Source: Bispira polyomma
Taxonomy: Eukaryota
Direction: 5' to 3'
NCBI GenBank assembly: GCA_965649765.1
Contig: OZ287752.1
Coordinates: 3,286,001-3,350,000, forward strand
Length of the DNA: 64,000 nt
The notes under the pieces were generated by a model. It was not told the origin of the DNA, searched no databases, and saw nothing but the letters and a program-made list of their open reading frames with translations. Positions 1 to 64,000 of this stretch are shown in pieces (the first letter of the stretch is position 1; every line of letters begins with the position of its first letter). A program made the position numbers and the translations under genes.

Positions 1-138
1 TGTACGTGGGGCTGATCTCTCCAGCCAGGGACGAGGGGGCCAGTTATGTGGCCTGGGGTCACAGTGCACTAGTTAACCCCTGGGGAGTGGTGACAGCACA
101 GGCTAAAGCAGAGGAGGAGATAGTGTATGGAGAGATAG
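1..138 (+). CDS. NIT2: Omega-amidase NIT2, penultimate coding exon (5' end lies outside the window)
   Basis: Frame from base 3 reads [45 protein letters not shown], matching the NIT2 motif [19 protein letters not shown]. It ends at a G|GTGAGT donor (phase 1). Confidence 0.93.
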
Positions 139-277
139 GTGAGTGTGTGTATCGCTGTGTGTTTGGGTGAGTGTGTGGATTTGCTTGTGTGGCACAAATA
201 GGGTGTTAACCAATTTGTATTTTATTTGATCCTGATTGTTTCTCAGGGCACATTAAATAAGCTGTCTTTAAAGCATA

Positions 278-486
278 GGGGCCACTGTGGCCTAGTGGTA
301 AAATGCGCTTGCTAATAATCACTGGTCTCTTGCCAATGTGGGTTTGAATCCCAGTTTGTCAGGTACTTGCCGTAGGTTGGTTGGTGGCTTAGTGGCTTCA
401 GCACTGGTTTCTTCCACCATCGACTCTGGCCATCATAATGTGACTTCAGCTGTTTAGAGCGACATAAAAGCCAACTAAATTCTAAA
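278..486 (+). mobile_element. Diverged tRNA-derived SINE in the NIT2 intron
   Basis: GGGGCC...TGGCCTAGTGGT A-box and GGGTTTGAATCCC B-box. The head resembles the SINE at 48166, with a short aaatt-type tail. Confidence 0.75.
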
Positions 487-839
487 TTTTGAAGCTTAAA
501 TAAACTAAGGAAGCGCTAATTGTTCATAATATCTGAGTATGCTAGATGCTGTATACCTGTATTTTCTTATGGATCATTGGCCGTTTTCTGCAAATATCTC
601 ACGCTTAACCTCGACTCAAGCTTGACTCTAAAGTCTTCCTATCTCTGGAAAGAGGGAAGATAAACCAAATCTGACTGTATATCTGAATTCAACAAGGAAA
701 GCTCTAAACAAATTAGTTGGTTACAAGTATAGGATTCTGTCCATCTACAGGAAATATGTGGAGAATATGTGTAGTTTAGGACTTTAGGTGCATTCTTACT
801 CCATGTAAAAGAAACTTTCTGTTTTCTCTGTTGAACCAA

Positions 840-1126
840 CCAAGAGGGCTGGATCTAGAGCTTTCTCTATCACTACCACCATGTTATATGCGATAGTCTC
901 CCAGTTGAGCTTCAATTGCTAGAAAGAGTTTCCGGGTTTTAGGAGGACATTTGTTCAAACTCACTAACCTCCCTTAGTTCCCCCTCCCTTTACACCCGTA
1001 CATCTTTCCTTATGACCTTGCTTATGTTTTTTAACTTCTCGATTGGGTACTTGATTTTGTTCTTGCGCTTTAGGAAATGTCTTTTATCACTAAGGCATGT
1101 TAAAAATGCAAAATACAATACAATAC
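840..1126 (+). mobile_element. L2/CR1-type LINE 3' end remnant
   Basis: Similar to LINE 3' ends at ~9670-9830 and 24131-24400 (reverse). It ends in a (CAATA)n tail. Confidence 0.6.
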
Positions 1127-1151
1127 TTGTTTCATATTTTGTTTTTACCAG

Positions 1152-1225
1152 ATTTAGATTACATGGACCAAGTACGGGAACAGATTCCTATTACAAAACA
1201 ACGGAAGGAAGACATCTACTCCTAG
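1152..1225 (+). CDS. NIT2: Omega-amidase NIT2, terminal coding exon
   Basis: Acceptor ttttgtttttaccag|AT. The phase-1 join gives DLDYMDQVREQIPITKQRKEDIYS*, matching the NIT2 C-terminus DL....IRQQIP...KR.DLY. Confidence 0.9.
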
Positions 1226-1322
1226 TATGTGGATATATGTGTGGCTGTGTGTGTGACTGTGTGTGATAGTGGGGTTGGGTGTGTAAGGAAAAGACAAACA
1301 TTATTCTTTCTCTGCCAAATAT

Positions 1323-1502
1323 GCAGTAAAACTTGGAACACGTCAGGAGAGGATCATTTTGTTTGGATAATAGAAGGTTCATCAAATGGAAGAGGTATTT
1401 CAGTGTTAAAAAACAATAGGACAACATTGGTTCAGGATAGTGAATATATGTAGAATTGAATATTTGGATAACAGTAGTTTGGATAACAGAGGTTCTACTG
1501 TA
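1323..1502. mobile_element. Tc1/mariner-type MITE
   Basis: Imperfect TIRs CAGTAAAAC... / ...GGTTCTACTG followed by TA, with internal TTGGATAA repeats. A related element lies at 51106-51304. Confidence 0.55.
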
Positions 1503-1920
1503 TACTAGGGACCACCCTTACAGCATGATCAGTCACAAAGTGGGGAGTGAGCTGTTAGTTAAATCTAATGTATAGATCTTTCGGTTGTAAGGTAATGCAG
1601 TCTTACTAAACACATTGTAAGCTCCGCTTAGCAGGTTTAAGTTTTTTTAGCCAAATTCCATTCAAAGTTTCTGTTTGTTATTTTCACTAGAATTACGCAA
1701 AATATAATACTAAACTAACTTGCATGAAATTTGGATGAAGCTTGGTTGAATGGCCAAGGTAGACTCCATTAAAGTTTGGAGTGTATCCAGGTAGTAGAAG
1801 GGTGGATCCTGGAATTTTGCTCACTTTTTGAAACTGTTTCGCTTTGGCAGAGGAGGTATGCACTATACTGAGAGCCCATTAGGGTTTTTCTTGCATTGTT
1901 TAAATCAACAAAGCAGGATA

Positions 1921-4229
1921 ATTATGTCCACCCCAGTGGGGGGTGGATATATTATTTTTGCTTTTTCCGGCGTCCAGCGTCTGGTGTCCGGCATCTGCCG
2001 TCCGGCGTCCGTCACGCTTGGTTTCCGTTCATTTCAAGGAAAAGTATTTATCCTATGTTTTACCAAATTTGGTATGGGTGTTTATTGGGTTAATAGCTTG
2101 CATGGGATTGCTTTTGGTGAAGATAGCTCTATAGCTAACTGAGTAATAGCTACTTACTTACTTTTAAGTACTTATTTGGTTTCCGGGCATTTTAGGGAAA
2201 AATATTTGACATATCTTTACCAAATTTGGTATGAGCAATAGTTAGGTCAATAGCTTGCTTGGGATTGCTTTTAGTGATAATAGCTATATAACTGACTCAG
2301 CAATAGCTACTTAGCTACTTTTAGTAGTAATAGCTACATAGCAAAAAACATAAATGTGTCTATCTCCTAAACCGTGCGAGATAGAGCGATTTCGTCGAAA
2401 TTTTCGACCTTCAGGGTACTTGAGCAATGTACTCTTGGCAATTTTGAAAAAAATTTACTCTCCCCAAAAATGGCGGCCATTTTGAATTTTCGAATTTTTG
2501 CCAAAAATGGAAAAACGTAAATTTGCTTCTATCTCCTTAACCGTGTGAGATACAGCAATTTCGTCGAAATTTTCGACCCACAGGGTATCTAAGAAATGTA
2601 CTATTGGCAATTTTCAAAAAATTTCCTCTCCCCAAAAATGGCGGCCATTTTGAATTTTCGAATTTTTGCCAAAAATGGAAAAACACAAATTTGCTTCTAT
2701 CTCCTTAACCGTGCGAGATAGAGCGATTGCGTCAAAATTTTCAACCCACAGGGTATCTAAGAAATGTACTATTGGCAATTTTCAAAAAATTTCCTCTCCC
2801 CAAAAATGGCGGCCATTTTGAATTTTCGAATTTTTGCTAAAAATGGAAAAACACAAATTTGCTTCTGTCTCCTTAACCGTGCAAGATAGAGCGATTTCAT
2901 CGAAATTTTAAACCCACTGGGTAACTAGGAAATGTCCTATTGGCAATTTTCAAAAAAATTTTCTCTCCCCAAAAATGGTGGCCATTTTGAATTTTTGAAT
3001 TTTTGCCAAAAATGGAAAAACACAAATTTGCTTCTATCTCCTTAACCGTGCGAGATAGAGCGATTTCATCGAAATTTTCGACCCCCAGGGTATCTAATCA
3101 ATGTACTATTGGCAATTTTCAAAAAGTTTTCTTTTCCCAAAAAATGGCGGCTATTTTGATTTTTCGAATTTTTGCCAAAAATGGAAAAACACAAATTTGC
3201 TTTTATCTCCTTAACCGTGTCAGATAGAGTGATTTCGTCGAAATTTTTGACCCACAGGGTATCTAAGAAATGTACTATTGGCAATTTTCAAAAAATTTCC
3301 TCTCCCCAAAAATGGCGGCCATTTTGAATTTTCGAATTTTTGCCAAAACTGGAAAAACACAAATTTGCTTCTATTTCCTGAACCGTGCGAGATAGAGCAA
3401 TTTGTTATTACTCTCACACACTGCCCATCAATTGATTTCTTCTGAGCTTTCAAAGAATTCACTCACAGATTATGCAACGAACAATAGCTTTTTCTTGATC
3501 TCCCCTGAGTAGACACACCACATACACCCTTCCTTTGGTGTAAATAAAAAATTAGGAAACTTGTGCACCCTTCTTTTGATACAAATAAAATAACATGAAA
3601 TTTATGCACTATTCCTTTGATTTAAATAAATAAATTTATGAAACTTATACATAAACCTGAAATAAAAGTGGACCTTAATCAATTGTAAATGTAGTTTATC
3701 ATTACCTTACATCAGATTTTTATAAATAATAGTTAAATTATCTGTTGTGAAGAAATTTTGCAAAATTGATGGCCAATTTTCCTGCCCATCACTTTAGCTG
3801 ATGGCCAATTTTCCTGATGGGATTTTTTGCTGATGGGATTCACTTGATGGACATTTTTCCTGATGGGCTTTTTTCAGGAATCTGTTACATGGTGTACACT
3901 ACTAGGCAGTGCTTGTGTAAATGTGTTATGTACCATTTAGTTAGACAGCATTTTGTCCCTCTTGCAATTTTAACTGTCGTTTTGTCCCCTCGGTATTTTG
4001 TCCGACAACATTTTGTCCGTGCAGTTGAAATAATTTACATGTATACTAATAAATTTTGGAGCATCGTTGATATATTTTACAAACAAAACAGTCCTGTAAG
4101 ACTACTGTGCAATTGTTCCAAAAGGTTCATGGGGTGGACATTACACATGCTAATGTGTGTTCTTCTATGCTATCCTGTTTCTTTTCATATGTTGCAGCTA
4201 CTCTTAACAGGGCGTCCTATTTCTAGTTG
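1921..4229 (+). mobile_element. Non-autonomous Helentron-type (HINE/DINE-1/CvA-like) element containing a tandem array
   Basis: 5' ATGTCCACCCC followed by a local hairpin and a CGTCCG microsatellite. The exact reverse complement GGGGTGGACAT lies at 4131, and the element ends TTTCTAGTT. It has a central 168-bp array. Confidence 0.7.
2352..3402 (+). repeat. Tandem array, 168-169 bp unit, ~6.2 copies
   Basis: The TGGCGGCCATTTTG-like motif recurs at 2471, 2639, 2807, 2976, 3145 and 3313. Confidence 0.95.
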
Positions 4230-6959
4230 AACTTCCTATCAATTTGTATTTTGATCTTTTTTTTTCCTCATCATAATTAAGGAATAACGCATCACAAACC
4301 ATAATATACAGTCATTTTTACCACAATTGGAGGCGTAGTAACACAAACCATAATATACAGTCATTTTTACCACAATTGGAGGCGTCGTAACACCAAGGCG
4401 AAGCAGGAAGATTTGTACACTCAAAGAGTGGTAAAAAATATTGTATATCAGGTTTGGAATGTGTTAATCCCATTCTAACATGGCAAATTACAATAATTAC
4501 CCGATTCCTGCTGTATTAAAAGCAACATCACAGCATTAAAGGAACTATTATATCCACATGGCATCAAGTACACTTCAGACAAAATTAGTTTTGGTGTATA
4601 TGTTGAATTTTACTATAACGTTCAGCTAATCAGAATCGCTGACACAGCTCATTGTTGGAATCTGGGATTGCACTAGTCAGTGATATGTTTTAGGACTATT
4701 CCTTATTGGAGAACGACTGGTTTAGAGGAGGATGATGCAATGTTAAATGCTTCATTAATAATAATTGTTACTTGTATGTCTATGAATGAACTGTTATTAA
4801 TCAGATTATATGATCATGTTTCCCTGCACAAATCTTAAAATCTACAAAACACAAACTCATCTTGAGAATATATTCTAGGGACAAGATTTACTGTTTTTAA
4901 ACCCAGCAGTGGCCTGCAATGTCACATAGGATCTATGACTGGGCCAAATTTCTTGCTGTCTGAGCCCAAAAATTCATTGGCTGATAAATTTGATATCTGG
5001 ATTGCAGTGAAGTTGCTGTCCATATATTCCGAAAGAAACTCCAGTTTAAACTCAATTCCAGTAAAGACTAACTGAAAGTCTTTGTATTTATTTACTGTCC
5101 TTTAAGCAAAAACTACTGTCCCTTGGCCAAAGGGTCCATGTTAATGTCATTCCCTGCATATTGCAAGAAGTGATCATTTAAATTTTTATTCAGTTGATCA
5201 AATTGTGCAATGATAGTATAAAATTACAACAGCTCTTGTGATGAAATAAAATAATATATCCAGACAATGTGGCTTGTTTTCTGTGAGTATTCTGACCAAA
5301 TGTGATATACATGTATTCCAAAAGTGCACAACAAATTCGTGAATTAGCAATACATTAAACTATAACTGGTATGTTTCAGTATACAACTCTGTAAGTCTGG
5401 TGAAAGATAAAATTTCAGCTTTGGTAAACAAGTTACAATACAAAACTTGAAATGTAAAATTAAATTTGATAAAAGCAACAATTTCTTAAAGGTGTTTCTA
5501 ATTAAATTAGATAAAATTGTAAGGATTTAAAAGCTATGAAAAGTTGTGTTATGATTTTTTACCAGAAATGTAAGTTTCTATACAACCTAAATAAAATGAT
5601 ATTGCTATAGGCCATAGATTTTATACTTCCTGTCATTTGATTGTGTTCAACTTTATGTTCATTGCTTCTACATTTAATTGGTACAAGAGCAGGACAATTA
5701 TATAATGTTTGTGGGTGGGGATAGTACCTAGCAAGGCAATAGAACTGTTGAGGGCCATTTTGACACCCTTGCCGGTATCATTTTAATGTGTTTTATTTAA
5801 ATTCTCCCGAGTTGTGAGCTTTAAAATGATATTTTATTTTTTTAAATAATGATTTTATCAACTCTTATTTATTTTTATTGGTGTCAAATCGGCCACGTCA
5901 AGTGAACACTGGGGCTTAGTGTTGAAACGGCACCCGTTTTAGGGTTCGCTGATTCGAATTGGCGCCTGGTGTTGAAATGGTGTGTAACATAACCTCTACC
6001 CTGTAAACAGCTGGGAAGAGCAAGATTTTGTTCGGATAATAGAAGGCCCATATACAACTATAACTACACAATCTGTTGAGCTGATGTTACATTGTCAAAG
6101 ACACAGTGAAACAAATGTATTGCTACTTGGCAGAATTTTAGAGATAAGCTCAAAGCAGTAGTAGATGATGAGAATTTTTTGAGCTATGAAACAATAGAGG
6201 ATAATGTACCATATAATGTGTCCCCCTGTCTCGTTATTTCTGTTTGCTCCAACCATACTTTCATTTGAACTATACTGTGAATTAGAATCAGTTTTTGTAT
6301 GTAGCACTTTTTCTTACGGATCCAAATTCATAATCCATGTCTGGTATGAATTCTGGGAAAAGGTCTTGTCGCTAACCGCTTCGGTCAATATAAAGAAAGG
6401 TACCAAATTTGGAAGACACCTGGCAACTGTTCCAACAATTTAATATTAAATAGTACTGTATGTTGAAAAGAAACCCTTTTAGATGTAATTGCTATATAAA
6501 ATGACCATTGTCTACTCATAATGCATCACAGTAAACAAAGAGGCCCTATAACTGTTAAAAGGTCTATAAACTGATAAAAACTTTCATCTGTCACTTCAAC
6601 ATGAAAACTGCAGATGATTTGACACTATTTGTTGTACCCAAAAAAGTTTGACCAGGAAATGGTATATATGGTTGAGCGATTTGATCAAGTAAACATTTCC
6701 CTTCTAATCCGATGCTTCATTTTCATTCTGTCTCTGTTTTGGGGCATCATACAATCTCACCTTATTTTGGCGAATTGTTCAGACTAGTATTTCAGCATTG
6801 TTAATATGGATAATCAGATGAGAAGCCAAAAAATGAATTAATTGGGCATTTGGACTGATCTTTTAGTTTTAGCGAGGAAACAACGAGAGACAAGCACTAC
6901 AGCAAAAAAAATAAATAAAAATAGGAGGGGAAATAATTGTGATTTTGGAATCTTTATTT

Positions 6960-7791
6960 CTTACAGTTACAAGGACAGAGACAAGAACCAGGGCAAGCAC
7001 AAGCACAGCAAACAAGAAACAGAAAGGGTCTGTTGGAGTAGGTCTTGGTTATTGAGAAGGTCTGATTATGGATAGCATGAGAAATTGTTGCAGAAATTCA
7101 GAAAAGCAGCATAAACCTATTGATGACTACAGAAAATTCCTCCGGATTGAACCTGACTTTTTTCTTGAACTTGTGCAATGGGTAGGACCTCGGGTGTAGA
7201 GAAAATAGACATTCTGGAGGAAACCAGTAGAGCCTAGGCTACGCATTGCGATCATGCAACAGGAAATTTATATGACACTCTGCAATATAATTTCAGGGTA
7301 CCTTGCAAGATTGTAAAAGAGACCTGTGATGCTTTAGCTGATGAATACATAGACTACGGCCCAGGAATGGGAGCTGTACCAAGTGAGTTTGTAAGCCTGT
7401 GGACATTCAACTATACCCTGGGAGCCATGGATGGAAAGCATATAGCCATAAGGTTTCACCTGGGCAGGGATCTGTACCACAATTACAAAGGCTTTGATTT
7501 CACTGTTTTGTTTGCTCTTGTGGATGCAAGGTACAAGTTCCTGTATGTATACAATAGTGGTAGTGATGGGAGTTGTTCAGATGTAGGAATCGTGGGATGT
7601 GGATAATTGTAGGCGCAGGACGGTCAATATGTTGGACTGCCTGCTGATGAGCCATTGCACAGTGCCGATCAACCGGTGCCCTACTTCATTGTGGGTGATG
7701 ACGCATTTGCCTTACCTACCTGGCTTATGAGACCCTCCTCGCAAAGGTTCCAGTCTAATGACACAAGGATATTTAACTGCAACTGGGCCTT
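6960..7791 (+). pseudogene. PIF/Harbinger (HARBI1-like, DDE_Tnp_4) transposase relic
   Basis: Fragments WSRSWLLRR..YG, LGAMDGKHIAI, YHNYKGF..VLFALVDARYKFLYV, GSCSD and VPYFIVGDDAFAL..WLMRP, with stops and frameshifts. It ends in a TIR-like AACTGGGCCTT. Confidence 0.88.
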
Positions 7792-8479
7792 TGTGAACAA
7801 AGAGTAGGTTGTTTGACAAAAAGATTGTTTTTACGAGTGAGGCAAAGTACATATCTGTCATTCTAGCAAGTTCATTAAAATTAGTGAATAATCAATATAA
7901 TTCTGAACCTATTAAAGGGGTTTAACATATTGGCACTATAGTAATGCAGTGCCAGTTTTAAAATTTATACATTTAATATTGTATATAATTATAGGGGTAC
8001 TAATGTCCCTAGTGAATTTTAGTAGTTTTAAAGTAAGGTTGATGTTAAACTTTGACTAAAGTTATCAAGGTCTACAAAGTAACTAATTATAATAGTAATA
8101 ACATTTTTTCACAGGCCTTATATCTTTTCAGCATTTCTTCACGAGTCACCCCTCTACTAATGGCCCCTGGGCAAATACTGATTCATGGCAGGCTGCTGAA
8201 AAGTTATAAATGTTATAATATCACTCTATAGTACTATTATTATTCATACTATGATTGTCGCAAATTTATTGGAGGATATTCTGACAAACAGGCCAGTGAG
8301 AAGGATAACCTGGCTAAGGTCCATAAGAATTGATAAGGTTTCAAAGCAAAAGTGAATATATAGGAAAGGTGGCAGTAATGTGCTGGTAAAGTGTAATAGT
8401 AAAAGAGGTGATGTAGAGAAGACCTCTTATCAACATTGTATCTTTTTGTATTCAAATCTAAGCTCAACATATTAATATA

Positions 8480-9850
8480 CCTTCACTGCGGCAGAACAAG
8501 CCAATCAGCACCAGTAACTGCTCATTCCCATAACTGAAGAAAGAGACTTGAGGATTTCCCCACCTGTTTCAAAATGGCAAATGTTACTCCCTTGCAAACA
8601 AAACCGGGGCTTCATAAGAACTAATTCCAAAAAGACCCGTGTCAAATCTCAGATTTATCTCTAAAAGTAATCGAGAAAGCTGTGGCACAACAAATTTCTG
8701 ACCACCTCACCACACTAAACATCGAAAAACGTCACTACAGAAAGTTTCACTATACAAAAAGTGCCTTTTCTCTATCAGCAATGATATCAATTCTGTATTG
8801 GACCGCAATGAAACAGTGGCCCTCACACATTAAGATCTCTCAGCAGCCTCCGACAACATTGATCATGGCCTATTTCAACTCAACCAGTGGTTCGGAATTA
8901 ATGGCAGTGTCCTCGATTCGATCAGAAAAAAAACTAGATGATCACTTCTTATCTTCCATTAACCTACCATATGGTGTACCCCAGGGATCTGTCTATGGGC
9001 CTCTACTTTTCACCCTCTACACATCCTCTCAGCACTATCATCAATAATCATGATATAAAAATATTGATGAAAATAAAGTCTATCTTTCAACCCTCAAAAT
9101 GCAAATAAAGATATTGATCTACTGGCAGACTGTTTATCCTCTGTCCAGGTTTGGATGAACTACTCGAAATTGAAATTAAATCCTGAAAAAACTAAATTCA
9201 TTCTCATTGGAAACAGGAAAGACAGTGAATTCCCAACATTAGTGTTCCCCATTTCCCTTATGGGAAAAGATATAATACCTTCCGAAAAATTCCAAAAACC
9301 TTGGTGTCACTTTTGATACTGCCTTTTTGTTTGATACTCATATTTCCAACATCTGTCGCTCCTACTGTTACCACATTCATGAAATTAAAATGCTATAACT
9401 TTGGCTAACACTATTGTGAGAAGCCGCATCAACTGCTGCAACTTTTTTTTTTGTTTGGAGTAAACAGGTTAAAGATTACAAAGCTCCAGTTCGTTTAAAA
9501 CCACCTATGCAGGGTAATTTGTCGCCTGGGCGGTCGCACAGACGTCACTCCTTACCTTAAAAAACTATACTGGCTTCCCATTCACTCAAAATTCACGTTA
9601 CCACTTTCAAGGCTGTAGTCACTCAACAGCCCTCCTACCCCGCTTCGCTTATCTCTTTCAGTAACCTGAAGGCAGGATCCAGAGCTTTCTCCATTAACGG
9701 CTCCCTTGTCATGTAAAGGTCTCCCGGTTGACCTCAGATCAGTGGATACACTTTTTTAGTTAGGCTTAGTAACCTACGCACCTTAGCTTCCCTCCTGTAC
9801 TCCCCCCACATCTATCCTTATGACCTTGGTTTGTTGTAGGGTGTCAATCA
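8480..9850 (+). mobile_element. Degenerate L2/CR1-clade LINE (RT region and 3' end)
   Basis: FKMANVTPL..KPGL, GVPQGSVYGPLLFTLY, WMNYSKLKLNPEKTKFILIG and LYWLPI. Same family as 24131-27500. Confidence 0.88.
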
Positions 9851-10477
9851 TTTTATTCTGTGGGAAGGCAGCATCTAATGATCAAATTTAACATTTATCC
9901 AATATAACCTGCTTCATACAACAATGTCCCTCTCGATGCAGGTGTACAAATGCCTACCTGGTTGTTATTGGGTATTAGTCTTTGTGCCAAAAGTTGCACA
10001 TGGAGCAGAGAGTGAACATGGATGACAAAGTAGAAGAACCCAAGCCAAACATTAGATGTAACTTTATTGGGACTCCTGTCATACCATAAATCTGTACATT
10101 TACACAGTTTTTCGAGAATGGTCACTGACAATAAAGCAGTTCTTCATAATGGTCAGTTCTAACTGAGATGAGAGATGGGCAGTTGATTGGTGGCATATCA
10201 CATTTTTTCAATATCTATAATCAATGATGTACACTGAAGCTGTGGGATCTGAAGCAGCAGTTTAGTCAAAGTCAAGTACTCTAGATGGCAAGAATATCTA
10301 AATGTAAAATGTAGTTTACTGCTTAATTTAGTCCTACTGCAAGTGGGATTATTTGACATGCTTGAGACCACCTACATTGTCAGAGACCTCATGTTAATTG
10401 ATTTGATTACGACTACTTAGAAAATTCAAAGTCGCGTTAGCATTTTACTCTTACGGTCTTTTATTGCAAATTAATGT

Positions 10478-10660
10478 TTTACTGTCCTGTACTCCATTAT
10501 TGTCATGTACTGTCTTTTACTCCTTTACTGTTATTTACTCCTTTACTGTTATTTACTCATTTACTGTCCTTTACTCCTTTACTGTCATTTATTGTCCATT
10601 ACTGTTGTTTATTTACTGTTTTTTACTGTTATTTACTGTTCTACACCCTGTTACTGTAGC
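10478..10660 (+). repeat. TTTACTG/TTTACTC simple repeat tract, unit 1
   Basis: Directly visible short-period repeat. Confidence 0.9.
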
Positions 10661-11974
10661 TGTTGGTAATATTTACTTTTGATTCTCTGTATTGTCATAT
10701 TATAATAATATTGAGGAATAGTTGACAAAAGTTTTAATGAAAAGCACAGTTGAAACGTGGTAGTACTGCTTTAAAGTTATAGATGGGGCCGTTATGGAAT
10801 GCTTGGAGTCTGTGTTTGACAGAGTTGCTCTGGGAATTACAAGGTTCCCTGTTCTCCTGGTGACACAATAATTATGATTTTAGGATAACATTATCGGGCG
10901 AGATCACACATACTTAAGATAACAATTGGCTCTGTATTTAGTTCATAATTAATGGTTTATCGGTTCTGATTTTTGTGCCAAGCATCAACAGGACCATTAA
11001 AATTCCACAGTCGACTAAGTCGGCCAGTCGTAATGTATTATTTGCATGGGTTCTGAATAGTTGTCAGTATTATGTTGGGATGTAATCATTGAAGCATTTC
11101 GGAAGTGCCATATTGATGAACAAATAACAATAATAATCCTTGAAGCATTTAAAAGGGGTCATCTTAATGCAAACATCCTCTACGGTGCTCATATCCAAAA
11201 AGATCAAGGTCAAGCAAAATGGCTGTTATCAAAAACTTTGTGACCAGGACAGAAATTAAGAAGGTGGGGTGGGGTGGGGTGGGGTTGGTGGGATGGTAAG
11301 TCAATCTGAAAAGCTATGTTTTAAGTTCACTTTTGAAACCAGTGATTGTATCCCTTGATTTGGCAGTCTGTGAAAGCCTTAATCAAGCATAAATGGCTAT
11401 ATTTTGACAAATTTGTTAGTTATTGTATATTTTCTCAGTGCATCAAAAATGTGAGTATATGTTGATTTCATTTTCTATTTTCAAATTTTGAGCAATTACT
11501 TGAAATCATCATTTTGAAATAACCACCCTGTCGAAATGGCCCTCTGCACCAAGTTTCATTCTGAAATCACCCAAGTCATTTTAGTGGTAAGATATGTGAC
11601 ACTTATCTGAGTTAAGGAGTGGATTCAGTGCTAGTTATTGTGATGGAAGTAACTCAACTATGTGTATGTAATAATAGTTATAATTACATCTGATTGCCTC
11701 ATGTTCAACCTTATGTTCAGAGTTCAATCTTTCAGAATGTTTATGGACAGCTTAAGTATGTCATAGCTAAAATGTTCTTTCTTGTAAAAAGTTAATTGTC
11801 TGTTCAATGTTGTGACTATTTTTGTGATCATATTTTTTTTGCGATCATATCTCTAATATACATTGCTCTTTGTGAGAATTTTAATTCATGATACTTTATC
11901 ACTAACAGAAGATTTTACATTGTGTCTTTATTACAGATGATATACTTGCAGAGCTCAGGATTATTATGTGCAGC

Positions 11975-12219
11975 TTATATCCTGATATAAACATCATTTC
12001 CTTGGTGGTTAGATGTCTCTAAAAGCATTGGGTTTTCATTGACACACCGCCTGGCAACACATGCGCCACCTGGTTTGTAGTTAATTACATTGCCTTTCAC
12101 TGAACAGACCCAATCATGACACTCCCTAACCGTAGGCAAAGCCTTTGCTTGAAGATAAATGCAGTTGGAAATTTTTGATGGAGAATTCCTGCTGTAAATC
12201 AATTCATAAACACACCAGT
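11975..12219 (-). CDS. Secreted Cys-rich protein, copy 1, terminal exon (spliced CDS 573 nt, 190 aa, intact)
   Basis: ttgtactttcag|AC acceptor, then NWCVYELIYSRNSPSKISNCIYLQAKALPTVRECHDWVCSVKGNVINYKPGGACVARRCVNENPMLLETSNHQGNDVYIRI*. Confidence 0.82.
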
Positions 12220-12344
12220 CTGAAAGTACAACACAGAAATCAACAAACAAATAAATAAAAATTATTCATTTGATATAGCGCATAATGAACATCACTGTTA
12301 TCTAATGTGTTTTGACAATATTTCCCCAGCCTAGGTTTTTTCAC

Positions 12345-12592
12345 TTGTTAACCAATTGTTCAGTCTCAGATTACTCAGGTAGCATACTAGCCATGCTGCC
12401 ACATACAGCGCACAAAGAATAACACCCATTAGCGGCCAGCTACCTATTTATATACCTTGGTAGAGAGGGAAAACTTTTTGTAAAGCTCCTTGTCCAAGGG
12501 TACAATCTCCAGGCCAGCGGCAAGGTTTGAACAGGGGCTCTGATATCACTCAGATCTGACAAGTCCGACACTCTAAATGCTAGGCCACATAG
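12345..12592 (-). mobile_element. tRNA-derived SINE with CORE-like central domain in intron 2 (paralogous copies ~19030-19265 and ~29838-30078)
   Basis: The reverse strand has TGGCCTAG..TTAGAGTGTCGGACT and CCTTGGACAAGG...CTCTCTACCAAGGTATATAAATAGGTA. Same family as 38205-38480 and 40503-40680. Confidence 0.7.
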
Positions 12593-12916
12593 ACCACAAA
12601 TACGTTATTCACCTTTTGTCAATAGAAGGTGGCATTATTGTTAAGTACGTTCACTTACTTATTGACAAAAATTGATCATTGATTGTTTTAGAAACACATT
12701 AAGTTTTTTCCTATTACTTAAATATGAATAAAATTAAATTATAGTTATATATAGTATTGTGGGATTTTTAAACAAATGGGTAGACATAATACATAACATA
12801 ATACCAGAAACTATTGATGTAGAATGTTTTTGGGTGAAAGAAACAACAAATTTTTATATGTCTGGTTTGTTAAAAATGTACAGTAATTGAAAGCACCTGC
12901 TTCCCAACATACTTAC

Positions 12917-13033
12917 TTAGCTTTTCATAAACTGGAAGTGTGGAGGCAGAAAAGACAACAGGTTGCAGTTGATTATTTGTTACATGAGATACAATAAATG
13001 GGATCCCCAGGCACAGAATACAGTTGTCTTCAG
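12917..13033 (-). CDS. Secreted Cys-rich protein, copy 1, coding exon 2
   Basis: cacacag|CTGAAG...CTAA|gtaagt. 117 nt, phase 1-1, reading AEDNCILCLGIPFIVSHVTNNQLQPVVFSASTLPVYEKL. Confidence 0.82.
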
Positions 13034-13719
13034 CTGTGTGTATATATGAACAGGATATTCTAGAATTTAAATATCAAGAATCATAAGCAGTAAAAGAAAA
13101 GCTTAATATTTGATTAGTGTTGCTCCCTTTTATTGTGTCCAACACTAACACAAACTTGGTAAATGTCATTGCTATGAAGACCCAAGTTTAAAATTATTTC
13201 ATAGATGGACAAACAGATTAAGCTTTATAGATGGATAACTTGTAAATAGAACCCACGGTAATGTAAGGTGATTCACCCATCATCAGCAGGTTAAGTGCTT
13301 GTCATACATTTTTTGTGGAAGCATTCTTGTTTCTATTAACTCAAAATTAAAAGTCAAGTACACAAGAGACTATTTTATAGAACACAAATTTTACGTTTTG
13401 AGCTATAAGTTTGGATTTAGGTGTACGATTCTGTATATTCAACTTTCTTTTAGTGATTTCTTGTTTTACTGCTACCTGCAGATGCTGCTTTCATACTACT
13501 GATGTAGTTTTACAATATTATATCGAAACAATCAAATATGTTATTATATACAAGTTTTACTATTTTGAACTAATATTTTAGCCATTTCATGAAATGTTAC
13601 CCATGCAAAACCACCAGTAATGTTACATGCATGTATCAAAGCTGTGCTATTTTTAACTGTAGAGATATATTTATATAGTGCCTCCACAACACTAACTCTC
13701 GAGCTCCCAGTTAGTGTAA

Positions 13720-14016
13720 GCCCCGGTCCCACACTAGTGGCATTGAGAGGCTATTCGGAACGGTACACATTTCATCTGGTACCTGCAGTACTCTTATCTT
13801 GGCTGTATCAATACCTGGTCTGACGATGGCGATGGATTTGAGCATGTTCAAAATTTTGGCTCCACCAAAGCGGAAACAGGTGGTAAAATGCCTCTGCCCA
13901 TTTCCGGGAAGTACCAAATTTCCGTTCCTGCAATCGTGTCTTTCAGACTATTTCCACCTATTTCCATGTGTATCTGTTTCACTATTGTAACTCTTCCTCT
14001 AGTTTGTGACCGGGGC
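13720..14016. mobile_element. Harbinger-type MITE in intron 1 (paralogues 20396-20702 and a longer 31227-31753)
   Basis: TIRs GCCCCGGTCCCACACTAG / CTAGTTTGTGACCGGGGC with TAA-like flanks. Confidence 0.75.
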
Positions 14017-14512
14017 ATAATACTATATTCTAGTGGAACTGCAATATTGCACAAGTATTAGTGTGTTACTAAAGTGAAACCAAAAGTAAGTTTGAAAAGG
14101 ACATTGGTCTGTTTGCTCTACTGTGTTACAATGAATTTTTAAAATATGTGTAAATTACGTAACAAACAATATGTAACACGTTCTTGCTTGGTCCCTTCTA
14201 TACAAATGCCGAATGATCCATTTAGGGTATTAAAGCAAATTATACAAAAGTTGTATGCTATAGACAGTTCCATTACTCATTCGATAATGTAAAACATTAC
14301 TTTCAACATTCTACAATTACAAAAAACTTGCATGATATGCCATAAACAGTTTCAAAGCACATTTAATAAATGATATAAAAGTATTGCACAAAATAAGGAC
14401 AGTTATTTAGGTTAATCTTAATGTTTTTACTTAAAAATAAAAAAAACTTATAGTACATATATATTACTGAAAAAATTTGAAAGTTACAAGATGTGTCATA
14501 TTATTATCAAAC

Positions 14513-14723
14513 CTGTGTACACAAAATGGTAACATGCATATATCTGATTACAGAGCTTTCCACAAGTCATCGAATCCTGGCACTGATTCGGCTTGTGATA
14601 CATACAAGGCAGAGTGTTGGAAAGATCTGACACAGAAGTCACTTTAATTTTCCCCGAAACAACCTTCATTGCCCAAAAAAACACAAAGGTCTCTAGCAAT
14701 ACTTGAAATGTATACAATTCCAT
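14513..14723 (-). CDS. Secreted Cys-rich PAN/apple-like protein, copy 1, coding exon 1 (signal peptide and most of the PAN-like motif)
   Basis: MELYTFQVLLETFVFFWAMKVVSG-KIKV...PCMYHKPNQCQDSMTCGKLCNQIYACYHFVYT. 211 nt with a G|GT phase-1 donor conserved in all three copies. Confidence 0.82.
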
Positions 14724-16789
14724 GCTGGCCTAACAATTGAATAATATCAATTATATCCTGTTTGTATAGACAATTTCTTCGGTTTTAAATTGATGAAGTT
14801 CTCTTAAAAACTGTAAAGGGGTATATCATTTGCTGGACAATGCTACTGTGAACACGACAATATTCTAAATGGAACACATCACGACAATGTATGTTTTATG
14901 TGAATTATGAAAAAGATACATGGTGACTGTCATTGTATTCTCTGTTTGCTTCACTCATGATTGCTGCTAGAAATAAATACCTTGCTATTTAACAAATATA
15001 TTTTTTTTTCTAAAAATAGACTATTGTTACTGAAATGTAACAATACAAAGATCTAAATGAAGATAGTTGATTGTTAAAATTTTCATGACCTTTCAACAAT
15101 TAACTAATGCAAAACACACGATTGGTAGAAATAATTGACATTATAATAACACCTTAAAATGAATTATGAAATGGAGTAAATACCAGTTGGCCGCCAAAGG
15201 TAAAACAAGTTAGTGTCATTCTGTGGATATTGCAAAAAGTGAAATCATTTCAAGTTCTATTCTGTTGGTTAGGTTTTGTAATAATAGTATAAAATTACAA
15301 CGACTGAAGTAATAAAATAAAATAATATATCCAGACAATATGTTTATTTTTTGTCTCACTGTGATCTATTCCAAAAGTTTATAAAAATGTGTGAATCAAC
15401 AATACATTGAAAATATAACTGGTATGGTTCAGTATACAATTCTGTGAGTGTGGTGAAAGGTAAAATTTGAGCTTTGGTACACGAATTGCAACTCAAAACT
15501 GGAAATCAAAAATTGAATTTTTAAAAGTAACAGTTTCTTAAAGGTGTTTTTATGTCAATTATATAAAATTATAAGGGTTTAAAAGCTATGAAAAGTTGTG
15601 TTCTGATTTTTCACCAGAAATGTAAGACATTTATGTTTGTAATATTTTTTGAGAGTGGAGCCCCCTTTACAAAATCCTAGATCCGCCTATGTAAGTGCTC
15701 ATACTAGCCACTAATTGTGTGAGTGTATCTGGACATAGGTTGGGATTGAACCCAGGTCCCCTGTGTTCCTAAGAAGTGTGTTACTCAATAACTCACTGTA
15801 ACAGTGCTATACATAACAATACAATACCTACACTCAAGGACAATATGACATAATAATTAGTAAGGGTAGTAGTACTAAAACGAATTAAAAGGCCTAATAA
15901 AGACAATCAAGTAAAATAACTTTTAAAACAATTCGACAATTGAAAAAATTATTTATATGTATGCTGATTAATTAGTAGAACCTGTATGTCTTGCAAACTT
16001 CAAGATACCCTTTATTCAAATGTCAGGAAACACAGATGGAAATCAGGTCCACTAAATGTAATACACTACCAGAAAATACAAGGCTCTAATGTTCTATTGT
16101 ACATTATATTTAAATGAGTACAGGAATAATGTATACCCATAAAAACATAAAAACAAATCAGCTGTTTATATATGTTCTGTTAAGATTAGTCTCTTGTTGG
16201 CGTCTGTGGCATAGTGGTTACATAATTTTATTGAGACTTAATCAGAGTGGTCCTTGGCCTGAAAATTTGTCCTCTGTGTAACATGCTTCATACAGCGATA
16301 TTCCTCTCCAAGTAGGTGTATAAATGCCCACTTCATTGCTTTTGGGTATTAGTCTGTGTGCCATAAGTTGTACAGGGAGCAGAGAGTGAACATTTGGATG
16401 ACAAAGTAGAAGAATCTAAGCCAAAAGTAAGTTAGATGTGACTTTATTAGGACTCGTATCCACACTATAAATCTACACATCTACACGGTTTTTCGAGAAT
16501 GGTCACTGCCCATAAATCAGCTCTTTATAATGGTTAGTTTTAACTGAGATGAGATGATCCATATCTACCATCAATGATGTACACTGAAGCTGTGGGATCT
16601 GAAGCAGCAGTTTAGCTAAAGTAAAATTGATGCCAAGAATATGTAAATGTAAAATGTAGCTTACTGCTAAATTTAGTCCTACTGCAAGTGGGATTATTTG
16701 ACATGCTTGAGACCACCTACATTGTCAGACAACACATGATAATTGATTTGATTAAGACTACTGAGAAACTTGAAAGTCACTTTAGCACA

Positions 16790-17110
16790 TTACTATCCTT
16801 TACTCCTTTACTGTCATGTACGCCTTTATTGTCTTTTACATCGTTACTGTCCTTTACGGCCAATTATTCCTTTACTGTCCTTTACTCCTTTACTGTTATT
16901 TACTCCTTTTATGTCATTTTACTGCCATTTACTCATTTACTGCCCTTTACTCATTTACTGTCCTTTACTCCTATACTGCCATTTACTCATTTATTGTCTT
17001 TTACTCCTTTACTGTCATTTACTCTTTTACTGTCATTTACTGTCCTTTACTGTCATTTTCTGTCCTTTACTGTTATTTACTTCTTTACTGTTCTTCACTC
17101 TTTTACTGTA
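16790..17110 (+). repeat. TTTACTG/TTTACTC simple repeat tract, unit 2 (longest)
   Basis: Directly visible, ~320 bp. Confidence 0.9.
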
Positions 17111-18723
17111 GCTGTTGGTAAGATTTACTTTTGATTCTCTATTGTCATATTATAATACTAATGAGGAATAGTTGACAAAAGTTTTAATGAAAAGCACAGT
17201 TGAAACATGTTAGTACTGCTTTAAAGTTGTAGATGGGGCCGTTATGAAATGCTTGGAGTCTCTGTGGTCTGCGTTTGACAGAGTTGCTCTGGGAATTACA
17301 AGGTCTCCAGTTCTCCTGGTGACACAATAATTATGATTTGAGGATAACATTATCTGGCAAGATCACACATACTTAAGATAACAATTGGCTCTGTATTTAG
17401 TTCATAATTAATGGCTTATCGGCTCTGATTTTTGTGGCAAGCATCAACAGGACCATTAAAATTCCACAGTGAACTAAGTCGGCCAGTCGTAATGTATTAT
17501 TTGCATGGCTTCTGAATAGTTGTCAGTTTTATGATGGGATGCAATCATTGAAGCAGTTCGAAAATGCCATATTGATGAACAAATAACAATAATAATCCTT
17601 GAAGCATTTAAAAGGGTCATATTAATGCGAACATCCTCTACGGTGCTCATATCCAAAAAGGTCAAGTCCAAGGTCAATCAAAATGGCTGTTATCAAAAAC
17701 TTTGTGACCAGGAGAGAAATTAATAAGGGGGGGTGGGGTGGGGTGGGGTTGGTGGGATTGGTAAGTCAATCTGAAAGGTATGTTTTAAGTTCGCTTTTGA
17801 AACCAGTGATTGTATCCCTTGATTTGGCGGTCTGTGAAAGCCTTAATCAAGCATAAATGGCTATATTTTGATAAATTGTATATTTTCTCAGTGCATCAAA
17901 AATGTGCTTATATGTTGATTTCATTTTCTATTTTCAAATTTTGAGCAATTACTTGAAATCAACTAATGGCCAGTGCTTACACTATTCTTATCGCCATGGA
18001 TTGACTGGTAAATGATGACTACCCTACAGTATATATTTTGGTTACAAGAATATCATTTGAAAATATAAACATACACCAGAAGAAAAATTTATTAATATAT
18101 ATTAGTACAAGCTTTTTAAATTTGAAAAACAAATTTTAATCTACCCTAATGTGTAAAAATTTGTTAAAGCTAAAAGTTTAAATTCTGAAAGAATCATCAT
18201 TTTGAAATAACCACCCTGTCGAAATGGCCCTCTGCACCAAGTTTCATTCTGAAATCACCCAAGTCATTTTAGTGGTAAGATATGTGTCACTTATCTGGGT
18301 TAAGGAGTCGATTTAGTGCTAGTTATTGTGATGGAAGTAACTCCACTATGTGTATGTAATAATAGTTATAATTACATCTGATTGCCTCATGTTTAACCTT
18401 ATGTTCTGAGTTCAGTCTTTCAGAATGTTTATGAACAGCTTAAGTATGTTATAGCTAAAATGTTCTTTCTTGTAAAAAGTTAATTGTCTGTTCAATGTTG
18501 TGACTATTTTTGTGATCATATTTTTTTTGCGATCATATCTCTAATATACATTGCTCTTTGTGAGAATTTTAATTCATGATACTTTATCACTGACAGAAGA
18601 TACTACATTGTGTCTTTATTACAGATGATATACTTGCAGAGCTCAGGATTATTATGTGCAGCTTATATCCTGATATAAACATCATTTCCTTGGTGGTTAG
18701 AGGTCTCTAAAAGCATTGGGTTT

Positions 18724-18908
18724 TCATTGACCACACCGCCTGGCAACACATGCGCCACCTGGTTTGTAGTTAATTACATTGCCTTTCACTGAACAGGCCC
18801 AATTTTGACACTCCCTAACTGTAGGAAAATCCTTTGCTTGAAGATAAATGCAGTTGGAAATTTTTGATGGGGAATTCCTGCTGTAAATCAGCTCAAAAAC
18901 ACACCAGT
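18724..18908 (-). CDS. Secreted Cys-rich protein, copy 2, terminal exon truncated by a +1 frameshift (ancestral stop at 18663)
   Basis: Plus strand GACCACACC versus GACACACC in copies 1 and 3. It reads ...ACVARRCGQ*, losing 20 C-terminal residues after the last Cys. Confidence 0.7.
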
Positions 18909-19592
18909 CTGAAAGTACAGCACAGAAATCAACAAACAAATAATAATTATTCATTTGATATAGCGCGTTATGAACATCACTGTTATCTAATATGTTTTGA
19001 CATTATTACCCCAGCCTGGATTTTTCCACTTGTTAACCAATTGTTCAGTCTCAGATTTCTCAGGTAGCATACTAGTTATGCTGCCACATACAGCGCACAA
19101 AGAATAACACCCATTAGCGGCCAGCTACCTATTTATATACCTTGGTAGAGAGGGAAAACTTTTTGTAAAGCTCCTTGTCCAAGGGTACAATCTCCAGGCC
19201 AGTAGCAAGGTTTGAACAGGGGCTCTGATATCACTCAGATCCGACAGGCCAGGCTAGGCCACATAGACCACAAATACATTATTAACCTTTTGTCAATAGA
19301 AGGTGGCGTTATTGTTAAATACATTCACTTATTTATTGACAAAAATTGAGTGTTGATTGTTTTGGAAACACATTATGTTTTTCCTAATACTTAAATATGA
19401 ATAAAATTGAATTATAGTTATATATAGTATTGTGGGTTTTTTATACAAATAGGTAGACATAATACACAACATAATACCAGAAACTATTGATGCAGAATGT
19501 TTTTAGGTGAAAGAAACAACAAATTTTTATATGTCTGGCTTGTTGAAAAAAATGTACAGTAATTTAAAGCACCAGCTCCCCAACATACTTAC

Positions 19593-19709
19593 TTAGCTTT
19601 TCATAGACTGGAAGTGTTGAGGCAGAAAAGACAACAGGTTGCAGGTGATCATTTGTTACACGAGATACAATAAATGGGATCCCCAGGCACAGAATACAGT
19701 TGTCTTCAG
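19593..19709 (-). CDS. Secreted Cys-rich protein, copy 2, coding exon 2
   Basis: 117 nt with AG/GT intact, reading AEDNCILCLGIPFIVSRVTNDHLQPVVFSASTLPVYEKL. Confidence 0.75.
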
Positions 19710-21182
19710 CTGTGTGTATATATGAACAGGATATTCTAGAATTTAAATATCAAGAATCATAAGCAGTAAAAGAAAAGCTTAATATTTGATTAGTGTTGCT
19801 CCCTTTTATTGTGTCCAACACTAACACAAACTTGGTAAATGTCATTGCTATTAAGACCCAAGTTTAAAATTATTTCATAGATGGACAAACAGATTAAACT
19901 TTGCAGATGGATAACTTGCAAATAGAACCCACGGTAATGTAAGGTGATGCACCCATCATCAGCAGGTTAAGTGCTTGTCATACATTTTTTGTGTAAGCAT
20001 TCTTGTTTCTATTAACCCAAAATTAAAAGTCAAGTACACAAGAGACTGTTTTATAGGACACAAATTTTATGTTTTGAGCTATAAGTTTGGATTTTGGTGT
20101 ACGATCCTGTGTATTCAACTTTCTTTCAGTGATTTCTTGTTTTACCGCTACCTGCAGATGCTGCTTTCATACTACTGATGTAGTTTTACAATATTATATC
20201 GAAACAATCAAATATGTTATTATATACAAGTTTTACTATTTTGAACTAATATTTTAGCCATTTCATGAAATGTTACCCATGCAAAACCACTAGTAATGTT
20301 ACATGCATGTATCAAAGCTGTGCTATTTTTAACTGTAGAGATATATTTATATAGTGCCTCCACAACACTAACTCTCGAGCTCCCAGTTAGTGTAAGCCCC
20401 GGTCCAACATTAGTGGCATTGAGAGGCGGTTCGGAACGGTATACATATCATCTGGTACCTGCACTCTTATCTTGACTCTATCAATACCTGGTCTGATGAT
20501 GGTGATGGATTTGAGCATGTTCAAAATTTTGGCTCCACCAAAGCGGAAACAGGTGGTAAAATGCCTCTGCCCATATCCGGGAAGTACCAAATTTGACTAT
20601 AAGTCTTCCGTTCCTGCAATCGTGTGTTTCAGAATATTTCCACCTATTTCCATGTGTATCTGTTTCACTATTGTAACTCTTCCTCTAGTTTGTGATCGGG
20701 GCATAATACTATATTCTAGTGGAACTGCAATATTGCACAAGTATTAGTGTGTTACTAAAGTGAAACCAAAAGTAAGTTTGAAAAGGACATTGGTCTGTTT
20801 GCTCTACTGTGTTACAATGAATTTTCAAAATATGTGTAAATTACGTAACAAACAATATGTAACACGTTCTTGCTTGGTCCCTTCTATACAAATACCGAAT
20901 GATTTATTTAGAGTATTAAAGCAAAAGTTGTATGCTATAGACAGTTCCATAACTCATTCGATAATGTAAAACATCACTTTCAACATTCTACAATTACAAA
21001 AAACGTGCATGATATGCCATAAACAGTTTCAAAGCACGTTCAATAAATGATAAAAAGGTATTACACAAAATAAGGACAGTTATTTATGTTAATGTTTTTA
21101 CTTAAAAATAAAAAAACTTATAGTACATATATATTACTGAAAAAATGTAAAAGTTACAAAATGTGTCATATAATTATCAAAC

Positions 21183-21393
21183 CTGTGTACACAAAATGGT
21201 AACATGCATATATCTGATTACAGAGCTTTCCACAAGTCATCGAATCCTGGCACTGATTCGGCTTGTGATACATACAAGGCAGAGTGTTGGAAAGATCTGA
21301 CACAGAAGTCACTTTAATTTTCCCCGAAACAACCTTCATTGCCCAACAAAACACAAAGGTCTCTAGCAATACTTGAAATGTATACAATTCCAT
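21183..21393 (-). CDS. Secreted Cys-rich protein, copy 2, coding exon 1
   Basis: One amino-acid difference from copy 1 (F16C), with the same donor. Confidence 0.75.
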
Positions 21394-23707
21394 GCTGGCC
21401 TAACAATTGAATAATATCAATTATATCATGTTTGTGTAGACAATTTCTTCGGTTTTAAATTGATAAAGTTCTCTTAAAAACTGTAAAGGGGTATATCATT
21501 TGCTGGACAATGTTACTGTGAAGACGTCAATATTCTAAATTGAACACATCACTACAATGTGTGTATAATGTGAATTATGAAAAAGATACATGGTGACTGT
21601 CATTATATTCTCTGTTTGCTTCATTTATGATTGCTGCTAGAAATAAATACCTTGCTATTTAACAAATATATTTTTTTTCTAAAAATAGACTATTGTTACT
21701 GAAATATAACAATACAAAGATCTAAATAAAGATAGTTAAAATTTTCATGACCTTTCAACAATTAACTAATGCAAAACACACGATTGGTAGAAATAATTGA
21801 CAATATAATAACACCTTAAAATGAATTATGAAATGGAGTAAATACCAGTTGGCTGCCAAGGGTAAACAATTTAGTGTCATTCTGTGGATATTGCAAAAAC
21901 ATGAAATCATTTTAATTTCTATTCTGTTAATTAGGTTTCGTGATAATAGTATAAAATTACTGAAGTAATAAAATAAAATAATATATCAAGACAATGTGGT
22001 TTATTTTCTGTCTAACTGTGATCTATTCCAAAAGTTTATAAAAATGTGTGAATCAACAATACATTGAAAATATAACTGGTATGTTTCAGTATACAATTCT
22101 GTGAGTATGGTGAAAGTTAAAATTTGAGCTTTGGTACATGAATTGCAATTCAAAACTGGAAATCAAAAATTGAATTTTTAAAAGTAACAGTTTCTTAAAG
22201 GTGTTTTTTTGTCATTTATATAAAATTATAAGGATTTAAAAGCTATGAAAAGTTGTGTTCTGATTTTTCACCAGAAATGTAAGACATTTATGTTTGTAAT
22301 ATTTTTTGAGAGTGGAGCCCCCTTTACAAAATCCTGGATCCTACTCATGCTCATACTAGCCACTAATTGTGTGAGAGTATCTGGTCGCATAGGTTGGGAT
22401 CGAACCCAGGTCCCCTGTGTTCCTAAGGAGTGTGTTACTCAATAACTTACTGTAACAGTGCTATACATAACAATACAATACCTACACTCAAGGACAATAT
22501 GATATAATAATTAGTGAGAGTAGTAGTACTAAAACGAATTAAAAGGCCTAATAAAGACAATCAATTAGAATAACTTTTAAAACAATTCGGCAATTGAAAA
22601 AATTATTTATATTCAAAGAAAAGTGAAGCACAGAGTACAATAGCACACATAATACCACTGATTGACAATACAAAATTACTTAGACATTTTTTGCACATTT
22701 CCAATAAATAAGGAAATACCATATATTTACTATAACATGGATTTGTATATAATACATGTTCAAATTATGCACATATTTTAAGGGACTCTACTGGAATGTT
22801 CTTCTTCTTGTTGACTGTGTAAAGTTTTTACATTTTATGATCACATTTGGTGCTAATCTTTAGTTAAGATTTGTCTGTATGCTGATTAATTAGTACATCC
22901 TTTTTGTCTTGCAAACTTCAAGATACCATTTATTCAAATGTCAGGAAACACAGATGGAAATCAGGTCCACTAAATGTAATACACTACCAGAAAATACAAG
23001 GCTCTAATGTTCTATTGTACATTATATTTAAATGAGTACAGGAATGATGTATACCCATAAAAACATTAAAACAAATCTGCTGTTTATATATGTTCTGTTA
23101 AAATTAGTCTCTTGTTGGCGTTGGTGGCATGGTGGTTACATCACTTGATTGACACTTTATCAGAGTGGTCCTAGGCCTGAAAATTGTTCCTCTGTGTAAC
23201 ATGCTTCATACAGTGATATTCGTCTCCAAGTAGGTGTATATATGCCCACCTCTTTGCTTTTGGGTATTAGTCTGTGTGCCATAAGTTGCAGAGGCAGCTG
23301 AGATTTAACATTTGGATGACAAAGTAGAAGAATCCAAGCCAAAAGTAAGTTAGATGTGACTTTATTAGGACTCGTATCCATACTATAAATGTATGCATCT
23401 ACACAGTTTTTCGAGAAAGGTCACTAACCATAAATCAGTTCTTTATAATGGTCAGTTCTAACTGAGATGAGTTGATCCATATCTACAATCAATGATGTAC
23501 ACTGAAGCTGTGGGATCTGAAGCAGCAGTTTAGCTAAAGTACTCTAGATGGCAAGAATATCTAAATGTAAAATGTAGTTTACTGCTAAATTTAGTCCTAC
23601 TGCAAGTGGGATTATTTGACATGCTTGAGACCACCTACATTGTCAGACAACACATGTTAATTGATTTGATTAAGACTACTGAGGAAATTGAAAGTCACTT
23701 TAGCACA

Positions 23708-23860
23708 TTACTATCCTTTACTCCTTTACTGTCATGTACGCCTTTATTGTCTTTTAGACCGTTACTGTCCTTTACGGCCAATTAGTCCTTTACTGTCATT
23801 TACTCCTTTACTGTCATTTACTGACTTACTGTCATTTACTCATTTACTGTCATTTACTGT
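23708..23860 (+). repeat. TTTACTG/TTTACTC simple repeat tract, unit 3
   Basis: Directly visible, ~150 bp. Confidence 0.9.
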
Positions 23861-24130
23861 ATTTAGGTCATAATTAATGGCTTATCTGTTCTTATTTTGT
23901 ACTTTAGATGGTACCAAGCATCACAGGACCAGTAAAATTCCACAGTGAACTAAGTCGGCCAGTCGTAATGTATTATTTGCATGGGTTCTGAATGGTTGTC
24001 AGTTTTTTTTTTTAGTTGGGATACAATTATTGAAGCATTTAGAAAGTGGCACATTGATAAACAAATAATAATAATCCTTGAAGCATTTAAAATGGGTAAT
24101 ATTAAAGCAAACATCCTCTAAGGTGCTCAT

Positions 24131-27100
24131 ATTGTATTGTATTGTACATTTTTAACGCACCTTATTGATGCTAGGCATTTCCTAAGGCGCAACATTAGAA
24201 TCGATCAGCCAGTAGAAAAATTCATAAACAATAGCCAGGTCGTAAGGATGGATGGGTCAGCACCCTGAAAAGATAGGTTTTGAGCTTTTTCCTAAATCCA
24301 TAAAGTGTTTCAAGCATTCAAAGTTCAACTGGAAGGTGGTTCCGTAGAAGAGGGGTGGCGACCAGGAAGGCTATTGATCCGACCCTCCATACTAGTTTTT
24401 AGAGGAAACAAAGAGTCTCTTTCCCCTTTTAAGGTTGCTGAAGGAGAGTTTGTAGCAACCTAGTGAGGCTGTTGAGAGACAACAGCTTTAAAGGTAGTTA
24501 CATGCATTTTAAGAAGAATTTAATAGTGAATTGGAAGTCAATGGAGTTGCTTGAGGTATGGAGTTACATAATTTTGAATTTGAATTTGGATATTTAACGT
24601 CCACTCTAGTACCTTTTAGTAGGTTTTATTGGGACGGGTAGTTGGAAATGCTGGAGGAAACACTGCATACAGTCGGTCAAGGTTCTGCAGAGAAACCAGC
24701 GGCCCACAGTAAGGAACTACCACCTTTCCCACATAGGCATCGACGGGATTCGAACTCACGCCGCCAAGAGGTGAGAGACCAGTGATTGTGAAGCGCAATG
24801 CTTGCTAACCACTAGGCCACCGCGGCCCCGGAGCTACATAAGTATGGATAGCCAAATGAAAGATGACTCTACATAGATCATTTTGAATGGACTTCAACTT
24901 GTTTATATGGGACTTATTAGCTCCAAAAAGGAGAGAATTACAATAGTCAAGGCGGCTACTCACAAGAGCGTTGGCCACAGTGATAGTAGTATCTAGTGAC
25001 AGATAATTTCTGATTCTTTTGAGGTCCTGAATGTGATAGTAGCAGAAGTGTCGGATGTTGTAATGCGAGGAAGAAATAAAAAAGCAGGATCAAGAGTGAC
25101 ACCTTGGTTTTTGATCTGTTCTGAAGGTGTAATCTCATTGCCCAGCAGTGTGATTGGGAAAAGTGATCTTAAGTATACACTGTGTTTCCTGTTGCCAATT
25201 AGGATGAATTCCGTTTTGTCTGGGTTTAATTTCAGTTTGGAGTAGTTCATCCACGCCTGAACTCAGAAGAGACAGTTGGCAAGTAAGTGAAGGTTGTTCC
25301 AGCATTGTCAGGGTTTCGTGGGAGATAGTTTTGAGTGTCATCAGCATACATGTGATGTTTAACATTGTGATTATTGAGAGCAAGGTACGATTTAATCCAG
25401 TCAAGGACAGTACCATCAAGACCGAACCACTGTTTTAGGGTGTCAAAGAGAAAGCCATGGTATCAAAAGCTGCAGAGAGATTGAGAAGGGTGGTGAGGGC
25501 CACAGTTACATTACGATCCAAGGCAAGGTAATGTCGTCACTGATTGAAAGTAGGACACTCTCCGTGGAGTGAAATTTTCTGTCGGCAGATTAGTAGCAGT
25601 TAGCTAGGTTTTGTTTATTAAGGTGGTCATGAATTTCTTTAGCAACAGCTTTCTCTATTAGTTTAGATACAAAGCTGAGATTAGAGACTGGTCTATAGTT
25701 TTTCAGGCCTTTTTTGTCAAGGCCTGGTTTTTTCAGCAGGGGGGTGACATATGCGGTTTTAAACCAAGAGGGAAATATACCATCTCTAAGCGATAAATTT
25801 ATGATGTTGGTGACAGGAGTTATGAGAATGTCAAGGCATTCTGTTAGAACAGCGGCAAGGATCCAGTTCACACGATTTGTTGGAGTTGGTTTTTTTTGTT
25901 TGAGAACTTCGTTTTCCGAAAGTGAGTTAAAATGTAGCAGATTTGAAACTATATAGCCTGGGGATAGTGGAGAGAACTTTAGCCTTGTTGAAAAACCTTC
26001 ACGAATTTTAGTTATTTTTCCAATGAAAAATTTGCCTACAAGAAATGTGAGGCAACTTGTTCTGCTGTGCTGTGAAGTATTTTATTTATGGAGCTCCATA
26101 ACCTTTTTGGTGAGTTTGATCGAATCATAGTGTGGTTTTTTGGCTCTGGTCATCAGGGCATTGAAGTGGTTTGTGGCGATTCTGTAGCACTTACTATCAA
26201 GTGTTGATTTTGTGCTCCGCCATAGCTGCTTAAGTTGATGCTTACGCCTTTTAGCATCCTTGATGTCTGGGTTGGTCCATTCAGGGGTGTCAAAAAGTGG
26301 AAGAGTTTTAGAAACCCAAGGAGCATGACTGTTAAGGATAGAGGACAAGGTATGGTTATATTGTAGACTTAGACTATGTCCATTTTTACAAGGGTGTTTA
26401 ATGAGGCGAAATGCAAGTATGTCATCCCAAAATTTGAGAAAGTTAATTTTTCTGATGTTGCGGAATCTAATTACTTTAGGTTTGTGTGACAGTGGTTTAG
26501 GCAGCATAAGATTTGCAAAAATGGCAAGATGGTTGGACACCCCGTCGGTAACCATATATCCTGTATCAGTTAGTGGAGATAAGTGGGAGTGGAAATAAAC
26601 TGTTTGAATTAAAAAATATTCAATAGGCTGTAGAAATCTTCGGTTGTCGTGTTATTGATATCGATTTTGATATTGAAGTCACCAAGTACAATAGATTCCA
26701 ATGAGAGGAGGTTAATTGATTCAAGGAAACTAGAAAAATCTTGATTGAAAGCAGATATGGAAGGGCTCGGTGGACGATAGAGGCAGGAAACTAAAAATGA
26801 TTGAGATCCATTTGAAATTTTGCAGGTAATACATTCAAAAGATGGAGAGTCATCAGTATTGAGAATTTTACTTGAAAGGCTACTCTTGACAAAGATAACA
26901 ACACCCCCCCCTCCTGCTTGACAGGCCTAGGTGAGTGGTGCAATCTATAACCTGAAGGTGTGATATCAGAAAGGAATGCATAAATATCCTTAGGGCTGTG
27001 CCAGGTCCCAGACACACAGGCCACATCAAGGTCGTGGGTTTCAATAAGGGCGCTGACTGAAGGCGCCTTACTGCGGATGAATCTGGCATTGAAGGCACCA

Positions 27101-27500
27101 ATTTTTAGATTTGATTGGAAAGGACCAGGGTTTATTTGACCATCGCCACAGAGAGCGGTAAGTAAGGGAATCAAAGAGTTTTTGACACGGGGGTTTAGAT
27201 GCCGAAAGAGGTAGATCTGAAACAGAGGAAGGAAGAGTTTATGTTGTCTAATGGTGGTAGAAAAGAATGGCAGATTTTGATTTGAAAGGGATATTGTTGG
27301 TAAAAATTTGGACAAGAGTTCCAAAAAAGGATCCTAGTGATGGCTAGAATAAAGCAAGGCAGCAGTATTTTCAACATGATTGAAGACAGGAGAAAGTACA
27401 TACAGATGTGTTTTGAGCCTTTTTCTGAAACCCATGATGCTTGTCCCAGTTCGAAGACTGGTAGGGAGGCTACTTCACTCAGCAGGTGCTGCAACTAAGA
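24131..27500 (-). mobile_element. L2/CR1-clade LINE, degenerate ORF2 (APE endonuclease and RT), inserted in unit 3
   Basis: INPGP..LKIGAFNAR, YRPPS and LGDFNI (endonuclease); FKTAYVTPLLKKPGLD...NYRPVSNLSFVSKLIEK and MNYSKLKLNPDKTEFILIG (RT). (TACAA)n tail at 24131. Absent from units 1 and 2. Confidence 0.92.
24572..24829 (-). mobile_element. Young tRNA-derived SINE nested in the LINE
   Basis: GGGGCCGCGGTGGCCTAGTGGTTAG head, GAGTTCGAATCCC B-box and CCAAATTCAAATT tail. TSD GGAG(T/C)TACATAA. Confidence 0.92.
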
Positions 27501-27589
27501 ATGATTTTGAACCAGCTTGTTTTTTTGGTAGGAAACCAGAGGTGGAGAGACGATTGCCTCTGGTGAGATTGCTGACAAACAGCATAGAT

Positions 27590-28245
27590 GATAAATAGGC
27601 AGGTTGATGTACATGAACTGTCTTAAAAATCAGGACAATTACCTTAAATTTAATACGAAACTCAATGTAATTGTTTCAGCAGGGGAATAGTGTGAGTGCG
27701 AGGGCCAGTATGGTTTACTATTCTGCACAGGCTATTTTGTATTTTCTGTAGTTTGCTTATTGGCCCTTTCCAATCCCATATAGTAGTGAGTTACAGTAAT
27801 CTAGTCGAATTGATACCAGGGCATTTGCCACTGCAATGGTATTTTTAGGGTAAATGTCATCGAATACTGCGAAAGGCACGGATGTTGCCGTAGCAGGAAT
27901 GACAGATATTGTTTTTTAAAGGTGAAGTCAGAGTCAAAAGTAGGTTCTTCGCACTGTCAGCAGGAGCAGTTCTGTTACCAAGGAGAGTAGCAGGGAAGAA
28001 TTCAAGAACCTTTTTCCTCTGATGTTTGGAGCCAATAAGTAGGAATTCTGTCTTGTCACGGTTGAGTTTCAATTTTGAATTACTCATCCAAAATTCAATC
28101 GAAGACAGGCAGCTAGCAAGCTGTTCCAGGATCTAAGAACAATTTTTGGGAGTGAGGGAGCAGTAGATCTGTGTGTCATCTGCAAAGAAGTGATAGCTAA
28201 CATTGTGGTGTGAGGATATTATACTTGCAAGGGGAGTAGTATACA
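27590..28245 (-). mobile_element. Second L2/CR1 RT fragment
   Basis: YHFFADDTQIY, WMSNSKLKLNRDKTEFLLIGS and ANALVSIRLDYCNSLL. Confidence 0.85.
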
Positions 28246-28497
28246 TATATATAGTAATGTTATTGCATAAAATGAGACATAAACGTTGGTTTTAAAAAAA
28301 ATTATCTATTTATTTAATAAATATATCCAAAAAGGTCAAGTCTAAGGTCAAGCAAAACCATTGTTATCAAAAAGTGTGTGACCAGGGAAGAAATTAAAGA
28401 GGGGGGTAGGCCAATCTGAAAAAGGTGTGTTTTAAGTTGGCTTCTGAAACCAATGATTGTATCTTGTGATTTGACAGTCTGTGGAAGTTTAAATGAA

Positions 28498-28660
28498 TTT
28501 GAATTTAAATTTGGATATTTAACGTCCACTCTAGAACCTTTTAGTAGGTTATATTGGGACGGATAGTTGGACATGCTGGAGGAAACACTGCATACAATCG
28601 GTCAAGGTTCCGCAGAGAAACCAGCAGCCAACAGTAAGGAACTACCACCTTTCCCACATA
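28498..28660 (-). mobile_element. 5'-truncated copy of the young SINE
   Basis: Matches the 3' half of 48166-48418, flanked by a perfect TSD GGAAGTTTAAATGAA. Confidence 0.88.
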
Positions 28661-29469
28661 GGAAGTTTAAATGAAACGTAAATGGCTGAATGTTTACAAA
28701 TTTGTTATTTATAGTATATTTTATCACTGCATCAATTGTCTTAAGAAAAAAAATGTGATTATATGTTGATTTAATTATCTTTTTTCATATTTTGAGCAAT
28801 TACTTGTTGAAATCAATTAATGGCCAGTGGTCACATTTCTTATCGCCATGGATTGACTGGTAAACCATGACTACACCACAGCATATATTATGGTTACAAG
28901 AATATCATTTGAAAATATAAACATACACAAGAAGAAAATTTTATTATCATATATTACAACTTTTTAAACTTGAAAAACAAATTTTAATCTACCCTGATGT
29001 GTAAAAATTTGTTAAAGCTAAAAGATTCGAAAAGAATCATCATTTTAAAATAACCACACTGTCGAAATGGCCCTCTGCACCAAGTTTGATTCTGAAATCA
29101 CCAAAGTTATTTTTAGTGGTAACATATATGACACTCGTCTGGTATTAAATGGTGGATTCACTGTGCTAGTTATTGTGATGGAAGTAACTCAACTGTGTGT
29201 AGGTAATAATAAATATAACCCATCTGATTGCCTCATGTTCAACCTTATGTTCAGAGTTCACTCTTTGAGAATTTTATAGACAGCTTAAGTATGTCATAGC
29301 TAAAATGTTCTTTCTTGTAAAATGTTGATGGGGGTGATCATATCTCTAATATACATTGATCTAGCTGAGAATTTTAATTCATGATACTTTATCACTAACA
29401 GAAGATACTATATTATCACTTTATATCACAGATGATATACTTGTAGAGATCAAGATTATAACATGCAGG

Positions 29470-29714
29470 TTATATTCTAATATAAACATCATTTCCTTGG
29501 TGGTAAGAGGTCTCTGTAAGCATTGGGTTTTCATTGACACACCGCCTGGCAACACATACGCCACCTGGTTTGTAGTTAATTACATTGCCTTTGACTAAAC
29601 AGACCCAATCATGACACTCCCTAACTGTAGGAAATTTCTTTCCTTGAAGAAGAATGCACTTGGAAATTTTTGATGGGGAATTCCTGCTGTAAATCAGCTT
29701 AAAAACACACCAGT
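29470..29714 (-). CDS. Secreted Cys-rich protein, copy 3, terminal exon (intact, 190 aa total)
   Basis: 245 nt, reading NWCVFKLIYSRNSPSKISKCILLQGKKFPTVRECHDWVCLVKGNVINYKPGGVCVARRCVNENPMLTETSYHQGNDVYIRI*. Confidence 0.82.
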
Positions 29715-30372
29715 CTGAAAATACAGCATAGAAATCAACAAACAAATAATAATTATTCATTTGATATAGCGCATTATGAACATCACTGTTATCCAATGTG
29801 TTTTGACATTATTACCCCAGCCTGGGTTCTTCCACTTGTTAACCAATTGTTCAGTATCAGATCCCTCAGGACGCATACTAGCCATGCTGCCACATACAGC
29901 ACACAAAGATTAACACCCATTGGCGGCCAACTACCCATTGATACACTTGGGTAGAGAGGGACAACTTTGTGTAAAGTACCTTTTCCAAGGGTACAATTTC
30001 CAGGGCTACAGTGAAGATTGAACTGGGTTCTTTGAGATCACTCAGATCCAAAGTCCGACACTAACCACTAGGTCACAGAGATCACAAATACATTATTTAC
30101 CTTTTGTCAATAGAAGGCGCCATTGCTGTCAACTACCTTCACATACTTATTGACAAAAATTGATCATTGATTGTTTTAGAAAGACAATATGTTGTTCCTA
30201 ATACTTAAATATGAATAAAATTGAATTATGGGATTTTGTGGGATTTTTAAACTAACAGTTACACATAATAAACAATGTTTTCAGGTGAAAGGAACTACTA
30301 GGAGTTTTATATGTCTGGTCTGTTTTAAAAAATACACAATAATTTAAAGCATCAACACCCCAACATACTCAC

Positions 30373-30489
30373 TTAGCTTTTCATAGACTGGAAGTGTGGA
30401 GGCAGAAAAAACAACAGGTTGCAGGTGATCTTTTGTTACATGAGATACAATAAATGGGTCCCCCAGGCACAGAATACAGTTGTCTTCAG
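30373..30489 (-). CDS. Secreted Cys-rich protein, copy 3, coding exon 2
   Basis: 117 nt with donor GTGAGT, reading AEDNCILCLGDPFIVSHVTKDHLQPVVFSASTLPVYEKL. Confidence 0.82.
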
Positions 30490-32208
30490 CTGTGTGTATA
30501 TGAACGGAATATTCTCGAATTCAAATAAAAACTACCATAGGGCACAGTCAAAGGAAAGCTTAATATTTGATTAGTGTTGCTCCCTTTCATTGCGTCCAAC
30601 TCTTACACAAAATTGTTCAATGTTATTTTGCTTGAAGACCCAATTTTGAAATTAATTTATGTTACACAAAATGGTTAAATTATATTTTTTGATAGAGCCA
30701 ATTGTGAAATAAATTTATAGATAGATGAATATATTAAGCTTTATAGATGGATAACTTGCAAATAGAACCCATTGTAATGTAAGGTGATGTACCCGTCATC
30801 AGCAGATTAAGTGCTTGTCAGAAATATTTTCTGTAAGCATTATTGTTTCTAATAACCCTCCATTAATAAATTAAAAGTCGAGTACACAAGATGCAATTTG
30901 AAACAACATAAATTTTACGTTTGGAACTATAAGTTGGGATTGAGGTGTTCACTGTGTATCCGACTTTATTTTAATAATTCATTGTTTCACTGGTACCCGA
31001 GATGCTGCTATTATAATACTGATGTGGTTTTACAATTTTACATCTAAACTAATCAAATATTTCAATATAAACACAATTTACTATTTTTAAATATTATTTT
31101 AACCATTTCATAAACTGTTACCCATATAAAACCACCAGTAGTGTTACATGCATGTATTTATACCCGTAGAGTTATATTGACATAGTGCCTCCACAACACT
31201 AACTCTCGGGCAACCAGTTAGTTTAAGCCCTGGCCTCACATTAGTGGTATGGCAAGGTGGCTCAGGACGATACATATGTCGCCTGGTACCTGCAGTACTC
31301 TTATCTTGACTGTATCAATACCTGGTCTGACCACATGCAAAATCCCATAACCCTTCGTCACTGGTCGTGTCCGGCGATAGTTTTGAACATGTTCAAAATT
31401 TCTGCTCCACCAAAGAGGAAACGGGTGGTAAACTGCCTCCGCCCATTTCCGGAAAGTACAGAATTCGAATGTAAGTCTTCCGTTCCTGCAATCGTGTGTT
31501 TCAGACTATTTCCACCCATTTCCGTGTATATTTGTTTCACTACTGTAACTTTTCCTCTAGTTTCCGTCTGTTTCCGCCTATTTCTGAGTATTTCCGTTTT
31601 ACTACTGTAAGTCTATTGTAGTAGCATCATCTTTTCCTGTTTGTAAAACTTATCTGTTTCAAGTTTCAGAGGGTATATTTTGATTAGTTGGAACAGCCGA
31701 TTCAATGGGTGGCAAGACAACTTACAGTATTTTCTAGTTTTGTTTGACCGGGCATAATACTAAATTTCTATATTCTAGTGGAACTGCAATACTGCACAAG
31801 TATTAGTATGTTGTTAATCAAGTGAAATCAAAAGTAACTTAAAGAAGGACATTTGTCTTTTTGCTCTACTGTGTGACATTGAATTTAAAAAAAATATGTG
31901 TAAATTATGTAACAAAAAAATATGTAACATGTTCCCGCTTGGTCCTTTCTATAAGAACGCCAAATGATTTATTTAAAGTATTGAAATAAATTATACAAAA
32001 GTTGAATGCTATAAACAGTTCCATAACACATTCAATTATTGTAAGCACATTACTTTCAACATTCTACAATTACAAAGAACTTGTATGATAAGCTATAAAC
32101 AGTTTCGAAGTGCATTCGATAAATTATGAAAGAAGTATTAAAAAAAATAAGGACAGATATTACTGAAAAACTGTAAAAATTATAAGATGTGTCATATAAT
32201 TATCAAAC

Positions 32209-32419
32209 CTGTGTAGACATAATGGTAACATGCATATATCTGATGACAGAGCCTCCCACAAGACATCGAAGCATAGCACCCGATCGGCTTGTGATATGTA
32301 CAAGACAGAGTGTTGGATAGATCTGACACAGAAGTCACTTTAATTTTCCCAAAAACAACCTTTATTGCCCCACAAAAGGACAAAATACCTAGCAATACTT
32401 GCAATGTATACAATTCCAT
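32209..32419 (-). CDS. Secreted Cys-rich protein, copy 3, coding exon 1
   Basis: MELYTLQVLLGILSFCGAIKVVFG-KIKV...SCTYHKPIGCYASMSCGRLCHQIYACYHYVYT. 211 nt. Confidence 0.82.
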
Positions 32420-35400
32420 GCCTAACAATTGAATAATATAAATTATATCCTATTTGCATAGACAATTTAAATTGATAAAGTATATCATTTGCTGGACAAT
32501 GCTACTGTGAAGATGACAATATTCTAAATAGAACACATCACTATAATGCGGGTAAAATGTGTTGCTGAATTATGAAAAAAATACACGGTGACTGTCATTT
32601 TTTTGTCTGTTTACTCATGATTGCTGCTTGAAATAAATAACTTGCTGTTCAACAAATGTTTTTTTTTTTTCAAAAATAGCCAATTGTTACTAAAATGTAA
32701 CAATACCGACATCTAAATGAAGATCGTGGATTGTTGAAATTTTCATGGCCTTTCAACAATTAACTAATGCAAAACACACCATTGGCAGAAATAATTGACA
32801 ATACAATAACACCTAAAATGAACTATGATATGGACAGTTCTATATACCAGTTTAAGGTCGGTGGTCAGAAGTCAAGGTAAGTATAAGTCCAGAATGCGGT
32901 TTAAAACATTTATTACAACTACAAATATATATACATGTTTGTGAATGACTTAAGGTCATTCTGTAAATTAGTGTTAATACTAATTTAATGACTTAAGGTC
33001 ACCTTTATTGAATAAATGTCTTCAATTCAACTTACTAAAATTTTTAGGGTCACCTCAGCCCACTTCACAGTTTATTACGTAATTGTCCATATGCCACTTG
33101 GCCATTGAACTAGGTAAGGTGACCATTACTTCAAAGGTACAATTTAAATTGTTTCTAGTTTACAATAAGTACACACAAGATTTTAGTTTCTAGTTTACAT
33201 TAAATACACATTAGATTTTAGTTAGATAGTTAAGTTTGACATGTTAGTACATGTTTCATCATACATTGCATTGTTTAGGTGATATTCCATAAACTAATGG
33301 TTTAGACTTACATGCAGGTAAGTGATATTAACAATAGCATAAATTAATGTATATACATGAAATACTGTTTTATAATACGTAGAATTGTAACTGTTAAAAG
33401 CATAAACGCATCATTGATGTAAATGTTAATGTTCATTTATACAACACATGAGTCATCATGTCCTTAACCTTAGGCCTTGACATGTGGTATAACCATTTGG
33501 ACAGGTTATTTACTGTGAGATCCTTGTCTAGCTCAGCTTAAGGCCCTACTTGACTGAGTAATATAGTCCCTGTTACAATTTGAGTTATATGTTTTGGCTA
33601 CTAGTTAAGCATTCTATATGTGGACATTCTGATGTAGTTCATTTATTTCATGTGTGTTTAAAATGTCATATGTGGTGTACAGACTTGAGGGGTATCAGCT
33701 GATGTGTATTGGGTACAATATTGTTGGAGAACTGTCAGTTATAAAAGTTTAGGGTCCAGTCGCATATATGCAGATACACTATACATTATTGGTAATATGT
33801 TGTTGAGGAGTAGTTATGACTTTTAAACATGTTATTTAGCAGTTGTATTTAATTGTGAGTGTTACTATCACATGTAATTTAGAATTTAGTAGTGTATATT
33901 AGACATTGTTGTTTATCATTCAGGAATGATTCTACACAGTGTACATTGAGCTTAAGCTATGCTCTGTTCAGAAACTTTGATTCAATATAGTCTAGGTATT
34001 CTGTTGAGCGGTTTTGACACAGGCATGCTGTCTAAGGTGTAGAATGGCAAACAGTTTAGTTTAAAAATCAGTGGAGTTTTAGCAGCCAGTGTGGTAGTAT
34101 TACCGGGGAAGGAAATGTAACTTGTACTACAGGAGTGTTTGTAAGTAAATTAATACACTTTGGTATATTAGACTTTATGGATATTTCATTGTGATAGTAT
34201 GTATATGTAATGTATTACTCCAAATATGTAGTTACTGAAAAGTTCATGTTATAAGAACAGCCTATGTAAATATGTATGTCACTTATTAAAGGTCTGTTTA
34301 GTTAGGGGTTCATACCTCTATAATAGAATACTGAAGTCACTTTAGAGTTATATGTAGTTTATGAATATAGGTGACAAGTAAAATTACTAACTAATGATGT
34401 GTAACTTTCAAAAGTAATTATGTATAGGTATAGTGAATATTGTTATACTTCATGAACAAGGATACACTTGTATAAAGAGTATAGTAAGGATGCTTAATTC
34501 TTTACTTTTCAAGCACTGGTGCTGGCAGTACGCCCTTTATGACTGAACAATTGAGGCTGGTGGTATCATTCATCTTGTTAGTTACACAGAACAACAGTGT
34601 ATGGTGATACAGGCAAGATTCAGCATGTTATATCGACTCCGCACAATTCTTCACTGGGACTGTGAGTTATGACTGCGTAACAACTTTAGTCAAACTTGAA
34701 CTGACAACAACAACGTTACTGTAATACAGCTAACAGCTTGGAAGACATTTCATCAGGAGGACAATAGTCAGGAACTTTGTGAACTATGGTATTGTAACAT
34801 TATTAAAGGTGTATCCTTGGTGAGAGTAATTTATTAATAATCCGGTTTTGAACCTATGATGTAAAGAGAGTTAAAATTTGAGATTGAACACACTTAATGT
34901 GAGCCACATGTTATTTTGTCTTATCATTGTAATTCTGAATAAATAGCAATAAGCTTAGTAAAGTTAGAACGCTCTTTTGCTATCTTACTATCTACAAACC
35001 ACTATACAATCAAAGCGTAACAGTCCCTTACCTAATACATAATAAGGGGTCTAAACCACCAGTGTACACAAAAAGCTATCTAAACCCTGTGGTTTCAACT
35101 GCTCACTGGTCACTGTTATCCTTGACATGGTATGTCCGCATGCTGAAACTACAGCAAACCATTAAATGGTAGGGTATAGGGTGGGTTGTAAAAAACACTA
35201 TTACTCTAAGTTAATGATGGCTGCCACTTGGCGCCAAAGCCTGTTATACTCGTCCCCTCTGACGTGAAGTGGCCTAGTTGCCACTTCTAGTCTGGTACCA
35301 GAACTGAGAGGGGGTGTCGCCTGGGTGTCATCCCGACACAGGTCCTCACATACCAGTTTAAGGTCGGTGGTTAGAAGTCTGGAAGTTAAGGCAAGCAACA

Positions 35401-35884
35401 TGTAACCCTCTACATTAACTATAATCACCGAAGCCCCAAGTTAGTAGTAGCTAGGTAACTAGCTAGCATTGCTTAAAATTATCAGCTACTTGCTGGCCAG
35501 CATTGATGGTGTCAGTGACGTACCTCCACACGCAGTCTGAAGTCCAGGTGCCATGTTGTTGAATGTTGATATTATGATTGAAAGCAAAAGTTGCTATTCT
35601 TGCCCCCCTATATTTTTGCAACTTTGTGTGGCAGTTTAATCCAACTTAACATGTCAACACTATCAATAACATTTGGCGCCTTGCATTGTATGTGAGAGAT
35701 GTAATTGACTTTGTGCGTAGCCACTCCTGCAAATTACCCTTTTGTACCAATAGTAAATCACCTTTTATGGGGGAGAATCTATCCCACTCTGTGTTGTTAT
35801 TGGCATTGTTAATTGTTCTACTTCCACTCCAAATTGGCCTTGCAATATGGTAAGTGTGTCTGTTAACAATCAATAACTACATAC

Positions 35885-36390
35885 ATGCCAAAGGTCCTCT
35901 GTCGTATTGTGTACAAGCTTGCAAATTCAGCCATGTCTCACCATACCTAAACAAACTCTACTGACTTACCTGTTGGACAGCACATTATTTTGAAATACAA
36001 CCGTCTTGTGCATAAAACTCTCAAACTCAACCAACCTCCATATTTGTCCTCACTAATCAAACTTACCTTTTCAGATTGGCCTACCCCTCCTCCCTAGTCA
36101 CCCTTCCCTTGGTGGATGTTTTCTACTAACATCCAGCTCGTCCCTGGATCTTCACTTTTTGGAGGTGCAGGTGCTGCTTCGCTGTTGTGGCTCCTGTTGA
36201 ATGGAACAAATTCCCACACAATGTCAGATCACAGGATAAAATCACTGGTTTCAGAAGCCATCCAAAAACTTACCTTTTCAGACTGGCATACCCCCTCCTT
36301 AGTCACCTTTCCCTTTATAGATGCTTTCTGGTAACAACCAGCTTGCCCCTGGATCTTCCCTTTTTGGATATCAGCGCCTTATAGAATGAT
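35885..36390 (+). mobile_element. L2/CR1 3' remnants with duplicated tail
   Basis: HVSPYLNKLY, APVEWNKFPHNVRSQDKITGFRSHPKTYLFRLAYP. Confidence 0.75.
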
Positions 36391-36630
36391 CTTATAAATT
36401 TGTCGCTCGATTTTTAATGATCAGCTCCTGATTCGGAGCTGACGTCGATCAGGTGTATCCTACTTCTGTTTTCTTAGGTTTGAATTTTTTCGGATGACGG
36501 AAACAGATGACGGAATTGGAACCAAAATGGTTAGGTCTATTTGCCTCTTTATGATCAATTAAATTCTTTTGACACCTTGTTCTCAAGTTACTATTTCTCC
36601 CAGTATCAAATGTAGCTGGCTTTTTGAGGC

Positions 36631-37282
36631 TTTTGTGTAGGGGTATTATTGCCAAGAGTTACTACCATTTCTTTTGTGTAGGGGTATTTTTGAGAAGAGT
36701 TACTACCATTTCTTTTGTGTAGGGGTATTATTGCCAAGAGTTACTGCCATTTCTTTTGTGTGGGCGTATTATTGCCAAGAGTTACTGCCATTTCTTTCGT
36801 GTGGGCATATTATTGCCAAGTGCTACTACCATTTTTTGTGTAGGGGTATTATTGCCAAGAGTTGCTGCCATTTCTTTTGTGTTGGGATATTATTGCCAAA
36901 AGTTACTGCCATTTCTTTTGTGTGGGCGTATTATTGCCAAGAGTTACTGCCATTTCTTTTGTGTGGGCGTATTATTGCCAAGAGTTACTGCCATTTCTTT
37001 TGTGTAGGGGTATTATTGCCAAGAGTTACTGCCATTTCTTTTGTGTTGGGATATTATTGCTAAGAGTTACTGACATTTCTTTTGTGTTGGGATATTATTG
37101 CCAAAAGTTACTACCATTTCTTTTGTGTAGTGGTATTATTGCCAAGAGTTACTACCATTTCTTTTGTGTAGGCGTATTATTGCCAAGAGTTACTACCATT
37201 TCTTTTGTGTAGGCGTACTATTGCCAAGAGTTACTGCCATTTCTTTTGTGTAGGGGTATTATTCTAAGGGTTACTACCATTT
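36631..37282 (+). repeat. Minisatellite, 41-42 bp unit, ~16 copies
   Basis: Consensus TTTTGTGTAGGGGTATTATTGCCAAGAGTTACT(A/G)CCATTTC, head-to-tail. Confidence 0.95.
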
Positions 37283-38204
37283 TTCCCTCCGAGTTGTGAG
37301 CATAAGTTTTGTACAATATTGTCAAAAATGTTTCACACTTGAAACCACTCAGCCCATTCCTCCCGTATGACTTTATGTTCACTATGAAAAGCATTTACAT
37401 TTAATACACTTTTGATCCAATAACATAACATTCTTTCTCAGGCAGGGTATGAGTTTAATTTCTGCTCAAGCCCTCTACTGATATTTTTTTAATATTTTGA
37501 CCTGTTTCGACATTCAGACCCTATGGCTGTTTCACCAATTATCTATAGCAAAACAAACTGCACACAGATGGGTTTGTGGTAGCTCAAAACACATCTGTAT
37601 CGACTCGAATTTCTGTTTTAATGTTCGTCTGGTGGTCACGAATGAACTCTGATCACAAACCTTCTCTTCTATCGGACTATTCTTTTGCATACTGATTGAG
37701 ATGTGTGTCACAGAGGATGCCCGGACATTGATTGTGGTGTCAGAGAAGTATAAACCTTAACATTACCATAAGTAGGTGCCATCTGTTTTGGGGATTTTTT
37801 TGTGCCTGTTTTCATTGTAGTATTGTGCTAAGACATTTTAAATGTTTTTTCTCTATGGATTGAAATTTGAACTGGTTGCTCCCTGTGTGTTTTAAACATT
37901 AATTCCCCTGGCTCCATTCTACACAGGAGCACTGCTTGGCTGCACCCACCGCAGCACTGTGGTGGATGAAGGAACATTAACTCTAGCTGAACTCACTGAC
38001 AAAGGCAAGACACTACCGTATAGCAGAATAAGTAAAGACAATAATAAGGCTTTACAAAGCCCTCAGCCAATAATCATGTAGAAGTGTTCAATTAGAAATC
38101 TGTCAGCTGTTATCTAGGTATCCAGCGACCACAATGCATTGTACAATATTAACACCTTTGTTCTACACATATATCAATAGACTAACACAATATTGGCGCA
38201 CACT

Positions 38205-38480
38205 TTTTGTGACCTTGCTGTTATAGTATCGGACTTTGGATCTGAGGGATCTGAGAAATCTGAGGGTTCTGGGTCGATTATTGGTGCCTGCCTAGAGATT
38301 AGACAAGGTACTTCACACAAAGTTTCTCCCTCTCTACCCAGGTGTATAAATGGGTGCCTGGCCGCAAATGGGTGTTAATCTTTGTGTGCTTATGTGGCAG
38401 CATGGCTAGTGTGCTTCCTGAGGGAGCTGAGATGGGGATGTAAACTATCCCTCAGTGGAGGTGATATCGGACTATAAACA
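38205..38480 (+). mobile_element. CORE-like tRNA SINE
   Basis: CTCTCTACCCAGGTGTATAAATGGGTGCCTGGCCGC central block shared with 40503-40680. Confidence 0.7.
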
Positions 38481-39248
38481 TTTACACTGAAATATCGCAA
38501 AGGACTTAATACACATAAGCTATTGATAAGCTATTGACATTTTTTTGTTTTCACTAGAAATTAGTGTCTCATTACAGACCAGTGAATTGTCTTAATTAAA
38601 TAGAATGAAACATATAGGCATTGCACTGTTGTTATTTTGGTTCATAGTAAAAAGGAAAGAAACTCCTCAATGAATTAGTTAAAGTGACAATTTCTATAAT
38701 TTTCTATTGATGCTTAAGCTATGATGTTTTCACTCGGATTTAGTGTCACATTACAGACCAGTAAATTGTCCTAATTAAATAGAATGAAACATATAGGAGA
38801 GAAAGTCAATGATGAATTATTTAAATTTACAATTGCTATAATTTTCTATAATTTCAAGTTAATTTTAGACACTTGAACAATGTCCTAGAATAAATTACAT
38901 GTACTCACATTACCCCATCCTCCCGTACAGAAGAAGTGGTGTTCACTTCTTTATTTTGATAGTTTTAAGTTACAAATCAAACATTTATAACTATACAACT
39001 ACATACAATAATTGAGAGCAATCACACATAAGGTGAGGGAGAATTTAATGGCTTAGTACAAGAATATAAGAAATTTACAAATTATAAATATATCTAATAC
39101 CTTGAAAGAAATATTTATAAAAGAACCTATTTTGTCTAAAACTTTTAAGTTACAGATATTAAATAATCAAACTTTTAAAGTTGCAGTACACACAGAAGTA
39201 TAACAGTTGAAATAACTTGGTAGTGTAATTCATGCATCTTGGAATAAA

Positions 39249-39509
39249 TTTTTTTTTTTTTTTTAATTTGGATATTTAACGTCCACTCTAGTACCTGTTT
39301 AGGTTATATTGGGACGGGTAGTTGGAAACGCTGGAGGAAACACTGCATACAGTTGATCAAGGTTCTGCACTGAAATCTGCGGCCCACAGTAAGGAACTAC
39401 CACCTTTCCCACATAGACATCGACGGATTTGAACTCACGCCGCCTAGAGGTGAGAGACTAGTGTTTGTGAAGCGCAATGCTTGCTAACCACTAGGCCACC
39501 GCGGCCCCC
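39249..39509 (-). mobile_element. Young tRNA-derived SINE with poly(A) tail
   Basis: Same family as 24572-24829. TSD GCAT(C/T)TTGGAATAAA. Confidence 0.92.
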
Positions 39510-40502
39510 GCATTTTGGAATAAAGCTTCTTTTATTTTGATTGCACGTACTAAATGAATACTCAAAAGAATTTGACAGTAACACCATAGATCATTAAATG
39601 TAGCACTTTTAGTCTCCAGTCTTTGTGTGACAGATGTATGTTAATGATAACAGTGTCTGGGGACATCTCAACACCGAGGTTGATTTGAAAGGGAACCCCT
39701 CCAACCTCCTGCCGGTGAAGCGCCCATTTTTTTCATTCCCCTTAAATTTTATCAGTGCGATGTAACAGTATGCAAATCCCCTGCCATAGTTTGCACCCCC
39801 TCATAAGTGTTGACAGTATATATGTAGTTTGAAACATCTTTGTGTGTTTATCCATTCCCAACTCAGATTTAATTACCATATTTGAATAAGGGGTATTCTT
39901 TAATGTAAAATGTAGCCTCCATATTTTGAACCCCCTTATGGTTCATTCACATCGCACTGATACAGATGCGGGTATACAATTTTCTTGGTTCTTATAAATT
40001 GTTGAATTAACGAAGTTTTGAGGGAGCTAAACAAAAGCATATAAGATTAAGCAACATCATCCAATAAATAAGATAAATGTCGGGGGGAGGGGGGGAGGGG
40101 GGAGGGGGAAGGGGGGGAGGGGGGGGCTCATTCTGTCTATTCATGTTATTAATTATTATTTTCCTGTCATTTAATTAGTATGCCTGGGTGTACTGGCGTT
40201 AACGCTGGCTACGCCCCTGTAGGATAAGTTGTTTACTACATCAATCTGTACATGTATCATTCTGTGTAATGTATCATAAGTAGATTTCAAAACTCTTTTG
40301 GCTAATCTGGTGGTTTTTTTTTTTGATTTAGTGTTGAGTTTGTTCATATGTATTATTGCACCATTTTGAATTTGTTAAGGCTATGTGTTAGGTTCTGGTG
40401 ATTTAATGGTGATCCACATAGATTAAAGACAAACAAAGGATACTATACTTCCATAGATGAGAAATTTAGAGACTGCCATCGTGCATATTATGGCTATATG
40501 GA

Positions 40503-40680
40503 CGCATTGTGGCCTAATAGTTAGAGTGTCGGACTTTGGATCTCAGGTATCTTGAGAGCCAGAGTTCGATCCTCGCTGCAGGCCTGGAGATTGTACACTT
40601 GGACAAGGTGCTTTACACAAAGTTGTCTCCCTCTCTACCCAGGTGTATAAATGGGTACCTGGCCGCTGATGGGTGTTAGT
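40503..40680 (+). mobile_element. CORE-like tRNA SINE, 3'-truncated
   Basis: TGGCCTAATAGTTAG A-box, GAGTTCGATCC B-box and CORE-like block. Confidence 0.75.
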
Positions 40681-42386
40681 ACTACCACACATAGAAAGTC
40701 AACCACACAGTTTAACCAAAGGGTGGGGGCGGCTTAATATATTGCTATAAAATATCAAAGAACTACTATCGAATTACATAATAATAAATCAATCTTGACA
40801 CATTAAATGCAGCAAATTAATATGCAGTCTATATGGCAGCCTGGAAAGTTTATGAATACATTTACGCCTCCAAGTTAAAAAAAAAGATACTGACAATTTG
40901 TAAGTCCCAAAGCTCTGAACCGTAGAAAGACATTACCTTTGTACTCAGACCCAATGAGATATTCAACAGTTAGGCTAAATACAATTTTAGCAATTAACAA
41001 ATTATCTCCATTATTTAATCAGTTACATTCAGTGGGGTTCTTTAAAATAGCTCCGTTTAACAGAATATAGTTAATGAAGGATTTGAATGATTTTATTTGC
41101 TTTAAATGTAAAATCAATACCACATAACTGAAAATTTGAACAACAACACAAACCGTGATTATTTATATGAAGCATTTCATAACTTTGTGTATACTTACTA
41201 TTTCTGTTAATTTAAACATTATATTTACCTCCTATAATAACAATTTCTAGGCTGTACATCATATTTAATGATTATAACTGTTTTAAAGTCTCAACATTCT
41301 TATTCTTATTCACTTCTTATTCAACACAATTCTTATAAACACAACATAGTAGAACATTTGAATCTCCCTTCGCAAATAGTACAGCACCTATGCGATAAAC
41401 GAATAACAAAATACATCAGATAAAATAATCAGATGTACCTTTTTGGCTTTAGCATTTTAGAAATTTTAGTGAAAATTTCATGTTGTATGTTTATAGAGAC
41501 AAATAAATAATAAAACTTATCCCAAACCTAGTCAGACTTTCATTATTTCAAATCATACCTCATGGACGAATCACATGACCTCAATCAAGGGCACTAATTG
41601 TGTTGAACCCTGGTCTGTATGGTGCTGGTTTTTAGCTGCAACTACCCCTCGTGTGGGCTACCACGGAATTCATCCCTGCAGTTGGGAACCTTCACTGCTA
41701 AGCGATTAAGTGCTACAGGACCTGGGTTCTACCAACCATCCATATATATTTTAAGCGACTGAATAAATATAAAAAGTAAACAAAATTTCAAAAAGACAAT
41801 TACTTCATTGCTGAAATACCAGCAATTAATTAAATTAATAATGAAGTCCTTTAGTGACCATCAATAAAACAATCTGTACCCAAGTTTTATAATGACTACT
41901 ATTTTAAATCAATAAGCAACACATTAAAGCACAAATAATGTACTGGATCACCACAGCTCAAATATGCATTCATGTTTAAATTTTCTTAACTATCTTTTAT
42001 GCTTAGTTGACATACCTGTCCATCCATGCGTCAAATTAATCCGACTAGTAGAAATCTGTGAATACAGTCATTATGTGTAATAACCTAAAGTTTCAGTCAT
42101 TTTGTGTAATGCTTGTGACTACTAGTAAAAATAGAGAATTAAAAATCTAAACAAATTGCAAATATAAGTACCATAGATATCCAAACAGTATTTCAATCTT
42201 AAATTAACGGTTAGAATATGCTGAAATAAAATAGGAAAGGGACTTTCAGAAGAATATTGTGTGCTTTTGTGTCGACCTAATCGTTGCTGTGTCTAGAATA
42301 TGATCTGTACCATATAATAGTAAAGGTTGTGTTAATTTTTATTTAAGAATTTCAGCGCTTTTCTATTTTATTGTTTTATTTTTCAG

Positions 42387-44478
42387 GTGCCTTCCTAATT
42401 CCCTACTTTCTGAGTTTGATTCTATGTGGAATTCCCCTGTTTTTATTAGATATTTGTCTGGCTCAGGTCTCAGGACTGGTCCATTACACATCTAGACTAT
42501 TGCACCACTTTCAAAGGTATGAATATTTACTCCAGATGTAACCATCCAATATCTCTACACCAAATATCTTGGTTGTGATATTATTAGGTCTTTAATATGT
42601 TTGTGGGGCCACAGTCGGTTCCAAATTCTGCATATTCCTTCATTTGAGAAAGCTAGTTAGTTGCTTCAGCACTGGTGTCCTGTACATTTAAAACTGGAGA
42701 ACATGATGTAACCTATGCTGTTGAAAGCAACGTAATGGGCCGGTCACACCGGATTTACATTAGGATATGTAAGTCACGCATGGCCTTGTAAAATATTTGA
42801 TGCAAAACGTCATGCAAAACTAGAAATTAGAGATTTTTTTTTCTTTTTTAAGGCGTCAACAGACGTTGAAATTCATGTATTAGTACGTTAAATCCCCTGT
42901 AAAGTCTCGCAGGGGATGCATAAGTTTATGTCCAAGTACATGTATGAGTACGCCAATACATGTAAAAGGACTTCATAATGACGCACATTTACACACTGTG
43001 ATGCATATCCACGTTTTAGTACGTCATACTTTTGCATCTCTTGCGTGTCCAAATTTCAAACGGTTTAAAATTATAAATTTCTTACATTACATCTCTCTCG
43101 CCAGGTTATGTATGCTTATGTATATTACATCAGCTCCCGCAAATACCACGCAAAACCTACGCAAATTTATTTTCAGCGACTCCTAACGTGACGGCCGGTG
43201 GGACCAGGGTATAAACCCAGCTAAATTCTTTAAATGAAAAATCAAATATGTTTATATTCTGTCCTACTTGTTGCAGGTCTGGGATATGAGATTTTGTTAT
43301 TATTAGTTGCTGCAGTTGTAAAACTTTGGGCCGACATAACTTTATCAGTGTGTTTAACCTCAACAGAGAATGTCAGTGTTGTATTCACTACAATTAATAA
43401 AGTGCCAATAAATGGCTTTACAACTGATCTATGAAGTGCTCATAGCACATATTTTAAAGATCTGCATCTTTTAAAATGCTGCAAAATATGCATACAATAC
43501 TACTTTTACAAAATAATACTTTTTACTTGATAAACTCTTTTAATTGTTTTTAGTATGTTAGATGAAATAAACACACATTGTAATAATGTTTTATATTATA
43601 TTTTATTTGGAACTTCCAAAACTTGTCTTTGGCAATAAACCTATCATTATAGTTGTTTTCTAAATATATTGCTTTTTGTTATAACTACTGGCTATTATCT
43701 GTTTATATTAGGTCTAGGTTATAGTATGGTCATCTTGTTTTTTCTTCTCTCCAATTACTATATGGTGGTGACAGCCTGGGTCCTCTATTACCTCTTTAAG
43801 TCCTTCTACACCTCTTTACCTTAGACTGGTTGTAACAACCAATGGAACAGACCATTATGACAGGACAACCAGCAGACTGCATTATTTGGTATGTGTCATG
43901 AATAATTTCTAAGAGATCCACTATGTCGCCAGTGTTACACTAAAAAAGTGAGTGCACATTTTGTCAGTCATCCTAAAGCATGCACCTTCAGCATTGTCTT
44001 GCTAATTGAAAGTTTACTGGATATTAAGGTTTGGGAAATGAAGTTAAAATTGTCTAATGAGTTACTACCATTGTCAGTTTACCAAAGATCAACTAATGAT
44101 TAATGATTAAATATTTGTCATTGACAACATAACTTTTAATGATACAACGGACCTAACCTTGTTGTGGCAATAAAGTGTATCAAACATAAAGGTTGTCATT
44201 TAACAAAATGTTGGCATCTTGTGCGATGCAGTTTTTTTCCCCAAGTCTTGGTGAAAGGTATTCCAACCCCCCAACTTCTGCATTAGGTTCCTAAATTTGT
44301 GTTTAAATGGCGAATAAAAAAACCTTGTTGTACTTGTTTTTAAAGTCAATACAAGAGCTGTTCATAGTGGACGTTCAATTAATGCAAGTGTTGAGGTGGA
44401 CGGAAACCCAAATGTCTATTTATACAGTAACTTATCCAGCAGTGCAGCCTGGAGATCATCGACAGAGGAATATTGGAA
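42387..44478 (+). pseudogene. SLC6 Na+/Cl- dependent neurotransmitter/amino-acid transporter, three disabled exons (42387-42516, 43712-43888, 44346-44478)
   Basis: GAFLIPYFLSLILCGIPLFLLDICLAQ..GPLHI*TIAP.FKG (two 1-nt deletions), GLGYSMV...YYMVVTAWVLYYLFKSFYTSLP*TGCNNQWNRPL*, and ...NAS...NLS...RSSTEEYW. Boundaries are canonical AG/GT. Confidence 0.88.
42737..43211. mobile_element. Harbinger-type MITE in the SLC6 intron
   Basis: Imperfect TIRs GGCCGGTCACACCGG / CCGGTGGGACCAGG. Confidence 0.55.
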
Positions 44479-44599
44479 GTGAGTGTTAGAGTTTGAGCTG
44501 GTCACATTACAATGTCAGTATCATATTAAAAAGTATGTTAAACTTATTTGCGGTGAATTTACTTTCTGCCTTCTGCCCATTTTGGAAGTGAGAGGTCGT

Positions 44600-45330
44600 T
44601 GTAGGCTTGGCGTTTACGAGTTGAAGTGGTGACACTAGTTGCTAAACAGCCTTCATTTGGCCAACAATATCTGATATCAACCGTGGCTACATCTGTGGAG
44701 GTAAATCTCCCAGATTTTACCCTTTGGTAAGTCTTACCTTGGGAGAGTTCTCTCTGTGCTAGTGACTTGTAACTGCCTCGTTACTGCCGATTGGACGTCA
44801 GGTATAGCTCGGAGTGTTTCCAAGTTGGGGATGATCCCGTCTCGGTTGTACTCTTGCTGAGTGGCCCCAACAGGCAACTGTTGTGGCAGACGACTGTCCC
44901 TATATTCCCGATGCCCGAATGGGGTGTATATCTTGGTAGTGGTAGGCTATTGGCAATGTAGCCGCCCCGTTCACCAATAGGTTGACTGGGCGTGGTGTAA
45001 CTACAGGAGTTTCACTGATTGACATCTTGGCCTCTACTTTCTCTTGTCGGGATTCTAGACGTCTAAGGATTGCCAACATCTTGTCAGGTGGCCCGACCAT
45101 AGAATGAGAAGCAGCACTCAGGTGTGTGTACTGTGAATCAGCCGAGAACGAGCCAGAACTGGCTGGGCTAGTAAGGGATTCGTCAACTTTGTTAAGATGA
45201 CTTTGAAGGTTTTAAGCAATACTGTTTGATACCTGTTCACTACCCTTTGCACCTGTAGCTTTTAACACCTTGACGTCCCGGCCCACTGGTTTCTTCGCCT
45301 GCAACAGGGTCTTTGTCGACTTCTCATTAT
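44600..45330 (-). mobile_element. Probable DIRS/Ngaro-type retrotransposon gag-like relic
   Basis: GC-richer decayed coding sequence with a coiled-coil (MLAILRRLESRQEKVE) followed by KSGRFTSTDVATVDIRYCWPNE. This resembles, from memory, the KSGR...WP motif of DIRS-type ORF1. Confidence 0.4.
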
Positions 45331-45837
45331 ATTAATTAACACACAAATAGCTTGATACTTCAACGTGTAATGTGACAAAACAAATAAAAAGTATAAAAAA
45401 CTAAAAACGCTGACTAAAATATGTATAAATGTTTAATTACATTCAAGCTAAAATATTTTACAATATTGTACAATCGCGAAATTCATTAAGAAGGTATAGT
45501 AAATAGCGGGAATAAACTAGTGAATTCAACCATCTCATTGGCCCGGCTCTAGTTGGGGAAAAATGCCTTAAGGGTAGTAATACCTAATTTTTGTTTAAGG
45601 TAGTGTGGCAATGTTTAAGTATGTGGACTGAGATAGTAGTCCTTTAAAGTGGATGTGCTTGTCACAGGGACGAAAAGATGTTTTTGAAAAAAAAAATGGA
45701 AACCATTAATTTAGTTGTTATATATAGATTCATACTTTGTAATAGATGTATTTATTATTTCAAAGAGGTTTAATTTTTTGTTTTATGTAATTAATTTATT
45801 TCCTGTTTTGACAAGTTTGGTCTTGTAAAAAATTATG

Positions 45838-46015
45838 TTGAAATTATGAGATAACCTTATATTAAATTACGAGAAAGCACTATGTTGAAATTACGAGATA
45901 GTGCTATGTTGAATTACGAGATATATCTTGTAATTACGAGATAGCATTATGTAGAAATTACAAGATAGTATAATGCTGAAATTACGAGATAGCAATATCT
46001 TGTAATTACGAGATA
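45838..46015 (+). repeat. ~21-bp tandem repeat (AATTACGAGATAG core)
   Basis: About eight visible TTACGAGAT-like recurrences. Confidence 0.8.
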
Positions 46016-48165
46016 TTGTTTTTTGTATGACCTGTATAGGCTACCGTAAAATTGAACTAGAACGAGTTCTGTCAGATATTGCATCAGTGATTCTGCATTC
46101 ACACTTTTATCTAACACACACTCTCTTCATATAACCACTAAAGGGCGGTTTCCATACATGCAACATCATGTCATGTGACGTGCAGTAAAGGGCTTGTCTC
46201 ACTTAAGCTACTTTTTTGAGCAATTATGGGGCAATCTAGGTCAGCTACAATTCACACTAGTTGTACTCGAGTTGTGTTCCACTAGAGAGATCACAACATG
46301 CGCAAGTTGTGTTCTCAACTCGACTACTTATTCTGTATGCTACTAGTGCATTCTCTTGACGATGGTTAATAGGCAATGATCGGTACAGTTACTTGTGGGT
46401 CGAGTTGAGAATGCATTGCTTTTTCTATATAAACAATGGAAGGTCTAATTAAACTATCACAGGGCGAGTGAAACTTATGGCAGAAATGACTTTGTTGAAC
46501 TACTGTGCGATTAGAGTGATGACAATGCGCTGCCGATTCAAACCAGGACAGTATAATGTGGCCGCCTCTGCTGTGACCGTTACCTGGCGACTATTCTCAA
46601 TTTTTACCGCCTTAGTATTACTATATCTTGTTGGACAATTTCCTATTATTGCTTTTACCTAAAATAATTACTTTTTTTACATATTTAACTTCTTGTATAA
46701 TGCTAACAGCCTATATTATGAAAAAAATATGTTGGAACTATGTATTTTTTAGTGCACACTTCCAAGTCGGTTTGCAAAACAATGATGTTGTGAGGATGTC
46801 GAGATCCCGTCCAACACTGATCACTTTTAGTACCTGTATACCACATACAGATGCTGCATACTATATGTATGGAAGAAGCCCTTTATGCTCCCCCTTTTAA
46901 GGGTGGTTGTATTATTGTCACTACTTTGTGAAAAAATGTTTGTTGGACAGAGGGTTCCCCAAAATGTGGAGACATTTTCTCATCTACATAAACATTTCTT
47001 TATAGGGGTTTATCAATTGAACATTGGTTAAAAAAAACAAAAAAAACAAAAAAAAAAAAACAAGCCAACTAGTTTCTGCATACAACAGGTACATCTTCAA
47101 TAGGATAAGTTCTTTACTGATATCAATCTGAACATATATTACTCTATGTAATATATCATTGCAAGGACATGATCTAAAAATTCTTTTGGCTAATCTTGTG
47201 TCTTTTTAGAGTTGTGTGTTGAATGTCTTCATCTGTATTGTTGCATTGTTTCTAGACTTTTAAGACTCGGTTACTTTCTATTGATTTAATGTCCACATAG
47301 ATTAAAAGCAAAGATAGAAGTGTCTACTTCCATAGCAGGGTCAGTATGGATGGCTACTGTGCCTATTATGAATATATTGGCACATTGTGGTTGTAAAATA
47401 CATTAGAATGTGCTTGTTAAACTGATGTTTGCAGTCTGAAAATATATTTGGATACTCGTCCACAAAACATACCATAGTTTGTCAGCTTTGTGTCACTAGT
47501 GGGGCCACTAAATACGTGCATGGGTATATTTACAGTAAATGTTTTTACTGTGACGTAAGTATGGTAAATGTATGAACCGTATCACCCGCGAAGACTAGTT
47601 TTAGTTTTGATTTACTCAATATTTCAGACAGAAAGTTGCTAAAAAAAATGTGATTAACATAAAAGATAAACCTGAAACAACATCATAGTATATTCAACTC
47701 AATTTTTAGTCCTTTATAAATACTAATTTTAAGTTAATTCTTTAAGGTAACAACTTATTGGCTTTCAGATTTGCATTGTGACGTCATAATAAAAGGTTTT
47801 TGAAACGTAAACAAAGACTAAAAAAGTTTGGGGTTGTTTTAATATTGTCGTAGTAAACAAATTAATTGCTTAAAACTTTTGAGATATATAAAATATAAGC
47901 ATTATGCAATGCCATTGTGTACAGTACCTGATTTTTAGATTGTTAAAAGTTTGTATTTGAAGGTAATTCTTTAAGTTCACAACTCAGTACTTTTTGTATT
48001 ATTTGTATATATAATTTGCCGTGAATTTAAATATTTTGGTGCTTTGTCTAACTGTTTTGTGTTATGTTTTCATCTATAGAAGCATTATAATACCCTTTTA
48101 TAAGTGGATATATTGCAAGAAGATAAAATGCACAATACTCGCCCTACCAGGCTTGTATTGTACTT

Positions 48166-48418
48166 GGGGCCGCGGTGGCCTAGTGGTTAGCAAGCATTGC
48201 GCTTCACAATCACTGGTCTCTCACCTCTGGGTGGCGTGAGTTCAAATCCCGTCGATGCTTATGTGGGAAAGGTGGTAGTTCCTTACTGTGGGCCGCTGGT
48301 TTCATTGCAGAACCTTGACCGACTGTATGCAGTGATTCCTCCAGCGTTTCCAACTACCCGTCCCAATATAACCTACTAAAAGGTACTAGAGTGGACGTTA
48401 AATATCCAAATTCAAATT
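48166..48418 (+). mobile_element. Young tRNA-derived SINE
   Basis: Full-length family member flanked by TTGTATT(G/T)TAC. Confidence 0.92.
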
Positions 48419-48495
48419 GTATTTTACCTATTATCTTCTTTCGTCATTAATTTTTTTATTATACACCACATTTTGACAAAATTATTGTTGTTAAT

Positions 48496-49073
48496 GGCCA
48501 GATCACACCTACACGTGTTAACGTCCCACAACATAGCAAAGCAAAATAAACTGAAGACGTGGTAGTTTGTGTCAAAGTGACGTCATTTTCATAAAGGTCT
48601 AGTCTATTGTGACGTTTCATGACTATGTTGGTATTTTTATACACAGAGTGGGAACAATAATCGAACACTGTACTGGAAGGATATCACTACCTACTACTAC
48701 GTAAAGCTGCTGTACTGCTACTTACTGCAGCATTCGACTGCTTTATGCTACTTAGTGAAACATTTCACGACGAATAAAAACGAGTGATGACGATACCACT
48801 ACTTACTGTTAAGTTATGCTATGTTATGCTACTTTTACAGATGAGTGGAGATGTCTTTGAGAAACAGAGAGTTCTACCACGATTATTTAAAACAGTTTGA
48901 AGTAATCGTGGCAGTGGACTAGACGGAGACGTTTCTGGAACCGTATGATTCGTTAAGCATCATCACGAAACCAACGCAGCAGAGGTCATTACTCTTGCAT
49001 TACCTACTACATTTCAAAACAGTTCAAAACATGACACACACATAGCTCCAACACGTGTGGGTGTGACCAGGCC
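48496..49073. mobile_element. Harbinger-type MITE
   Basis: 24-bp imperfect TIR GGCCAGATCACACCTACACGTGTT / AACACGTGTGGGTGTGACCAGGCC with TAA flanks. Confidence 0.75.
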
Positions 49074-49694
49074 TTAATCAGTTGATTGCTTTAAATAACT
49101 GATATATCGATGGGCAGCTTTATTACTGGATAAGTTGAACAGATGATGTCGTCAAGGTTTTCTATACTGCAAACCACATGTCTTAAGCAAGTCTAATGCC
49201 AACTTTCCAACATATAGCGGCAAAGATTTGCACCCTCACGGATAAAAAAAAACGGATTCGAATATCAGCCCTGTCAAGGTTGGCTGTAGACTTGCTGAAG
49301 TTCAATGGATTACAGAACAGAAAACTTTTACTAACTACTCTGTTCTGCTTTCCTCCAACAATAAAATGCCTAATGTGATATAAAGGTGGTGTTGAATGGG
49401 ATATTCGACTAAATATTCTTCAAGGCCAGTCTTGTACAAAATAACAGGGGATAGATGGTGTCTCAAATTTAGTGTTTCCGTTAGTATTCACTAACGGTCT
49501 TAATCAAGCCAAAAATTAGGCTAAGCCCAATATTAAATCTGCAGGCACAAAAACCATGATATGATACATACAGCTCCAACACTTTGATGATATCTGACCT
49601 CCACTAAAAGGTCTGCTCAATTTATAAACCCACTAAATGTAACATCTGGTAGGCTGGAGCAAATGTCAACCAGTGCAAGAACTATGAAGTGATT

Positions 49695-50100
49695 TAAAGC
49701 AGTGGTTGAAAAACTATACCACTACTGAGGTTAATTTTGATCCAAAGCATATTATATTGGGTACCATTAGCAATGGTCAAAATAAATTGTGTCCAGTCAA
49801 CCTTATTATAATAGCAACTAAACATTATATTTTTTCATGTGCTATAAACAACGAACCATTGAACTTCCATACCCTAAACAAACTTGAACATATTTACTAA
49901 AACGAATATTATGTTTATGAAGAAAAAGGAAGGGAATACACATAAAAAAAATTTGGTGAAACATGCTGACACTCTTTAATGTAAATCTATAGAAGATGTA
50001 TAATTATAATAGTATTGTTATGTTTTTAAGTGTATTTCCTTATTTATTCTTGTTTTTATAGTACTGTAGTTTATGTATTTATTTGTTTTTCTCTATTTTT
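49695..50100 (+). mobile_element. Tx1/L1-like LINE C-terminal remnant
   Basis: KHIILG...VNLIIIATKHYIFSC resembles the Tx1/L1 ORF2 C-terminal motif and is followed by a T-rich 3' UTR. Confidence 0.55.
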
Positions 50101-51105
50101 CTTTATGTACTAAAGCATGCGTTCATTAATATATATTCCTATTACTGTGCTTCTGTACATTAAGTTCTCGCCACGGGAAAATTTATATTTGGTACGCTAC
50201 AATATATTTATTACAGTCACACCTGCAGTCAACATAATATAGAACATTACAGTGGAAATACAACAGTAGATTTTTTTTTGCACTTAAATCAGTCAATTAG
50301 ACTCATATTGATGCTCGTGTCCAGAACATATCTATGTCACTGTTTGTTACATGACGTACTTAGTTTGTACAAACATTATGTTAAGGCTTACTTTTATCAT
50401 TGAACGTTGGACTAATAACCTTGTCCTTTAAATTCTTGTTCTAGTTTCCAATTATAGAAATATGTATCATAGCTGTGAAGTCTGGGCATCTCTCTGATGC
50501 TATTTGCAAATACTTCTACTATATTTTGTTGATCATGCACCTGTACAGTCATATATTTATTTTTTGAAACACGTTCGTGTATATGTTGTGTCTTTATGAA
50601 CTCGAAACATATGCTACATTATACAATGCACGTGTCCCTGATTAAGACACACCAATCTAAATGTATGTAACCAGATCTGCACGGGAATACAGTGTAGGTT
50701 TCTCAGTCGGTATATAAAAAAAATCCTGCTCTGTCTAGTTACCACAACTGTGAACATGTCTAAAAGTGTGTCAGTTGTGTTAGTTAGCCTTGGTTTAGGC
50801 TTCCATGTCGCCGATCCCAACGTTGGGCCATTATATGTGGGCCTGTCAGATCATATATATTTTTTTTGCATCCAGGCAGCAGTCAAAATAAGTTTATGTC
50901 TGTCATGTTCCATTGGAACCATGTTTTGAGAAATTCACATGGAATTATTTGTCGCATTGGTTTCATCATATTAATACATTCACCAAAACCATCATTGTTA
51001 CAATAATACCTGCTAATTGATCATTTTAGAAAGAGTTTACAATACAGTTCTCCAATAAAAAAACCCCCTAAAAACCCTCCATATTTACATGGCAAAAAGG
51101 TAGAA

Positions 51106-51304
51106 TACAGTAGAACCTAGATTATCTGAACGTACCAACCTTCTATTATCCAGAATATGATTTCATGAACACACTTCCAGTCTCCCAAATTTTCATTTTG
51201 CTATTTTTTTTATACCAAACTGCCTCTTCTATTCGATGAACCTTCTATTATCCCAAATGAACCTTGCTCTCTTAAAGTGTTTGGATGATAGAGGTTACAC
51301 TGTA
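51106..51304. mobile_element. Tc1/mariner-type MITE
   Basis: TA-CAGTAGAACCT...AGGTTACACTG-TA. Confidence 0.65.
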
Positions 51305-52593
51305 CAAACAACAGAATTATCATGGAGTACAGTTTATAGCAAGAGACAAAATTGTTCTTTTTTAATTATCTGTTTATATTGCCTTAATGATACACAATCT
51401 GCCTCCCAGACATTCTAAGACTTCCATAATGTTCACATTTAATGATCTCAGCAATGATCTGTTTAATAAAGTTTAAAAAAAATATAAAAATACTGCAGAT
51501 TTCAATGAAATAGAATCGCCGAAAGGATTTTATAACTATCCCATATTTGGGGGAAATTATATTAAAAAGGTCCATGAAAGAAGACAGGAAATGCTATATA
51601 TTTAAATTGTTCCAAAAATGTACTACAAACTGTGCAAAACACAAAGTGCTCAGGTACAGTAATCTGTGTGTAACCACTTTTATGATTATATTCTATTCTG
51701 TTTTACCAAACTTGAACACTGCTATGATGATGGTAACTAATAAGCCATAATGGCTTGGTGTTCTTTCTTTTTGTCCTTGACAAACATGTCTCTAAACTAT
51801 TATATGTATGATATACACTTGTCACTGAAATAAAATAATATGACTATATTTAACTACTGTAACAGTAACTTCATATTTCAGAGACAGTTATCCTTAATTG
51901 TGAGAAAGAAAGTCCCCCCCCTCCCCAAATTTGTTTATCTTGGATGGGGACATTATCTTGGATACAGGAAAGTCCAGTGCCAGATTGTATTATATTTTGT
52001 ATATCTCAAATAAAATAGTCCGTTTAATTTGTGTTATAAATTACAAGCAAGACAGTGAAAAAATGTATTAACATCTGGTGCAGTTAAAATAATTTGAGTA
52101 AAATTCCACAAAAAAATGCCCATTCATTACATTACCACACCTGTGTGGACAGCTTATTAATTAAGAGAGGGCTGCAAGACAGTATAATGATATACATCAA
52201 TATGTATTGCAGTTAAAAGAATTAAGGTGAAATTAAACAATATACCCATTTATAATATTACAACATCTGTTTTGAAGGCCATTAAAAAGAGAGGGCTAGA
52301 ATGCATAAACACACATATGTAACAGGTGTCTTGTGAGGGAATTCTTTTAATCCTACACTGAACATTTGCTCCAGCCTATCAGATGTTACATTTAGTGGGC
52401 TTATAAATTGAGCAGACCTTTTAGTGGAGGTCAGATATAATTAAAGTGTTGGAGCTGTATGTATCATATCATGGTTTATGCCGTTTATGCAGTTTAAGTA
52501 AACAAATATATAAGCTTATTAGAGAACAAATAAAAATAGCTAAAAATTCTGATAAAACAGGACTGTGCAAAAACAAGTGGACTATCTTGAATC

Positions 52594-54556
52594 ATGATCA
52601 GACAGAAGCTCTCCGGTCTGGGAAATCTCTGCAGTGCCATGTTTGAGGGGATCACCAGGATCAAGCCTCTGGATGAGGGTCCAATAGTAGACAGTAACCT
52701 AAAGCGCTGCCTTGGAGTGCCAGATCTCACCTTATTAGGAGTGGGAGGGATGGTTGGGTCTGGAGTCTACGTCCTTGTGGGTGTTGGAGCCAGAGATCAA
52801 GCTGGTCCACCCATTATTGTGTCTTTCCTATTGGCTGCTGTAATCACATTCCTCATTGCTGCCTGCTTCACGGAGTTTGCCTGCCAGGTGAAACGGACTG
52901 GGTCCACCTACCTGTACATGTACATCACCATTGGGGAAATGGCTGCCTTTATGATGGGATTCTTCAGATTGCTGACTACCATAGCTGCAGGAGCTACAAA
53001 TGGGCGAGCCTGGAGTGCTTATCTGATTACCTGACTGACAATGCTATCTCCAAAGCAACAAAGACATATCTTCCTACAATAGGAGGCTATGAACTCGTCA
53101 GTGAATACCCCGACTTCGTTGCTGGAGGAATCATACTGTTCCTCACTGTGGTTTCATGTATCGGAGTTCAGTGTTCATCCAAGTTCAATATGGTATTTGC
53201 TGTGGTGAACATTAGTGTCCTACTCTTCGCCAGTATCACTGCTTTTTGCTTTGCGGACATTGAAAACTGGACCTCAAACAGCACTGGAGGACCTGGAGCA
53301 GGAGACGGTGGATTCCTTCCATATGGTTGGAGCGGGGTCTTAGAAGGAACTGGAGTCTGTTTCTGGGCATTTATTGGTTGGGACATCATGGTGCTCTCTG
53401 CAGAAGAAACCAAGGAGCCTCAGAGAACCATACCAATGGCTATGGCCATCTGCATTACTGGAGTGGCTTTTCTCTACATCTCCGTCGCAGCAGCACTGAC
53501 CATTATGACGCCATACTCAACTCTCGACTTCATCGCACCATTACCGTCTGCCTTTGCTGCCAGTGGACTCCCCTAGGCTAAGTACATTGTGTCGTTTCGA
53601 CCGTTATGTGGACTTACAACGACTCTTTTGAGGCATATTTATATTCATCAGAATGACATGCGCCATGGCTGAAGATGGACTTATATTTGGGTTGTTTGCC
53701 AAAGTCAACAACTGTACCAAAGTGCCTGTGTTTTCATGCTTACTGGGAGAATGCATCATGATCCCAATCTCCATGTTCATGAACATTAAGAGCATCATTA
53801 GTTTCACAGTACTTATTACACTGCTGCAATTTATAGTCGTTGACGCTTGCGTCATCATACTGAGGTACAAACCTGACACAAAAGAAATTTGGAATCCTCA
53901 CTGAAAGTGAAGCAGAGGCTGAAGAGAAAAAATGTCTTATCTCGAAACAAATTAGAAGTGCTAAATCTAAGATGGTAACATTTAGAAACCCAGGTAGTGA
54001 AACTGACAGTGAAGTAGATGTTGAACTAGATTCTGACTCTGACGAAACCAGTCAGGTGATCTTCAACCTGGGTGAAATTGGCAATGAACACGATGCTGGA
54101 AAGCTTAAGCCAGGAATTCGCAAGGCACTGAAAGTTCTCAAATGTGGTCCAGGATCTTGTGTGCCTGTGTCAGTTCTGATTATATTGATCATAAGCTTTC
54201 TTCTAATTTTGTTGATCTTCTACGACATGAATGAGGTGGCCAGTGCCCAGTGGAGCATACTGATGCTGTTAGGACTAATGAGCCTCCTCATCATCCTGCT
54301 GTTCATTGGAATTATAGCACACAATCAAACAACCAAGACCATTTCTGTGAAGGTTCCCTTCCTTCCACTGACTCCATACCTCAGTATCCTAAGCTGCTTA
54401 GTGTTAATGGTAGCAACAGGAGACATGATCAGTTGGACTGGAGTTGGAATTGCAACAGTATTAGGTTCAGGATTTTATTTCACATATGGAGCCTTTCACA
54501 GTAAACTAAGGAACACGTCTGTGCCATATACTCCGCTGGTCAGCAAACAACCGTAG
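52594..54556 (+). pseudogene. Intronless SLC7 cationic amino-acid transporter (CAT) pseudogene
   Basis: LKRCL..DLTLLGVGGMVGSGVYVL, AGP.IIVSF, EFA..V..TGSTYLY.Y.TIGE, YPDF, GGFLPYGWSGVLEG...FWAFIGWD....AEE.K.PQR.IP, AMAEDGLIF and KVPFLP. Frameshifts at ~53024, ~53645 and ~53890, plus a TAG at 53574. Confidence 0.93.
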
Positions 54557-55281
54557 AGACGTTTTACATCAATGAAGGAACTATGTTCTACTTGAACTTA
54601 AAAACTTTATTACAAGTTGTAGAAAAGTGATTACATGTGGAATGCATAAAATATGGTGTAATATTTTGATATATGTGATGTCACTGAATGATTAACAGAC
54701 TTTATTGTGTTTGATACATGTTACATTTCAGTGACAGAGTTTATTGTGTTTGATACATGTTACATTTTTAAACTAATGATTAATCTCACTGATACAACCT
54801 TAAATATACTAGATCAGAAATAATTAACTGGAGTTGATATTTATTTTTAGAATACTCGTAAATGTCATTAGTAATTCATATGAATGTCTGTATTTTTGTG
54901 TAATTTATTAAATATACTATTTTGCAAAAAAGAAAAGTTTTGTCTTAAAGTGGTATTCACAAAAGGTGACTTAGCTAAGACTATGTTAAGACAAAAGTCT
55001 TAAATTTTAATTGTTCTATTTACAATAATACAAAATATTATTTACATTTTTACACACACTAATATACTTAATAATTATTTAGGCCTCTATGTACTTCCAA
55101 GAGTGAAAAAGTCATTAATTAAGAAATTATTTTATTTTTTTGGACTTAGTCTTAAGACTGGCTAAGTCCCCTTCAAAGAATATATGATTAAAAATATTTG
55201 CTATTTGATATAATATCAAAGTCAAATGTTTATAGTTTGTTATGCCCTGTAAATTTACAATGTTTTATTTGTAAAAGTTGT

Positions 55282-55497
55282 GGGGGCCGCGGTGGCCTAG
55301 TGGTTAGCAAGCATTGCGCTTCACAATCACTGGTCTCTTGCCTCTGGCCGGCGTGAGTTCGAATCCCGTCGATGCCTATGTGGGAAAGGTGATAGTTCCT
55401 TACTGTGGGCCGCTGGTTTCTCTACAGAACCTTGACCGACTGTATGCAGTGTTTCCTCCAGCGTTTCCAACTACCCGTCCCAATATAACCTACTATA
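55282..55497 (+). mobile_element. Young tRNA-derived SINE lacking its 3' tail
   Basis: Near-identical to 48166-48380. It sits within GTATTCAC...GTGAATACGGCCCC MITE-like sequence. Confidence 0.9.
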
Positions 55498-55646
55498 AAG
55501 TTAAGCCTACTACCTAACTCTCACAAAATTTAGCTATTGGCTAAGCTAAAACTCAGGTTTAGCTGTTTTGTGAAAGTCTTAACTTTTATCTTTGAGACTT
55601 GGCTTAAAGTTAGTATGTTAGTGAATACGGCCCCTGGGGTTCTAAG

Positions 55647-55916
55647 CCCATATTTATCTCCCATCTACAGTTACCCTACGAATAAGTAACCGTTAAATGC
55701 TTTTATTGAGCCATATATATGTTACAGTAAATATGTGAAATCAGTAAATACGCATATTTACTGATTTGGTCAGTGAATACGCGTAATCCCTAAAATTTTC
55801 AGTAAATTCGCGTACTTACTGATTTCACATATTTACTGTAACATATATATGGCTCAATAAAAGCATTTAACGGTTACTTATTCGTAGGGTAACTGTAGAT
55901 GGGAGATAAATATGGG
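55647..55916. repeat. Long inverted repeat (~100-bp perfect arms, short loop)
   Basis: CCCATATTTATCTCCCATCTACAG...TCAGTAA is exactly reverse-complemented at ~55816-55916. Confidence 0.95.
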
Positions 55917-56345
55917 TCCAGTTTGTTTAGTATTTACTGAATTGTCTCATTACTATTTAAGTAAGGATTAACTAGTCACATTAAGTTTTTTTCATCCATA
56001 TGATGTATCTGTTTGTGGTATTGGTGATTTTACTAGTTATTAAAGAGTCCATCTTTATTTAGGTCAATTTTGTTAGGCACATTACATATACATATGTACT
56101 ATGTTGTCTATCCTAAGTGTATGTTATACATATCATCCAATTTATTACACCAATATGTTACAAGCAGTCTTCAAAATATATATTTACACCTGAAAATTAC
56201 TTTTGAAATAGATTTGCTCATATAAATGACAGTTCCTCATACATTACATGTGGTATATTTCATGCAGTAAATGACACCAATTAATTAATTACATTATTAC
56301 AGAAAATATGTATAAGTGGTTAGTAATAGTAAGTTCATTATTATT

Positions 56346-56560
56346 TTAACAGGATAAACTAGAGTGGCACCTGCTGTTGCATTTCAGCTTTGCATTACAC
56401 TTGCATCTATTGTTTTTGAATTGATTTTCACAACAGTTACATTTTGTAAATCCTTGTCTGCCACTTCTTGAGTGTTCAATTGCTGCCTCCCTCAGAGACA
56501 CACACTGATCCTGGTTGTTGTCACTGTCACTTTGTAGAGTGTAGGTCCAAAGCTCAAACT
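56346..56560 (-). mobile_element. C-terminal Cys-rich fragment of a Ginger2/TDD-type (KRBA2/SCAND3-like) transposase
   Basis: VSLREAA..HSRSGRQGFTKCNC......RCKC...LKCNSRCHSSLSC. TGTTACAGTAAAT-type ends lie at ~55720 and ~58185. Confidence 0.65.
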
Positions 56561-56912
56561 GAGATATGACAATGCTTGAATGCACAAATCTTAAATAAAT
56601 TTATAGCAGGCAGGCAGTGTTTATTTTTAGACAACAGTATGTGATATTAACAATTAATGGCTAACTTCAAATTCAATGGGTGATTATTTTGAACCTTCTT
56701 AATCTGGCCCAATGAATTTCTCAAACTGAGAAGCCACATCTCAACTTACTGCCACAAGACGCCACAAGTATCACATAAAATTAGATGACCATCATCCAAT
56801 ATAGGTAATTGTTAATTTTCCATAAGATTTACCTTACACAGAAGCCCCATTTTTACAGTTTTAGGTACATCAAAAGAAGGGTTTGTAAAGGGTTCTTTTC
56901 ATGTAATTATCA

Positions 56913-57585
56913 TGGCCTGTATTCACTAAAGTTCTTATACTTAGAATAAGAATTTTTGGTATTCACTAAAGTTCTTATACTTAGAATTTTTGCTTATTCT
57001 TAAAAAAATTTCTAAGAATGAGCTATAATTCTAAGAATGGTCAAGACCTTACTTAAGTTAAGAAAAAGACATAGGGCCATATGCACTAAAGTTGTTATAC
57101 TTAGAATAAGAATGATTCTTGTACTTAGAATAAGAATGATTCTTATACTTAGAAAATTTTCTATTCTAAGAATTTTTTATTCTTACACTTAGAATAAGAA
57201 TTTTCTTAGCTAAGAGTTGCACAAAAGAATGCCATGTCTTTTTCTTAACTTAAGTAAGGTCTTGACCATTCTTAGAATCAAAGCTCATTCTTAGAAAATT
57301 TTCTAAGTATAAGCAAAAATTCTAAGTATAAGAATTTTTCTAAGAATAATTCTAAGTATAAGAATTATTCTAAGTATAATAACTTCAGTGAATACCAAAA
57401 GTTCTTATTCTAATTATAAGAACTTTAGTGAATACGGCCCCTGGCATACTTATGTATTGCTTTTCACAATTCTTAGTTAAGAAAATTCTTATTCTAAGAA
57501 TAGTAAATTTTCTAAGTATAAGAATGATTCTTATTCTAAGTATAAGAATTATTCTAAGTATAAGAACTTTAGTGAATACGAGCCC
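56913..57585. mobile_element. Foldback-like MITE cluster with internal TTCTTATACTTAGAA repeats
   Basis: Left ends GGCC.GTAT.CACTAAAG at ~56913 and ~57073. Right ends CTTTAGTGAATACG at ~57423 and ~57567. Confidence 0.75.
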
Positions 57586-59644
57586 ATATTACCTTCAAAG
57601 CTAGTGTGGTCTTTACAGACATGTAATTGAGTCTTTGATGATATTTGGAAGCTATAGAAGCCACAGATAACTGGTTACAACAATATCAAAGGAAAGTACC
57701 TTATAACCTTTAGTCTTTATTTAATAAAATAGTAATTTAAAATTATATTTAATTTTCACAGTTTTATAATTAATCAATTTTAAATTAAAACAAATAAGAC
57801 TGTTCAATTTGTATATCATATGTCTAAACCAATATTTTGACCACACTTGTGGAATAAACAATAATGTTAATACGAAATGCATGTGTTGTAGCATGCTTTA
57901 AAGTGACTTAACTATATCCAGATACTTTAATAACTTTAAACACAAACCACCAAATAATACTACATGTATATTATATGCATGAGAAACCTTGATGAATCCA
58001 CCAAACACTCGTATTTATCTTTTTAATGTAAATACAACCCTTAAATGAAATTTTCATATTACACATGTTTACTGAAATGACCACCAGTAAACTTGTGAAA
58101 TAATGCAGGCCTAAAACCAGTAAATACGCGTATTTACTGAAATTTTAGTAAATATGCGTACTTACTGATTTCACATATGTACTGTATGTTTATACATTTG
58201 CATATATTTAAACTGGTTTTAACAAACATTTTACACAATCACAGTAAGACAAAACGTTACAATTTCACAATAACGAGTGTGTTGAGACACATATAACCCA
58301 AGATAAAATGACACAGGCAAATTTATTGTACTGAAAATATTTTTCTCTGTAATTTACAATAATTAGTTCACATGTTTTACTTAATTTTTGTTCATAGAAA
58401 GTGTAATACTCTGATTAGATTATACTGATACATGTTTTTATCACCAGTAATAGATATTTGTCAGCTCTTCTCTCTGTATTTAACCCAGAAAAAATTGTGC
58501 ATATGCTTCTAATATATATTTAGTTTTGTGTAAATATTTTATGATGCAAACTTGTCTGTTGTATGTTGTATACTTGTCTTGTTTTGTTCAAATACAATTT
58601 TCCTATCCAGTATTAGGATATCTTTGATGTAGTTTAATGCAATATGTTTTCTATATATTTCTAGTCCAAACATTATCTCACATATAATAAACACTTTTTG
58701 TTCCTTATCTAAATTCCTACATATCGAATTATTTAGCTTAATCCAGAATTCTGACTTTTAGAACATAGGAATAAATGATGCTCTTTGGTACCAACCATTG
58801 GACAGAAGTTACAATAAATATTTTCTTTTATTGACCATTTAAATAAATTATAATTACAATTTAAAACTTTATTTAGTATTTTATATTGAAAAGATTGTAG
58901 ATAAGGGAATGATAGATCAATTATGGGTTAAAGTCGTCACATAAAGCCACTGCCATACAAGCATACTTATGCGATGTACGTAGGTTAAGGCAATTGGAAA
59001 ACTTCTTGATTTAATTTCCTGCGCTGTCGGTGCAAATCCTCCAGTGGGAAAGATAGATCAAGAAATATTGATAATAATAGTGTTCTTTTAATAACTTGTA
59101 CTGACCATACAAACTTTTGTATGGGAAAGATGGATCAAGACATTTTGATAATACGGTATATGAAATAATATGTAAACTCTTTTAGACAACAAAATACCCT
59201 TTCGATTGTACCATTTGTATTGGTATTGCATTATTGTATATACAAATGTTGCAATCTGTAGGCTCCATAAGGAACACTTAATGATGTACATCATGTTATG
59301 TTTTTCGTTTCTATTTTTGTTTTTTCTCTTTTGTTAACATTTGTTGTTTTAAAAAAAGTCAAGATGTGTGACAATACTAAGATGTATTAAATACTTGTAC
59401 GGCTACTTAGTGTATAGTGTAATGTTATTACTATGTAATGTGATGTCAATTATATCTGGTGTTATACTGGGAGCTCTCTGTCTGGGATGCCATAATGGTA
59501 TTACATAACACTGTCAAGGTGTCATCAGCAAATGTTCAAGGGATTAGAGATAAAACTAAGCGAATAGACGTGCTAACAGACAGTCGTTGCAGCATTTTTA
59601 ATGAGTTTTGCTAAGAACAAGGGCCACCAGGAGATGATAAAATT

Positions 59645-60050
59645 ATTGTAATTGTAATTGTAATTAGACTTTTATTGCGCTTAATCTCCCCTTAACAAAG
59701 GGGACTCTAAGGCGCACCAGCACAAAAGACAGTCATCCAATTGCCAAAATCAAGGAACAGAAAAAAGGGTCAGCAACGTAGAGCGCGCCGGGGGATGATT
59801 GAAACTAAGGTGGATATGCTTTAGTGTACAAGTGGGTTTTAAGCTTCTTTCTAAAACTGGCTAGTGAGGGGGAAGCACGAATCACATCAGGGAGACCATT
59901 CCAAACAATGGGAGCATCAAAAGCAAAGCTGTGACCAAACTGTTTAACAGACTTTTGAGTAGATGGGTGGAACTTCGGAACAACAAGGAAATTACTACCA
60001 CTCTGACTGCGTCGGGTATTGTAATTATGCATGATACTTTGAAATATAGG
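59645..60050 (-). mobile_element. L2/CR1 3' end with (TTACAA)n tail
   Basis: YNTRRS...FGHSFAFDAPIVWNGLPDVIRASPSLASFRKKLKTHLYTKAYPP*. Confidence 0.88.
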
Positions 60051-60373
60051 AGATTTGTACGATTCATATTTGTTTGTTTTGTTCAATTACCATTGATGCC
60101 AGTGATGGAGGAATTGAAGCACTGTATTGATGTTTTAACTCTTTTGTATGTAGGGTATTGCTGTCAGAATGCTACTATTTCCTTCAAATTTTTAACATGA
60201 TCACAAGAACTTGACAATTTCACTTCTTTCACCGTACCACCATATTTATATTTTAGGTAAAAAGCACTCCGTATTAGTTCACTAGATTCAAATCTGGTTT
60301 GAGCTCTCAGAATTTTCATCAAGATGTAGGCAAGCTAATATGATTCAGGCTTTAATACAAGAATGCAAAAGTG

Positions 60374-61193
60374 TATCTTTTATTGCGATAAATACACCTT
60401 ACCTTATCCTCACTAAGGCTTTAATTTAGTACACCTAAATATGTTCGACCAAAAAATCACTTAAGTCTTTTTTCTAAGACTATTCTTGTCATTTTATTTA
60501 AATTTTTCTCACCAACCTCACTGCACATGCACCGGAAGTCCCGTCTACTTCTCGTCCTCAAGATACCCTGCACAATTAATTTGGTCGCCATTGTGTCAAC
60601 ACCTTGTTCGAGCTACTACTGTGGAGTTTTTGAAGGAAGGAAGGATGATTTATTTCATAAGGCAGGATGTATTATGGCTGAGAAACTTTGTTTTCTACAG
60701 TTTTATTCAACATAGGCAGCGTTTTGGAGGGTTTACCAGATCTTTCATTTCGTTAGCGATCTTTTGCGTCCATTGCCATTTTTGACGAATTTTGGAACAG
60801 CACAGGGATTCGGAGATGAAGTCTGTGTGTTGGAGCCGCTGTGTGATTATTTTGTGGACCTAGCTCTGTTTTCAGAGCATAGGAGGCTCATCAAATTATC
60901 TGTAGTGAAGACGATTTTTGCAACTGTGCAGTTATGTCGTAACAGTAATGTCCTAACAGTGATGTCCTAACAATGATGTCCTAACAGTGAGTGTGTTGGA
61001 GTTACTGTTTGATTATTTGGTGGTGCTGTCCATTTGGAATAAAATCTCTAAAAGAGGTTGGTGAGAAAAATTAAAATAAAATCACAAGAATAGTCTTTGA
61101 AAAAAGACTTTATTTTTTGGTCAAACATATTTAGGTGTACTAAATTAAAGCATTAGTGAGGATAAGGTAAGTATTTATCTTCCAAAAAAGATA
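60374..61193. mobile_element. Non-autonomous DNA transposon with ~120-145 bp TIRs
   Basis: CTTACCTTATCCTCACTAA...TTTCTCACCAACCTC (to 60519) is inverted at 61034-61172. No transposase motif was seen inside. Confidence 0.75.
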
Positions 61194-63354
61194 AATAACA
61201 ATAAAATGTTTACAATGTTTCAGGCAAAATACCTACTAAACATCAGTGCATATACAATGTACCAAGCCTGACATCAAATCAAAACATATTGTCTGTTTGA
61301 TTGATGGAGAGATCGATCAGTCACCAGATTTGAAATAAAAAGCTCTGACAATAGGTCTCACACCAATAGTAGTTTAAATGTACCAATGTGTCTTTTATTT
61401 TCAGCACTAGTTGTGGTACAAAGGATTCACCAAACACTGTGAATATGGAAGCCTCTACTGACGTCAACAAGGTAAATCAATTCAGAATATAAATGACACA
61501 AGGGTGTATTCAACTGCAGAATTATCCAGGAGGGACGCCATCTTAGATGTAGTGATATCAAGTGGGAATAAAAAATGGCCTGATTTGTGGTAATTAGGCA
61601 ATGAATATGTTAATTAGGTTATATTTAGTACAGGTAAGTGTTCAAGTAGACAAGTAGACAGTTACATTTATTTAAGTAATATAATTTTTATCTCATTGGC
61701 CGTTACAAGGCAAGGTATCGATAATATTTTATAAAGCCCACTAAAAACTGGGGTATCACAATGTTTTAAATGCTTAAAATTGTGGTCCACAGTTCATATC
61801 GGGGCTCAACTTGTTATCCGAATTACACATTTTTAAAATCTTAGTAATGGAAAAGGTTCTCTCATCATATAAGAAGCACAAGGCTTCTTATTAATGATAC
61901 CTATCCTGACTGTGGACTCTAACTATTTGACTGCCTCGAGTTTCACTCTTGGCAGCCTAGTTTTCCTGGCAGGGCCTAGGGTCATGGTTTCCCCTTTTGG
62001 TTATCTTGCTTTCTTCCATATATGCACATTTAATCAATTGACCAGTGATTGGTGGAGGGGGGGGGGGGACATGTTGGAAAAACTTTCCGGACTCCCTCCC
62101 TCCAACAAATTTCACACTTCAGACCTGGACATAGTTAATTCACCTGTTAATTTTTTGTTATCTCCTTTTATAAATTTAGGTGAGCCTATAATTTTAAGTA
62201 GGCGAGTTTCTAAAATTCATTGTTGAAATATTTAGACTTCTTACAACTTCTAAATCATGTGGATGTCATGTGAATGTTTACAATGTTAGATATAACGTGT
62301 AGTAGTACAAGCTAACGTGTGCAGAAATTAAATTGCTAATGTTGTTTGTTGTATATATATAATATGAGGCCATTATGGTTTATCATCTGTGAGTGTACTT
62401 TGTACATACGTGTACTGGTGATAGGGAACTTCTCAATGTGTGTTACCCGTGAGTTGTTTTTATCAAACTTTATGGTAACAATATATATCAAATAATGTTT
62501 TATGTAACTGTTATTGGATATGTAACTCTCTGGGAGTAGAACTAAGTATAATGGAAATAGTATCCATACTCCCAGAGTTATTATTATCATGTTTATTGTT
62601 TTAGTCTTTTTTAATTGTTGTATAATATTATCCTATATATATATATATACAATGATAACAAATTAGACGCATTGCATCCATCTATCTTAATAGCGACTTA
62701 TTACTGATCTGGACCTATCCTGACTACTGTAAATTACCCTGGTCTTTTTGTGTCCTATAAATGTTTTGACTGTGCCTTCAATTTAACTCTGCATGTTGTC
62801 AAAACGTCAGATTTCATTTGAAATGATTAAAATTTGGATACAGAAATAGATTGTCAAAATATTTATTCTTATTACTAAAATTCTGGAACTCATTCCAATA
62901 TTAGTGCAGGTTGATAAATAATTATGGCAAAGAGGCATATTTCGAAAAACATTGATGGAACAGGGTATTTATGAATTCGTTATAGACATTTTCACACAAA
63001 CAGACTTTACATGTCAATGAACGTTTTAGATTCTACCATAGAATAAATAGAAATAGGGTCACCTTTTGAATGGGGTTTAAAAAAAAGTTGACCATGGCAA
63101 GGTGTATTGAAAACTTGCTCTTGCAATTTACCCACAAAAATGGATAGTAAGTAAAAATTCAAGGACAACAAAATGATTAGATAAAATAATGTTGTGACTA
63201 CAATGGTATTGATGGATGACAATATTGTTATAAATAAAGACTAAAATAGTGTACATGATATTTTCAAATGGATATTTTCAAGTGGATATTTTAAAAAGCA
63301 CCCATATTGAATTGGGGAAGCTTCAATGTTTCCCATATTTGGACAGATGTATTG

Positions 63355-63665
63355 AAACAGGAAAGTTAATGGCATATGGGGCCTTTGAATAGTGTGCAAG
63401 TACAATAGAACTGCGGTGCACTTTGACAAGGTAAACATTTCATTTGTTCAATAAGGAACTTTTCTAGTGATATTTAAAATTTCCAGTTATTTCTGTACTG
63501 AGGAGTAATAAACAGGAAAGTGAATGGCATATGTGGAGCTTTGGAATAGTTATAAAGTAAAATATAACTTTTAGATAAGGTAAACAATTTATTTGCTTTG
63601 CAAGTAACTGTACTTTTTGTGACATTTAAAATTTCCAGTTATTTCTAAACTGAGGAATAATAAAC
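63355..63665 (+). repeat. Diverged ~155-bp tandem duplication
   Basis: AAACAGGAAAGT.AATGGCATATG and ATTTAAAATTTCCAGTTATTTCT...CTGAGGA each occur twice. Confidence 0.8.
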
Positions 63666-64000
63666 TATATTTCATACATTCAATGCATTTATAGAAGCTG
63701 GAAATATATTGGATGGTCATTCCACTTCACTCTACTGCCTTGCAAGGCATTATCGGCAGGGTTTGTTGTAAAAGTGCTTGTATTTTCAAAACGAAGCATT
63801 GGATAATTATAAAATTGGGTATAATAATGAATGAGAGTTAAAGACATATTATGGTATCATTTGTTTCAAGTTATTTATTCAAAAAAGATGACTTTTTACC
63901 TTTATATATTAATTTATCGCTCACTTTTCCTGTTGGTAAACGATAGACATTTAGGCTGTGCGACTGGTAGCGTTTCAGATACTTATCTGTGAACTCCGCG

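What the first reader, a model, noticed from the sequence alone, without database searches (positions are those of the whole stretch)
11975..32419. Hidden tandem family of three spliced genes for a small secreted 13-Cys protein (PAN/apple-like motif plus an unassigned 6-Cys module)
Seen in the sequence: three minus-strand exons of 211, 117 and 245 nt with canonical phase-compatible splice sites in all three repeat units, joining into a 190-aa ORF. Exon lengths and all 13 mature-region cysteines are kept while the flanking introns have many indels. Established knowledge: C-x3-C-x5-C-x2-F-x-Y-x5-C-x-L (CGKLCNQIYACYHFVYTAEDNCIL) fits the PAN/apple spacing used in protein and carbohydrate binding. 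Inference: the N-terminus is a signal peptide, the C-terminal module (WC...C...EC.DW.C...NVINY....C.ARRC) may be a divergent second PAN-like fold, and the family may act in recognition, immunity, mucus or shell matrix. I do not recognise a named family. This is the best candidate for an undescribed system in the window.
Basis: partly seen in the sequence, partly recalled or inferred. Interest (0 to 1): 0.8.

Follow-up and report, generated by a model that had tools for sequence, protein, structure and literature searches.

The report
Tandem secreted double PAN-domain genes
Three neighbouring three-exon genes (two intact, one frameshifted) encode small cysteine-rich, probably secreted proteins whose second half is predicted with high confidence to fold as a PAN/apple binding domain. 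They belong to a family of over 20 loci that Pfam does not detect, so this is a real family but a divergent branch of a well-known domain superfamily, not a new system.

Summary
The three minus-strand 3-exon units exist at the stated coordinates, all with GT..AG introns in phase 1/1. Copies A and C give 190-aa ORFs with 13 mature-region Cys. Copy B has one extra G in exon 3 (246 nt, not 245), which stops the ORF at 170 aa.

The family is larger than reported. At least 9 close 3-exon copies lie on another contig (C10) and about 10 more distant ones elsewhere. Contigs from another organism keep the same exon order and intron phases at 41% identity. Twelve Cys are invariant, and dN/dS is 0.4-0.7 (Fisher p down to 7e-8).

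The "unassigned 6-Cys module" (exon 3) gives an AlphaFold model at pLDDT 91.6. Its best structural matches are all PAN/apple domains (Z 8.6). Pfam finds nothing.

The N-terminal module carries the PAN Cys motif, but it spans two exons.

No RNA runs were available, so splicing and expression are untested.

Earlier scan notes list other PAN-like genes in this genome; a sequence look-up found none of this family.

Verdict: a real, divergent double-PAN secreted family of moderate interest.

The parts
14513..14723 (-). Gene A exon 1 (211 nt): ATG, signal-peptide-like residues 1-24, and the first half of the N-terminal Cys module. GT donor at 14512-14511.
12917..13033 (-). Gene A exon 2 (117 nt, phase 1 to 1): second half of the N-terminal module.
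11975..12219 (-). Gene A exon 3 (245 nt): the whole C-terminal 6-Cys module, predicted to be a PAN/apple fold, then TAA.
11927..11932 (-). AATAAA polyadenylation-type signal 43 nt after the stop of gene A. Gene B has the same signal at 18615-18620.
21183..21393 (-). Gene B exon 1 (211 nt, 99.5% identical to A).
19593..19709 (-). Gene B exon 2 (117 nt).
18663..18908 (-). Gene B exon 3 (246 nt). An extra G at 18731/18732 shifts the frame to a premature TGA at 18726-18724. The product is 170 aa, keeps all Cys, and lacks the last two predicted strands.
32209..32419 (-). Gene C exon 1 (211 nt, 85% identical to A).
30373..30489 (-). Gene C exon 2 (117 nt).
29470..29714 (-). Gene C exon 3 (245 nt). 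The ORF is an intact 190 aa.
9905..32852 (.). Extent of the duplicated array by self-comparison. Copy spacing is about 6.7 kb (A to B) and about 11 kb (B to C).
12300..12570 (.). Very high-copy interspersed repeat inside intron 2 of gene A (summed contig word depth above 30,000, against about 50 in the flanks). Not part of the gene product.
26082..27324 (-). LINE-type remnant (sub-threshold Exo_endo_phos hit) between copies B and C. It accounts for part of the longer spacing.

Best explanation
These are three tandem paralogues, two intact and one recently disabled, of a lineage-restricted gene family. Each gene has three exons. The product has an N-terminal signal peptide and a mature protein of about 166 aa (about 18.7 kDa, pI about 8-9), built from two disulfide-rich modules with six invariant Cys each.

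Shown: the C-terminal module, entirely in exon 3, is predicted with high confidence to adopt the PAN/apple fold (a helix packed on an antiparallel sheet).

Inferred: the N-terminal module (exons 1 and 2) is also PAN-like. It carries the canonical C-x3-C-x5-C...C core motif.

Inferred function: the protein is secreted and acts as a non-catalytic binding protein for a glycan or protein ligand, as in the double-apple lectin SML-2, the apple domains of MIC4, or leech anti-platelet protein. The family grows by tandem duplication while exposed loops diverge and the Cys scaffold stays fixed.

My confidence by step:
- Real coding genes: about 0.9.
- C-module is a PAN fold: about 0.9.
- Secreted: about 0.75.
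- N-module is PAN: about 0.6.
- Ligand-binding or recognition role: about 0.5.
For: Gene reality:
- Identical exon architecture with GT..AG introns in the three window copies.
- The same architecture in 6 modelled copies on C10, where the only exon length changes are in-frame (+6, +15 and +18 nt, -3 nt).
- The same exon order, intron positions and phases in two loci of another organism (L015, L016) at 41% aa identity.
- 12 Cys are invariant across all 11 models.
- Non-synonymous change is below synonymous change. A vs C10_1: pN 0.16, pS 0.33, p 8.6e-5. A vs L016: p 7e-8.
- No exon indels against 28 intron indel events between A and C.
- Each unit has its own ATG, stop and AATAAA.

Fold of the C-module:
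- AlphaFold2 on a 16-sequence alignment gave pLDDT 91.6 and pTM 0.83.
- In VIA-align against 48,161 chains, ranks 1-22 and 24-25 are PAN/apple-type domains. Plasma kallikrein apple 6o1g: Z 8.6, rmsd 2.8 over 72 of 80 residues. FXI 7qox: 8.6. SML-2 lectin 2yil: 8.4. TgMIC4-A5 2ll4: 8.4. Plasminogen 4a5t: 8.3. Also MANEC, HGF-N, Wsc1 and LAPP.
- Foldseek's top hits are the same families, but at E of 0.1 or worse.
- ESM Atlas structures carrying PAN_1, MANEC or WSC match at TM 0.63-0.72; the single best row (0.76) is a C-type lectin cluster.
- Language-model features are nearest to PAN clusters at 0.93.

N-module:
- The exact PAN core spacing is present.
- Distant paralogues on C9 carry their N-module in one exon. 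Their best Pfam hits are PAN_1 (20.5 bits against a gathering score of 21.4) and PAN_4 (E 8e-4 and 2.6e-3).
- A local hhalign of the family N-module against those paralogues puts the Cys core in register (P 0.003).

Secretion:
- Every copy has a hydrophobic 12-mer (Kyte-Doolittle 1.9-3.2) at residues 8-19, or 16-27 in L015 and L016. It is followed by V-S-G, V-F-G, A-L-G or I-L-G.
Against: - No RNA evidence. The only runs found were DNA contigs and showed no splice joints, so expression, splicing and the transcript ends are unverified.
- Pfam gives no hit at all for the window's exons, even at E up to 10. A profile against PDB sequences is also blank.
- The C-module lacks the third core Cys of canonical PAN and has C-x4-C instead of C-x3-C. 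Its disulfide pairing could not be read from the model.
- The N-module and C-module show no detectable similarity to each other (hhalign probability below 1%).
- The exon-1 half-domain folded alone gave pLDDT 63, which is uninformative.
- Z values of 7-8 are common best scores for small domains (note). The argument therefore rests on the consistency of the hit list rather than on Z alone.
- Within the window trio, dN/dS is not significantly below 1, and B vs C is 1.05.
- Some copies are decaying. B is frameshifted, C10_4 has an AT donor, and several C10 loci carry stops.
Confidence: 0.7

Rival explanations
1. The N-terminal module is not a PAN domain. It is an unrelated small disulfide-rich module that happens to share the C-x3-C-x5-C spacing, so the protein would be one PAN-fold domain plus a novel Cys module.
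For: - No Pfam hit for exons 1 or 2.
- hhalign of the N-module against the C-module gives probability below 1%.
- The six invariant Cys lie within only about 39 residues (C40 to C78), tighter than in canonical PAN or apple domains.
- The exon-1 model is poor, and the ESM feature score is only 0.75-0.77.
Against: - The core motif matches, including the aromatic residues after the third Cys.
- Distant paralogues with the same two-module layout have an N-module whose top Pfam hits are PAN_1, PAN_4 and PAN_2.
- That paralogue module aligns to the family N-module with the Cys in register, P 0.003.
- About 85 residues lie between the signal peptide and the C-module, which is the right size for a PAN domain.
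Confidence: 0.3
2. The window trio is a decaying, unexpressed offshoot of the C10 cluster. The copies would be young pseudogenes whose ORFs have not yet had time to break.
For: - B is already frameshifted.
- dN/dS within the trio is 0.5-1.05 and not significantly below 1.
- Exon 1 diverges as fast as the introns between A and C.
- No RNA evidence.
- There is no TATA box near the ATG.
Against: - A and C keep full ORFs, all splice sites, all 13 Cys and no exon indels at about 15% intron divergence with 28 intron indel events.
- A vs C10 copies show significant purifying selection.
- The polyadenylation signal is kept in A and B.
Confidence: 0.12
3. The hydrophobic N-terminus is an uncleaved signal anchor, so the two modules are displayed on the cell surface as a type II membrane protein rather than secreted.
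For: - The hydrophobic stretch is 14-17 residues long and is interrupted by E or K in some copies.
- No signal-peptide predictor was available.
Against: - The stretch is short for a membrane span.
- It is followed in every copy by small residues at -3 and -1.
- It starts within 8 residues of the Met in the window copies.
Confidence: 0.1
4. The three 'genes' are exon groups of one long multi-PAN gene.
For: Multi-PAN genes exist in this genome according to earlier unchecked scan notes.
Against: - Each unit starts with an ATG plus a hydrophobic leader and ends in a stop codon. In A and B an AATAAA follows 43 nt later, and in C an ATTAAA follows 92 nt after the stop.
- This pattern is conserved in the C10 copies and in the other organism.
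Confidence: 0.03

Closest known systems
Sarcocystis muris lectin SML-2 (PDB 2yil/2yio) and Toxoplasma MIC4 apple domains (2ll4, 4a5v)
   Same: These are small secreted proteins made only of tandem PAN/apple domains that bind galactose-type sugars. The exon-3 module superposes at Z 8.4 (rmsd 2.8 over 72 aa and 2.3 over 66 aa). A two-domain layout of about 18 kDa resembles SML-2.
   Different: Identity is only 11-17% and there is no sequence-level relationship. The Cys pattern differs. Sugar-binding residues were not compared. Those proteins are apicomplexan microneme proteins, whereas this is an animal-type multi-exon gene family.
Apple domains of coagulation factor XI and plasma prekallikrein (PDB 7qox, 6o1g, 5eod)
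   Same: These are the best structural matches (Z 8.6; Foldseek rank 1, probability 0.99). Like an apple domain, each module here has six Cys.
   Different: Apple domains are about 90 aa with a C1-C6 clamp joining the termini, and they occur as four repeats before a protease. Here the last Cys lies 22 residues before the C-terminus, the third core Cys is absent, there is no protease, and Pfam PAN_1 does not match.
Leech anti-platelet protein (1i8n) and saratin (2k13)
   Same: These are single small secreted invertebrate proteins with a PAN-type fold that act purely by binding (to collagen, from general knowledge). They are structural matches at Z 6.0 and 3.6.
   Different: They have one domain, not two. 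The structural scores are lower and there is no sequence similarity.
Pfam PAN clan families (PAN_1 PF00024, PAN_4 PF14295, MANEC PF07502, KIAA0319_N PF23597, WSC PF01822)
   Same: The fold and the general helix-to-strand disulfide logic are shared. Distant paralogues in the same genome reach sub-threshold PAN_1 and PAN_4 scores for the N-module and KIAA0319_N for the C-module.
   Different: No model reaches its gathering score on any family member, and the window's own exons give no hit at all. The family has its own conserved signature around the last two Cys of exon 3 and an invariant tail ending in hydrophobic-R-I.

Membership tests
PAN/apple structural superfamily | Domain of about 70-90 residues with an alpha-helix packed against a five-stranded antiparallel beta-sheet (C-terminal module) | tested here: met
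   The AF2 model has pLDDT 91.6 with strand-strand-strand-helix followed by four strands. The top hits by VIA-align (Z up to 8.6), Foldseek and the ESM Atlas are PAN, apple, MANEC or WSC domains.
PAN/apple structural superfamily | The same fold for the N-terminal module (residues about 25-110) | tested here: inconclusive
The module spans exons 1 and 2. Exon 1 folded alone gave pLDDT 63.
PAN/apple structural superfamily | Core cysteine motif C-x3-C-x5-C ... C (two disulfides tying the helix to the central strands) | tested here: inconclusive
   The N-module has the exact spacing and it is invariant in 9 sequences. The C-module has C-x4-C, lacks the third Cys and has other extra Cys. Pairing cannot be read from the tool output.
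Pfam PAN_1 / PAN_4 (sequence families) | HMM score at or above the gathering threshold | tested here: not met
   No families at E up to 10 for the 6 exon translations of window copies A and C or for the other organism's exons. The best distant paralogue scores PAN_1 20.5 bits against a cut-off of 21.4.
Apple domain in the strict sense (factor XI / prekallikrein type) | Three disulfides, C1-C6, C2-C5 and C3-C4, with C1-C6 joining the domain termini | not testable with these tools
   There are six invariant Cys per module, but model coordinates are not exposed. The last Cys of the C-module lies 22 residues before the end, which argues against a terminal clamp.
Classically secreted protein | Cleavable N-terminal signal peptide | tested here: inconclusive
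   A hydrophobic core and small residues at -3 and -1 are present in all 11 models. No SignalP-type predictor and no experiment were available.
PAN-type lectins (SML-2 / MIC4-A5) | Carbohydrate-binding site residues and measurable sugar binding | not tested
   Only fold similarity was shown.

The most novel reading that the evidence does not exclude
This would be a PAN subtype that Pfam does not detect. Its own signature would be a lost third core Cys, an extra N-terminal Cys pair, and a conserved N-Y-K-P-G-x-C-x-A-K-R-C stretch. It would have been recruited in marine invertebrates into a fast-diversifying family of soluble double-PAN recognition proteins (lectin- or opsonin-like), analogous to the C1qDC or FREP expansions. 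The variable 13th Cys (C47) would make covalent dimers. The weak but significant hit to a repeat in an ichthyosporean protein (P0008, E 4e-6) would make the subtype older than animals.
Probability: 0.2. Interest if true: 0.5.

Novelty: new variant of a known kind. Interest (0 to 1): 0.35.

Why it matters
If expressed, this adds a sizeable, tandemly expanding family of small secreted binding proteins to the repertoire of a marine animal. Standard domain annotation misses the family completely. It would therefore be labelled "uncharacterised" or left unannotated in comparative immune, adhesion or secretome surveys.

The finding also shows that the PAN/apple fold tolerates loss of one of its core cysteines.

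It does not open a new mechanism. The value is in annotation, in family definition (a new profile could be built from alignment A1), and in providing a candidate set for recognition or adhesion studies.

Tried and rejected
- **Pfam, exon by exon:** no hits.
- **Word-index protein search with exon 3:** blank. It could not have seen proteins of 190 aa in any case, because of its length window.
- **Profile and sequence searches against PDB sequences:** blank.
- **RNA evidence:** The look-up of sequencing runs returned only three DNA-contig runs from one study. Read laying showed even coverage of the introns and no joints at the predicted junctions. The joints listed there fall in the high-copy repeat at 12.3-12.6 kb. 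This says nothing about expression.
- **Big HMMER search hits:** P0001, P0005, P0010, P0011, P0013 and P0014 were rejected as composition or repeat artefacts. They are Zn-ribbon, bacterial Ig or low-complexity proteins.
- **Internal duplication, N-module against C-module:** not supported by hhalign.
- **Folding the exon-1 half-domain alone:** uninformative.
- **Literature searches for a named mollusc or bivalve PAN family:** nothing specific.
- **Species identity:** not established. I ran no further search on that question.
- Joined translations were used only inside local scripts, for counting Cys, alignments, dN/dS and two local hhalign comparisons.


Full report
**The observation**

- All six introns are GT..AG, both in phase 1.
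- Exon sizes are 211/117/245 nt in copies A and C, giving 190-aa ORFs.
- Copy B has an extra G at 18731/18732, straight after the last Cys codon. Its exon 3 is therefore 246 nt, and the frame runs into a TGA at 18726-18724.
- B thus encodes 170 aa. It keeps all its Cys but loses what the model shows as the last two beta-strands.
- A read-derived contig of run X3 shows the same +1 state when laid on copy A (insertion behind 12042).
- All 13 mature-region Cys are kept in the three copies, and the quoted PAN-type motif spans the exon 1/2 junction.
- Self-comparison puts the duplicated array at about 9.9-32.9 kb.
- A LINE-type remnant at 26.1-27.3 kb lengthens the B-to-C spacing.

**Whether the models are real genes**

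Within the trio the substitution evidence is weak.
- A vs C dN/dS is 0.66 (p 0.14) and B vs C is 1.05.
- Exon 1 diverges as fast as the introns.
- The indel pattern is informative: no exon indels against 28 intron events between A and C.

The decisive evidence lies outside the window.
- Searching the whole genome exon by exon found a second cluster on contig C10 (43.76-44.05 Mb) with the same exon order.
- Six C10 copies were modelled. Five have canonical (GT-AG or GC-AG) splice sites and intact ORFs.
- Their only exon length changes are in-frame: +6 or +15 nt in exon 1, +18 nt in exon 2 of three near-identical copies, and -3 or +6 nt in exon 3.
- One copy, C10_4, has an AT at the first donor. 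Several further loci carry stops or lack exon 1, so they are pseudogenes.
- Two loci from an ENA assembly of another organism (L015 and L016, ERZ22147071) carry exons 1-2-3 in the same order with introns at the same positions and phases. They are 41% identical to A at the protein level.
- Twelve Cys are invariant across all 11 models. The 13th (C47) is present only in the window trio and three C10 copies.
- Non-synonymous change is significantly below synonymous change between clusters and between organisms (p 8.6e-5 to 7e-8).
- Each unit has its own ATG, stop and poly(A)-type signal: AATAAA 43 nt after the stop in A and B, ATTAAA at 92 nt in C.

I conclude that these are independent protein-coding genes under moderate purifying selection.

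**What could not be checked**

They behave as genomic DNA, with even intron coverage, heterozygous haplotypes and no splice joints. Splicing, transcript ends and expression therefore remain untested.

The joined protein was not given to any search, family-scan or fold tool. Joined translations were used only in local scripts.

**Family size and range**

- A profile of the exon-3 module (A1) finds 25 matches in this genome. These are the 3 here and 9 in the main C10 cluster, plus one at C10:14.17 Mb, eight at C10:47.2-47.38 Mb (three of them on one broken locus at 47.20 Mb), three on C9 and two on C7.
- The C10:14.16 Mb member has recognisable exons 1 and 2 with a clear signal peptide.
- The 1.84-billion-protein HMMER search with exon 3 found no named or full-length relative. 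It found only ORF fragments at 35-47% identity on unannotated contigs.
- Those fragments come from four samples. One is a marine biofilm metagenome, SAMN08714533, which is listed in PMC6355793.
- The contigs are AT-rich, and the exon-3 ORFs end in the same F/I-R-I-stop.
- The family is therefore shared by at least a few marine organisms, but I could not name them or the host of the window.

**The exon-3 module**

- Pfam gives nothing for it, even at E up to 10. A profile search of PDB sequences is also blank.
- AlphaFold2 on the 16-sequence alignment gives a confident model (pLDDT 91.6, pTM 0.83), with three strands, a helix and four strands.
- An exhaustive structural comparison puts PAN/apple-type domains in ranks 1-22 and 24-25, each covering nearly the whole module:
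  - plasma kallikrein and factor XI apple domains, Z 8.6;
  - SML-2 lectin and TgMIC4-A5, Z 8.4;
  - plasminogen, Z 8.3;
  - MANEC, HGF N-domain, Wsc1, AMA1, leech anti-platelet protein and Kremen WSC at lower scores.
- Foldseek lists the same families first, although none reaches E of 0.001.
- ESM Atlas structures carrying PAN_1, MANEC or WSC match at TM 0.63-0.72; the top row (0.76) is a C-type lectin cluster.
- Language-model features sit nearest to PAN clusters (0.93).
- Z of about 8 alone is not exceptional for a small domain. The uniformity of the list is what makes the assignment firm.
- The module departs from canonical PAN. The helix Cys pair is C-x4-C, the third core Cys is replaced, and there are extra Cys at positions 2, 19 and 58.

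**The N-terminal module**

- It has the canonical C-x3-C-x5-C-x2-aromatic ... C spacing, invariant in nine sequences.
- It shows no similarity to the C-module, and no Pfam or PDB hit was found exon by exon.
- Exon 1 folded alone is uninformative.
- Two distant paralogues on C9 give indirect support. They have the same layout but carry the N-module in a single exon. Their best Pfam hits are PAN_1, PAN_4 and PAN_2, just under threshold.
- Those paralogue modules align to the family N-module with the Cys core in register (P 0.003).
- I rate PAN identity of this half at about 0.6.

**How it most likely works**

- Shown: a conserved two-module Cys scaffold; a PAN/apple fold for the second module; tandem expansion; faster change in the leader, in residues 40-54 and around 129-138 than in the scaffold.
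- Inferred: a cleaved signal peptide, from the hydrophobic core plus small -3 and -1 residues.
- Inferred: secretion of a basic protein of about 18.7 kDa.
- Inferred: a non-catalytic binding role for glycans or proteins, by analogy with PAN-only proteins whose structures are the best matches.
- The odd Cys could be free or could form a dimer. That is speculation.

**Comparison and verdict**

The family works like, and structurally belongs to, the PAN/apple superfamily. It fails the sequence membership test for every Pfam PAN family and deviates in the Cys core. I file it as a new variant of a known kind, not as an undescribed system.

Its novelty claim and the family size were off.

Interest is moderate (0.35). 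The finding is useful for annotation and as a candidate recognition family, but it is not surprising, because PAN domains are abundant and divergent in invertebrates.

Noticed in passing
G000 C10:43.76-44.05 Mb (loci L017-L029): Second and larger cluster of the same family on the plus strand. Three near-identical copies (C10_8, 9 and 10; the last two have identical CDSs) have 5-kb introns and an in-frame 18-nt insertion at the start of exon 2. One copy (C10_4, L020) has AT instead of GT at donor 1. L018 and L023 carry stops, and L022 lacks the start of exon 1.
   Followed up: partly
G000 C9:9.916-9.928 Mb (L033, L034); C10:47.26-47.38 Mb (L032); C7 (L035, L036): More distant members with a two-module layout. 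In the C9 genes the N-terminal PAN-like module lies in a single exon and scores just below Pfam PAN_1 and PAN_4 thresholds. Five evenly spaced (about 30 kb) copies lie at C10:47.26-47.38 Mb.
   Followed up: partly
P0008 (EukProt, Abeoforma whisleri, 466 aa): An ichthyosporean protein with three repeats, each ending in a module that matches the exon-3 module (E 4e-6 in a 1.8-billion-protein search). It shares the A-F-N-Y-K-P-G-x-C stretch. Pfam sees no PAN domain there either.
   Followed up: partly
window 12300-12570: An interspersed repeat in intron 2 of gene A has a summed contig word depth above 30,000, against about 50 in the flanks, and many contig junctions. It is a very abundant, SINE-sized element.
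   Followed up: no
window 14677 and 12042: Read-derived contigs laid on copy A show exactly the copy-B states (A>C at 14677, which is F16C, and the +1 insertion behind 12042). This is either cross-laying of B contigs at 95% likeness or gene conversion or allelic exchange between A and B.
   Followed up: no
window 53972-54556 (+): A 194-aa ORF matches AA_permease_C (E 1e-8). It is probably the last exon of a cationic amino-acid transporter gene.
   Followed up: no
window 36630-37282: Tandem repeat with a period of about 82 nt and about 89% identity between copies.
   Followed up: no
L038 (ENA ERZ27264458 contig): The database protein P0007 was called with TGA read as an amino acid, so the locus does not translate to it under the standard code. 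Under the standard code the exon-3-like ORF there is bounded by stops and ends in F-R-I-stop like the family.
   Followed up: yes
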